Shown: positions 1 to 64,000, counted from the stretch's first letter. The stretch: 64,000 bases of DNA from an uncultured Chloroflexia bacterium (GCA_963738475.1 CAVTWU010000008.1:8605-72604); one strand, 5' to 3'. Translations and numbers: made by a program. Notes: generated by a model from the letters alone, not told the origin.

Positions 1-484
1 CGTGGCCGAGGTGGACGCGGCCGTTGACCGCGACGACGCCACCGACCCCGGTCCCCAGGGTCAGCCCCACCATCGAATCCGCCCCGCGCCCGGCGCCCAG
101 CCGCAGCTCGGCCAGGCCGAACGCCCGGGCGTCGTTGATCAGGGCGACCGGGAGCCCGAGCGCCGTCGCGACCGGCCCAGCGACCGGGACGCCGACCCAG
201 TGGCCGGGCATGTTCACGAGGAAGCGGGTCGCGCCGGCGACCGGGTCGTACAGGCCCGGGACACCGATCCCCAGGGTCTCGATGGCCGGCCATCGTCCGA
301 TCGCCGTCCGCGCGGTCTCGGCGATCCGGCCGATGACGGCATCGGGGCCCTCGCTCGAGTGGGTCGGGACGTGGCCCTGGCCGAGGATCCGCCACGTCTC
401 GCCGTCGTGCTCGACGGACGCCCACTTCAGGTTGGTGACGCCGAGGTCGATCCCGAGGTGATGGGTCGGGACGCGCAGGCTCAC
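1..484 (-). CDS. ROK-family sugar kinase, N-terminal ~160 aa (gene continues beyond window start)
   Basis: Own translation of minus strand from GTG 484-482: VSLRVPTHHLGIDLGVTNLKWASVEHDGETWRILGQG...GIGVPGLYDPVAG...ALINDARAFGLAELRLGAG...GLTLGTGVGGVVAVNGRVHLGH (ROK/glucokinase motifs). GTGA overlap with upstream permease stop. Not in ORF track because no stop lies inside the window. Confidence 0.7.
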   Translation of the reverse strand, partial: MSLRVPTHHLGIDLGVTNLKWASVEHDGETWRILGQGHVPTHSSEGPDAVIGRIAETARTAIGRWPAIETLGIGVPGLYDPVAGATRFLVNMPGHWVGVPVAGPVATALGLPVALINDARAFGLAELRLGAGRGADSMVGLTLGTGVGGVVAVNGRVHLGH

Positions 485-1466
485 CCGGCGTCGACGATCC
501 GCGTATAGACGGCCGCGACGACCACGATGATGGCGCCGAACAGGATCTGGCGGACCGCCTCGGGCATCTGGACGGCGATGAGCAGGCTCGTGAGCACGCC
601 CAGGATGAGCGCCCCGATGATCGTCCCGGAGTAGCCGCCCCGGCCGCCCATGATCGACGTCCCGCCGATGACCGCGGCGGCGACCGACGGCAGCACGAGC
701 GACTCCACGAGGGCGAGGCTGGCGGTCTTGACCAGGCCGGCGACGAGCATGCCGGCGATCGCGGCGAGCAGCGCCGAGATGATGTACAGCGCGAGATTGA
801 CCTGCCAGACGCGGACGCCGGCCAGCCGCGACGGCGACGGCGTTGTCGCCGACCGCGAAGAGCAGCCGCCCGTACCCGCTGTAGCGCAGCCCGAGGATGA
901 TCAGGGCGGCGAGCGGGATGAACAGGAACAGGTTGTTCGGCAGCCACGGGAGCGTCGTGCCCGGAGCCGAGCCAGTCGACGATCGGCGGGATGTTGGTCC
1001 CGGCCTGGACGACCATCAACTGGTAGACGTTCATGAGCCCCAGGATCACCAGGCCGATGCCCAGCGTCATGATCAGCGGGTGGACCTTGAACACGCCCAC
1101 GCCGATGCCGTTGGCGATCCCGGCGATGAGGGCCGCCAGCAGGGCGAGCGCGATGGCCGGTCCCGATCCGATCTGGCCCGTCTGGGTGGCCATGATGAAC
1201 GCGGCCATCGAGGCGACCGTCCCGACCGACAGGTCGATGCCGCCGGTCAGCATCGCCAGCGTCTGGGCCGCGCCGAGGATCGCGAGCGGGACCGCGGCGC
1301 GGATCGTCGAGCCGACCCAGCTCTGGGTCACGACGCCGGGCTGGGCCAGCTGCATCAGGACGACGAGCAGCACGAGGAGCGCGGTCAGCGGGATGAGCGG
1401 TCGGTCGCGCAGGAGCCGTCGCGTGCGCTCCGCGACGCCGACACGACCACCGCCGCTCGGGACCAT
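481..1466 (-). CDS. monosaccharide ABC transporter permease (RbsC/AraH type), frame broken in this assembly
   Basis: C-terminus = ORF 481..750 (AAVIGGTSIMGGRGGYSGTIIGALILGVL). N-terminus from ATG 1466 readable in other frames (MVPSGGG..RPLIPLTALLVLLVVLMQLAQPG..AMLTGGIDLSVGTVASMAAF). 986 nt is not a multiple of 3. Confidence 0.75.
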
Positions 1467-1480
1467 GCCGGCCTGCGCGG

Positions 1481-2485
1481 TCACGACCGTGCCTGCCGCA
1501 TGGTGAGGAGGCTGCCGAACATGACGACCCCGATCAGGATGGCGCCCTGGACGACGGTGGACAGGTTCGAGTTCACGCCCAGGAGGGTCAGGTCGGTCCG
1601 CACCAGGGCGAGGACGAAGACCGCGACGATCGGTCCGGCGAGTCCGCCACGGCCACCCGCCAGGCTGACGCCGCCGAGGACGATGGCCGCCACGCCGAGC
1701 AGCGTGTACGCGCCGGGCACCGGGGTGCCGATCCCGGTGGTCGCGGTCAGGGCGAGGCCACCGAAGGCCGAGAAGAGGCCGCCCAGCATGTAGGCGAAGA
1801 CCTTCGTCCGCCCGACCGCGACGCCGCTGCGGAAGGCCGCCAGGCGGTTGCTGCCGATGGCGTACAGCGCGAGGCCGGCGTTCGAGCGGCGCAGCGGGAT
1901 CCAGATCGACGCCGACGATGACGAGGAGGACGACCAGCGCGCGCGGGATGACGTCCAGCCCGAGCGGGCCCTTGACCATCCCGGTCAGCCAACCCGCCGA
2001 CCCGCCACCCGGGGAGGGCAGGACGACGAGTGCCGCGCCGGCCCACACGAACGACATGGCCAGCGTCACGACGATGTCGGGCACGCGGGTGATGACGACC
2101 AGCGTCCCGTTGATGATGCCGAGGATGAGGCCCAGGACGAGCACGCCGATGACCACCGCGATCGAGAACGTCTCCGACTGGCCCTTCATCAGGACGGCGG
2201 CGGTCACGCTCGTCAGGGCCATCATCGAGCCGATGGACAGGTCGATGCCACCGGAGATGACGACGATGGCCTGGGCGACGGCCGCAACGCGAGCGGCATG
2301 GCCCCGACGGCGAGACCCTGGAGCTGCGCCGCGCCGTAGCTCGGCTGGATGAGGAGGGTCAGCACCAGGATCCCGGCGAACAACCCGAGCAGGGCCAGCG
2401 TCCACGAGTTGCGCTGCGCCCAGTGGCGGAGCTTCGAGACGACGTCGGGCCGTTCCGCTGCCCGGGCGTCCACGGCGGCGCTCAT
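1481..2485 (-). CDS. monosaccharide ABC transporter permease, frame broken in this assembly
   Basis: C-terminus = ORF 1481..1789 (GVAAIVLGGVSLAGGRGGLAGPIVAVFVLALV). N-terminus within ORF 2222..2683 from ATG 2485 (MSAAVDARAAERPDVVSKLRHWAQRNSWTLALLGLFAGILVLTLLIQP). Middle part (GGIDLSIGSMMALTSVTAAVLMKG) is only readable in a third frame. Confidence 0.75.
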
Positions 2486-4080
2486 GCGGACACCTGCGGC
2501 CCGGCATCCGAGCGGGTCGGTCGGGGCGATGGCTGGCCGGGTCCGGCGCGGCGAGGTCGCTGGCGACTTCCTCGGCGGCGATCTCCTCGGGCATCGGGGC
2601 GTCCTTGGGCAGGTCGTAGGCCGCGCGCAGCAGCGTCGCCTCGTCGGCCTCCTCGACCGGGATCTCGGCGACGACCCGCCCACCGAACATGACGATCGCC
2701 CGGTCGCAGGCCAGCTGGATCTCCTTGAGTTCGGAGGTGTAGAACAGCACCGCGGCGCCGGCCGCCGCGAGGTCGCGGACCAGTTCGTAGATCTGCTGCT
2801 TGGTCCCGATGTCGATGCCGCGGGTGGGATCGAAGCACAGCATCGTCTCGACCCCGCCGGCCACCCAGCGGGCGATGGTCACCTTCTGCTGGTTCCCGCC
2901 CGAGAGCTGGCGGACCTCCGAGGCGGCGCGCGTGTCGATCTGGAGCTCCGCGACGGCGGCGTCCACCTTCGTCTTCTCGGCGGACATGTTGATCGGGCCC
3001 CACGACCGGAAGCCGGCGAAGTACGGCAGCGCGACGTTCTCGCGGATCGAGCGCTGCATCAGGAGCGCCTCGGCCCGGTCCGCCGGCACGTACACGACGC
3101 CGGCCCTGATGGCGTCGGCCGGGTGCCGGAAGGACACGGGCGTCGCCGTTCACCAGGACCTCGCCCGAGTCGGGGCGCCGCGCACCGGCGAGGATGTCGA
3201 ACAGCTCGTCCTGGCCCTGGCCCTCGAGGGCGGCCACGCCGAGGACCTCGCCGGCCCGCAGTTCGAAGGAGACGTCGTGCAATCGGCCGCCCACGGCGAG
3301 GTCGCGCGCGGCGAGTCGCGGCGTCGTCGCCGCCACCGACGGGCCGCTGCCCGCCTTGGCCGCCATCTGCGCCTCGGTCTTGGCGGCCCGCTCGCCGAGC
3401 ATCAGGGCGACGATCCGCTCTTCCGAGCCGGCGTCGATGTCGACGACGCCGACCGTCGCGCCCTCGCGCAGGACGGTGGCCCGGTCGCAGACGGCCGCGA
3501 TCTCGATGAGCCGGTGGGAGATGAAGATGATGCAGCGGTCGGATCCGCGCTGGTTGCCGATGACGTGCAGCACGCGTTCGGTGAGGTCGGCCGGCAGCGC
3601 TGCGGTCATCTCGTCGAGCATCAGGACGGAGGGCTCGATCGCGAGGGCGCGCGCCAGGTCGACGACCCGCAGGGTCGCGAGGGGCAGGTCCCGGGCCATG
3701 TCGGAGAGGTCCAGGTCGCCGATGCCCAGTTCCTGGAGCCAGTGGCGGAACGGCTCGACCGGGGTCTGGGTCAGGCGAAGGTTCGATCGGATGTCCAGGT
3801 CCGGGATGACCGCCGGCTCCTGGTAGACCGAGACGACGCCGCCCAGGCGGGCCTCGGCCGGGGAGCTGGCGCTGTACGGCTCGCCGCGGACGGTGATCGT
3901 GCCGCTGTCGGGGCGGACGGCGCCCGTGAGGATCTTGACGAGCGTGCTCTTGCCGGCGCCGTTGGCGCCCATGAGCGCGTGGACCTCGCCCGCGCGGACC
4001 GACAGCGACGCGTCCCGCAGGGCCGCGACGGCGCCGTACCGCTTGGCGATCCCGGTCGCCTCGAGCAGCAGGTCGGACAT
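2482..4080 (-). CDS. sugar ABC transporter ATP-binding protein (two ATPase domains, RbsA/MglA type), frameshifted near 3140
   Basis: ORF 2482..4080: Walker A GANGAGKST, LMLDEMTAAL, then second-domain start LEGQGQDELFD before the frame is lost. The rest reads in another frame (FDPTRGIDIGTKQQIYELVRDLAAAGAAVLFYTSEL). ATGA overlap with the next permease start at 2482-2485. Confidence 0.85.
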   Translation of the reverse strand: MSDLLLEATGIAKRYGAVAALRDASLSVRAGEVHALMGANGAGKSTLVKILTGAVRPDSGTITVRGEPYSASSPAEARLGGVVSVYQEPAVIPDLDIRSNLRLTQTPVEPFRHWLQELGIGDLDLSDMARDLPLATLRVVDLARALAIEPSVLMLDEMTAALPADLTERVLHVIGNQRGSDRCIIFISHRLIEIAAVCDRATVLREGATVGVVDIDAGSEERIVALMLGERAAKTEAQMAAKAGSGPSVAATTPRLAARDLAVGGRLHDVSFELRAGEVLGVAALEGQGQDELFDILAGARRPDSGEVLVNGDARVLPAPGRRHQGRRRVRAGGPGRGAPDAALDPRERRAAVLRRLPVVGPDQHVRREDEGGRRRRGAPDRHARRLGGPPALGREPAEGDHRPLGGRRGRDDAVLRSHPRHRHRDQAADLRTGPRPRGGRRRGAVLHLRTQGDPAGLRPGDRHVRWAGRRRDPGRGGRRGDAAARGLRPAQGRPDARGDRRRGSRQRPRRAGPGQPSPRPTRSDAGPQVSA

Positions 4081-4167
4081 CAGGCGCTCACTGTAGAACG
4101 TCGATGGATGCGCGGGGATGCCGGCGGCGCCGACATCCCCGCGACGTGGTCTCTTACGAGACCCGGG

Positions 4168-5246
4168 TCACTCGCCCGGGCCCTTGCAGGCGATGAGGTC
4201 GTCCACGCTGTACGTGGTCCAGTCCTTCACCGTGAGCCCGAGGGGCCACAGTTCCGGCAGGTTCGGGTTCTGGGCGGTCGGCGAGGGCCGCCTTGCCCTC
4301 GTCGGTCGTGTTGTCCCAGAGCTCGGGGGTGACATGGACGGTGGTCTCGGCCGGCTTCTCGCCCGCGAGGAGCTTGAGCGCCAGGACGACGCCGGCGCCG
4401 GTGACGGCGGACGGGTTGGTGACGGCGGCGCCCGTGAAGCCCGGCTCGTTGAGGAGCTGGGTGACGAAGCCCGCGTTATCCGCGCCGACGAGCGGCACGA
4501 GCGTGGTGACCGGCGGTCTTCATGGCCTCGACGATGGACGAGTCCACGCCGGAGGTCCACACGCCGTCGAACGTGCACGCCGGAGCTCATGATGTCGTTG
4601 ATCTGGCTGACGGCGGTCGCCGGATCCCACTTGGTCACGACCTCCTTGGCGACCTTGATGTCCGGGTACTCGGCGAGGGCCTTCTTGAAGCCCGTGTCGC
4701 GGTCGGTGTCGGCCGGGTGGCCGGCGATGCCGCGCATGTAGACGACGTCGCCCTTCTTGCCCATCTGCTCGAACAGGGCCTTGGCGCCAAGGTAGGCGTA
4801 CTGCTGACCTGGTCGTTGGACAGGTTGTAGGCGCCGTCGGCGGTGACGAACGCGTCGACCGCGATGACCGGGATCCCGGCCGCGATGGCCTCGTCGATCG
4901 CCGGGTTCAGGGCGTCCGGATCGTTCGGGTTGATGATGATCGCGTCCACGTCGGCCGCGATCAGGTCGCGGATGTCGGTCAGCTGACCGGCCGCGTCCGT
5001 GTCGTGGTTGATGACGGTGACCTTGTCGACGTTGCCGGACGCGACCGCCTGGGCCTTGACCGAGCAGATCGACGACTCGCGCCAGCCGTTACCGACGCCG
5101 CCACCGTTGGCGAAGCCGATGTGGTACGGGCCCGCGGCCGCGCTGGGGGCGGTGGATGCACCGCTGCTGGAGCAGGCCGCGGCGACGATCGCCACGACTG
5201 CCAGACCGCCGAGCGCCTTGGCTCGGATCGATCCCTTCTGGATCAT
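4168..5246 (-). CDS. sugar ABC transporter substrate-binding lipoprotein (PBP1 family), multiple frame breaks
   Basis: ORF 4635..5246 starts MIQKGSIRAKALGGLAVVAIVAAACSSSG (signal peptide, lipobox-like AAAC), then YHIGFANGGGVGNGW and DAIIINPNDPDALNPAIDEAIAAGIPVIAVD. Continues in ORFs 4168..4764 and 4154..4498 and ends ..TYSVDDLIACKGPGE. Strong RBS GAGGAGGAG lies before the ATG. Confidence 0.8.
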
Positions 5247-5309
5247 GCGTACTCCTCCTCTTCGACCGGCCGGCCAACGTGGCCGAGCCGTGGATCGAAC
5301 GTGTCTGCT

Positions 5310-5327
5310 CCCCCCGCGTACGGGGGG
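5310..5327 (-). terminator. intercistronic GC hairpin (7-bp stem ccccccg/cgggggg, 4-nt loop) between the SIS gene and the binding-protein gene
   Basis: Read directly: ccccccg cgta cgggggg. No U-tract follows on the minus strand, so it may be an mRNA-stability or processing element rather than an intrinsic terminator. Confidence 0.3.
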
Positions 5328-5337
5328 TACGTGCGCA

Positions 5338-6170
5338 TCATGCGGTCGGCGTCACCTCCTGTCGCGTGTCCGCTCCGCCACGACCGCTCCCACGATCGAT
5401 GACGTGCGCGAGACGGCGCGAGTGCTCACGATAGGCTGCGTCGAACAGATCCCGCGAGCGCTCGGCGCCTACGACCGATGCCCGGGTGATGACAGGTGGC
5501 ATGATGCCGCGCTCCGTGAGGAGTTCGGCGGTTCGCACCTTGATGGAATTGACGATGGCGACGGCGGTGACCGTCGAGCCCGGTCCGACCGGGGTGTCGA
5601 GCCCGTCGACGGCGATGAGCGCGTCGGCGTGGGGCGTGCACAGGTCGATGACCAGGTCCGCCTCATCGAGCAGGCGGCTGCCGACGCGCGGATCGATGTC
5701 GCTGGACATCGACTGGGCGACGGACGTGACGGCGATGACGCGCAGGCCCGCGAGCGCGGCCGCCGCGGGCCATCTCGACCGGCACGGCCGTCGTGCCGCC
5801 GGCGGAGAAGACGATGAGCACGTCCTTCGGCCCGAAGGCGAAGTTGTCGAGGATGACCTCGGCGAGGCCGGGCATCCGCTCGATGAACATCGCCTGGCGC
5901 TGGCCGTTGGCGCCGACGACCTGGGTGTGGAACGTCATCGACAGCTCGGCGATCGGGTTGAACCCGGGATACGAGCCGTAGCGCGGGAACATCTCCTCGA
6001 CCGGCATGCGCGAGTGCCCGGTCCCGAAGAGGTGGACCAGGCCGTCGGCGGCGATCGCCTCGGCACACCAGCTGCTGGCCGGTCTCGATGGCGTCGGCCT
6101 GGGTCTCGGACAGCACGCCGAGCAGCCGGATGGCCTCGTCGACGAAGGGGAGAGACCGATGCGCGCTCAT
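5338..6170 (-). CDS. SIS-domain phosphosugar-binding protein (UPF0309-like), frame broken
   Basis: MSAHRSLPFVDEAIRLLGVLSETQADAIE (ATG 6170), AIAADGLVHLFGTGHSRMPVEEMFPRYGSYPGF (own translation plus ORF 5663..6007), and C-terminus = ORF 5338..5709 (LVIDLCTPHADALIAVDGLDTPVGPGSTVTAVAIVNSI..IMPPVITRASV). Confidence 0.7.
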
Positions 6171-7229
6171 GTCAGGCGGCTCCTGCCGGTGCGGGCTGCG
6201 ACCGGCTCCCAGGCGCCCGGTCCGCATGGAGCGGTAGGCCGCGTCGATGATCGCGTTCACGGCGAAGCCGTCGCGGAACGTCTCGCGCGGCGTGACGCCG
6301 TCGCGGAACGTGTCCACGAGGTGGCGCATCATCGCGTCGTGGCCGTGGGCGTAGGGCTCGTCCGGGACCGGGAAGACCCAGCCCGTGTCGGCGTCCATCT
6401 TCTCGCCGAGATAGCCGGCCGGTCGCTCGATGAACGCGCGCAGCGTCGTGGACGTGATGTCCTCGACGATCCGCCCGGCATCGCCGTAGGCCTCGAAGCG
6501 GTTCTCGAGGCCGCCCTTCGACGACCACGAGACGTCCATGGTGGCGACCCGGTCGTCCTCGAAGCGCACGAGCATGACCGCGTTGTCCTCGAGGGTCGTC
6601 TTGTCGGTGTGGACGAGGGTCGCGCCCCAGGCGAACACGTCGCGCACGGGGACGTCCTTGCCGAAGAGGTAGCGGGCGGCTTCGGCGCCGTGCGAGCCCA
6701 TGTCCAGCAGCGCGCCGCCACCGGCCAGCTCGGCATCCCAGAAGTGCGGGGCGTGCGGGCCGCTGTGGCCCTCGCGCGCCCGGAACGTCGTCAGCCGCCC
6801 GATCGCGCCGGCCTCGATCATCTCGTGCATCCGGACCGTCTCGACGGTGAAGACGACGTTCTCCATGTACAGGTTGTAGACGCCGGCCGCCTCGACCAGG
6901 CGGACCATCTCGGCCGCCTCGACCGCGTTGCGCCCGAGCGGCTTGGTGCAGGCGACGCCCTTGCCGTGCCTGGCCGCCAGCCGGACCGCCTCGACGTGGA
7001 GGTGGTTCGGCAGCGACACGACGACGAGATCGACCTCCGGATCGGCGCAGACGGCCTCCATCGAGTCCAGCGCACGGCTGCCGAACCGAGCGGCGAACGC
7101 CTCGCGGCGCTCCGACCCGGCGCCCCAGTTGGCGGCGACGTGGACGCCCGGCACGTAGCGCAGGCCGAGCGTGTGGAACTCGCCGATGAACCCGGACCCC
7201 AGGAGCCCGATGCCGATCTCGCGTGCCAT
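6167..7229 (-). CDS. Gfo/Idh/MocA family NAD(P)-dependent oxidoreductase
   Basis: Inside ORF 5469..7277 from M17: MAREIGIGLLGSGFIGEFHTLGL..VVVSLPNHLHVEAV..ACTKPLG. One indel near 6215; with it the protein ends ..GAWEPVAARTGRSRLT, with its TGA overlapping the SIS-gene ATG (ATGA). Confidence 0.85.
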
Positions 7230-7273
7230 CAGTAGCCGCCCTCGCTCGCGCCGGCCGCGGCGCTGACGGGCGC

Positions 7274-7978
7274 TCACGCCCGCGGCACTTGCGCGCCCGG
7301 AAGTCGTCGATGATCGACGGCCGTCGCGGTCGCGCCGACGCGCGTCACGCCGAGGGCCATGACCTCCAGGAGCGCATCCAGGGTCCGCACGCCGCCGGCG
7401 GCCTTGACCTGGACGTGGGGCGAGGTGTTGGCCCGCATCAGGCGCAGGTCGTCGTGGGTCGCGCCGGTCGGGGCGAACCCGGTCGACGTCTTGACGAACT
7501 CGGCGCCGGCGGCCTCGGTCAGATGGCAGGCCCGGATCTTCTCGTCGTCGGTGAGGTAGGCGTTCTCGAAGATGACCTTGACGATGGCGCCGCCCGCGTG
7601 GGCGACCTCGACGACGGCGCGGATGTCGGCTTCGACGTCGGCGTCGCGACCGGCCTTCAGGGCGCCGATCTGGATGACCATGTCGAGTTCGGTCGCGCCG
7701 TCGGCCAGCGCTCGCTCGGCTTCGAACACCTTGGTCGCGGTCAGGTGGTTGCCGTGCGGAAAGCCGATGGTCGTTCCGACCGCGACGTCCGTGCCGTCCA
7801 GGATGGCCCGGGCGCGAAGGACGTCCGCCGGGCGGACGCAGACGGACGCCACGTCGTACCGGGCCGCCAGCCGGCAGCCGTCCTCGACGAACGCGTCGTC
7901 CAGCTCGGGCCGAAGGAGCGAATGGTCGATCGTCTTGGCGATGTCACGTTCGGTCAGTCCATCGATGCTCAGGGTCAT
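7274..7978 (-). CDS. deoC: deoxyribose-phosphate aldolase
   Basis: Inside ORF 7274..8407 from ATG 7978: MTLSIDGLTERDIAKTIDHSLLRPE..ASVCVRP..TTIGFPHG..ELDMVIQIGALKAG..VKVIFE..FVKTSTGF..VKAAGGVRT. The lysine-containing DeoC motifs are intact and the frame is uninterrupted. Confidence 0.85.
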   Translation of the reverse strand: MTLSIDGLTERDIAKTIDHSLLRPELDDAFVEDGCRLAARYDVASVCVRPADVLRARAILDGTDVAVGTTIGFPHGNHLTATKVFEAERALADGATELDMVIQIGALKAGRDADVEADIRAVVEVAHAGGAIVKVIFENAYLTDDEKIRACHLTEAAGAEFVKTSTGFAPTGATHDDLRLMRANTSPHVQVKAAGGVRTLDALLEVMALGVTRVGATATAVDHRRLPGAQVPRA

Positions 7979-7983
7979 CACGC

Positions 7984-8900
7984 TCACTTGATGTAGGGAC
8001 GCAGGACGTCGCGGGCCAGCAGGAACCCGCGCTTGATGAGGTCGTCGGTCTTCTCGAAGTCGCGATCCTCGTGCTCGATGATCACGTCGCCATCGAAGCC
8101 TTCGCGCCACAGGGCGGCGAACAGCGGCGCCCACTCGACCTCGCCGAGGCCGGGCAGGCGGGGGATCTGCCAGCCGATGCCCTGGCTGAAGATGCCGCGC
8201 TCGTACAGGCCCTCGCGGTCGATCATCAGGTCCTTGGCCTGGACGTGGAGGATGTGCGGCCCGAACTCGCGGATGAAGCGCGGGATCTCGATCATCTGCA
8301 GGATCAGGTGGGACGGGTCGAAGTTGAGCCCGACCGTGCCGCCCCACTGCTCCAGGATCCGGCGCCACATCCGCGGCGACGTCGCCAGGTTGTGGCCGCC
8401 CGGCCACTCGTCGTAGCTGAACAGCATCGGGCAGTTCTCGAACGTGAGCTTCCGGCCGTGGTCGGCCGCGAACGACACGATGTCCGGCCAGACCCGCAGC
8501 GCGTCGTCCCAGTTCTGGTCCGGCGTCTTGGCGCCGTCGGCGCCCATGAACGTGTTGACGAGGCCGACGTCCATCTTCTCGGCCGCGGTGATGACGTGCT
8601 TGAGGTGGCCGATGACCTCGTCGCGGTGGGCCGGATCCGGGTGGAGCGGGTTCGGGTAGTAGCCCAGGCCGGAGATGTGGAGGCCCTTGGCCTCGATCGA
8701 CTCGCGCAGCTCCGTGGCCTCGACCGGCCGACAGGTTCGCGACGTCGATGTGGGACGTGCCGGCGTAGCGGCGGGTCGGGCCGGACGCGCGCGGCCAGCA
8801 GGCGATCTCGATGCTCTCGAAGCCGTTCGGCGGCGGTCCAGTCGACGACGTCCGCCAGCGGCGTCTCGGGGAACGGCGCGGTCAGCAAGCCAAGCTTCAT
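7984..8900 (-). CDS. sugar phosphate isomerase/epimerase (xylose-isomerase-like TIM barrel), frame broken near the N-terminus
   Basis: ORF 7984..8574 (..[55 protein letters not shown]..). N-terminus [25 protein letters not shown] from ATG 8900 is in another frame. 917 nt is not a multiple of 3. Confidence 0.8.
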
Positions 8901-10096
8901 CGGGCGGCCTCCGTCAGTGCGGGGTGCTGGATGGGGGCGGGCCGGTCGACGGTGACCCAGCGCCCTTCTCGGGCGCTGCGGGCGATGGCGTCCCCGACGA
9001 GCATCTCGTCGTGGCCGTCGGCGAACGTAGGATAGCCGGGGCGGGAGGAGACCGCCCCGGCTACCACGTCCGCATAGACGGCCCGGAAATGGGCGCAGAA
9101 GGTGTCGAAGAAGCCCTCGACGTGGCCGCCGGGCAGCGCGGACGCCGCCTGGCCGGCCGGACCCATCAGGGCCGGGTTCCGGATGAGGATCTCGTTGGGT
9201 CGATCGCGGTGGCCGATCCAGGCCTGGTCGGGCTGCTCGGAGTCCCAGGCGAGCGGCCGCCTCGGACCCGTCGATCTCGTACTGGAGCGAGTTCTTCCGG
9301 CCCGGGCTGATCTGGGAGATGCTCACCGCGCCGCGGGCGCCGCCCTCGAAGCGGAGCAGGATCGCCGCGGTGTCCTCGGTCGCGATCGTCGCGCGCGACC
9401 GTGTCGCTCGACCGTTCCGTGGCGAACGACTCGACCGGCCCGGACGGCTCGTGGCGCGTCTCGATGAACGTCGTCAGGTCGGCCATGACCTCCACGATCC
9501 GCTGGCCGGTGACGAAGGTCATGAGGTCCATCCAGTGCGACCCGATGTCGCCGACCGCGCGCAGCGCGCCGCCGCGATCCGGCTGGAGGCGCCAGTTCCA
9601 GTCGCTGTCGTGGAGCAGCCAGTCCTGGAAGTAGCGGCCGGTCACCAGCCGGACGTCGCCCAGCGTCCCGGCGGCGATCGTCTCGCGGGCCTGCTGGTTG
9701 AGCGGGTAGTAGCGGATGTTGAAGTTGGTGGCGTTGACCAGGCCGCTCGCGGCGGCCAGCTCGACCAGCTCGGCGGAGCTCGTCGGCCGTCATCGCCAGC
9801 GGCTTCTCGCAGACGACGTGGCGGCCGGCGGCCAGGATGGCCTTCGTCTGGGAGACGTGCAGGTCGTTGGGCGAGGTGACGTGGACGACGTCGACGGTCG
9901 GATCGGCCAGGAGGTCGTCGAGGGAGGCGTAGGCGCGCGGGACACCGAGGGCGTCGGCCCGGGCGGCGCCGCGCTCCGGCGTGCTGCCGAGGACGCCGCG
10001 GACCTGGACGCCGATCCGCCGCAGCGCTTCCACGTGGACCGTGCCGATGAAGCCCGTCCCGATGACGGCCGCGCCGACGTCGGCGATCCTCCTCAT
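8897..10096 (-). CDS. Gfo/Idh/MocA family oxidoreductase, several compensating frame breaks
   Basis: ORF 9323..10126 from M11: [48 protein letters not shown]. Middle = ORF 9166..9645 ([38 protein letters not shown]). C-terminus = ORF 8897..9166. ATGA overlap with the next gene at 8897-8900. Confidence 0.85.
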
Positions 10097-10129
10097 CCCG
10101 TGCTCACCACCCGTGTGTCGTGCCAAGCT

Positions 10130-10145
10130 GTCTAGACGGTCTAGA
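10130..10145. promoter_or_regulatory. candidate operator: direct repeat GTCTAGA-cg-GTCTAGA in the divergent spacer between the catabolic operon and the ROK regulator
   Basis: Read directly. Each unit contains the palindrome TCTAGA. It lies in a visibly less GC-rich ~190-bp spacer (10097-10287). No binding data are available. Confidence 0.3.
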
Positions 10146-10287
10146 TGGTTGCGCGATGGTACGGGCCGGACTCACGTGGGTCAACACCCGATCACGCATC
10201 GATACTTTATCTGCTCTCCATCGTACTTTCTCCTGTCAAGTGCAAAAGTGCTGGTCGGCGGCGCCGAGCTGGGCGTATCATCGGCCG

Positions 10288-11581
10288 GTGAGCCAGCAAC
10301 CCGAGCCCGGCCGCGCCGGCCGGTATGCCCCGATGCCGGACGAGGCGCTCGACGCCCTCGTGACCGTGCTCGACGAGATCCGCCTGGGCCGGTCGAGCTC
10401 GCGCTCGGAGCTGGTCGCGCGGACCGGGCCTCAGCCGGGCGATCGTGGCCCAGCGGGTCGGCGAGCTGATCGAGCGCGGCCTCGTCACCGAGGGCGATGT
10501 CGGGCCGAGCACCGGCGGTCGACCGCCACGCCAGCTCACCTTCCGGTCGGACGGCGGCTACGTCCTGGTCGCGGACCTCGGCGCGACCAGCATCGACGTG
10601 GCGGTGACGACGCTGGACGGCCGGATCCTGGGCCACCACGACGAGCCGGCCCGGATCGAGGCCGGCCCGGAGCGCTGCCTGGACCGGGTCGATGCGCTGG
10701 TCGGCCTCGCTGCTGCGGACGACGGAAGGCCTGCCCGGCCGGCTGTGGGGGATCGGCATCGGCGTCCCGGGTCCGGTGGAGTTCGAGGCCGGCCGGCCGA
10801 TCTCGCCGCCGATCATGCCCGGCTGGGACGGCTACCCGATCCGCGAGCGGTTCGCCGCGCGCTACGGCGCCCCGGTCTGGGTGGACAACGACGTCAACGT
10901 GCTGGCGCTCGGGGAGTGGCGGTCGGGCGTCGCGGCCGGCCACGACAACGTCGTCGTCGTGAAGATCGGCACCGGCGTCGGGGCCGGGATCATCTCCGAC
11001 GGTCATCTCCATCGGGCGCCAGGGCAGTGCCGGCGACGTCGGCCACATCCAGGTCACGGACGATCCGGCCGTCGTCTGCCGCTGCGGCAACATCGGCTGC
11101 CTGGAGGCGCTCGCCGGCGGCGCGGCGCTGGCCCGGGCGGGCGAGGCGGCCGCCCGGGACGGCCGCAGCCAGCGGCTGCTGGCCGCACTGGATCAGCGCG
11201 GATCGGTGACCGCGGAGGACGTCGCCCGCGCGGCGTCGTTCGGCGATCCGGTGGCGATGGCCCTGCTGCAGGACGCCGGTCGGCGCGTCGGCTCGATGCT
11301 CGCGAGCGTCGTGAACTTCTTCAACCCGTCGCTGATCGTCATCGGCGGCGGCGTCGCCAACAGCCCGGACCAGTTCCTGGCGTCGATCCGCGAGACGGTC
11401 TACCGACGCTCGCTGCCGCTGGCGACGCGCGACCTGCTCGTCCAGCGCTCGTCGCTCGGCGGCCTCGCCGGCGTCATCGGGGCGTCGTCGATGGTCGTCG
11501 ACCAGCTCTTCTCGCGCGAGTCGATCGGCCGCTGGATCGACCTCGGCGACCCGTCCGGCGTCGAGGTCGCTCTCCGCGTAG
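10288..11581 (+). CDS. ROK-family transcriptional regulator (wHTH + ROK domain), several frame breaks; 3' end uncertain
   Basis: w[28 protein letters not shown] (ORFs 10120.. and 10445..), then [51 protein letters not shown] (ORF 10692..), the Zn motif [23 protein letters not shown], and [17 protein letters not shown] (ORF 11206..). Confidence 0.8.
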
Positions 11582-11604
11582 GCCGGACGCCGGGCGCGGC
11601 GCGC

Positions 11605-12810
11605 TCAGCCGCCGGCGACGACCCGATCCGTGAAGTCGCCGGACGCCGGGTCCTTGAGGATGAGCTTGTGGCGCCCGTCCGGCAGGATCTCGCGCTTGAT
11701 GACGACCTGGCCCTCGTAGGTCTCGGGCGTCGAGGCGATCCGCGGCGTCGAACCGCCGCGCCAGTCGAGCTCGACCGGCGCCCAGGCGTTGGCCTTCGCG
11801 GACCGATAGCAGGCGTCCATGATCGCGTTCACGACGTAGCCGTCGTAGAACGTCTCCTGCGGCGCGCGCGCCCGCGTCGATCGCCCGGAACATGTCGCTG
11901 AACATGTCCACGTAGCCGAGCTCGGACACCTCGTCGCCGACCGGGAACAGCCAGCCCGCGCTCGATCTCGGCCTTCTCGGCGACGTAGCCGCCGCCGGCC
12001 CCGGGCGCGCTGAACATCTCGAACCCGGTGCGCAGGAAGTGGTTCATCCAGATCGTGCCGTGGGTGCCGGCGACCTCGTCGCGCAGGTCCATCCCGCCAC
12101 GGAACGTCCAGCTGACCTCGAACTGGCCGATGGCCCCCGACTCGAACCTGATGAGCGCGACCGCGTTGTCCTCGTCGGCGATCGGGTGGACCAGCGTGTC
12201 GGTGTGGCACAGGACCTCGACCGGCCGGTTGCCCTTGCCGACGAAGTTGCGGACGATCTCGATGCAGTGGCAGCCGAGGTCGATGATCGCGCCGCCGCCG
12301 GTCAGCCGGCCGTCCCAGAACCACGCGGAGTGCGGTCCGGGATGGGTCTCGCGCGAGCGGACCCAGGTCACGTCGCCGATGGCGCCCGCCCGCACCGACG
12401 CGATCGCCTTGAGCGTCTTGGGCGTGTAGCACAGGTCCTCGAGGTAGCCGCCGAAGACGCCGGCCGACTCGACCATGTCGAGCATCCGCTTGGCCTCGGC
12501 CGCCGTCCGCCCGAGCGGCTTCGTGCACAGCACGGCCTTGCCGGCCGCCGCGGCCAGCCCGACCGCCTCCTCGTGGAGGAAGTTGGGCAGCGCCACGACG
12601 ACGACGTCCGTGTCGGGGTGCTCGACGGCCGCCTTCAGGTCCGTCGTGGACTCGGGGATGCGACCAGCGCTCGCGGAACGCCGCGCCGCGGCCCTCGCTT
12701 CGCGAGTAGACGACGCTGACCTGGTCGCGTCCGCGCTGGCCGTGGAGCGTGTTCGTGTAGAAGTCGCTGATGAGTCCGGTGCCGAGCATCGAGATCCGGT
12801 GGCCGTCCAT
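11605..12810 (-). CDS. Gfo/Idh/MocA family oxidoreductase, frame broken
   Basis: ORF 11605..12810 start [22 protein letters not shown]. Core in ORF 11829..12902 ([37 protein letters not shown]). C-terminus ..[46 protein letters not shown] lies before ATG 12810. Confidence 0.85.
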
Positions 12811-12822
12811 GGGTGCCTCCTC

Positions 12823-13869
12823 CTACGCGGTGCACGGGGTGGTGACCGAGGACCAGGTCGCGCCCGGCGACCATGGCCGCGAGCTTGGCGCGCGTCGCCC
12901 ATCGGGCGGTCTGGCTGAACCCGCAGTCCGGGACCAGCGTCAGCCGCTCCGGCGGCACGCCGACGGCCAGGATCGCCTCGGTCCGCTCGGCGACCTCGTC
13001 GGGTGACTCCAGGTGGTAGTTCTTGACGTCGATGACGCCGGCGGCGACGTCACGCCCGGCGGCGGCGATCTCGCCCAGGATGGCGACCTCGGCCATCTCC
13101 CGGTTCGCGAACTCGAGGACGAGCTCGTCGACATCGAACCGGAGCATCGCGTCCAGGACCGGGCGGTACGTCCGCCGGGCCAGCGGCCGGCCGAGGTAGT
13201 TCCCGAAGCACAGGTGCGCCCCGAGCCGGACCTTGCCGACGACCGGCGCGACCGCGGCGTTGAACAGCGCCGAGAAGTCGGACGGGGCCTCCGGGTGGAT
13301 CGCCGGCGACGGGTCGTCGATCTGGATGAACGTCGCGCCCTCGGCCGCGAGCCCCTCGATCTCGGCCCGCAGGATCGGCACGAACGCCTCGGCGGCGTCG
13401 TTGCGGTGCGGGTAGACCTGGCCCGGCCCGTAGGTCAGGCGCCCGGACAGGGTGTACGGGCCCGGGGATGGTCACCTTGAGCGGCCGGGTCGTGCGGGTC
13501 CGCGCGTAGCGGTACTCGGCGACGACGCCCAGGCCGTCGGGCGCGGCGATCGGCTCGAGGACCTCGAAGCGGTGCTGCTGGTCGTGGCCGCCGGCCCCCA
13601 GCCGCCGATCCGGCGGGGAGCGCCCGGACGCCGGTCAGGTGCCGGTAGAACTCCGCGGTGAAGAACCCGGCCCGGCGCATCTCGCCGTCGCACACGATGT
13701 CGATGCCGGCGGCCTCCTGGTCGCGGATCGCGAGGTCCACCGCGTCGTCGAGCATCTCGTCGAGGTCGGCCGGACCGAAGTCGCCGCGCTGCGCCGCCTC
13801 GATGCCGGACACGAACCACGACGGGCGCGCGTGCGAGCCCACGACGCTGGTCAGGAGTCGGTCGGTCAC
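12823..13869 (-). CDS. cobalamin-independent methionine synthase family (MetE C-terminal-like / Meth_synt_2) protein, frame broken
   Basis: ORF 13435..13869 [29 protein letters not shown]; ORF 12635..13381 ([57 protein letters not shown]). Stop inferred at TAG 12825-12823 after an indel. Confidence 0.7.
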
Positions 13870-14837
13870 GCGTCACCCTCCGCGATCGTCGGGGCGAAGG
13901 CGAACGCCCGCGCCGGAGCCTCCACGAACCATCGATGCCGGACGGTCTCGTCCAGCCCGCGCTCGGCCATGAGCGCGGTGAACCCGTCGAGCAGCCAGGT
14001 CAGGCCCGGCGCCCCATCGTAGACGTGGTAGTAGCCCCGTCGCGCGGCGTCCATCCCGAGGAGGATCTGGCCGTCCAGCCCGTCCTCGACGGCCCATTCG
14101 AGCAGCTGCAGCGTGCCGTTCGCCTCCTTCCAGCGGAACGACTGGTCGTACTCGCCGAACGCGCCACTCCCCAGGAGCTCGCGGTGGTACTCGCGATCCA
14201 CCACCTTGTCGACATGGCTGAACGCGATGTGCGCGGGCGGCACGCCCAGGTCGGTCAGCAGGCGGAGCTGGTCCAGGGCGCCGGTGCCGGCCTCGCAGTG
14301 GGTCAGGATCGGCACCCCGGTCGCGAGGTGGGCGAGCGCGGCCGCCTCGAACACCCGCCGGTCCCGGTCGGATGGGCCGTCCGTGCTGCCGGCGATCTTG
14401 ATCACCCCGGCCCGATGGTTCGTCCGCTCGACGACCGGCCCGCTGTAGTCGTACAGGTCGATGCCGTCGGTGACATCGAGGACGAACAGCGTCGCGATCT
14501 CCTCGACCCGGAGCCGCGCGCTCCAGTGCGCCGGACCGTAGTAGCGATCGTGGTGCAGGCCGGTCGGGGCGATGACGTGGATCCCCGCCCGGCGCGAGAG
14601 GTCGGCCAGCTTGAGGGCACTCCGGCCGGCATCGCACGGCATCGCATCCACCACGGCACGCAACCCGAGCGCGGTCGCCTCGCCGACCTCGCGGACCATC
14701 GCGTCCACGTCGCCGAGGTCGAAGTCCGGCTCCATGAGGACCGGCCGGCCACCGTCGATGACGACGTGCTCGTGCGCGTACGTGACGCCGAGGTCGGCGG
14801 GCGCGATGTCGCCGAGGACGGTCCGGACGAACGTCAT
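13866..14837 (-). CDS. phosphotriesterase-homology protein (PHP; amidohydrolase superfamily), intact
   Basis: Inside ORF 13866..14996 from M54: MTFVRTVLGDIAPADLGVTYAHEHVVIDGG..APTGLHHDRYYG..AGVIKIAGS..PILTHCEAGTG..FSHVDK..LLGMDAARRGYY. Metal-ligand pattern HxH..H..H..D is present. ATGA overlaps at both ends. Confidence 0.85.
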   Translation of the reverse strand: MTFVRTVLGDIAPADLGVTYAHEHVVIDGGRPVLMEPDFDLGDVDAMVREVGEATALGLRAVVDAMPCDAGRSALKLADLSRRAGIHVIAPTGLHHDRYYGPAHWSARLRVEEIATLFVLDVTDGIDLYDYSGPVVERTNHRAGVIKIAGSTDGPSDRDRRVFEAAALAHLATGVPILTHCEAGTGALDQLRLLTDLGVPPAHIAFSHVDKVVDREYHRELLGSGAFGEYDQSFRWKEANGTLQLLEWAVEDGLDGQILLGMDAARRGYYHVYDGAPGLTWLLDGFTALMAERGLDETVRHRWFVEAPARAFAFAPTIAEGDA

Positions 14838-16189
14838 CGGCAGCGGCCTCCTTGATGTGTCGCCAGGCGCAGGATCGCGCCATCCGCCTCGAGGCGGGCT
14901 CGGAGCACGGCGTGGTCCACGTCGCGCGGATCGTGACCGCGGCTCGTGACCGCGAGCGCGGCGGCCGTCCCGGCGGCCTGGCCCATCGCCATGCACTGGG
15001 CCATGGACCGGACCGAGGCATGCGCGTCGTGCGTCGCCGAGAAGCAGCGCCCGGCGACCAGCACGTTGGCGGCGTCGCGGACGACCAGCGCTCGATAGGG
15101 GATGCCGACCGCCGCGCCGTCCGGCAGGTACTGCCCAGGTCGTGTCCGTCGCCGCCGTGGTGGTCCTCGATCGGGGCGCCGCACAGGCCGATGGCGTCGT
15201 CGAAGTCCCGGGCCGACAGGACGTCGTCGCGGGTCAGCCGGTAGTCGCCGTACACGCGCCGCGTCTCGCGGACCCCGATGCCCGTCCCGAGTCCGACGAG
15301 CGACGCGCGCTTCGTAGCCGGGCACGCGGTCGACCAGGAACCGGGCGTACTCGAGGGCCTGGCGCCGGCCGGCGATCTCGGCATCGGTCAGGAACCACGG
15401 GTCGGTCGGGTTGACGATGCGGCCGTCGTCGGTCGCGGCGGGTCGAGGGCAGGCGGGTCATGACCGTGGCGGTCACCCCATCGATCGGCGTGATGTGATC
15501 GCTGCCCTCCCGGCGGGGCAGGTCGTACCCGCCGGCCTCGGCGGCCTCCGCCATGAGCCGGTGGAGCTCGGCGGTGTCGATCGTCCGCCGCCGCTCGAGG
15601 TCCACGTTGGCCATCCGGAACGTCGTGGTCAGCGTCTGGGCCGGATCCAGCTCGCCGGCCGTCTCGTACCCGAACCCGGCGAACGCGCACAGGTCCGCGT
15701 CACCGGACGCATCGATGAAGGTCGTCGCGCGCACGCGCGCGAGGCCGGCCCGGGTCGCCACGACCAGCGGCGTCCGCCCGGCCGTCCCGGACCTCGACGT
15801 CCTGGACCGTGGCGTGCAGCAGGATCCGGACCCCGGCGTCGCGTCGCGAGGCGCTCCCAGACGACCTTGAGGTGATCCGCCAGGTAGGTGACCCCCGTCC
15901 CGGCGCCGTACGAGTTCGGTCGCTCGACGACCGGCCCGAGGGCCCGCAGCCCGGCCACGACGTCGTCGGCGATGCCGCCGACCACCTTGCGCGGCTCGGC
16001 GCCCGGCGTGTAGAAGCCGTAGAACGTGTCGAGGACCGCGGTGCTCGTCCCGCCCAGGAACGGCAGCCGATCGATGAGCAGGACCGAGGCGCCGGCCCGG
16101 GCGGCGGCGATGGCCGCGGTCGAGCCCGCGGACCCGGCCCCGACGACGCAGACATCGACCTCGGCGATCGTCGGCCAGCGGTCGCTCAC
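14834..16189 (-). CDS. FAD-dependent oxidoreductase (GxGxxG N-terminus), many frame breaks
   Basis: GTG 16189: VSDRWPTIAEVDVCVVGAGSAGSTAAIAAARAGASVLLIDRLPFLGGTST (ORF 15629..16606). Further pieces: FIDASGDADLCAFAGFGYE (ORF 15234..), GIGVRETRRVYGDYRLT (ORF 13873..), VLVAGRCFSATHDAHASVRSMAQCMAMGQAAG (ORF 14834..15325). Confidence 0.75.
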
Positions 16190-17016
16190 GGTCGGTCCGC
16201 CGTCGTCGAGATGACCGACCAGCCACCATCGACCGCGAGCGACTGGCCCGTGACGACACGCGACTCGTCGGACAGGAAGTAGATGGCGGCCTGGGCGACC
16301 TCGTCGGGATCCATCATCTCGCCGGCCAGCGGCTGCTTGCGGGCGGCGTAGGCCCGGATGTGCGGATCGGCGGCGGCGCGGCCGGCCATCGGCGTCGCGG
16401 TGAGCGACGGCGCGACGAGGTTGACCCGGATGCCCTCGGTCGCATAGGTCGCGGCCATGGTCGTCATCAGCGCCGTCAGCGCCCCCTTCGCGGCGGCATA
16501 TCCGTGGGTCGCGAACAGCTCCGGCACCGGGGCCTTGCGTCGTGACGCTGCCCAGCAGCAGGATGGATCCGCGCGTGCCGGAGTCGTTGGGCGGCTGGGC
16601 CCGCATCGCCCGGACGACGCTGGCGCAGGCGAGGATCTGGGTCCGCAGGTTGAGCGCCGCGCGTGGCCTCCCAGGCGTCGCCGGTCACGGTATGGATCGG
16701 TCCGTCGCCGAACCGTCGCCCGCTCCCGCCCGCCACGGAGAAGAAGCCATCGATCCGACCGTAGCGCGCCACGGCCGCCGCGACGGCGGCCTCGGTCTGG
16801 GCCTCGTCGGTCAGGTCGGCGGCCGCCCAGCCGGCGTCGACCGCCGTCGGCGACGAGCCGCTCCGCGAGCCCGCGAGCGTGGGCCTCGGTCCGCGAGACG
16901 ATGAAGACCGGCGCGCCCTCGGCCGCGCACCGGACGGCGGTCGCCTCGGCGATCCCGGTCGAGCCGGTGATGAGGCAGACCCGGTCGCGCAGCCGCCCGT
17001 GGGAGCGCGCGGTCAT
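16186..17016 (-). CDS. SDR-family oxidoreductase, frame broken in the middle
   Basis: ORF 16186..18159 contains MTARSHGRLRDRVCLITGSTGIAEAT.. and the C-terminus ..YAAAKGALTALMTTMAATYATEGIRVNLVAPS..VVTGQSLAVDGGWS (YxxxK). The middle is readable in ORFs 16476..16772 and 15629..16606. GTGA and ATGA overlaps with neighbours. Confidence 0.8.
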   Translation of the reverse strand: MTARSHGRLRDRVCLITGSTGIAEATAVRCAAEGAPVFIVSRTEAHARGLAERLVADGGRRRLGGRRPDRRGPDRGRRRGGRGALRSDRWLLLRGGRERATVRRRTDPYRDRRRLGGHARRSTCGPRSSPAPASSGRCGPSRPTTPARADPSCCWAASRRKAPVPELFATHGYAAAKGALTALMTTMAATYATEGIRVNLVAPSLTATPMAGRAAADPHIRAYAARKQPLAGEMMDPDEVAQAAIYFLSDESRVVTGQSLAVDGGWSVISTTADRP

Positions 17017-17975
17017 GGTCGGTCCAGGACGGCCCGGGCCGTCGCGGCGTCCGTGACGAGCATCCGGACGACGCCGGTCGCGAGGGCGCCGCGGATGGCC
17101 GCGGCCTTCTGCGTGCCGTACGCCACCGCGACGACCCGTGGGACGGCCCGGAGCGCGTCGACGCCGATGGCGATCGCCCGGGCCGCCAGATCCGGGGCGA
17201 CGAACGCGCCGGTCGCATCGAACGGGTGGACGACCAGGTCCCCGATCGCGCCTGCCGCGGCGAGCCGCTCGGACATCGGCGTCATCGAGGACGCCGGACC
17301 CGAGCAGCGACGACGCGGCCTCGCTGCCCGTCGACCGGCATCGCGCCGATCCCGACGATGGCGAGGTCCACCGAGCCGAAGCGGGCCACGGTCTCGGCGA
17401 CCTCCGGCTCCCGCAGCAGGGCGCTCCGCAGCGTCGCGTTCTCGACGAAGGCCGGGGCATAGATCGCCCGATGCGTCCCGCCCAGCCGTTCGGCCAGCCC
17501 GCGGGCCAGCTCCCCGGCGTCGAGACCGCGCCCCAGGCGCACGGAGCTGCCGGCGAGCTGGACCACCTCGACCGACGATCCGGGCGGCTCGGGATCTCGC
17601 GCACGACCGCGGCCAGCGTGGACCCCCAGGCGACCCCGACCACGTCGGTCGGCCCGATGAGCCCGTCGATGACCGGACCGGCCAGGCGGGCCACGCCGTC
17701 CGACGTGGCCGCCACGGCGCCGAGGCTCAGCCCGAAGCGCTCCTCGAGCGCCGTGGCGAGCGTGCGGTCCTCGGCGGGACGTCGCGGTACTCGATCCGGA
17801 CGAGACCGCTGGCAAGTGCGCCATCGAGCAGCCGCGCGACGCGGAACCGCGAGATGCCGAGGTGTGCGGCGATCTCCACCTTGGTCATCCCGCGATCGAA
17901 GACAGGCGGGCGACCTGGCGTTGCGAGGGAGGTCGCGGCTGCGGCTGTCGGCGGCTGGCCGACCTCGAGGGTCAT
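17013..17975 (-). CDS. SorC/DeoR-type sugar-binding transcriptional regulator, frame broken
   Basis: ORF 17727..17975 (MTKVEIAAHLGISRFRVARLLDGALASGLVRIEY). Sugar-binding domain pieces are in ORF 17282..17824 (..VVQLAGS..YAPAFVENATLRSALLREPEV..) and ORF 17013..17285 (..VVHPFDATGAFV..VAVAYGTQKAAAIRGALATGVV..LVTD). Confidence 0.75.
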
Positions 17976-18298
17976 CGCGACCGATGGTAGTCCTCGCCCA
18001 TCTGAGATACAAGTCGCTCATGTGAGCATCTCGCCCGGTGGGCCCGGGCACCGCCGTCCGGCACGCACCTGAGCGTGGGACATTGACGTCGACGCCATCC
18101 GCGGGTCTATGATTCACGCATCCCGAACGGCACCCACGCAGCGGCAGTCCGCGCGCCATGCCCGTCCGGTCCCCGCCTAACCGGTCCCCGCGACCGGCCC
18201 TTTCCCCTCAGGTGACCCTACCCAGATGCCCGGATCAGGCCCCGACCAGCGCAACCAGAGCTCCCGCAACCGACGACCTCGCCGCCGCGCCCCGATGA

Positions 18299-19721
18299 AT
18301 GCCCGCGTGCGCGCCCGTCAGCGAGTTCGAGGAACAGCAGGAACTCGAAGCCGCCCGCGAGCGGAACGACCTCGAGGTCGGCGACCTCCGCGAGATGAGC
18401 GTCGCCGAGCTGCGCCAGGTCTCGCGCGACCTCGAGGTCGACGCCGACGACCGGCGAGCGCAAGGACGACCTGGTCGACCGGATCCTCCAGGCCCAGACC
18501 GAGCGCGCCGGCCACGACTACGCCAGCGGCATCCTCGACATCGTCGACGAGGGCTTCGGCTTCATGCGCCGCCACGGCCTGCTGCCCAGCCCGGACGACG
18601 TCTACGTCAGCTCCAGCCAGGTCCGCCGCTTCGGCCTGCGCATCGGCGACCGCGTCGCCGGCGCCGTCCGCGCCCCGCGCGAGGCCGAGAAGTACTGGGG
18701 CATGCTCCGGGTCGACTCGGTCAACGGCGTCGACACCGAGACGGCCCGCCGCCGCCCGGTCTTCGGCGACCTGACCCCGGTCCACCCGGACGTCCTGATC
18801 AACCTCGAGACGGACCCCAAGAACCTGAGCCAGCGGCTGATCAACCTGGTCAACCCGATCGGCAAGGGCCAGCGCGCCCTCATCGTCAGCCCGCCGAAGG
18901 CCGGCAAGACGATGCTCCTCAAGCAGATCGCCAACGGCATCAGCGCCAACTACCCGGAGATCCTCCTGATGGTCGCCCTCATCGGCGAGCGACCCGAGGA
19001 AGTCACGGACATGCGCCGCAGCGTCAAGGGCGAGGTCATCAGCTCCACCTTCGACGAGCCGACCGAGAACCACACCCACGTCGCCGAGATGGCGCTCGAG
19101 ATCGCCAAGCGCCAGGTCGAGACCGGCCGCGACGTCGTCATCCTGCTCGACTCGATCACCCGCCTCGCGCGCGCCTACAACCTGGCCCTGCCGCCGTCCG
19201 GCCGGACGCTGTCGGGCGGCCTCGATCCCGATCGCCCTCTACCCGCCCAAGCGCTTCTTCGGCGCCGCGCGGAACATCGAGGAGGGCGGCTCGCTGACGA
19301 TCATCGGCACCTGCCTGGTCGACACCGGCTCGCGCATGGACGACGTCATCTACGAGGAGTTCAAGGGCACCGGCAACTCGGAGCTCATCCTCGACCGCAA
19401 GCTCGCCGAGAAGCGCATCTTCCCGTCGATCGACGTCCAGCGCTCCGGCACCCGCCGCGAGGAGCTGCTCCTCGAGGAGGGCACCCTCAAGATGGTCTGG
19501 ACGATGCGCCGGATGCTGTCCGCGGTCGGGGCCAACGAGGGCATCGAGATCCTGCTCAACCGCCTGGCCAAGACCCAGACCAACGCCGAATTCCTGGCGA
19601 CGCTGACCAAGAGCCTCGACAGCCTGACCGTTGCCGGGGAGCACCCGGAACGCGTCCCGCGGGCTGCGAGGCGTTTGCCACGTCCTTCGAGCCCATGGTA
19701 CGGTTCGCCGCGATGTCGTAA
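18299..19721 (+). CDS. rho: transcription termination factor Rho, frameshifted (~18460, ~19230); 3' end uncertain (19627 or 19721)
   Basis: ORF 18564..19721: ..[85 protein letters not shown] 19336..19860: ..[44 protein letters not shown]. Confidence 0.9.
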
Positions 19722-19738
19722 GCCCGTCGTCAACGGGC
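19722..19738 (+). terminator. small hairpin gcccgt-cgtca-acgggc directly after a TAA stop
   Basis: Read directly. 6-bp stem followed by gttcgg (weak T content). Confidence 0.25.
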
Positions 19739-19957
19739 GTTCGGCCGCGAAGAAGAGAACCCCAGCTCGAATCCGCGACCCTCGGACGGTCCGCCGATCC
19801 CCAGTCCCCGCGCCCCCACGCGCCCGCGACCGTCCACACGCCAGGAGACCGTATTGCTGAACGCACCGGTCGGCGTCCAGCGCGTCATCGGACGCCTGCG
19901 TCGACCTAGCAGCGAAGGCCCGACACCGCGCGACCCTCCCGACCCGCAGCCTTCGCC

Positions 19958-21241
19958 ATGGCTGCGCCAGGTCCGGACCCGGCTGCGTGCAGTCGCCGGC
20001 ATCGCGCACCTGCCTGCCGGCACGCGCCCGGCCGTCGGACCGCCGCCTGCGGCCCGACCGCTTCGTCGAAGCCTGATCGGCCGGCTCGGCCAGGACCGCG
20101 TCCTCGCGGTCGTCGGTCGCCGGCATCGTCCTCGTCGCCTCCGTCGCGAGCGTCTCCGCCAGCGGCCGTCGGGACCGGTCGGCGGCCCGGACGGCGACGG
20201 CGCCGGCACCCGCGGCGTCGTCGGTCGGCGGCGACACCGGCGACCGACGGCACGACACGGCCGAGGGCGGCGACCGTCGACGGCGCCGTACCCGCAGCGA
20301 CCCGGCCGATCGTCGCCGAGCTCGGCCGCCGCCGAGGCGCTGCGTCCAGGACGAGACCGCCGTCGAGGGCCCGTTCCTCGAGGACGGCACGCTGCTCAAG
20401 CCGGTCGCGGTCAACACGACCGTCGAGGACGGCAGCGGACCTGCTGCGGACCTACAAGGTCAAGGCCGGCGACACGCTGACCGGCATCGCCAGCAAGTTC
20501 GACGTCTCGATGATGACCATCTGGTGGGCGAACCAGCTCAAGTCCAAGGACGACCTCCACATCGGCCAGGTCCTGACGATCCCGCCGGTCACCGGCCTCG
20601 TCGTCACGGTCAAGGCGACCGACACGCTCGACTCGATCGCGGACCGCTACAAGCGTCGACGCGGCCGACATCCTCGACCGACGAACGGCCTCGACGACCC
20701 GAACCTCGTCATCGGCCAGGTCGCTCGTCGTCCCGGGCGCCGCGGGCAAGGCCATCCCGACGCCGAAGCCGCCCAAGGTCGTCAAGACCGACCACCACGC
20801 CGCGCTCGCCACCAGCGGCGGCGGCGGCGGCGGCACGTCAGCCCGCCGCGCCACTACAACGGCGGGCGATTCGGCTGGCCGGTCGTCGGCGGCGGCAACT
20901 ACATCAGCCAGTACTTCCACTACGGCCACTACGGCGCTCGACATCGCCGCCGACTACGGCTCGCCGCGTGCGCGCGGCGGCCGGCGGGACGGTGATCTTC
21001 GCCGGCTGGAAGAGCAACGGCGGCGGCTACCAGGTCTGGATCGCCCACGGCTCCGGGCTGTACACGACGTACAACCACATGTCGGCGGTCACGGTCGGGC
21101 GCGGCCAGCCGTCGGCCGCGGCCAGCAGGTCGGCCGGGTCGGCCAGTCCGGCAACGCGACCGGCCCGCACCTCCACTTCGAGGTCTGGAGGGGCCCCGTC
21201 TGGGACGGCGGCACCGCGTCAACCCGCTCGGCTACCTGTAG
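19958..21241 (+). CDS. LysM-domain M23 family peptidoglycan endopeptidase, frame broken; start uncertain
   Basis: ORF 19958..20995: two LysM-like repeats (YKVKAGDTLTGIASKFDVSMMTIWWANQL.., VTVKATDTLDSIADRY). M23 core: ORF 20524..21258 (GTVIFAGWKSNGGGYQVWIAHGSGLYTTYNHMS) and own translation SGNATGPHLHFEVWRGPVWDGG..NPLGYL, stop TAG 21239-21241. Confidence 0.8.
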
Positions 21242-21312
21242 GACGTCGCCGCGCCTGATCCCGGTCCGCCGTCGCGGCGGTCGCCGCGGTCGGCTGTGCG
21301 AGAATCGCCCTG

Positions 21313-22622
21313 ATGTTCCTCGACCGCGTGAAGATCTGGGTCCGTGCCGGCGACGGCGGCGACGGGGCCGCGACCTTCCGCCGGGAGGCCCACGTCCCGC
21401 GCGGCGGCCCGGACGGCGGCGACGGCGGGCGCGGCGGCTCGGTCTACCTGCGGGTCGATGCCGGCCAGACGACGCTCCGCGACTTCCGGTTCAAGCACCA
21501 CTTCAAGGCGACGCCCGGCGGCCGCGGCGAGCGGCTCGCGCCGCCACGGCAAGGCCGGCGACGGACCTGGTCCTCGACGGTCCCGCCCGGGACGGCCGTC
21601 TACGACGACGAGACCGGCGAGCTGATCGCCGACCTCGTCGCGGTCGGCCAGGAGGCGATGGTCGCGCGCGGCGGCCGCGGCGGCCTCGGCAACACCCACT
21701 TCGCGACGTCCACCCACCAGGCCCCCAAGCACGCCCAGAAGGGCGAGCCCGGCGAGGAGCGCTGGCTCCGCCTCGAGCTGCGGCTCATCGCCGACATCGG
21801 CCTCGTCGGGCTGCCGAACGCCGGCAAGTCGACGCTCCTCGCGGCCCTGACCGCGGCCACGCCGAAGATCGCCGACTACCCGTTCACGACGCTCGAGCCG
21901 AACCTCGGCGTCATGGACCTCGGCGACGAGGACGAGCGCCGGCCGACGATCGCCGACGTGCCCGGGCTCATCGAGGGCGCCAGCGACGGGGCCGGCCTCG
22001 GCCACGCCTTCCTGCGCCACGTCGAGCGGACGCGGATCCTCGTCCACGTCGTCGACGGCTCCGGCGCGCGATCCCGGAGTGGGACTACGACGTCATCCGC
22101 GAGGAGCTCGCGGCGCACGACCCGGCGCTGCTCGAGAAGCCGATGCTCGTCGCGTTCAACAAGATGGACCTGCCGGCGGCCGCGCGAGGCGTGGCCGGCG
22201 TTCCGGCGCGCCCGCGCGGCGGACGGCCTGGCCGTGCGTGGCGATCTCGGCGGACGACCGGCGAGGGGCTCGACGCGCTCCGCGCCGCGCCTCGCCGAGC
22301 TGCTGCCCGACGCGGCCGAGCTGGCCGAGCCGCCGGAGCCGGCCGGCGTCGTCGTCCACCGCATCGAGGCGATGGGCGACGGCTTCCGCGTCGAGCGCGA
22401 GGAGGACGGCGTCTTCCGGGTCCGCGGCAAGCGCATCGAGCGGATCGCCGCCCAGACCAACTTCGACGTCGAGGAGTCGGCCGAGCGCTTCCAGCGCGAC
22501 CTCGCCCGGCTCGGGCATCGACGCGGAGCTGCGCCGGGCCGGGATCGCAGGCCGGCGACATGGTCCGCATCGGCGCGCGTCGAGCTGGAGTGGGAGCCGC
22601 GAGCCCTGGGAGGACGCGGTGA
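21313..22622 (+). CDS. obgE: GTPase Obg/CgtA, several frame breaks
   Basis: ORF 21313..: [88 protein letters not shown]-terminal OCT-type segment [22 protein letters not shown]..; ORF 22143..22622 ends the gene. Confidence 0.9.
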
Positions 22623-23293
22623 CGACCGCGGCGGCGTCGGCCGCGCCGGTCGCCGGGCGCGCTCGGCATCCTCGGCGGGACGTTCGATCCCGATCCACAT
22701 CGCGCCACCTCGCGATCGCCGAGGAGGCCCGCGAGGCGCTCGGCCTCGAGCGGGTCCTGTTCATCCCGGCCGGCCAGCCGCCGCACAAGCCGGACCGGCC
22801 GATCACGCCCGGCGAGCACCGGCTCGCGATGGTCGAGCTGGCGATCGCCGGCAACCCGGCCTTCGCGCGTCAGCCGGATCGAGCTCGACCGCGACGGGCC
22901 GTCGTACACCGTCGACACGCTCGACGCGCTCCGCGAGGCGCGCTGGCCGCCGGCGAGCCCCGGACCTCGTGCTCATCCTCTCGGCCGAGGCGCTCGCCGG
23001 GCTCGCCGACGTGGCGCGAGCCGCGAGCGGATCCTGGAGCTGGCCGCGCTCGCGGTCGTGCCGCGCGACGGCTTCCCGGACGCGACGCCGCGAGCGCTGG
23101 TCGCCGCGCACTTCCCGGGCCGCGAGGACCGGGTCGTCGCTCCTCGACGGCCCGCGGCTGCGGCTCTCGGCCTCGCGACCTGCGCGCGCGGGTCGCCGCC
23201 GGCCGCTCGATGCGCTACCTCGTGCCCGGATGCGGTCGCGGCCTATATCGAGCGACCATGCACTCTACCGAGACCCGCAGGAGGACCCCCTGA
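22619..23293 (+). CDS. nadD: nicotinate-nucleotide adenylyltransferase, frame broken
   Basis: GTG 22619 overlaps the obg stop (GTGA). Own translation plus ORF 22079..23293: [72 protein letters not shown]. The c5 run at 23286-23290 sits just before a possible TGA. Confidence 0.85.
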
Positions 23294-23295
23294 CC

Positions 23296-23743
23296 GTGAC
23301 CGGACGCCACGCCGCCCCGTCCGAGACCGACCGAGCCGCCAGCGCGCCGACGGCCTGCCCAAGCGCGCGCGACGCCGGCGCCGAGCAAGCAGGAGCGCGA
23401 TCCGCTCGACCTCGCCCGGCGGATCGTCGAGCTGGCCGAGGACAAGAAGGCCGCCGACATCGTGCTGCTCGACCTGACGCGCGCTGACGACGCTGGCCGA
23501 CTACTTCGTCATCTGCTCGGGCGGCTCGGAGCGCCAGCTCGACGCCATCGCCGACGGGATCGTCGAGCGCGCTGCGCGACGAGAAGACGAAGCCCGATCG
23601 GCCGCGAGGGGACGCCCGCTCGCACTGGGTGCTGCTCGACTTCGGGTCGGTCGATCGTCCACATCTTCACGCCGCCCGAGCGCGACTACTACGGGCTCGA
23701 GAAGCACTGGTCCGAGGCGAAGACGGTCCTGCGCGTCCAGTAG
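23296..23743 (+). CDS. rsfS: ribosome silencing factor RsfS (iojap-like), frame broken; start uncertain
   Basis: Own translation ..[49 protein letters not shown]..; ORF 23462..23743 ends ..[30 protein letters not shown]. Confidence 0.85.
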
Positions 23744-23864
23744 CGCGGCGCCGCGGCCGGCCGCGGGTCCGGCCGAGCGGTGCGACTGGTGGGTCCTGGC
23801 GGGTGGCGGGTACCGTCGGGTCATGCCGAGCGCGCGGAGGTGCCGACTCCTAGCATCGCGCCGC

Positions 23865-24118
23865 ATGTCGCGCCTGCGCGATCGCTGCCCCGCCTGTGGC
23901 GCCGGCTCATCATCACCCGCTTCGACACGACGTTCCGGCTGCCCGACCGCAGCGAGCGGCTGTGCTTCGGCATCCCCGGCGGCCTGTGCGAGGACTGCTC
24001 CCAGCTGTACATCGACCCGGAGCTGATCGAGCTGCTCGACCTGGGCGAGGGCCGCTGCGTCTTCGCGATCGAGAGCGACCTCGTCGTCCAGGAGCAGGCC
24101 TGGTCCTCCGCCGACTAG
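23865..24118 (+). CDS. small hypothetical protein with CxxC...CxxC (zinc-ribbon-like), one frame change near 23905
   Basis: ATG 23865 MSRLRDRCPACGAG.. (ORF 23823..), continuing as ..IITRFDTTFRLPDRSERLCFGIPGGLCEDCSQLYIDPELIELLDLGEGRCVFAIESDLVVQEQAWSSAD (ORF 23780..24118). No family recognised. Confidence 0.4.
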
Positions 24119-25227
24119 ACCGGCCCGTCGCGCGATCGCGTCGCGCCGCGGCGCCGGCCCACGGCCGCGCGCCACGTGGTCGATCACCCACAGCGTGAAC
24201 GCCAGCCGACGCTGCGCCGCGTCGCTGACCGGTGTCCGGGCGCGCCCTTGACCATCGCGTCGAGCTCGAGCAGCCCGTCGAGCGCGGCCGTCGAGCTCCG
24301 GCACGCGTCCAGCCGCGCGCCTGCTCGCCAGCTTCTCGGCCCGGAACTCGCTGTCGATGCCCATCGCCTTGGCGGCCGCCGGCAGGCGCTCGCCCGGCGC
24401 CAGCCGGTCGCGCGATCTCGAGCAGCTCGCGGATCCGCCGATGGAGGACGGTCGATGAGGACCGGCTCCGGCGTCGACTCGAGGAGCCGGTCGAGCAGCT
24501 CGAGCGCCTGTCCGGCTTGCGCTCGCCGACCGCGTCGAGGAACGCCCAGATCGAGCCGGGACGCCTCGGCGACGAGGGCCCGGACGTCGTCGACGGTGAC
24601 CGGCGCCGCCGTCGCGGTAGAGGGCGAGCTTCTCGAGCTCCTCGACGGCCAGCCGGCGCCTGGTCGCGGCGGTCGACGTCGCCCTCGCGTGACGAACGCC
24701 GCCGACGCGCTGCGGCGAGCTCCTTGGCCGCGCCCGGCTCGAGGTCCACGCCCGCGCTCGCGCGCCTCGTGCTCGATCCAGCCGGTCGAGGCTGCCGGCC
24801 TTCGGGCGCCGCGAACGCCGCGGACCTCGCCGCCGGCCGCCGCGATCGCGTCGGCCAGCTTCTTCGGGCGGCGGCGCCCTTGGCGCCCGGTCTTCGTCGC
24901 GCTCGACGAAGACGAGCGCGTTGCCCGGGCGCGACCAGCCCGAGCGTCGCGGATCAGCTCCTCGCGTCCGGCCTTCGACCGGACGAGCGCGCCCGAGGTC
25001 GGTCGACGACGGCCAGCGTGCCGCCGCCGAACATGACCGCCGTCGCGACCCGCTCGTCGATCTCGGCGACGCTGGTCGCCGCGCCGGTCGAGCGCGCCAC
25101 GCAGCTCCCAGCGCTCGAGCGGCGCCCCGGCCTCCGTCGGCGAGCGCGGCCGCGAGCCGGTCGACGGCGCGCGTCGAGCCGAGAGGTCGTCGTCGCCCCA
25201 GAAGTAGGCGAGCGGCGACGTGGTCAT
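24115..25227 (-). CDS. holA: DNA polymerase III delta subunit, many frame breaks; stop inferred
   Basis: ORF 24184..25566 from ATG 25227: MTTSPLAYFWGDDDLS..ERWELRG... Later pieces ..VTVDDVRALVAE.., LELLDRLLESTPEPVLI, LDGLLELDAMVKGA. Position after comEA-comEC is the usual holA context. Confidence 0.7.
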
Positions 25228-25850
25228 GCGGCGCCTCGCGCCGCGGCCGCCGCGCGCGGAGCGCGTCGCCGGTCCAGCCCAGGCGGCGGACCTCGGCCGG
25301 CGCGACCCCGGCGGCCGCGACAGACGTCGGCCTCGAGCCGGCCGGCGCGCGCGCGGACGCGCCTGCCAGGTCGGCGTCGTCCCAGCCGTCGCGCCGGCCG
25401 TCCACGGTCGCGCGCCGGGTAGCGGCGGCGCCACGACGCGAAGCGCGCGTCCATCGACTCGAGGCGCTGGCCGGCGCGCTTGTCGGCGTAGGCGACGATC
25501 CGCTCCTCGCGGGTCGCGAACGCCGGCCCAGCGCCGGTACGCCTCGCCGTCGACGAGGCGCGTCACCGGGTGGCCCGCGACCGCGCGCGCCAGCTCCGGG
25601 TGGCCGTGCCGGGTCGAGCCAGGCCGCCGAGCCGTCGCCGTGCGGAGGGCCCGGGCCGGATCGTCCGCCGGCGAGCACCTTGTCGACGTCGTGGAGGAGC
25701 GCGGCCGCCTCCACGAGCCGCCGGTCCACCGTCGATCCCGGCGGCCTCGATCCGCGCCGCGAGCCAGCCGGCGACCTCCGCCACGGCGCGCGCGTGGCGC
25801 ACGAACCAGGGCGGGGGATCGAGGGAGAGCAGGAGGGAGGCGGCCTCCAC
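25224..25850 (-). CDS. HD-domain metal-dependent phosphohydrolase, frame broken
   Basis: GTG 25850: VEAASLLLSLDPPPWFVRHARAVAEVAGWLAARIEAAGI (end of ORF 25563..28526), then DRRLVEAAALLHDVDKV (ORF 23501..25867), ..ERIVAYADKRAGQRLESMDARFASWRRRYP (ORF 25224..25454). ATGA overlap with the holA start. Confidence 0.7.
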
Positions 25851-25863
25851 GCGCCGGGGACCG

Positions 25864-28526
25864 TCATCGGCTCGATGGTACCCGACGGTCGCCGCCGGAC
25901 CGGCGTCGGCCGGCGCGGCCGGCGCGGGCGTGCGGCGCCGGCGGCCGGCTCGCGTTCCGGGACGAGCGCCGGTCGACCGGGATCGCGCAGCGGAACGCGG
26001 CGACCGCGGTCGCGGCCGTCGGACCGTCGGCGGCCGCGGCGCGCGACGCGCGGCGTGGCCGACGGTCGCCGTCGCGCCCTCGGCCCGGACCGTCAGCCCG
26101 GCCGGCCCGAAGGTCGACGTCGACCGTGCCGTCCCGGTCGGTCCGAAGACCCGGGCGCCGGCGGCCGCAGCCGGTCGAGCGTCTGCGCGCGTCGGGTGCC
26201 CGTACGGGTTGCCGGCGCCGGCCGACGCGATCGCGACCCGCGGCCGGACGGCGTCGAGGAACGCCTGCGTCGTCGCCGTCCGGCTGCCGTGGTGGGCGAC
26301 CTTGAGCAGGTCGACGCGGGCAGGCCGCGCGGCGACAGCGTCGGGTCGATCGTCCTCCTCGACGTCGCCCGTCAGCAGGAACCGGCGCGTCGCCGACCTC
26401 GCCGAGCAGCACGATCGAGACGTTGTTGATGCCGGTCCCGCCGTCGGGCGGCTCGAGCGGGACCTGCGCCGCGGATCCGGCCACAGGACCGTCAGCGCGA
26501 TCTCGTCGACGGCCAGCCGATCGCCGGCGGCGAGGCCGAGCCGGTCCGGCGCGCCCGGCCGGCCGAGGCGCGTCGAGCCAGGCCGCATAGCCCGGGCCCG
26601 GGCCCGCGCATCCCCGGCTCGAACACCCGGCCGACCCGGTAGCGCTCGAGGAGGCGCGCCAGGCCGGCGACGTGGTCCTCGTGCGGGTGGGTGAGGACGA
26701 CCGCGTCGATCCGGCGGTCCCACGGCGGGAGCCGCGCGTCGAGCGCGACGAGCAGCCGGTCCGGGTCGGGCCCGCCGTCGACGAGCAGCCGGCCGCCGCG
26801 CCGAGCCCTCGACGAGGATCGCGTCGCCCTGGCCGACGTCGAGGACCGTGATCCGGGCCACGCCCGGCCGGCCGGCGCCGCGACGACCGCGCCGGCGACG
26901 AGCGACCGCGACCGCCAGGACCGATCGCGGCGGCCGGGTCCAGCGGCCGGCATGGCGGATCGCGCGGTCGCGGCGCGGTGCGCCGGGCCGCCGGCGGTCG
27001 GCGCGCGGCGTCGGGCGGTGCCGGCGACGGCGCCGACGGCCGGCGCCCGCCGGTACCGCCGATGGAGCGCCGACGATCAGCACGCGCGGCGACGACCGCC
27101 GCGACGACGTCGAGCGGCGGCCGCGAGCGCGACGCTCGCGAACGGGAGCGCGCGGCGGCCTCGACGATCGCGACGATCGACCGGAGCAGGACCCAGGCCG
27201 GGCGCGGCCAGGACGGCGCCGACGACCGGCGGGCGCCCGGCCGAGCACGAGCGCACCCGCCGAGCAGCGCGACCAGGCCGGCCGCCATCGCCGGGGCACG
27301 AGCGGCACGACCACGAGGTTCACGGCCGGCGCGACGAGCGACAGCCGCCCGAACGACGCGAGGACGACGCGGCAGCGTCGCCGCCTGCGCCGCGAGCGAG
27401 ACGCCCAGGCTCTCGGCGAGCCAGCCGGGCAGGCGGCCGCGCCCGAGCCGGTCGAGCGCGCCGGTCGAGCGGGGTCGCCCAGGCGATGAGGCCGGCGGTC
27501 GCGAGCGCCGAGAGCTGGAAGCCGGCGTCGCCGACGAGCGCCGGGTCGGCGAGGAGCAGGAGCGCCGACCGCCCAGCCGAGCGCGGCGGCCGCCTGTCCG
27601 GCCCGGCCGCTCTCGCGGGCCAGCAGCACGACGCCGGCCATCAGCGCCGCCCGGACGACCGACGGCCGACGCGCCGGCGAACGACGACGTAGGCGACGAT
27701 CGCGACGATCGTCACGACCGACCGGCGGCGCCGGCCGAGCCGCCCGGCGAACGCCGCCGACGGCCGCCGCGACGATCGCGATGTTCCAGCCGGAGATCGC
27801 GACGACGTGGCTGACGCCGGCCGTCGTGAAGGCGGCGGCGAGGTCGCGGTCGACCCGGTCGCGCAGGCCGATGAGGATGCCGGCGGCGAGGCCGGCCTCG
27901 GGCTCGGGCAGGACGGTCGGCGAGCGCGTCGCCGGCCGCGCCGGCGGAGCGCCTCGAGCGACGCGCGCCGGACCGTCCGTCGAGCGGTCGACCGGTCGAG
28001 CGTCCGCGCCGGAGCGTGCCGACGGCCCCGATCCGCGCGCAGGTAGGCGCCGTACGGCGAGTCGGGCGGCGGCCGGATCGAGCCCTCGACCGCGACGACC
28101 GGTCGCCCGGGATGACCGCCGGGTAGCGCGGGCAGCGTCGCCGCGACGCGGACGGCCGCGACGCGTCCGCGGTCGCCGGCGCTCGGGCGGCGGCACGAGG
28201 CGTCGCGCGTCTGCTGGCCGTCGCGCGGCGACCCGACCGCCTCGACCGCGCGGTCCACGGACCGTGCCCGTCGGGCAGCGACCCGGTCGCCGCCGGCGCG
28301 ACCGCCGAGTCCGGCCGAGCACGAAGCCGGAGCCCGATCGCCGACGAACCCGACGAGACGGCGAGCGCCAGCGTCGCGCCGCCGCGCGGCCGCGCCGACC
28401 GCGACGACCGCGATGACGCCGAGCCAGGCCGCGCCGGCCGAGCATCGAGGCCGCCGAGGCCGACGTGCGGGACCAGCCACGCGGCCGCGACCGCACCGAT
28501 CGGCCAGCGATCGCCGCGCGCGGCAT
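25864..28526 (-). CDS. comEC: competence protein ComEC/Rec2 (membrane domain + metallo-beta-lactamase domain), heavily frame-broken
   Basis: ORF 25563..28526: ..LAAGILIGLRDRVDRDLAAAFTTAGVSHVVAISGWNIAIV.., ..ITVLDVGQGDAILVE.., ..FLLTGDVEE..VDLLKVAHHGSRTATTQAFLDAVRPRVAIASAGAGNPYGHP. Other segments are in ORFs 25864..27288 and 26492..26953. Confidence 0.85.
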
Positions 28527-28527
28527 C

Positions 28528-29271
28528 TCAGCGGACCGCGACGAGGTCCTGAGCTTGTCGAACGTCTTCGCGCCGACGAGCTGCGCGTCCGCAGGTCGTC
28601 GACCGACGGCGAACGGCTGCTCCTCGCGCGCCGCGATGATCTTGCGCGGCGGTCACCGGCCCGATCCCGGGCAGCGCCTCGAGTTCGGCCGGCGTCGCCC
28701 GGTTGAGGTCGACCGGCCGCTGCCGCCGGCGCCGGCCGCCGGCCGCGACCGCGACCCGCCGCCGTCCCGCTCGTCGGCGACGCGGCGTCGTCGCGACGGG
28801 ACGACGACCGGTCGCCGTCGGCCAGGCGCGCCGCGAGGTTGAGCTCGCGGCTGGCGCGCGCGGCGTCGACCCGCGGCCCGTAGCCGCCGGCCGCCGCGAT
28901 CGAGGTCGCCGACGCGCGATCCGACCGGCAGCCGGAACACGCCCGGCTGCCGGACGGCGCCGGCGATCTCGACCACGAGGACCTCGTCCGCCTGGTCGGG
29001 CCGCCGGCTCGCCCGCGCGGCGCTGCCGCCCGCGCCGCCAGCGGGCGCGAGCGCCGCCGCCACCTCGAACGTCGACGCGCCGCCACCGTGCTCGCCGAGG
29101 CGAGCAGGAATGCCACGACGGCCAGCACGACGCCCCGACGGCGGCGGCCGACGGTGAGCGGCGAGACGAGGAACGCCGCGGCCGGCTGCCGGGGTCTGCC
29201 TTCGGCGGCCGCCGCCGGCGGCGGTGCGGCACTCGCTCGAGGACGCGCCACGGCGCGGCGGACGGATCCAT
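28528..29271 (-). CDS. comEA: competence protein ComEA (TM anchor, SLBB-like domain, helix-hairpin-helix DNA-binding end), frame broken
   Basis: ORF 27641..29251: GVVLAVVAFLLASASTV (TM). ORF 28653..29348: LVVEIAGAVRQPGVFRLPVGSRVGDL. ORF 28528..29271: VDLNRATPAELEALPGIGPVTAA ... DLVAVR stop. Confidence 0.8.
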   Translation of the reverse strand: MDPSAAPWRVLERVPHRRRRRPPKADPGSRPRRSSSRRSPSAAAVGASCWPSWHSCSPRRARWRRVDVRGGGGARARWRRGRQRRAGEPAARPGGRGPRGRDRRRRPAAGRVPAAGRIARRRPRSRRPAATGRGSTPRAPAASSTSRRAWPTATGRRPVATTPRRRRAGRRRVAVAAGGRRRRQRPVDLNRATPAELEALPGIGPVTAAQDHRGARGAAVRRRSTTCGRAARRREDVRQAQDLVAVR

Positions 29272-29444
29272 GTCGGCCTCCGGGGCGGGATGGTCGGCAC
29301 GGGCGGTCGTCCGCGGTGGGACCTGACGTCCCGCCGGGTTGGGGGCACTTCCGACCCGAGCAGGACGTCTACCGGACGATACCGATCGTCGCTTATCTCT
29401 CGCTTATCGAGCGGAGGGCGTCCGGCGCGGGCTATCCTCGGGTC

Positions 29445-29851
29445 ATGGATGACAAGACCGCGATCCTCACTCGCCTGCCGCTCTTCGCCAAGCTGGACCC
29501 CAGGAGCATCGAGGCCGTGGCGACGCTCGCCAACGTCGCCTCGAAGCCGGCCGGGACCGTGCTGATGCGCCAGGGCGAACCGGCCGAAGGCCTTCTACGT
29601 CATCGTGACCGGCACGATCCACATCGAACGCGACGGCGCCTTCATCCGCTCGATGACGGACGGCGGCTTCCTCGGCGAGATCGGCCTCATCGAAGGGACC
29701 GAGCACACCGCGACCGCCACCTGTGCGACCGACTGCGAGCTCGTGGACCTCGGTGCCCACGAATTCGGACGGGTGATGGCGACGTTCCCCGATCGTGCGG
29801 GCCCGGGTCGAGGCTGCGGCGGCGCGCCGGCCCCACGAGGACCTCGTCTAG
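29445..29851 (+). CDS. cyclic-nucleotide-binding domain protein (stand-alone cNMP domain), two frame changes
   Basis: ORF 29088..30044 from ATG 29445: MDDKTAILTRLPLFAKLDPRSIEAVATLANVASKPAGTVLMRQGEPAE. ORF 29605..: VTGTIHIERDGAFIRSMTDGGFLGEIGLIEGTEHTATATCATDCELVDLGAHEFGRVM. Inferred end ..PIVRARVEAAAARRPHEDLV TAG 29849-29851. Confidence 0.7.
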
Positions 29852-30301
29852 ACGACCGCCGTTACGAGGGAGCCGCTCCCACTCGACCCAGCGGGTCCCG
29901 TCCCACCAGCGGTGCCAGAGCGTGCCGTCGCGGCCCGGCGCGAAGACATCGATCCGGTCCGCGCCCCACGAGGACGCCGCCGGCGACCCGGTCAGTTCGC
30001 CACCGAGCGACTCCCACGGATGCCAGCTCGTGCCGTCCCAGTAGCGGTTCCAGAGCTCGCCGTCGTCGAGGATCGCGAAGACCTGGAGCTGGTCGACGGC
30101 CCAGGCCGTCGCGGCCGGCGCGGAGGCCAGCGTCCCGCCGAGCGACTCGGCCTCGAGCCACGCGCCGTCGGCGAAGGCCCGGTGAATCAATGAACGGTCG
30201 GTATCGACCCAGAAGGTGTCGATCCGACCGTTCGCCCAGGAGACGGCAGCCGTCCCGTGGGGTGTGCGTCCCATGGACGCGAGCCTACTCCGCGTGGGCA
30301 A
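29687..30301 (-). CDS. hypothetical protein with three ~45-aa Trp-rich repeats (DUF346 / PLL-type propeller-blade-like); the true 3' end may be near 29850
   Basis: ORF 29687..30301: AAVSWANGRIDTFWVDTDRSLIHRAFADGAWLEAESLGGTLASAP / AATAWAVDQLQVFAILDDGELWNRYWDGTSWHPWESLGGELTGSP / AASSWGADRIDVFAPGRDGTLWHRWWDGTRWVEWERL. The tail after the repeats is Arg-rich nonsense. Confidence 0.55.
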   Translation of the reverse strand: MPTRSRLASMGRTPHGTAAVSWANGRIDTFWVDTDRSLIHRAFADGAWLEAESLGGTLASAPAATAWAVDQLQVFAILDDGELWNRYWDGTSWHPWESLGGELTGSPAASSWGADRIDVFAPGRDGTLWHRWWDGTRWVEWERLPRNGGRLDEVLVGPARRRSLDPGPHDRGTSPSPVRIRGHRGPRARSRSHRWRSRCARSLR

Positions 30302-30545
30302 GCCCGTGCTGGAGGTCGTCGGCGACGCCGGCGTCGAGCCGACGGACGGCCGCCTCGGACCCGCGGCTCAGGGCCGCGAAGGCGCGCGCCGTGCTGGTGC
30401 GGACGAAGGATGGCCGAGCCGGCTGCGCCTGATGGGCGAGGACGGCTCGGCGATGGCGATCGGCCTCGAGGCCGCGCTCACGCGCGATGTCGAGGGCGAT
30501 GACGGAAAGGTGATACATGGTTGGCCTCCATGCGGTGCGAGTCAC
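30285..30545 (-). CDS. hypothetical protein (86 aa)
   Basis: ORF track only: MTRTAWRPTMYHLSVIALDIARERGLEADRHRRAVLAHQ... No recognisable domain. Co-directional with ORF 30597..30791. Confidence 0.35.
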   Translation of the reverse strand: MTRTAWRPTMYHLSVIALDIARERGLEADRHRRAVLAHQAQPARPSFVRTSTARAFAALSRGSEAAVRRLDAGVADDLQHGLAHAE

Positions 30546-30596
30546 CGACGGTCGGTCGCGTGAGCTCTGGTGAAACGAGTGCGATGAAGTGAGTGG

Positions 30597-30791
30597 CTAG
30601 ATCCGGGCGCCGCTGCGGCGACCGAATTCGGCCTCGCGCATGGGTCCGAGCTGCCCGCCATGGGAGCGACGGTCGTCGCGGAACGCGGGATCCGGGTCGC
30701 GCGCGGCCACCAGACGCGAAGCGTTGGCCCCGGTCCGTCGCGTGTCACGATGGGCCGGATGGGTGATCGGGTTGGTACCGGCTGTCATCAC
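30597..30791 (-). CDS. hypothetical small protein (64 aa)
   Basis: ORF track only: MMTAGTNPITHPAHRDTRRTGANASRLVAARDPDPAFRDDRRSHGGQLGPMREAEFGRRSGARI. First gene leftward of the GGTTAC-repeat spacer. Confidence 0.3.
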   Translation of the reverse strand: MMTAGTNPITHPAHRDTRRTGANASRLVAARDPDPAFRDDRRSHGGQLGPMREAEFGRRSGARI

Positions 30792-30811
30792 CGAGCTCCT
30801 TGGTCCCCGTG

Positions 30812-30910
30812 GGGTAACTGGTTTTGTGTCTTTAGTGGTTACTGAAGATTACCCTCTTGCGCGTAACCTGTCAACAGGACTAAAGTGGTTATCGACATGT
30901 TAACGGTTAC
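30812..30910. promoter_or_regulatory. divergent promoter/operator region with multiple GGTTAC / GTAACC-type half-sites
   Basis: Read directly: gGGTAACtggtt..cTTTAGTGGTTACtg..gcGTAACCtg..gaCTAAAGTGGTTATcg..tGTTAACGGTTACtc. AGTGGTTA occurs twice 50 bp apart, CTTTAGT/ACTAAAG are inverted, and the stretch is visibly AT-richer than its surroundings. Confidence 0.4.
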
Positions 30911-31551
30911 TCCTGGCACCCACGCCCACGACGTCGAACTCGACGACACGTTCGACTTCCTGAACACCTACGAACTGCAGGACGGGGTCCCGATCGACCA
31001 CCTGCTGGACCTCTCGATCGCGCTCGACTGGTTCGTCGACCGCGGCGTCATCCACCTGGAGGGCGCCGACCGGATCCGCGGCGATCTACGAGTCGCGGCC
31101 GGCCATCGGCGAGCGGGACCTCTCCAAGATCCGGTCCGTGCGACGCGCGATGCGCGAGCTGGCGGACGCGATCGTCGAGGGGCGCGTCCCCGACAGCGCC
31201 GCGCTGGCCACGGTGAACCGCGCGCTCCACGCCCGCCAGGTCATCGAGCTCGTCGCGAGCGCCGACGGCTGGAGCGTCGACCACCGCCACGTCGGCGACC
31301 CGATCGACGACGCCCTGGCCCGCGATCGCCGATCCGCTGGTCCGCGAACTGGCCGACGGCCACCCGGACCGGATCCGCGTATGCGCCAGCGACACGCTGC
31401 CGCTGGGTCTTCTACGACGGCTCGCGCTCGGGCCGTCGGCGCTGGTGCGACATGACGACGTGCGGCAACCGCGCCAAGGCGGCCCGCCACCGCGCCAGAG
31501 ACCGGCGCGCCGACGCCGCCGCGCGGCCCAGGCCTGGACCCGGGCCCCTAG
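30897..31551 (+). CDS. CGNR zinc-finger (ABATE-domain) putative transcription regulator, frame broken; stop inferred
   Basis: ORF 30885..: MLTVTPGTHAHDVELDDTFDFLNTYELQDG... ORF 31138..31455: AMRELADAIVEGRVPDSAALATVNRALH... Then ..RIRVCASDTCRWVFYDGSRSGRRRWCDMTTCGNRAKAARHRAR (the CGNR motif). Confidence 0.8.
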
Positions 31552-32489
31552 CCGCGCTCGAGCAGCGGCCGGACCTCGGTCGGGAGCCGCGTCATCGACT
31601 CCTCGTCGTACGGCGACGGGAAGCCGGCGATGAGGTGCCGATAGCCGAGTTCGAGGAAGGGCGCGAGCCGCTCCGCGACGTCCTCGGGCGTCCCGACCGG
31701 CTGGTCCTTCCAGAGGCGGGCCTCGCCGTTCGCGGCGAAGATCGCCTCGCTGGACGCCGCTCCGCCTCCGCGCGGGAGTCGCGGATGACGACCGTCCCGA
31801 TGCCGGTCGTTCGCTCGATCTCGGCCGGTCCCGGCCGACCGTCTCGCAGTGCTGCAGGAGGACGCCTCCTTGCGCCTCACGTTCTCGACGCCGCCGCCCA
31901 CGTTGCACGCGTCGCCGTAGCGGGCCACCAGCTTGAGCGTCACCTGCTCGCCGCCGCCGCCGATGAGGATCGGCAGGCGTGCCTGGACGGGCGGCGGGCG
32001 TTGCGGACGGCCTGCGCGGTCGTAGCGCGGACCGGCGGCCGTCGGCGCGCTCGCCGTGGAGCATGCCGCGCATGATCGGCAGCGCCTCACCCAGCCAGCG
32101 CAGCCGCTCCGGGAAGCCGGCGCCGAACGTCGAGCCCGAAGGCCTCGTGCTCCGTCTCGAACCAGGCGCCGCCGATGCCCAGGATCGCCCGGCCGCCGGA
32201 GATGTGGTCGAGCGTCGTCGCCATCTTCGCCATGAGGGCCGGGTCGCGGAACGTGTTGGCGCCGACCATCAGCCCGATCCGGACCCGCTCGGTGGCCTGC
32301 GCCCAGGCCGCCAGCGTCAGCCAGCCCTCGAGGATCGGCCCTTCGTCGCGTGCCGACGATCGGGTAGAGGTGGTCCCACGTCCAGAGCGTGTCGTAGCCG
32401 AGCCGGTCGGCGCGCTGCCCGGCCTCGAGCAGGGCCGGCCAGTCGGTGTACTGGTTCCAGAACAGCGCGCCGAGTCGGATGTCGGGCAT
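31548..32489 (-). CDS. LLM-class (luciferase-like, probably F420-dependent) oxidoreductase, frame broken
   Basis: ORF 31548..32642 from ATG 32489: MPDIRLGALFWNQYTDWPALLEAGQRADRLGYDTLWTWDHLYPIVG... ORF 32087..32269: MVGANTFRDPALMAKMATTLDHISGGRAILGIGGAWFETEHEAFG. C-terminus ..LIAGFPSPYDEESMTRLPTEVRPLLERG. Confidence 0.8.
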   Translation of the reverse strand: MPDIRLGALFWNQYTDWPALLEAGQRADRLGYDTLWTWDHLYPIVGTRRRADPRGLADAGGLGAGHRAGPDRADGRRQHVPRPGPHGEDGDDARPHLRRPGDPGHRRRLVRDGARGLRARRSAPASRSGCAGWVRRCRSCAACSTASAPTAAGPRYDRAGRPQRPPPVQARLPILIGGGGEQVTLKLVARYGDACNVGGGVENVRRKEASSCSTARRSAGTGRDRANDRHRDGRHPRLPRGGGAASSEAIFAANGEARLWKDQPVGTPEDVAERLAPFLELGYRHLIAGFPSPYDEESMTRLPTEVRPLLERG

Positions 32490-32702
32490 GGGGGCTCCTG
32501 GATCGGAACGAGGGTGTCTTTCCAGCGTACCCGTCACGGCCTGGAGACGCCTGCGGGTGACCATGGGAGGCGGCATGAGCGCGTCTCGAGCGGTATCCTT
32601 GTCGACTCGCATGGTCATCCGGGACAACGGACCGCGACCCACGATGTGGTGACTGTGGTCGTTCGATCCCCGCCGGCGTGGACCCGATACTCGAGGAGGT
32701 CC

Positions 32703-33308
32703 GTGGAGACCCTGGCAGCGGCACAGCAGTCGGCGGCGTCGGCGGACGAAGCGCTCGTTCGGCGCGCTCGCCTCGGCGACGCCGCGGCCTTCGGGATGCT
32801 CGTCGACGACGCCGGATCGACCGCTGCTACCGGCTCGCCTGGTCGATCCTCTCCAACGATGCCGACGCTGCCGACGCGACCCAGGAGGCGCTCGTCGCAG
32901 CCTGGCGACAGCTGCCCACGCTCCGCGACCCGGCGGCGTTCGACGGCTGGCTCAACCGGATCGTCGCGAATGCCGCGCATGATGGCGCGTCGTCATCGGG
33001 TGCGGCTGCGCGAGGTCGTCGGTCCGACGCGCCACGTCAGCCGACGGGAAACTCGCCGACGATGCACGAGCCGGCGCCGCGACCCGCACGCCCGGACCGA
33101 GATCGACGCGTCGTCGACAACGACGCGATCGGCCGCGCCTTCGACCGACTGCGACCCGAAGGACCGGATGATCCTGGTCCTCCACCACGTCGAGGAGCGG
33201 CCGGTCGCCGAGATCGCCCGATCGCTCGGGATCCCGACCGGGACGGCCAAGTGGCGGCTGCATGCCGCCCGCAGCGCGCTCGAGCGGGCGATGGAGGCAG
33301 AGGCATGA
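32703..33308 (+). CDS. ECF-type RNA polymerase sigma factor (sigma-70 regions 2 and 4), frame broken
   Basis: ORF 32175..33308 from GTG 32703: VETLAAAQQSAASADEALVRRARLGDAAAFGMLVDD. ORF 32678..: RCYRLAWSILSNDADAADATQEALVAAWRQLPTLRDPAAFDGWLNRIVANAA. End: DRMILVLHHVEERPVAEIARSLGIPTGTAKWRLHAARSALERAMEAEA. Confidence 0.85.
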   Translation: METLAAAQQSAASADEALVRRARLGDAAAFGMLVDDAGSTAATGSPGRSSPTMPTLPTRPRRRSSQPGDSCPRSATRRRSTAGSTGSSRMPRMMARRHRVRLREVVGPTRHVSRRETRRRCTSRRRDPHARTEIDASSTTTRSAAPSTDCDPKDRMILVLHHVEERPVAEIARSLGIPTGTAKWRLHAARSALERAMEAEA

Positions 33309-33782
33309 ACGGACGACGCCTGACCGACGTCAAGATCTCCCCGCGCTGCGTGCGCATCTTCCGACAGATGCCGAGGCGGGTCTGCGAGGCCGGTTCATGG
33401 ATGCGGTCGAGACCATCCCACAGCGGCGGGAGCTGCCATCGTTCATCGGTGCGCTTCTCGGAAGCGGACCAGGTGCTCGACGACGAAGCCTGCTCATCGC
33501 GGCCGCCCTGATGCTTGAGTGGCGCTCGCGAGCGCCGCGGCGGTCGGGGCGTGGCGACTGCTCCAGCGTGACACCGTCCCGATCGAACTTGCGCCGCCGG
33601 CGGACCTCCCGGCGTTCGTCCTCTCCAGCTACGAACGGCTGCCCAGTTGCCACCGTCGCTCTCACGTGGCACGACAGCGACTCGGCCAAGGGCCGCATCT
33701 ACGTCGATCGGTCGGGGGCGGTCCGAATTCGACGAGTTCGACGTCCGCCGATCCCACGGAGCCCTCCGCCATCCGGGTCTGA
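33305..33782 (+). CDS. sigma-coupled single-pass membrane protein (possible anti-sigma factor), frame broken; 3' end abuts poly-A run 1
   Basis: ATG 33305 overlaps the sigma stop (ATGA). MNGRRLTD.., LPALRAHLPTDAEAGLRGRFMDAVETIPQRRELPSFIGALLG (ORF 33262..), TM SLLIAAALMLVALASAAAVGAW, then DTVPIELAPPADLPAFVLSSYERLP (ORF 33519..33782). No HxxxCxxC motif seen. Confidence 0.45.
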
Positions 33783-33785
33783 GCG

Positions 33786-34838
<1,053 letters not shown>

Positions 34839-34876
34839 TCGATCGCGGCGGCTCCGGAGGGACGGAGTCGCCGAAC

Positions 34877-35052
34877 CATAGAACCGACGCGCCGCTCGGA
34901 CTCACGTCCGGGCGGCGCCTCATCATGTTCGGGCACATGGACTGGACGGTCAGGCGACGGAGTCGGGCCCAGGAAGCATAGAACCGACGCGCCGCTCGGA
35001 CTCACGTCCGGGCGGCGCCTCATCATGTTCGGGCACATGGACTGGACGGTCA
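34877..35052. repeat. perfect 76-nt direct repeat with exactly 100-bp period, each copy containing a 15-bp imperfect hairpin
   Basis: catagaaccgacgcgccgctcggactcacgtccgggcggcgcctcatcatgttcgggcacatggactggacggtca at 34877-34952 and 34977-35052. Hairpin: gacgcgccgctcgga / tccgggcggcgcctc. Lies downstream of the minus-strand M48 protease stop (35073). Confidence 0.9.
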
Positions 35053-35072
35053 CGATCCGCGGGTCTCGAAGT

Positions 35073-36090
35073 CTAGGTCTCCGAGGCGTGCGGCGACGTC
35101 CCGTCCGCGTCGAGCGGGGCGAGGCCCTGGAGGGCGCGCAGCCGGTCGATCCGGGCGCCGAGCGACGGATGGGTCGACAGCAGGCCCGGCGCGGCGGTCG
35201 CTGCCGGCCTTGACCGGGTTGCGGAACCACAGGTGCTGGGTGCCGCGGTTGGCGGCCTCGAGCGTGTCGGTGTCGGCGGCGAGCGACGCCAGCGCGCGTT
35301 CGAGGCCGGCGGCGTTGCGGGTGAACTCGACGGATGTGGCGTCGGCGAGGAACTCGCGCTCGCGACTGGTGGACGCCTGGACGAGCGCCGAGAACAGCGG
35401 CGCGAACGACCCGCAGCAGGGAGGCGACGATGAGCAGGAAGAGGCCGACGAGGAGGCCCATCGCCAGACGGCGGCCGCGCCGCCGGCTCGTCGCCGCCCG
35501 TCCAGAAGAACGCGCCGTTCTTCCAGCCCTCGATGACGACCTGCAGGAAGCCGTCGGTCACGAGCGCGACCAGGCCGACGAGGACGGCGACGTACAGGGC
35601 GTAGCGCGTGTCGAGGTTCCGGATGTGGCCGAGCTCGTGGCCGATGACGCCCTGGAGCTGCTCGCGATCCATCGTCTCGAGCAGGCCGCGGGTGACCGCG
35701 ACCGACGCCGGCTCGGGTCGCGGCCGGTCGCGAACGCGTTCTGGCTGCCGTCCTCGATGACGTAGACGGCCGGCACCGGGATGTTCGCGGCGAGCGACAG
35801 CTCCCGGACGACGTTGAGCAGGGCCGCGTCCTGCGTCGGGTCGGCGCGCTTCGCGCCGGCACTCTCGAGGATGAGCGCCGAGCCGAACCGGTTCGCCGCG
35901 AGCGGCCGCGACGAGACCGACCAGCCCGGCGATCCCGGCCGCCCACAGCGCCGGGACCGGATCGAAGGTCAGGCTGACCGTGATGATCTCGGCCGTGGCC
36001 GCCACGATCCCGACGAGGCTGATGAGCAGCAGGACGCTGTTCCGGCGGTTGGCCGTCTGCTGCGCGTAGAACGTCCCGCCGGCGGCCCGG
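35073..36090 (-). CDS. M48-family zinc metalloprotease (HtpX-like), frame broken; start not located
   Basis: ORF 35073..36005: ..VTRGLLETMDREQLQGVIGHELGHIRNLDTRYALYVAVLVGLVAL (HExxH). ORF 35050..35946: ..SREREFLADATSVEFTRNAAGLERAL... N-terminal TFYAQQTANRRNSVLLLISLVGIV by own translation. Confidence 0.8.
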
Positions 36091-36099
36091 CGCGAGCCG

Positions 36100-36677
36100 A
36101 TCGATGCGAGCGCCGAACAGGACGATCGGGACGACGATGACGAGGACGACGAGGCCCCAGGGCAGCCGGTCGATGGACTCGGCCTGCGTGACGATCCGCC
36201 ACGACCGAGCGGACGAGGCTCAGCAGATCACCGCCGCGCCGGTCGCCATGAGGATGGCCACCGCGAAGACGATGACGGCCCCGAACCGTCCGAGCGGGTC
36301 CGTCGGGCCGGTCGAGATCGGGCCGCTCGTGATCACGAGGCCGACGAGGGCGAGGCCGTCGACGACGGCGAGGCCGCCGACGATCGCCGAGGCGCGTGTC
36401 CGGCGTGCCGGTGTCGAGCAGCGCGCCGAGCGTCCCGCCGAGGATCACGAGCCAGACGAGCGCCGAGCCGGCGAGGGCGCGGCGCAGGACGATGGGTCGC
36501 GGATCGATGGTGACGGCGCCGGCCAGGGCCAGCATCGCGACCGCCAGCAGGAGCAGGAAGGTTGGGCCGCCCAGGCGCCGGTGCGTCCCGGGCCGGCGGT
36601 CAGCCACACGTTGGCGAGCCCGAGCGTCAGCGCGAGCCCGACGACGATCAGCACGATCGGCGGGACCCGCGCGCGGA

Positions 36678-36681
<4 letters not shown>
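36100..36681 (-). CDS. hypothetical multi-pass membrane protein, frame broken; 3' end approximate
   Basis: GTG 36681 overlaps the leuS stop (GTGA). [27 protein letters not shown] (end of ORF 36445..38211), [48 protein letters not shown] (ORF 35969..36898), and later hydrophobic stretches by own translation. Confidence 0.45.
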
Positions 36682-39252
<2,571 letters not shown>

Positions 39253-39321
39253 GTGGGCCCTCGGATACCACGCACCCCCCGCCGGCCGGGCGAGGGGTGG
39301 GAGGTCGGCTGTCTCGGTTCA

Positions 39322-39397
39322 TGGTGGAGCTACGGGGACTCGAACCCCGGACCCCCTGCATGCCATGCAGGTGCTCTTCCAGCTGAGCTATAGCCCC
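39322..39397 (-). tRNA. tRNA-Ala: tRNA-Ala (anticodon GGC), CCA encoded
   Basis: Reverse complement GGGGCTATAGCTCAGCTGGAAGAGCACCTGCATGGCATGCAGGGGGTCCGGGGTTCGAGTCCCCGTAGCTCCACCA folds as a cloverleaf by hand: G3:U70, anticodon loop AT-GGC-AT, T-loop TTCGAGT. Confidence 0.9.
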
Positions 39398-39505
39398 ACG
39401 GAGCGCGCATTCTACCAGAGGCCGCCGTGGACCCGGATCAGCACTCAGCTGCCTGCCGTCGAGACGCGACGGCATCGAACGCGGCCGTGTCACCATCCGG
39501 GACGA

Positions 39506-40317
39506 ATGGCGACCACCCTGGACCGCGCCGGCGCGCTCGAGACGTCCGCCATCGCCCGCCTGCCCGGCGGTCCGCTCGCATACACGCTCCGCCGCTCGCC
39601 GAGGGCGCGGACCTGCGCGTGGTGATCCGTCCGGACCGCGGCGTGGTCGTGACGGTCCCGGCCACCGCGGCGCGGCTGGCCGACCCCGAGCGTCATGTCG
39701 ACGCGTTCCTCGGCGAGCGCGAGCCGTGGCTCCGCCGCCACCTGGCGACGCAGGCGCGCGACCAGGCCGAACTCGCGGCGCGTGGCGGGTTGCGGGATGG
39801 CGCGACGCTCCGGTTCCGTGGCGACCTGCACCGCCTTCGACTCGAGCCGCCCGTCCCGGGCGTCCGGCGATCGACCGTGGAGCGCATCGGCGGCACCGAC
39901 GAGGACGAGATCGATCGTCCGCCTGGCCCCGGCCGACCGGCGCTCGACCGCGGCCGTGCTCGAAGCGTGGCTCAAGCCACGCGCCCGGACCGCCATCGAG
40001 CGCGACATCGCGCGCCAGCGCGGCCCTCGGCGTCACGCCGGCCGCACTGAGCATCCGAGACCAGCGGACGCGCTGGGGGAGTGCGTCGCGCCAGGGCCGC
40101 CTGGCCTTCTCGTGGCGGCTGATCCTGGCTCCGCCGGAGGCGCTGGAGACCGTGGTCATCCACGAATTGGCGCACCTGCGCGTCTTCGGCCACGGCCCGC
40201 GCGTTCTGGGCGCTCGTCGCCTCACGGCGGCCGGACCACAGCGCTGGCGAAGTGGCTGCACGACCATTCGACGAGCTGCACGGCGCGCTCGACGATCAGG
40301 CGGTCGGACCGTCCTGA
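39506..40317 (+). CDS. DUF45 / YgjP-like (SprT-like) zinc metallohydrolase, frame broken
   Basis: ORF 39107..39625 end: [38 protein letters not shown] 39427..40050: [36 protein letters not shown] 39726..40718: [54 protein letters not shown] (HExxH). Confidence 0.75.
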
Positions 40318-41316
40318 ACGGGTCTGCGGGCGTCGCCGCTCCGTCCGGTGCCGTCCACTCGGCAGATCGCCAGCAGGTCCATCGACGATCGACGTCGTCG
40401 CCGGCATACCAGACGTCGTCGACGGTGAACGCCAGGAACGCGGTCATGTCCACGGGCGGGGTCTCGACCGGACGGCGGGGCGCCGAGGGCGCCGGCGCGA
40501 GGTGGCTGCCGGCTTCGCGGGGGCGACCGCCGGTACCCCGGCCGATCAGCGTTCGTAGACGGGTGCGAAGCGAGGCGGGACGACGGCCGAGCGATCCGGA
40601 CCGGAAGCGAACGCTTGGGCCGGCGTGGGTGGCTGGCGCGGCCGCTCGCGCCTCGGCCGCGGCGATCCGCCGGGCTCGCTGGCGGGCCTTGTCCACGCGA
40701 GCCAGTTCGGTGTCGTAGATCGGCTCGGCCGCGAACATCCCGAGGACGCGGACGTCCGTGAAGGCGCGCTCGAGGAGCGCCTGGAGCTCCGTCGCCTGTG
40801 AACTCGCGGACGGGAATTGGTTCCAGGGCGTCATGCCCGGGTCCAGTCGGATCGCGGCGTTCGGCGTGGCCAGGACGATCTCGCCGCCGGGCCGGACGAC
40901 CCGGGTCAGCTCGGCCAGGTACGGCATCGGGTCCCCGAGGTGCTCGATGACCTGGAACGACGTCACGAGGTCGAACGCGTCGTCCGCGAACGGGAGCGTC
41001 GTCCCGTCCGTGACCAGGAACTCGGGATGTCCATCGTGTGCGCGCTGCACGGCCGCCTCGATCGCCCGGGGCAGACGTCTACCCGACCACGCGCCGGGCG
41101 ACCGGCACGAACCGCATCGTCCCGTAGCCCGTGTTGCACCCGACATCGAGGACATCGCGACCTGCCGGCGTGTCCGACGGCCTCGTCATAGGCGCGCTCG
41201 TGCATGAGGCGCAGGACGTGCTCGGCGGGTGTCGCCGGTGGGGCGTCCTCGACGAGCGGGTGTTCCTCGGCCTGGAGGCGGATGGCCTCGGCGGAGGCGG
41301 CATCGACGGCGGTCAC
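40296..41316 (-). CDS. class I SAM-dependent methyltransferase with a C-terminal extension, frame broken
   Basis: ORF 40963..41316 [26 protein letters not shown]..; ORF 41079..41303 ..[27 protein letters not shown] (motif I); start of ORF 37106..41155 ..[39 protein letters not shown]. Overlaps the convergent DUF45 gene by ~20 nt. Confidence 0.75.
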
Positions 41317-41358
41317 GAGGTCGAGTGTAGACGGGGAGGACGGTCGCCCGGGAGGCGA

Positions 41359-41434
41359 TGGTGGAGATGAGGGGACTCGAACCCCTGACCCCTGCGATGC
41401 GAACGCAGTGCTCTTCCAGCTGAGCTACATCCCC
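41359..41434 (-). tRNA. tRNA-Ala: tRNA-Ala (anticodon CGC), CCA encoded
   Basis: Reverse complement GGGGATGTAGCTCAGCTGGAAGAGCACTGCGTTCGCATCGCAGGGGTCAGGGGTTCGAGTCCCCTCATCTCCACCA: G3:U70, anticodon loop TT-CGC-AT, standard D and T arms. Confidence 0.9.
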
Positions 41435-41520
41435 ACGGGAGGGTCGCGCCACGTCCGCGGACGGGGGACCGGTGCCGGAATGGTAGCACGAGGTCGGACG
41501 ACGGCCCGCTAGGCTCCCCG

Positions 41521-42415
41521 ATGCCCATCGGACTGCTGACCGGACTCGGTGCCGCCCTCGCCTGGGGCACGATGGACATCGCATCGGCGCTCGCCAGCCG
41601 GCGCGATCGGCAGCCTGCGGGTGGTGGCCGGCGTGCAGCTCGTCGGGGCCACGATCCTGGTCGTCGTCGCGCTCGTCACGGGCACGGCGCTCCCGACCGA
41701 CCCGACCGCGCTCGCGCTGTCCGCGCTGCTCGGGCTGATCGGCGCCGGGGCGTACCTCATCTACTTCACCGGCCTGCGCGTCGGCCCGATCGCCGTCGTC
41801 AGCGGCATCGTCGCGGCGTACGGCGGCTTGACGGTCGTGCTGTCGGTCGTCCTGCGCGGCGAGACGCTGACGCACGCTCCAGGCCCTCGGTGCGACGGTC
41901 GCGACGATCGGCGTGATCCTGACCGGGATCGCCTTCGAGGTGGCTTGGCGGAGCACGCGCCTGGCCGGTCCGGGCGTCATCTTCTCGATCGTCGCGCTCG
42001 TCCTGTTCGCGATGATGGCGATCACCACGGACGTGGCCATCGGCTACGCGGACTGGCTCCAGGTCCTGCTCGTCTCCCGGGTCGTCAACGCGACGCTCGG
42101 CCTGGTCGTCGTCGGGATCGTCGTCTGGCTGGCCGCTCGACGGGCTCGCGGCGCGACGGCGACGGGTCCGTGGCCGCGGTCATCGTCCCGTCGCGCCGGG
42201 TCGTGGCGACTCGTGATCCTGGCCGGCATGCTGGATGTCGTCGGGCCTGGCGGTGTTCGCGTTCGGGATCTCGGACGGCCCCGACGTGGCTGGTCGGGCT
42301 GGCCTCGTCGTTCGGGCCGGCCGTCACGATCCTCATCGCCGTCGCGTTCCTGGGCGAGCGACTGAAGCCGATCCAGTGGTTCGGACTGAGCGGGGTCGCC
42401 GTCGGGATGGTCTGA
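41521..42415 (+). CDS. EamA/DMT-family transporter, frame broken
   Basis: ORF 41521..: MPIGLLTGLGAALAWGTMDIASALAS. ORF 41549..42415: VVAGVQLVGATILVVVALVTG..LIGAGAYLIYFTGLRVGPIAVVSGIVAAYGGLTVVLSVVLRGE..AVTILIAVAFLGERLKPIQWFGLSGVAVGMV. ORF 41913..42365 holds the middle helices. Confidence 0.75.
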
Positions 42416-42507
42416 TCGCCATCCCGTGACGCGACGGCGACTCCATGGCGGACATGGCAAGGGGAGCCAGGTCAGGCCGTTCCCCGATCGCCCGCTGCGG
42501 GCCGCGC

Positions 42508-43563
42508 CTACGGGTGGATGGCCACCTTGAGCACGCCGTCGCGCCGGTCGCTGAAGAGGTCGTAGGCCTCGACGATGTCGTCGAGCGCGAACGCGATGCG
42601 TGATCAGCGGCAGCGGGTCGAAGCGACCCGACTGCACCATGGCGATGAGCCGCCGCATGCGCTCCTTGCCGCCCGGGCAGAGGGTCGTCACGATCCGGTG
42701 ATCGCCGAGGCCGGCCGCGAACGCGTCGTACGGCATCTCGAGCTTGCCCGAGTAGACGCCGAGGCTCGACAGCGTGCCGCCCGGGCGCAGGCAGCGCAGC
42801 GCGTTCTCGAACGTCTCCTGCGTGCCGAGCGCCTCGATGGCCACGTCGACGCCGCCGCCGGTCAGGCGCTTGACCTCGGCGACGACGTCGACCTGGGTGA
42901 AGTCGAGCGACGACGTCGGCGCCCATGCCGCTTGCCATCGCGAGGCGGACCGGGTCGCTGTCGACGCCGATGACGAGCGACGCGCCCATCAGCTTGGCGC
43001 CGGCGGTGGCGCACAGGCCGATCGGCCCCTGGGCGAAGACCACGACCGCGTCGCCGATCCGCACGCCGCCCGACTCGGCGCCGCGAAGCCGGTCGAGGCG
43101 ATGTCGGCGAGCAGGACGACCTGCTCGTCGGTCACGCCGTCCGGGATCGGCGCGAGGTTGGCCTGGGCCGTCGGGACGAGCAGGTACTCGGCCTGGGCGC
43201 CGTCGATCGTGTTGCCGAAGCGCCAGCCGCCGAGGCCTCGTAGCCGTCGCCGTGGCCGCACTGGCAGAGGTTGCCGGACAGGCAGGCGCGGCACTGGCCG
43301 CAGGCGTGATCGCGCCGACGAGCACGCGTTCGCCGATCTCGTAGCCGGTCACGCCCGGCCCCAGCTCCTCGATCACGCCGACCGGCTCGTGGCCGATGAC
43401 CAGCCCGGGTCGGACCGGGTACTCGCCCTTGACGATGTGGACGTCGGTGCCGCAGATCGTCGTCGAGCGTGACGCGGATCACGGCCTCGCCGGCGCCGGC
43501 GCGCGGCCGTGGGACCGCCTCGACGCGGAAGTCGCCCGGGCCGTGGAACACGGTCGCTCGCAT
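42508..43563 (-). CDS. zinc-dependent alcohol dehydrogenase family (MDR) oxidoreductase, compensating frame breaks
   Basis: ORF 43132..43698 from ATG 43563: MRATVFHGPGDFRVEAVPRPRAGAGEAVIRV. ORF 42333..43376: MIEELGPGVTGYEIGERVLVGAI..VVVFAQGPIGLCATAGAKLMGASLVIGVD. ORF 42044..42844: AIEALGTQETFENALRCLRPGGTLSSLGVY. Own translation ends ..GVLKVAIHP. Confidence 0.85.
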
Positions 43564-43729
43564 CGTGTCGGTGCCGCGGGTCGTGGGTCCGGGGTCTCGG
43601 CGACGAGGGTCATGGCGGTCTCCGATGCGTGGATGGTGTGCGTCTATCGGCGCCTGGACCCAGTCTCCGCCGTGGCCCGGATCGGCCGACAGGGCCATAG
43701 GTCATGACGACAGGGGCCGCTTGTTCGAC

Positions 43730-43745
43730 TAGAACGGATGTTCTA
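43730..43745. promoter_or_regulatory. LexA (SOS) box candidate TAGAAC-ggat-GTTCTA upstream of imuA', overlapping a TACTAT -10-like hexamer
   Basis: Perfect 6+6 inverted repeat read directly. GAAC-N4-GTTC core of Gram-positive/actinobacterial-type SOS boxes. Same arms, plus the same upstream gttcga, recur at 49379-49394. Confidence 0.7.
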
Positions 43746-43758
43746 CTATGACCGTCCG

Positions 43759-44651
43759 ATGGCGACCCTTTCCCCGGACGTGACGGCAGCCATGGCGACC
43801 CTCCAGGCTCGCTGGGGAGCGGCAGCTCCGCGGGTCGCTGGGCGGTCACTGGCGCCATCGCGCCACTCCCCGGCGGACGCGCCGGGGCGACCGACGCCAC
43901 GCCGGACCGACCCCGCACCCGGACGCCGACGACCGGGTCATCCACACCGGGTTCGCGGCGCTCGATGCGATCCTCGGGCCCGGCGGCCTGCCCCGTTCGG
44001 CCAGTGTCGCCATCCGCGGCGACGGCTCCAGCGGCCGGACGACGCTCGCCCTCCGGGTCGCGGCCGAGGCCCAGGCGCAGGGCTCGGTCGTGGCCTGGCT
44101 GGATCTCGCCCGCTCGTTCGACCCGGTGGAGGCGGTCGCCCGCGGCGTCGATCTCGAGTGGCTCGTCGTCATCACCCCGGCCTCGCTGGACGAGGGCCTG
44201 ACGATCGCCGGCTCCCTGCTGACCGGCCGCTCGGTGGACCTGCTCTTCCTGGACCTGCCCGGCGGCCGGCTCGCCCCCACGGACAGCCCGGCCCGCATCG
44301 CCGACCGGCTCGGTCGCCTGGCCGCGTTCGCCCGTCGCTCGGACGCGATCCTCATCGTCCTCGAGACGCCGGGTCCCGCCGGCGGCCTGTCGACCGCCGT
44401 GGCCGAGGCCACCGGCCTGCGCCTGGAACTCGCCCGGCGGTCCTGGATCCGGCTCGGACGGGATGTCGTCGGCCAACGCACGGAGGCCCTGGTCGCCCGC
44501 AATCGATACGGGCCGCCGGGCAAGCGGGCGACCCTCCGGATCCTCTACGCCGAGGGCGGTGAACGGGACGCCTGTCTCCGCCGCCCGGATCTCCTGCTCG
44601 ATCAGCCCCCGATCCATGCCCCCGCGATCCAGCCCGAACGGACCACCCGCG
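43759..44651 (+). CDS. imuA: ImuA' -type RecA-fold SOS mutasome protein, frame broken; stop not located
   Basis: ATG 43759 MATLSPDVTAAMATLQARWGAAAP. Own translation ..STGFAALDAILGPGGLPRSASVAIRGDGSSGRTTLALRVAAEAQAQGS. ORF 44090..44854: VAWLDLARSFDPVEAVARGVDLEWLVVITP..VDLLFLDLP..ILIVLE..RNRYGPPGKRATLRILYAEGG. Confidence 0.7.
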
Positions 44652-45928
44652 ATGCGACTCATCCACCTCCACCAGCCGCACCTCCCGCTCCAGCTCGCTC
44701 GGGCGCGCGCCTCCGAGCCCTTCCCGCCGGGTCCGATCGTGCTGGGCGGCCGGCCGTGGGATCCGGGACCGGTCATCGACGCGGATCCGGAGGCCCGGGC
44801 GCTGGGCGTCCGGCGCGGGATGCCGCTCGGGAGCGCCCACCGGCTCGCCCCTGAGGCGACCTTCATCGAGGCGGACCCGGACGCGGACCGGGCGATCGCC
44901 GAGGCCGTCTTCGAGGCGCTCGCCGCGTTCAGCCCGGGCCTGGCCGGCAGCACGGACCCGCTCGACCCGGCGTTCGGCCTGTTCGAGGTCCAGGCGGATG
45001 GCCTCGAGCCGTTGTGGGGCGCCGAACCGGTCCTCGTCGGGCGGTTGGTGGCGGCACTCGCGGGCGGCCCTGCCGGTCGACCCGCGACGCGGCGACCCGC
45101 CGAGCCCGCCGCCCACCCGGGTCGGGGCCGCCGGGACCCGGTTCGCGGCCACCATCGCGGCCGTCCACGCTCGCCACGGCGATCCGGTCCTCGTCCCGCC
45201 CGGTGGCGAGGCGGCCTTCCTCGCCCCGCGCCACGCCGGCCTGCTGACCACGGATCTCGGACATCCGGGCGCGGCTGTCGCGCTTCGGCCTTCGACGGAT
45301 CGGCGCCGTGGCGGACCTGCCGGCGTCGGCGCTCGTCGCCCGCTTCGGGGCGGAAGGCGCCCGCATCCACGCCCGGGCCAACGGCGAGGAGACCGATCCG
45401 TTCCGCCCGCGCCGGACGCCCGAGCGCCTCGCCCTCGCCGTCCCGGTCGAGCCGCCGGTGGAGGACCTCGAACCGCTCCGCTTCGTGCTCCATCGACTGG
45501 TCGTGGCGCTCGCGACCCAGACCGCCGCCCGCGGCCTGGCCGTCACCCGCGCGACCCTGCGCCTGGACCTCGATCTCGCCTTCGCCCCGGCCGGCACGCC
45601 CGGGGAGCTGGTCGCGGCACAGCGATTCCCCGAACCCACCTCGGACGCCGAGGCCATCGAACGACTCCTGTTCGCCCGCCTGGAACGGACGCCGCCACCG
45701 GCCGCGGTCGCCCGGCTGTCGCTGGAACTCGCCGGCGCCGAACCGGCCGCCGGTCAGCAGCTCCCGTTGTTCGTGCCGCAGGCCGCCCGCAACGCCCGGC
45801 TGGCCTGGCAACTGGCCCGCCTCGCGCTCACGTTCGGCGAGGACCGCATCCGCCGGGTGGAGCTGGCGGACCCCGAAGCGCCACTCCCCGAACGGCGCTG
45901 GACCTGGCGCCCGGTGGACCTCGGATGA
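44652..45928 (+). CDS. imuB: ImuB (Y-family-polymerase-like SOS mutasome subunit), frame broken
   Basis: ORF 44463.. from ATG 44652: MRLIHLHQPHLPLQLARARASEPFPPGPIVLGG..VIDADPEARALGVRRGMPLGSAHRLAPEA..FEALAAFSPGL. ORF 45308..45928: ..DLPASALVARFGAEGARIHARANGEE..QQLPLFVP... to TGA 45926-45928. Confidence 0.8.
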
Positions 45929-46173
45929 CCCGCCTGCTGCGCGAGCACCCGCTCATCGATGTCGAGATCGACGCGGCCGGCGCCCTCACCGCCATCCGCT
46001 GGAACGGCCGCCGCGAGCCCGTCGAGGTCTGCAACCGCTGGCGCATCGAGGAGGCCTGGTGGCGCGAGCCGATCGCCCGCGACTACGTCAAGGTCGTCGG
46101 CGAACGCTGGCTGGCCCTCGTCTACCTCGACCGCCTCGACGGCACGTGGCACCTGGAGCGCCTGTACGACTAG
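45925..46173 (+). CDS. small Trp-rich protein (82 aa) translationally coupled to imuB; resembles the W-rich C-terminal module seen on some ImuB proteins
   Basis: ATGA overlap at 45925-45928. End of ORF 44998..46173: MTRLLREHPLIDVEIDAAGALTAIRWNGRREPVEVCNRWRIEEAWWREPIARDYVKVVGERWLALVYLDRLDGTWHLERLYD. Uninterrupted frame. Confidence 0.65.
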   Translation: MTRLLREHPLIDVEIDAAGALTAIRWNGRREPVEVCNRWRIEEAWWREPIARDYVKVVGERWLALVYLDRLDGTWHLERLYD

Positions 46174-46600
46174 GGCGTGCCCGCCTCGTCCCGGCGCTTC
46201 CCGATGCGGCCGAGGTGCGTGTCCTGGAAGGCCGTCTGCAGCTTCAGGCCGTAGCCGAGCGCGCGGTCCATGCCGACGTGCGCGATGAGGATCGAACCCG
46301 CGACCGCCAGCGGGAACGACGCCAGCCACAGGCCCGCGCCGAGCACGATCAGGCCGGTCGCCCAGTTGTGGACCAGGTTGTAGGTCAGGGCGCCCGTCTT
46401 CGGGGAGTGCAGGTAGCCGACCATCGAGAGGTCCGGCACGAGCAACAGCGGGATGAGCAGGAACCAGGGAGCCCCGAGCCAGAGGTACAGGGCGGCGCCG
46501 GCGACGAACGCGGCGATCGACTCGGCACGCAGCCAGCCGCGAACGGCCTGGATGGGATCGCCGGCGGGAGGGGTCAGCGCGGTGAGGCTCCGAACATCAG
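46170..46600 (-). CDS. DUF4260-like small membrane protein; 5' end uncertain
   Basis: ORF 46170..46445: ..LVPDLSMVGYLHSPKTGALTYNLVHNWATGLIVLGAGLW..ILIAHVGMDRALGYGLK. Upstream in-frame extension by own translation ..IQAVRGWLRAESIAAFVAGAALYLWLGAPWFLLIPLL. Confidence 0.6.
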
Positions 46601-46793
46601 CGTGACGACGAAGAGGACGAGGAACAGGCCCACGACGAGCGCGAGCGCGCCAAGATCACGCGGCTGTGCCGACTGCACCAGCAGTCCCCCGAGCTACAGG
46701 ATCGGATTCCCGGCCGATCGCCACGAATCATAGTCCAGCCGCAGCTGCCGGTTTCGCCCATCCGGCACGTTCCGGTCAGGCGGACGGGACCGG

Positions 46794-46892
46794 TCAGGCC
46801 GGGATGTTGGCCCCGACGATGACCGCGACCAGCGCCACCAGCACGATGGACAGCGTTGCGGCCCCGAAGAAGTCGCGCCGTCTCGGCTTCAT
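46794..46892 (-). CDS. 32-codon mini-ORF encoding a single TM helix with RRRDFF N-terminus
   Basis: Own translation MKPRRRDFFGAATLSIVLVALVAVIVGANIPA. AAGGAG lies 6 nt upstream of the ATG, just after the end of the preceding lipoprotein gene. Below the ORF-track size cutoff. Confidence 0.35.
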   Translation of the reverse strand: MKPRRRDFFGAATLSIVLVALVAVIVGANIPA

Positions 46893-46907
46893 GTCAGGCT
46901 CCTTCGC

Positions 46908-47385
46908 TCACGTGTTCGGGCACGCCGCGCCGTACAGGATCGAGACCGCCGTCATCCCGCCGAGCGGCGCAGCCGTGACCAGGATGCGACAGCCGGCCTC
47001 GCCGGTCGCCTCGATGCTGTAGCTCCCGTCCTCGAACGGGGCCGTCCCGCCGCTGATGGCATAGCCGTCCGACGTCAGCTCCTTCGCGGTCCACTCGATG
47101 ACGCGCTTGGGCGGCGATCCGAAGACGGCCAACTCGGCCGAGGTCGGTCCGGTCGCCGCCTCGCTCGCCTCGGTCGCGCCCGGCGTAGATCGGGAAGTCA
47201 GCGGGAACCGTGTCCCAGATGCGGCCCCACTCGGTGTCGGTCTGGCCGGTGAGTGCCGGGACGAGGCTCGCGGTGGGCGCCGCCGATGGCGAGACCGTGG
47301 CCGACGACGCCGCACGCCGCGACGACGACGAGCGCGCCAAGAGCAGGCTCAGGACCGGGAGTCGGGGGGTTCGCACGCGGGCCAT
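46908..47385 (-). CDS. hypothetical secreted lipoprotein, frame broken
   Basis: ATG 47385 MARVRTPRLPVLSLLLGALVVVAAC (lipobox VAAC; ORFs 46894..47460 and 47198..47425). Mature part in ORF 46908..47315: ..KRVIEWTAKELTSDGYAISGGTAPFEDGSYSIEATGEAGCRILVTAAPLGGMTAVSILYGAACPNT. Confidence 0.55.
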
Positions 47386-47563
47386 CGTACCGTGGCCGGA
47401 CGTGACAGGACCCCGCCGCCCCCAAAGCAGCGGGGTCCTGTGGCCGAGCTGGTCGCTCACCGACCTGCCGGCTGGTCGGCGTACGGATCTCTGGGAACCG
47501 TCGCCGCCGAACTGTCTCGGGCCTCCCCAGGCGCCGAGATTTCGGGTTGATGTGAAGGCGGTG

Positions 47564-47698
47564 TCAGCGCACCGCTGCCTGGACTGCCAGGACCGCTGGG
47601 AAGAGGATGAAGATCAGCACGACCGCGATCAGGATCATCGCGACTCGACGCAGCGCGGCGGTCGCAACGGGCTTGATCGGCTGGATCGGTGCGTGCAT
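47564..47698 (-). CDS. possible 44-aa single-TM peptide
   Basis: End of ORF 47564..47965: MHAPIQPIKPVATAALRRVAMILIAVVLIFILFPAVLAVQAAVR. No clear RBS seen. Confidence 0.25.
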   Translation of the reverse strand: MHAPIQPIKPVATAALRRVAMILIAVVLIFILFPAVLAVQAAVR

Positions 47699-47778
47699 GC
47701 CACTGAGACGCCGATACCCCCGAACTTGTTTCGTGCCGGGGATGGGAATCTTGGCGACGCACGCCTGACCATCGGCGG

Positions 47779-49303
47779 TCAGTACGGCTGGCGGAACCCC
47801 GCATCCGGCGAACGGAAGTATGCACCCGGAACGCGTTCGAAACGAGCCCTGAAATACCACGTCCCGGCGGGCAACTTGCTGGCCAGTCCGATGCGCACCT
47901 TCGTCGCGTGTCCGATGGCCTTTCCGGGGTAGATCGTCTCGGTCGGACCCTTGCCCGTGAGCCACACCTTGTCCTTCGCGTCACGGAGCGTCCAGATCCA
48001 CGTGCCACGCTCCGGGACGGTCCCGACGTTCTTGCCGTTGTAGTGGACGACGGCCTCCACGTAGCCGGACTCTGGAGGCCACGTTGGTCACGTACGCGCC
48101 GACCGTCACGGCGTGGACCGGGGCGTAGAACTTCGATCCGAAGGAGGTCCCACAGCTCGGGGTAGCCGCGGTCGTTGTCGAGCGTCCAGATCCCGATGCC
48201 GGCCAGCCCGATGGCGAGCGCCCAGTCGTACTTCTCGGTGAGGCTGCGCTCCTCCTCGAAGTAGACCTGCCGCCACGTCTTCTTGATCGGCTCCCAGTAG
48301 GTGTAGAAGCCGCTGCCCTCGAGCGCGTCGTACTGGCGCGGCACCTCGGGATGGGCGGCCAGGAAGTCGCGGGCGCTCGCGTAGGTCACGGCCGCGACGG
48401 CGCCGTAGGTCGTCTTGTTCGACTGGACGGTGGCGTTCGGGACGTTGGCGGTGACCGGCCAGTCGTAGCCGTAGTACGGCACGCCCGAGGAGCACCGTGT
48501 TCGCCGGCGCCCACTGGAGGATCCGCGTGATGTGGGCCTTCACCGTGCGAGTCGTGTTGTCGAGCGGGGCCACCGCGCCGGCCGCGGTGGACGACGAGTT
48601 CCGATAGCCGTAGGTCATGATCATCTGGCGGTCGACGAGCGGGACGAGGCCCAGGATGAGCTCCTTGCCGGCCCCGGCCGAGGTGGCGTTGACGAGCTGG
48701 GCCGTCGGGAAGCGGGCCTTCATCGCCGTGCGGAACCGCGCGACGAACGCGAGGTAGGACGCCGCGTCCTCGTTGAACATGGGCTCGAAGTCGAGGTTGG
48801 CGCCGTCCGCCTGGCGCGCCTCCATGAGGTCCAGCGCCTGGCCGATGAACCGGTTCTGGGCGGTCGTGCTGGCGAGGAAGGCGCGCATCTTGGGCAGGCT
48901 GCCGGAGTCGAACATCTGGAACGTCGGGACGACGCGGACGCCCTTGTCGTGGGCCGCGTTCGTGATGGCCGCGACGTCGTCGCCGATGTACTCCTGGTAC
49001 CCGACCCAGGCCGGTGTCGAGGTTCCCGTCCGCCTTGATCCCGAGACCGAAGATGGCGATCGTCGAGACCAGTTCGTACTGGATCCGGTCGACGGTCGTC
49101 GCATCGATGCGCCAGTACGGGAGGTAGCCGTAGACCTCCTTGCTGAGCGGCGCGATGCCGGTGATCCGCGGCCGGATCGTCGTGGCCGCCTGGACCGGTG
49201 GCGCGTCGGCGAACAGGCCGGCGGGCAGCACGGTGACGAGGGCCAGCAGGGCGGCGACGGCCGGGCGGACCAGCCGATGGGGGCGGCGGAGGGTCGATCG
49301 CAT
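47779..49303 (-). CDS. secreted glycoside hydrolase family 18-like protein with an extra C-terminal beta-rich domain, frame broken
   Basis: ORF 48386..49303: signal MRSTLRRPHRLVRPAVAALLALVTVLPAGLFADAPPVQA, EVYGYLPYW. ORF 48106..49104: ..RQADGANLDFEPM (DGxxxDxE). ORF 47457..48482: MPYYGYDWPV..GIGIWTLDNDRGYPELW. ORF 47779..48060 gives the C-terminal domain. Confidence 0.8.
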
Positions 49304-49378
49304 CCCGCTAAGGAAACCCCGGGACGCCCGATTCGTCCAGTCCTACCTTGGTCCTGCCGATCGCGGGGTGGCGTTCGA

Positions 49379-49394
49379 TAGAACGTCCGTTCTA
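49379..49394. promoter_or_regulatory. LexA (SOS) box candidate TAGAAC-gtcc-GTTCTA upstream of dnaE2, overlapping a TATACT -10-like hexamer
   Basis: Perfect inverted repeat read directly, preceded by gttcga as at 43724-43729. It lies 45 nt upstream of the dnaE2 GTG. Confidence 0.7.
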
Positions 49395-49438
49395 TACTGG
49401 ACGGCCCCCAGCCAGCCGGTCAGGACCGGAGCGACCCC

Positions 49439-52400
49439 GTGGCACCCACCCCGTACGCCGAGCTCCACTGCCACACGAACTTCTCGTTCCTCGATGGCGC
49501 GTCCGCGCCCGACGACCTGGTCGAGCGGGCCGTGGAGCTGGGCCTGACCGGCCTGGCCGTCACGGATCACGCGGGCCTGTACGGCGCGGTCCGGTTCGTC
49601 AGCGCCGCCCAGGCGGTCGGGTTGCATCCGGTCGTCGGCGTGGAGATCGAGCTGCTGGATCCGGCCGTCGCGGATCCGGATCGCGTGGTCATCGCGCCAC
49701 GCCGTCCCAGGCGACGGGGGAGTGCCGGGGTCGCGGCGGGCGGCGGGGACGGCGCGCCGGCCTCCACCTCGGTCCCGGGAGCCATCCGACGGCCTCCCGG
49801 CCCGGCCCCGTCCCGGTCGAGCGCGGCTGCCCGGGCATCGCGAGCCGGTCAAGGAGGACCTGCGCGGGATCGGCGAGCGCACCCGCGGCCCGCACCTCGT
49901 CCTGCTGGCCCGGTCGCCGGCGGGCTGGCGCAGCCTGTGCCGCCTCATCTCGAAGGCGAACATGGCCGGCACCAAGGGCGTGCCGCGCTTCAGCCAGGCG
50001 CTCCTGGCCGACGACACCGAGGGGCTGGTCGCCCTGTCCGGGTGTCGGGACGGGGAGCTGATCCGGCGCCTGCGGGTGGGCGACCGGGCGGGCGCCCGGG
50101 CCGTGGCGGAACGGTATGCCGCGCTGTACGGACGGGGCGACGGGCCGGGCAGCAGCGGCTTCTTCATCGAGCTGTCGCACCACCTCGCCGCCGACGACGA
50201 CTGGCTGGTCGCCGAGGCCGCCGCACTCGCCGGGGAGCTGGGCCTGCCGGTCGTGGTGACGAACGACGTCCACTACGCCCGACCCGAGGACCGCGAACTG
50301 GCCGACGTCCTGACCGCGATCCGGCACGGCCGGACGCTCGAGACGCTGGCGGACCTGCGCCGATCGGACGGGGAGTCGTTCCTGAAGTCGGGCGAGGAGC
50401 TGGCGGCGCTGGCCCGGTGGGTCGGCTCGGTCGTCCGGCCGCGAGGCGCTGGGCGGAGGGGATCGCGACCTCGGTGGAGCTCGCGGCGTCGTGCCAGGTC
50501 GATCTCGGCTTCGAGCAGTACCGCTTCCCGGGCTTCGCGGTGCCGGACGGGGAGACGCCGTTCTCCTACCTCTCGGAGCTGTGCTGGGCCGGCGCGCGCC
50601 GCCGCTACCACCCGATGACCGCGGCGGTCATGACCCGGCTCGCGCACGAGCTCGATGTCATCGAGCGGGCCGGCCTCGCCGAGTTCTTCCTCATCTGCTG
50701 GGACCTGATGCAGTTCGCGAAGGAGCAGGGGATCCCCGCCCAGGGTCGGGGCAGTGCGACCAGCTCGATCGTGTCGTACACGCTGGGGATCAGCCGGGTG
50801 GAGCCGATCGCCCACAACCTGCTGTTCGAACGCTTCATCAACCCGGGCCGGACGACCTACCCGGACGTCGACATCGACTTCTCCTCGGAGCGCCGCGAGG
50901 AGGTCATCCAGTACATCTACCGACGCTACGGACCGGAGCACACGGGGATGGTCTGCAACCTCGTCACGTACCGGGCGCGGTCCGCGGTCCGCGAGGTGGG
51001 CTACGCGCTCGGGTTCCCGCGCCCGTTGGTGGATCGGGTGGCCAAGGCGCTCGAGACGTACGACTCGGTCATGGTCCGCCGCGATCTCGAAGCGGACGGC
51101 GGATTCGCCGAGTTCTTCCGGCGGGCGGGAGACGGATCGCCGGCCGAGGTCCTCGCGGCCGAGCGTGCCGAGGCCCACGGCCTGGTCGATCGGATGGGCC
51201 AGCTGCAGCAGCGCGTCCCGCTCGTGGGCAAGGTCCCGCCCTGGCGACCAGCCGCCGGCGCCGGACGATCCGGCGGCCCCACGGCCGTTCGCCTGGCTCG
51301 GCGACGACCCGCTCGCGCCGCGGACGGCGGCGTCGCGGCGGGGCCCGTCGGACGACGAGGGCGGGCCCGGGCGACACGCCGGCGAGCGTCACCTGGCTGC
51401 GCGCCGGACGAGGGACCGGCTACGAGGCGGATCGGGACCGGCTGGTGGCGCCGCCGCTCATCGACGGTCGGCGGGTGGACCCGGAGAGCGGCCAGCTGGA
51501 ACCGGCACCGCGCGCCACCGACAAGATCGGCCGGCCGACGCGCTGGGATCCGCCGCCCGCGGCGGCGACGGGGGCGGCGCGGCCACTCCTCCGTCGCCCG
51601 GATCGAGCCGGAGCCGCCGCCCCAGGCCCGCGGCGGGAGCACCGTGGGGATGAGCGACTGGGAGCGCTGGCTGGAGTTCTGCGCCCGGATCGACGGGTTC
51701 CCGCGCCACCTCAGCATCCACAGCGGCGGGATGCTGGTCACCGCCGCGCCGCTCATCGATATCGCGCCGCTGGAGCGGGCGACGATGGTCGATCGGGTCG
51801 TCGTCCAGTTCGACAAGCGCGACGTCGAGACGCTCAAGCTCATCAAGCTGGACCTGCTGGGCCTCGGGATGCTCGCGGCGATGGACGAGACGATGCAGCT
51901 CATCGAACACGACTGCGCCGTCTGCCTCGACCTCGACCGGCTGCCGGAGGACGTCCCGGAGGTGTTCGAGATGCTCCAGGCGGCCGATACGGTCGGCGTC
52001 TTCCAGGTGGAGAGCCGGGCGCAGATGCAGACGCTGCCGAAGTCGAGGCCGCAGAACCTGGACGACCTGGTCGTCGAGGTCGCGATCATCCGGCCGGGCC
52101 CCATCCAGGGCAATGCCGTCCACCCGTACCTGCGCCGCAAGCAGGGCCTCGAGCCCGTCGCCTACCTCCATCCCAGCCTGGAGCCGATCCTCAAGGACTC
52201 GCTCGGCGTGATCCTCTACCAGGAGCAGATCATGCGGATCGCCATCGAGGTCGGCGGGTTCACGCCGGCCGAGTCGGACGGCTTCCGGCGGGCGATGGGG
52301 ACGTGGCGCTCGAGTCGCGAGATGGAGAAGCTCCACCAGCAGTTCTTCGATGGCTGCCTGCGCCAGCCCGGGATGACCGCCGAGATGGCCGAGGAGCTGT

Positions 52401-53572
52401 TCCGCCAGGTCGCGGCGTTCGCCAGCTTCGGGTTCGCCAAGTCGCACGCCGCGGCCTTCGCCCGGACCGCCTACGAGTCGTCCTTCCTGAAGCTGTTCTA
52501 CCCGGCGCAGTTCCTGGTCGGGCTCGTCAATGCGCAACCGATGGGCTTCTACCCGGTGGAGGTGCTCGTCAACGACGCGAAGCGGCACGGCGTGACGGTG
52601 CTCCCCGTGGACCTGGCACGCTCGAGCTACAAGACGACGACCGAATGGGTGGGCCGGCCCGGCGAGCCACTCCCCGACGGCGCGGGGGTCGCGGCCCGGC
52701 CCGAGCCGATCCGCTCGCCGGCCTGCGTCATCCCGTCCGCGGCGTCACGCGAGCGCTGGATCCCCGAGGTGACCGCCGGGTGGGGCGTCCGCCTGGGCCT
52801 GCACCTGGTCAAGGGGATCGGCGAGCAGCACCAGGCCCTCCTGGACGGGGAGCTGGCGCGCGGGCCGTACGCGAGCCTCGCGGATGTCGTGGAGCGGACC
52901 GGGCTCGGCGAGGAGGTCCTGGAGCGGCTCATCCGGATCGGGGCGATGGACGGCCTGGGCCAGCCGCGCCGGTCGTTGTTGTGGCAGTTGCGCGAGGTGG
53001 CCGCCCCGATCCGCGGCAAGTCGACGGGGAGGGGAGCCGGCAAGCGGTCCGCGGTGGCCGGACGGCCGATGGACCTGCGGCTGCCCGCGACGGAGGCTCC
53101 CGCGTTGCCGCCGCTGACCGAGTCGGAGCGGATCGGCGATGCCTACGCGGTCATCGGGCTGGACGCGCGGCGGCAGGTGGTCGGCCTGTTCCGCGGCGCC
53201 CTGGACCGGATGGGCGCGGTGACGAACGCGGCCCTCTCGGAACGGCGGCCGGGCACGGTGCGGATCGGCGGGCTGGTCGTGACCCGGCAGCACCCGATGA
53301 CGGCCAAGGGCACGGTCTTCCTGGCCCTCGAGGACGAGACCGGGATGGTCAACGTCACGCTCTGGCCGGACACCTGGGCCCGCTTGCGTGGCGTCGTCCG
53401 GCGGAACGCCCTGCTGCTGGTGGACGGGGAGTTGCAGCGAGAGGGGTCCGTGGTCAACGTGGTCGCCCGGGAGATCCGGGCACTCCCCGAGGTGGCCGCC
53501 ACGGTCGCCGGACCGGGCGGACCGGACGGGGTGCGCCAACTGGGCCATGCCGGGATGCGCCGCCTGGGCTGA
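49439..53572 (+). CDS. dnaE2: error-prone DNA polymerase DnaE2 (ImuC), compensating frameshifts (~49700-50450) and a low-complexity stretch (~51150-51650)
   Basis: ORF 49439..53572: MAPTPYAELHCHTNFSFLDGASAPDDLVERAVELGLTGLAVTDHAGLYG (PHP domain) ..GRGSATSSIVSYTLGIS..YPDVDIDF..PRHLSIHSGGMLV..VGVFQVESRAQM..IIRPGPIQ..FGFAKSHAAAFA..; OB-fold end ..GLVVTRQHPMTAKGTVFLALEDETG. ORF 49722..50618 carries the out-of-frame part. Confidence 0.9.
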   Translation: MAPTPYAELHCHTNFSFLDGASAPDDLVERAVELGLTGLAVTDHAGLYGAVRFVSAAQAVGLHPVVGVEIELLDPAVADPDRVVIAPRRPRRRGSAGVAAGGGDGAPASTSVPGAIRRPPGPAPSRSSAAARASRAGQGGPARDRRAHPRPAPRPAGPVAGGLAQPVPPHLEGEHGRHQGRAALQPGAPGRRHRGAGRPVRVSGRGADPAPAGGRPGGRPGRGGTVCRAVRTGRRAGQQRLLHRAVAPPRRRRRLAGRRGRRTRRGAGPAGRGDERRPLRPTRGPRTGRRPDRDPARPDARDAGGPAPIGRGVVPEVGRGAGGAGPVGRLGRPAARRWAEGIATSVELAASCQVDLGFEQYRFPGFAVPDGETPFSYLSELCWAGARRRYHPMTAAVMTRLAHELDVIERAGLAEFFLICWDLMQFAKEQGIPAQGRGSATSSIVSYTLGISRVEPIAHNLLFERFINPGRTTYPDVDIDFSSERREEVIQYIYRRYGPEHTGMVCNLVTYRARSAVREVGYALGFPRPLVDRVAKALETYDSVMVRRDLEADGGFAEFFRRAGDGSPAEVLAAERAEAHGLVDRMGQLQQRVPLVGKVPPWRPAAGAGRSGGPTAVRLARRRPARAADGGVAAGPVGRRGRARATRRRASPGCAPDEGPATRRIGTGWWRRRSSTVGGWTRRAASWNRHRAPPTRSAGRRAGIRRPRRRRGRRGHSSVARIEPEPPPQARGGSTVGMSDWERWLEFCARIDGFPRHLSIHSGGMLVTAAPLIDIAPLERATMVDRVVVQFDKRDVETLKLIKLDLLGLGMLAAMDETMQLIEHDCAVCLDLDRLPEDVPEVFEMLQAADTVGVFQVESRAQMQTLPKSRPQNLDDLVVEVAIIRPGPIQGNAVHPYLRRKQGLEPVAYLHPSLEPILKDSLGVILYQEQIMRIAIEVGGFTPAESDGFRRAMGTWRSSREMEKLHQQFFDGCLRQPGMTAEMAEELFRQVAAFASFGFAKSHAAAFARTAYESSFLKLFYPAQFLVGLVNAQPMGFYPVEVLVNDAKRHGVTVLPVDLARSSYKTTTEWVGRPGEPLPDGAGVAARPEPIRSPACVIPSAASRERWIPEVTAGWGVRLGLHLVKGIGEQHQALLDGELARGPYASLADVVERTGLGEEVLERLIRIGAMDGLGQPRRSLLWQLREVAAPIRGKSTGRGAGKRSAVAGRPMDLRLPATEAPALPPLTESERIGDAYAVIGLDARRQVVGLFRGALDRMGAVTNAALSERRPGTVRIGGLVVTRQHPMTAKGTVFLALEDETGMVNVTLWPDTWARLRGVVRRNALLLVDGELQREGSVVNVVAREIRALPEVAATVAGPGGPDGVRQLGHAGMRRLG

Positions 53573-53762
53573 ACGAGAGACGCCGATGACGACCTCGCGG
53601 CCATCACCGGCGCCCGGGACGTCTCCACATCGAGTCGATCGGGTGTCGCCCTGGCGGCCCGAGCTTCCGCGTCAGGCGGCCGTCACGACTCGACGACGTA
53701 GCGCATCCACACTCCGGTTCGCACGGGGGCTCGGGGCGGATTGCGCGGATCGCGGAACGTGC

Positions 53763-54589
53763 CTAGCGGCGGGCGCCGGCCTTCTGGTCTCGACCGGTCG
53801 TTCGCGACTTGCCGTCGTTCGGCTTCTTCTTGGCCTCGGCGCGCTTGCCGCGGTTCGGGTTCGACAGCTGGAGGAAGCGGCGATACCACGCCGCACCGGA
53901 CGCGAACAGGGCGCCGAACACCGGCGAGAGCAGGAACCCGGACGTCGCGAGTTCGCGGACCTGGTTCGGATCCGGCGTCGTCGCCCCGAAGATGGCCGTC
54001 GGGAAGGCGTAGAGGATGAAGGCATACGACGAGGGCCGCGACCAGGCCGACGATGATGCCGAGGAGCCAGCTCGCCCGGGGCGCCAGGAAGCCGGCGATG
54101 AACACGCCACCGATGGCCGGCGGCTGGATGAAGTACTGGAAGATCAGGGACGTGACCGCGGCGACGATCGTGTTCTGGACGCTCACCGTCGACGCGAACG
54201 CGATGGCGGCGGTCCCGGCCAGGGTGATGAGGATCGGGACCCACAGCGCCTTCGTGTGGAGTCGCGAGCCACGGGAGGGCGGCGAGGTCGGCCCGGATGT
54301 CGACGGGGTGGAAGGCCTGTCGGAAGGCCGTGCCCATCGGCAGGCGACCGCCCGGCGATGACATGGTGGTCGCCCCGGACGAGGTCCTGGCGGCTGTCGA
54401 ACCGTTGGCGGTCGGCGCCGAGGACGGCTCGGTGTCGACGTCGCCCTCGACGGCGGCGGTCGCGGCGCGGTGGCGGCGGCGCGCTTCGGCGCGATCGGTC
54501 CTCTTTGCGCGGGCCAACGGTGTCTCCTGTCCTGGCCCCGGGCGGGGCGCCTGACGCAGCGGTGCAGGCGGCTCGGGCGTGGCGGACAT
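53763..54589 (-). CDS. hypothetical polytopic membrane protein with disordered N-terminus, frame broken
   Basis: ATG 54589 MSATPEPPAPLRQAP.. (ORF 53672..54673). ORF 53683..54624: ..ALWVPILITLAGTAAIAFASTVSVQNTIVAAVTSLIFQYFIQPPAIGGVFIAGFLAPRASWLLGIIVGLVAALV. ORF 53763..54110: ..YAFILYAFPTAIFG..FLLSPVFGALFASGAAWYRRF.. with a Lys-rich tail. Confidence 0.5.
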
Positions 54590-54708
54590 CGTAGCGGATG
54601 GCCACCGGATGAGCCGTCGTGCACGGCGAGATAAGCCGGCGTTGAGCGCGGGTCGGTACAACGGTCCGGTCACGACCCGCCTTCCCGTGTCCCGCCGGGA
54701 GGTCAGTC

Positions 54709-58202
<3,494 letters not shown>

Positions 58203-58277
58203 CGCTCGTGAGAACGCGGGACTATCCTCGGCCGAGTTTCGCGCCAGCGAAGCAGCCACACGAGCGAGGGAGCGGTC

Positions 58278-59147
58278 TTGCCGAACGCGGATCCCCGCGT
58301 CGAACACCTCCCGGACCGCAGGATCGCGGTCCCGACGGGAGAACGGCAGTACCACATCGGACTCGGCCCAGGAGAACTGGCCGAGTACATCCTCCTCCCC
58401 GGCGACCCCGATCGCACCGCCCGGATCGCCTCGCGCTTCGAATCGATCGAGCGCGAGCACCGACACCGGGAGTTCGCCTCGGTCACCGGACGATATCGAG
58501 GCGAGCGGGTGTCGGTCGTGTCGACCGGCATCGGCACGGACAACGTCGAGATCGCGGTGGCGGAGATCCTGGCGATCACGGAGCGGCCCACCTTCATCCG
58601 GGTCGGGTCTTGCGGCGCCCTCCAACCGGAGATGGACCTGGGTGACCTGGTCATCACCACCGGTGCGGTCCGCCTCGAGTCCACGACGAGTTACTTCGTC
58701 CACGAGGGATTCCCGGCCGTCGCCGACTACGAGGCGGTCAGTGCCCTCATCGAAGCGGCGGAGCGACTCAAGCACCGGTATCACGTCGGGATCACGGCGA
58801 CAGCGCCGGGGTTCTTCGGGGCGCAAGGCCGCCCCATCCCGCAGCTGCCCATCCGGTACCCTGACCTCGCCGAGGAGATGGCGCGCCAGCGCGTCCTGAA
58901 CTTCGAGATGGAGGCGTCGGCCCTCCTCGTCTTCGCGACCCTCGCCCGCTGCCGCGCCGGCGTCGTCTGCGCGGTCTATGCGAACCGCACGACGGGAGCG
59001 TTCGTCGGCGACGACCAGAAGGATGCCGCCGAGGCGGCCTGCGTGGAGACCGGCCTGGAGAGTCTGGTCATCCTGGCCCAGATGGAACGACAGAAGCGTG
59101 ACGCAGCGACTGAGCGCTGGCGTCCTTCACTCTGGCAGCATACGTAA
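58278..59147 (+). CDS. nucleoside phosphorylase, PNP/UDP family 1 (uridine-phosphorylase-like), intact
   Basis: ORF 58278..59147 (TTG start): ..YHIGLGPGELAEYILLPGDPDRTARIA..VSVVSTGIGTDNVEIAVAEI..FIRVGSCGALQPEMDLGDLVITTGAVRLESTT..VLNFEMEASALLVFA. Confidence 0.8.
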   Translation: MPNADPRVEHLPDRRIAVPTGERQYHIGLGPGELAEYILLPGDPDRTARIASRFESIEREHRHREFASVTGRYRGERVSVVSTGIGTDNVEIAVAEILAITERPTFIRVGSCGALQPEMDLGDLVITTGAVRLESTTSYFVHEGFPAVADYEAVSALIEAAERLKHRYHVGITATAPGFFGAQGRPIPQLPIRYPDLAEEMARQRVLNFEMEASALLVFATLARCRAGVVCAVYANRTTGAFVGDDQKDAAEAACVETGLESLVILAQMERQKRDAATERWRPSLWQHT

Positions 59148-59214
59148 CACGCACCGCGAGGCGGATGCGGGACATGGGTTCCCGCGACGCACGGATGGAT
59201 CGAGGAGGAACCCC

Positions 59215-59361
59215 ATGGCCGAGGCCTATTGCGTCAAGGACAAGAAGAAGGTCGAGATCAAGAACCCCGTCGCCATCACGATGAAGAACGGCAAGCCGGC
59301 GACCCAGGGCACCTGCCCGGTCTGCGGCGGCAAGGTCTTCCGCATCGGCGCCAGCAGCTAG
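59215..59361 (+). CDS. DUF5679-type small zinc-ribbon protein (48 aa)
   Basis: ATG 59215 after GAGGAGGA: [48 protein letters not shown] (end of ORF 58978..59361). Confidence 0.7.
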
Positions 59362-59385
59362 ACCTTCTTCACGACGCAACCTCGA

Positions 59386-59407
59386 GGCCCCCGCTCCGGC
59401 GGGGGTC
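59386..59407 (+). terminator. hairpin GGCCCCCGC-tccg-GCGGGGGTC after the DUF5679 gene
   Basis: 9-bp stem with one G:U, read directly. Only a weak T-tract (ctcgtcatg) follows. Confidence 0.4.
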
Positions 59408-59537
59408 TCGTCATGTCAAGTGCCGACCGGATCGCGTCCGCAACCCCCTCGCATCCTTCGTCCAGCCCCGCGACGGCGTACGATTGCGTCACCGTGACCA
59501 GGGCCCCGCCAGTGGGCCGACGCGAGGAGTAACCGCC

Positions 59538-60557
59538 ATGACCACCCGTGTCGGGATCAACGGCTTCGGCCGCATCGGACGCCAGTCGCTCAAAGCGCTC
59601 ATCGAGCGCGCACCGGATGTCGAGGTCGTCGCCGTGAACGACCTCGTCGACGCCGAGATGAACGCGCTCCTGTTCAAGCGCGACTCGACCTACGGCACGT
59701 ACCCGGGCGACGTCCGGGCCGGCGACTCGTCGATCATCATCGACGGCCGCGAGATCAAGATCCTCGCCGAGCGCGACCCGGCCAACCTGCCGTGGGGCGA
59801 CCTGGGCGTGGACATCGTGCTCGAGAGCACGGGCATCTTCACCGACGCGGGCAAGGCCGGCGCCCACATCGCGGCCGGCGCCAAGAAGGTGCTCATCAGC
59901 GCTCCGGCCAAGCACGAGGACATCACCATCGTCCTCGGCGTCAACGAGGCGAAGTACGACCCGGCGACCCATCACATCATCAGCAACGCGAGCTGCACCA
60001 CGAACTGCCTCGCGCCGGCCGCCAAGGTGGTCCACGACCTCGTGACCATCGAGATGGGCCTGATGAACACGATCCACAGCTACACGAACGACCAGCGCAT
60101 CCTGGACGTCGCCCACAAGGATCCGCGCCGGGCTCGCTCGGCCGGCCAGAACATCATCCCGACGACCACCGGCGCCGCCAAGGCGCTCGCCCTGGTCATC
60201 CCGGAGCTCAAGGGCAAGTTCGACGGGTTCAGCCTGCGCGTCCCGACCCCGACGGTCAGCGTCGTCGACTTCACGGCGAACGTGAGCCGGCCGACGAGCG
60301 TCGAGGAACTCAACGACGCGTTCCGCGCCGCCGCTGCCGGCCCGATGCAGGGCATCCTGGGCGTCTCGGACGAGCCGCTCGTCTCGATGGACTTCAAGGG
60401 CGACAGCCGCTCCTCGATCATCGACGCCGAGTCGACGATGGTCATCGGCGGCACGATGGTCAAGGTCATCGCCTGGTACGACAACGAGTGGGGCTACAGC
60501 TGCCGCGTCGCGGATCTCATCAGCTACATCGCCGCCCGCCTGCCCGTCGCCGCCTGA
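59538..60557 (+). CDS. gap: type I glyceraldehyde-3-phosphate dehydrogenase, intact
   Basis: ORF 59229..60557 from ATG 59538: [60 protein letters not shown]. Confidence 0.95.
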
Positions 60558-60579
60558 TCCGCTCGAGGTCCCTCCCATC

Positions 60580-63746
<3,167 letters not shown>

Positions 63747-63776
63747 CGAGTCCGGCGCCGTGCGCCGAGAATCGGA

Positions 63777-63801
63777 AACGCCCTGGCGATGCCAGGGCGT
63801 T
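63777..63801. terminator. bidirectional intrinsic-terminator-like hairpin AACGCCCTGGC-gat-GCCAGGGCGTT between convergent genes
   Basis: Perfect 11-bp stem read directly, followed by tcgtcgttgt on the plus strand and ttccgattct on the minus strand. Confidence 0.6.
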
Positions 63802-63835
63802 CGTCGTTGTCGCGTCGGGCGGTAGCCCGGTCGGA

Positions 63836-64000
63836 CTACTTGGTCGCGGCGGGCTTCTTGGCCTTCGGGGCCGCCTTGGCGGTCGCCTTCGGGGCCTCGA
63901 CGGCCTTCTTGGGAGCGGCCTTCGGAGCCGCCTTGGCGGTCGTCTTCGGTGCGGTCTTCGCCTTGGTCGTCTTCGTCGCGGTCGTGGCCTTGGCCGCTGG
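63836..64000 (-). CDS. 3' end of a gene encoding a Lys/Ala/Thr-rich (histone-H1/HU-tail-like) C-terminus; partial at window edge
   Basis: Own translation of the minus strand: ..AKATTATKTTKAKTAPKTTAKAAPKAAPKKAVEAPKATAKAAPKAKKPAATK then TAG (63838-63836). Only the low-complexity tail is visible, so the family cannot be assigned. Confidence 0.45.
   Translation of the reverse strand, partial: PAAKATTATKTTKAKTAPKTTAKAAPKAAPKKAVEAPKATAKAAPKAKKPAATK

Follow-up and report, generated by a model that had tools for sequence, protein, structure and literature searches.

A six-gene operon on the minus strand

The window, a stretch of 64,000 nucleotides, comes from a soil MAG of Candidatus Limnocylindria (Chloroflexota). 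It carries six genes on the minus strand in the order SorC, SDR, PF12831 flavoprotein, Php, MetE-like and Gfo/Idh/MocA, as the first-pass annotation had described. A Pfam search of the window's ORF pieces returned Sugar-bind, adh_short_C2, FAD_oxidored (PF12831), PTE (PF02126), Meth_synt_2 (PF01717) and GFO_IDH_MocA on that strand, and the intact orthologues in a relative (G010) matched the same six families over their full length. The genes, their junctions and their surroundings are as follows.

18226-19623, plus strand: rho, used as a control (tblastn with the G010 Rho: 4 frame pieces, 80-92% identity per piece)
17013-18000 (start at about 18000-18035), minus strand: SorC/DeoR-type regulator, HTH and PF04198 (Sugar-bind matches; tblastn pieces 17990-17025)
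17016-17013, minus strand: ATGA, overlap of the SorC stop and the SDR start
16186-17016, minus strand: SDR (adh_short_C2; tblastn pieces 16995-16195; start ATG at 17016, stop in GTGA 16189-16186)
16189-16186, minus strand: GTGA, overlap of the SDR stop and the flavoprotein start
14834-16189, minus strand: FAD-dependent oxidoreductase, PF12831 (matches on three fragments)
14837-14834, minus strand: ATGA, overlap of the flavoprotein stop and the Php start, with AAGGAGG ahead
13866-14837, minus strand: Php, PTE-family (COG1735) binuclear-metal amidohydrolase of 323 aa, candidate (phospho)sugar lactonase (PF02126 and PDB matches)
13869-13866, minus strand: GTGA, overlap of the Php stop and the MetE-like start
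12823-13869, minus strand: MetE-like (Meth_synt_2), single-domain, about 347 aa (PF01717 on fragments; tblastn pieces 13869-12830)
Between the in-frame TAG 12825-12823 and the Gfo ATG at 12810, minus strand: MetE-like/Gfo junction, a 12-nt spacer containing GGAGGAGG
11605-12810, minus strand: Gfo/Idh/MocA NAD(P)-dependent sugar dehydrogenase, about 400 aa (PF01408, PF22725, PF02894; tblastn pieces 12810-11626)
10297-11571, plus strand: ROK-family regulator (tblastn with the G010 orthologue: 4 frame pieces)
5398-10096, minus strand: start of the neighbouring sugar cluster, comprising, by tblastn and all on the minus strand:
10096-8930: Gfo2
8900-7987: TIM-barrel AP_endonuc_2-like gene
7978-7232: DeoC (G010 orthologue 214 bits against the NCBIfam deoC cut-off of 117)
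7229-6213: Gfo3
6079-5398: SIS protein of the PRK02947 type (G010 orthologue 266 bits against an NCBIfam cut-off of 135)

All four of the 4-nt overlaps claimed earlier can be read directly in the sequence, the SorC stop being the TGA inside ATGA 17016-17013. Direct reading also revealed a Shine-Dalgarno context in the MetE-like/Gfo spacer. The overlaps are retained in the intact orthologues at five further loci (L023, L013 and L103-L105), in agreement with the proposal of a single translationally coupled operon. A pattern scan found no promoter-like and no terminator-like site within the six genes, which is weak evidence; its sole terminator-like match (18028-18015) lies in the uncertain SorC start/leader region. 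The SorC boundary previously placed at 17975 has to be moved: because homology runs to 17990, the gene starts further upstream, roughly at 18000-18035, where indels make the exact position uncertain. We conclude that these genes constitute a genuine operon, conserved in soil Chloroflexota.

For the regulator, the intact orthologue scored 174 bits against PF04198, with an HTH-type match at residues 28-62, and fell under the cut-offs for DeoR (145 against 420 bits) and LsrR (83 against 486 bits). The SDR translation contains TGSTGIA and YAAAK motifs. The intact flavoprotein orthologue scored 351 bits against PF12831, and we found no close characterised relative: a PDB sequence search matched the dinucleotide-binding motif only, and Foldseek retrieved a generic flavoprotein fold with TM-scores below 0.52. 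Both the N-terminal Rossmann and the C-terminal alpha/beta domain of the Gfo enzyme were matched (PF01408, PF22725, PF02894); its best NCBIfam match, IolG (116.7 bits), falls short of the 355-bit cut-off, and no equivalog was reached. All six proteins lie far under every NCBIfam curated cut-off, so that none has a close characterised orthologue.

Conservation and modular composition

The expectation that the genes are conserved as a unit was right as to order, which recurs in relatives, but composition proved modular rather than fixed. Of 54 species-level loci with complete flanks, 8 showed the entire six-gene order. Intact sets were present in G010, G006 and the genus SPCO01, where the flanks are quite different. 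Php was the constant member across 62 species-level loci. These loci followed a strict rule: each had the MetE-like gene (23), the flavoprotein gene (22) or both (17), and never neither (Fisher's exact test, p = 1.6e-6). At least 17 state changes are required to place these states on the Php tree, and genomes that lack the flavoprotein or the MetE-like gene in the cluster also lack that gene genome-wide. SorC heads the operon here, but describing the cluster as SorC-regulated is presumptive. Of the 54 fully flanked loci, SorC was found at 12, each of which also had the flavoprotein; the 18 loci with the composition SDR-Php-MetE-like-Gfo had no SorC. When upstream regions were searched by k-mers, no palindrome was convincingly shared.

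The idea that the operon is linked to the adjoining sugar cluster gained support from two observations. In 36 of 47 loci, Gfo2 and the TIM-barrel gene are found no more than 8 kb away, and in another Chloroflexota family (f52) a single operon combines members of the two clusters (ROK, Gfo, SIS, SDR and MetE-like). In the window, the ROK gene is convergent with the operon and divergent from the neighbouring cluster.

Php and a proposed oxidative pathway

Php matched PF02126 with 136.3 bits (cut-off 22.4) over profile positions 2-297 of 298, and its best PDB matches were 3msr (5e-43) and 3pnz (4e-39). Residues H22, H24, K147, H180, H208 and D263 were invariant in 12 orthologues, and the metal-site residues (HxH, Lys, two His, Asp) align with the same residues in both structures. 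Php scored 173.7 bits against the phospho-furanose lactonase equivalog NF045706, whose cut-off is 630, and is thus a relative rather than an orthologue of that enzyme, which counts against the lactone reading. Php is a candidate (phospho)sugar lactonase, its nearest characterised relatives being the phospho-furanose lactonases. It shares PTE-family fold and length with the COG1735 phospho-sugar lactonases Lmo2620 (3pnz) and Mycoplasma synoviae MS53_0025 (3msr/3ovg), whereas its genomic partners differ, being the flavoprotein, MetE-like, Gfo and SDR genes. Basic and aromatic residues of Lmo2620 that we take to bind phosphate align with the invariant R235, K237, R266 and Y269/Y270 of Php. E. coli Php (1bf6) is likewise a PTE-homology protein in a catabolic-looking operon, the yhf cluster, but is a much weaker match (5e-24); to our knowledge, the yhf cluster contains none of this operon's partner families.

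These solved relatives support the earlier proposal of an oxidative sugar or lactone pathway, as does a KDPG/KHG aldolase gene, which at 17 of 80 orthologous loci lies directly upstream and forms the head of the operon. In one family (f16), MetE-like, PTE and KDPG aldolase genes are consecutive. We consider it probable, on balance, that the locus is a functional operon of a soil Limnocylindria bacterium, its frameshifts being errors, and that it encodes an uncharacterised oxidative sugar or sugar-phosphate catabolic branch that proceeds via a lactone. One NAD(P)-dependent dehydrogenase, either the Gfo/Idh/MocA enzyme or the SDR, would convert the sugar to a lactone, which Php would open to the sugar acid. 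The other of these two dehydrogenases may perform an additional modification, acting with the PF12831 flavoprotein, the MetE-like zinc enzyme or both. The resulting compound would then go to an aldolase, either the KDPG-type enzyme that heads the operon in many relatives or, in this locus, the DeoC encoded in the adjoining cluster. SorC would be a probable repressor responding to a phosphorylated intermediate. We infer this order of steps, along with the lactone chemistry, the phosphorylation of the substrate and the SorC effector. We found no paper describing such a pathway.

The proposed branch shares its dehydrogenases and a lactonase-type hydrolase with Entner-Doudoroff and other oxidative sugar routes, along with the aldolase in the loci described above. 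It differs from them by having a PTE-type lactonase and an additional flavoprotein and/or MetE-like step, and by lacking a recognisable dehydratase. No recognisable sugar-acid dehydratase family was detected in or beside the operon, nor in any context examined, which leaves a gap in a plain Entner-Doudoroff-like scheme; the operon does not encode all four of its enzyme types (dehydrogenase, lactonase, dehydratase and aldolase). There is no kinase inside the six-gene unit, and the case for phosphorylation of the lactone therefore comes entirely from Php's nearest relatives and the neighbouring ROK and SIS genes.

One alternative is that the substrate is not a plain sugar, and is instead a sugar-amino-acid conjugate or a non-sugar lactone or thiolactone. 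Examples would be an Amadori- or opine-like compound, external S-ribosylhomocysteine or homocysteine thiolactone. Consistent with this, the MetE-like pocket retains residues that hold an alpha-amino acid, and the MetE-like gene is accompanied by SIS proteins of a single subfamily (PRK02947). In distant relatives, genes resembling M24 and S51 peptidases are found nearby and hint at such a conjugate. LuxS was absent from all 13 genomes tested, leaving no known route to use S-ribosylhomocysteine. On the other side, SAH hydrolase was present in all 13 genomes tested, which indicates that this compound is not made internally. At 22 of the 62 loci Php is present but the MetE-like gene is not, and a PDB search placed it nearest the phospho-sugar lactonases and not the acyl-homoserine-lactone/thiolactone-active PLL group. 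Sugar-type partners (Gfo, ROK, DeoC, KDPG aldolase, GH3 and sugar-binding proteins) also dominate all contexts seen. We therefore regard this alternative as rather unlikely.

The MetE-like zinc enzyme

In the oxidative sugar pathway, the MetE-like protein is an odd component: its full homocysteine site has no obvious role in simple sugar oxidation, which speaks against that reading. The zinc ligands H218, C220, E252 and C315 were invariant in nine sequences down to 40% identity and align to 3RPD; the homocysteine-binding residues S12, E63 and D184 were invariant as well. E. coli MetE binds homocysteine through S433, E484 and D599 (PMC7857596). MetE proper has two domains and about 750 aa, including an N-terminal folate-binding Meth_synt_1 half; the protein here is a single barrel of 347 aa that scored 48 bits against TIGR01371 (cut-off 930), and its intact orthologue scored 94 bits against PF01717. 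Its architecture is that of the core methionine synthases MesA-MesD (MesD is 3RPD; PMC7857596), which are likewise single Meth_synt_2 barrels of about 340 aa without the folate half, and it has in common with them the HCEC zinc site and the Ser/Glu/Asp homocysteine site. 3RPD was also its best solved match (2e-26). By contrast with MesD, it reached 96 bits to 3RPD, below the threshold of 560 bits used for MesD by Price et al. 2021 (PMC7857596), it sits in sugar operons and it is not the sole methionine synthase.

These features raise the possibility that the protein is a core cobalamin-independent methionine synthase that converts homocysteine to methionine with a conventional donor, present in the operon by chance and outside the sugar pathway. 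In addition to the invariant residues, its best NCBIfam matches are methionine synthase models, and between the same genomes it is better conserved (82-93% identity) than Php (70-77%). Two genomes that carry it, G001 and G006, yielded no MetH activation domain (PF02965). However, the best of those models (NF003317) gave 185.6 bits where 406 are required, and the protein falls under all methionine synthase cut-offs. A PF02574 MetH-type gene was present in all 61 family genomes, and G000 has a MetH, whereas MetE-like orthologues occurred only within this cluster and were missing from about half of the genomes of the same genus. MesX (PF08908) gave no matches in 11 carrier genomes, nor in the control genomes that served as the search's positive control. 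The adjacency to sugar enzymes also persists when order and partners change, as in the f16 and f52 families and in a Verrucomicrobia locus with consecutive SIS_2, MetE-like and metallo-beta-lactamase-fold hydrolase genes, and the MetE-like gene is complementary to the flavoprotein gene across loci. We consider a chance methionine synthase improbable. The MetE-like protein is a genuine recurring part of a sugar context and not a housekeeping methionine synthase.

Origin of the interrupted reading frames

Php alone among the six genes lies in a single frame, and had been noted before as one of the few uninterrupted genes; the earlier description was silent on whether the interruptions elsewhere are assembly errors. 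Searches by tblastn with intact orthologues split SorC, SDR and Gfo into 4 frame pieces each and the flavoprotein and MetE-like genes into 3 each. This amounts to at least 13 frame switches over 6.4 kb, with identity per piece still at 60-90% and no in-frame stop codons in the pieces. The control gene rho, the ROK gene and neighbouring genes are interrupted at the operon's density, about 2 frame switches per kb, and the example of rho shows that frameshifting extends beyond the operon. In a blastn comparison, the window aligned with a short-read contig (L023), in which all six operon genes are intact, over a single 11-kb stretch at 89.6% identity; relative to L023, the window has single-base insertions at 45 places and single-base deletions at 11. 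One such insertion, at 12827, conceals the MetE-like TAG stop. On another contig (C4) of the same MAG, which is 60% complete and has only 30 contigs, SorC, SDR and rho are intact, and the flavoprotein gene, truncated by the contig end, is read in one frame. The breaks in the five genes are thus single-base assembly or basecalling errors and not decay, given that rho is equally broken, that the short-read relative is intact and that the indels have a single-base profile. That the deposited sequence interrupts five of six genes might suggest a decaying pseudogene array in the source organism, but this is extremely improbable given the equal rate of interruption in essential rho and neighbours, the stop-free pieces of high identity, the nearly exclusive single-base indels with a 4:1 excess of insertions, and the intact genes on the other contig of the MAG and in all short-read relatives.

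A possible exchange of the flavoprotein and the MetE-like enzyme

Within the proposed oxidative sugar pathway, we tentatively raise the possibility, itself doubtful, that the flavoprotein and the MetE-like protein are interchangeable for one step, the removal of a heteroatom-linked substituent from a sugar or sugar acid. The flavoprotein would remove the substituent oxidatively, and the MetE-like enzyme would act without oxygen through its intact homocysteine site. It might take methyl groups from methylated sugars or sugar acids and pass them to homocysteine, giving methionine, or it might free homocysteine from an S-linked sugar. Epoxyalkane:coenzyme M transferase, which belongs to the MetE family but does not serve methionine synthesis, offers a precedent for a zinc enzyme of this family that alkylates a thiol with a catabolic intermediate. 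Retention of the amino-acid-binding residues in the MetE-like protein suggests homocysteine, not coenzyme M, as the thiol. If this exchange is real, the MetE family would gain a new class of donor or substrate, and in abundant soil Chloroflexota the breakdown of carbohydrates would be tied directly to the supply of methionine or homocysteine.

Gene order and boundaries of the operon

We searched the open reading frame pieces of the window against Pfam and recovered six families in the order given by the first-pass annotation: a SorC-type Sugar-bind regulator (SorC), an SDR, a PF12831 flavoprotein, a PTE-family hydrolase of COG1735 (Php), a MetE-like protein (Meth_synt_2) and a Gfo/Idh/MocA enzyme (Gfo). 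All four of the 4-nt overlaps claimed for this set were present when the sequence was read directly, as was a short spacer at the fifth junction.

Features of the six-gene set
11605 to about 18000, minus strand: six-gene set, from Pfam matches on the window's own ORF pieces
17016-17013, minus strand: SorC/SDR overlap, ATGA
16189-16186, minus strand: SDR/flavoprotein overlap, GTGA
14837-14834, minus strand: flavoprotein/Php overlap, ATGA
13869-13866, minus strand: Php/MetE-like overlap, GTGA
Fifth junction (MetE-like/Gfo), minus strand: 12-nt spacer with GGAGGAGG, then the Gfo ATG at 12810

The annotated gene content therefore stands, but the SorC boundary at 17975 does not: because SorC homology extends to 17990, the start of this gene lies further upstream. 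A simple pattern scan revealed no promoter-like or terminator-like sites within the six genes, and its sole terminator-like match (18028-18015) fell in the uncertain SorC start or leader region. An operator search upstream of sorC returned two motifs common to the compared regions. The first is coding sequence of the KDPG aldolase gene upstream, and the second is a conserved leader with no clear palindrome.

Frame breaks in the window copy

The window (G+C about 72%) comes from a metagenome-assembled genome of 3.7 Mb in 30 contigs, with a completeness score of 60%. We took intact orthologues from G010 (locus L013), a relative whose genome is 95% complete, as tblastn queries and found SorC, SDR and Gfo each in four frame pieces, and the flavoprotein and MetE-like genes each in three. 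Php alone was in one piece, as had been noticed earlier, which is unremarkable for a 0.97-kb gene at about two frame switches per kb. The pieces kept 60-90% identity and contained no in-frame stops. Flanking genes were also affected.

Broken genes beside the operon
18226-19623: rho, an essential gene, broken at the same density as the operon genes
10297-11571: ROK regulator, broken at the same density as the operon genes
Next door: Gfo2, TIM-barrel and SIS genes, likewise broken

We compared the window with L023, a locus on a short-read contig (CAZOHT010000031) of a near relative whose Php is 93% identical to that of the window. Positions 9000-20000 aligned with L023 as one 11-kb HSP at 89.6% identity, in which the window had 45 one-base insertions and 11 one-base deletions. 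In L023 none of the six genes was broken, and the overlaps matched those of the window. A second contig of the source genome (C4:1-12000) was collinear with window positions 14901-26951 at 89.7% nucleotide identity; there SorC, SDR and rho were intact, and the flavoprotein gene was in a single frame but cut by the contig end, as the contig starts inside it. The bin therefore mixes either two related populations or clean and error-rich assemblies of close relatives. Because the pieces lack stops, rho and the neighbours are broken alike, and unbroken copies are present of all six genes in L023 and of SorC and SDR in C4, the breaks in the operon genes are assembly errors rather than biological. 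The window is thus a poor-quality copy of a real, conserved operon; its frameshifts should not be taken for biology, and intact templates are present in relatives. We also observed that the indels relative to L023 were strongly biased towards insertion, mostly of an extra base in a CG/GC context and not in long homopolymers.

Conservation within Limnocylindria

We searched a species-representative genome collection with Php and considered the best 80 loci. All 80 were in Chloroflexota MAGs labelled Candidatus Limnocylindria, Limnocylindrales or older names of this lineage, and many came from long-read soil MAGs. The complete six-gene order, originally read as one coupled operon, was found again in genomes of the same genus, in 8 of the 54 fully flanked species-level loci, and in the genus SPCO01, where order and overlaps were identical and the flanks unrelated. 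This recurrence indicates that the set behaves as a unit. It is also modular, as the architectures of the fully flanked loci show.

Common architectures among the 54 fully flanked loci
SDR, Php, MetE-like, Gfo: 18
(SorC), SDR, flavoprotein, Php, Gfo: 15
ROK, (flavoprotein), Php, MetE-like: 11
Full six-gene set: 8

In 17 of the best 80 loci the operon was directly preceded by a KDPG/KHG-type aldolase gene, and in 36 of 47 loci the neighbouring Gfo2/TIM-barrel cluster was no more than 8 kb away.

Several loci had individual features. In SPCO01 (loci L103-L105), the downstream ROK, Gfo2, TIM-barrel and DeoC genes are replaced by a PPDK_N/PEP-utiliser gene, a three-subunit molybdoenzyme of the xanthine dehydrogenase family and a transaldolase. 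At L041:11311-16936, a locus of the ROK, flavoprotein, Php, MetE-like type, the downstream genes include those for an ABC-importer sugar-binding protein and a GH3 glycosidase, a hint that the substrate may derive from a glycoside. In G021, a genome of the same genus, Php was found twice, on different contigs (G021:C9:13854-14801 and G021:C7:87814-88761), at 72% and 71% identity to the query; either the cluster has truly been duplicated or this bin, too, is mixed. A contig labelled Verrucomicrobiia (L101, DATNBW010000285.1) encoded rho, SDR, Php, MetE-like and Gfo; in the Php tree, its Php branched from within the clade formed by Limnocylindria, and the contig is probably mis-binned rather than laterally transferred.

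Relatives of the encoded proteins

The expectation that these proteins would lack close characterised orthologues was borne out, with none of the six reaching a curated NCBIfam cut-off. The best solved relatives of Php were the phospho-sugar lactonases 3msr/3ovg (5e-43) and 3pnz (4e-39), with scores well above those of PLL lactonases, E. coli Php and phosphotriesterases. Its metal site (HxH, Lys, His, His, Asp) was invariant, and residues that we take to bind phosphate in Lmo2620 correspond in the alignment to invariant basic and Tyr positions of Php. No record came up when Php was looked up by its exact sequence. It is related to the COG1735 phospho-sugar lactonases but is not orthologous to them. 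Gfo was only distant kin of levoglucosan dehydrogenase, inositol dehydrogenases and C-glycoside 3-dehydrogenases. For the flavoprotein, neither sequence nor fold yielded an informative relative: a Foldseek search of the PDB with an AlphaFold model (pLDDT 73) matched only the generic two-domain flavoprotein fold (TM-score <0.52), in geranylgeranyl reductase-like proteins, aromatic hydroxylases and halogenases, from which we drew no functional inference.

The MetE-like protein is a single barrel of 347 aa, and its best solved match was the MesD structure 3RPD (2e-26). Across nine sequences with identity down to 40%, the zinc ligands H218, C220, E252 and C315 and the homocysteine-holding positions S12, E63 and D184 were invariant; the roles of these residues are described for MetE and MesD (PMC7857596). 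The subfamily is small: of 1.8 billion representatives, only 158 clusters (50% identity) matched at E ≤ 1e-30. Orthologues were found only within the operon cluster; roughly half of the genomes in the same genus lacked them, as did the small-genome sister family. MetH is present in the source genome, and every one of 61 sampled family genomes had at least one MetH-type PF02574 gene. On these grounds we rejected a role as housekeeping methionine synthase, which the protein probably does not have. By every structural criterion it belongs to the MetE-like family, but by curated and genomic criteria it is not a methionine synthase. Each genome of the Limnocylindria family has between one and four separate genes for PF02574 homocysteine S-methyltransferases (on C24, C29, C15 and C10 in the source genome). 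Among them are the long MetH and also shorter forms, whose open frames span roughly 340-750 aa; this varied set suggests a rich methyl-donor repertoire.

Outside the family, the MetE-like gene keeps the company of sugar enzymes in its closer subfamily and in one Verrucomicrobia group. In another Chloroflexota family (f16), MetE-like (66% identity), PTE (45%) and KDPG aldolase genes lie in order, convergent with Gfo, M24, SDR and Gfo. A complete genome from a further family (f52) has an operon of ROK kinase, Gfo, SIS (PRK02947 type), SDR and MetE-like, and no PTE gene genome-wide. In Verrucomicrobia, a 44%-identical MetE-like gene sits between SIS_2 and a metallo-beta-lactamase-fold hydrolase, adjoined by a dienelactone hydrolase; another relative is flanked by an HpcH-type aldolase and RhaM. 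More distant relatives (40-46% identity), on Rokubacteria-labelled L119 (40%) and the unassigned contig L120 (44%), were in unrelated contexts, so the association does not extend to them.

Every scored locus carries the flavoprotein or the MetE-like gene

We scored 62 loci for the two genes and found the MetE-like gene alone in 23, the flavoprotein gene alone in 22 and both in 17. None had neither, where about 8 would be expected under independence (Fisher's exact test, p = 1.6e-6, ignoring kinship among loci). The pattern requires at least 17 state changes on the Php tree and therefore does not stem from one or two ancient events. Where either gene was absent from the cluster, it was absent genome-wide. 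In one same-genus genome (G002:C345:1868-2272, locus L026/L003), a MetE-like remnant of residues 1-93 and 303-345 lies between Php and Gfo; it is what an internal deletion has left, caught between the two cluster types.

Because every locus has at least one of the two genes and the homocysteine site of the MetE-like protein is complete, we propose that the two proteins may be alternatives for a single step, most plausibly the removal of a heteroatom-linked substituent. The flavoprotein would act oxidatively, and the MetE-like protein by methyl transfer to homocysteine or by homocysteine release. Taken as a whole, this reading has a low probability.

Discussion

Our literature searches on PF12831, UPF0309, Lmo2620 and MetE-like/lactonase/MocA combinations returned nothing relevant, and no such cluster described. 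We rate the six-gene set as a real, conserved and uncharacterised pathway. The best-supported reading is an oxidative branch for a sugar or sugar phosphate. In this scheme, a dehydrogenase would make a lactone, Php would open it, further oxidation or modification would follow, and an aldolase would split the product, either a KDPG-type enzyme where one is encoded or, in the window, the DeoC next door. Although similar to Entner-Doudoroff-type and other oxidative routes, the operon falls outside them because the scheme has no sugar-acid dehydratase. The flavoprotein/MetE-like pair is surplus to a plain oxidative scheme. A sugar-amino-acid conjugate is also in play as the substrate, with peptidase-like neighbours in distant contexts in its favour. 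Endogenous S-ribosylhomocysteine was rejected as unlikely because all 13 genomes tested encode SAH hydrolase; LuxS was found in none of these 13.

Limnocylindria are abundant, uncultured Chloroflexota of soil and freshwater, and to our knowledge their carbon sources are largely not known. An operon that is conserved, accessory and without a match among described pathways marks a substrate that these bacteria use and that is yet unnamed. It also provides a physiological context for Php-like COG1735 hydrolases, PF12831 flavoproteins and stand-alone MetE-like barrels outside methionine synthesis, three groups that are, as far as we know, poorly understood. With the pattern of either gene or both, and never neither, the vague role of the MetE-like protein becomes a claim open to experiment: that it and the flavoprotein may do the same job.
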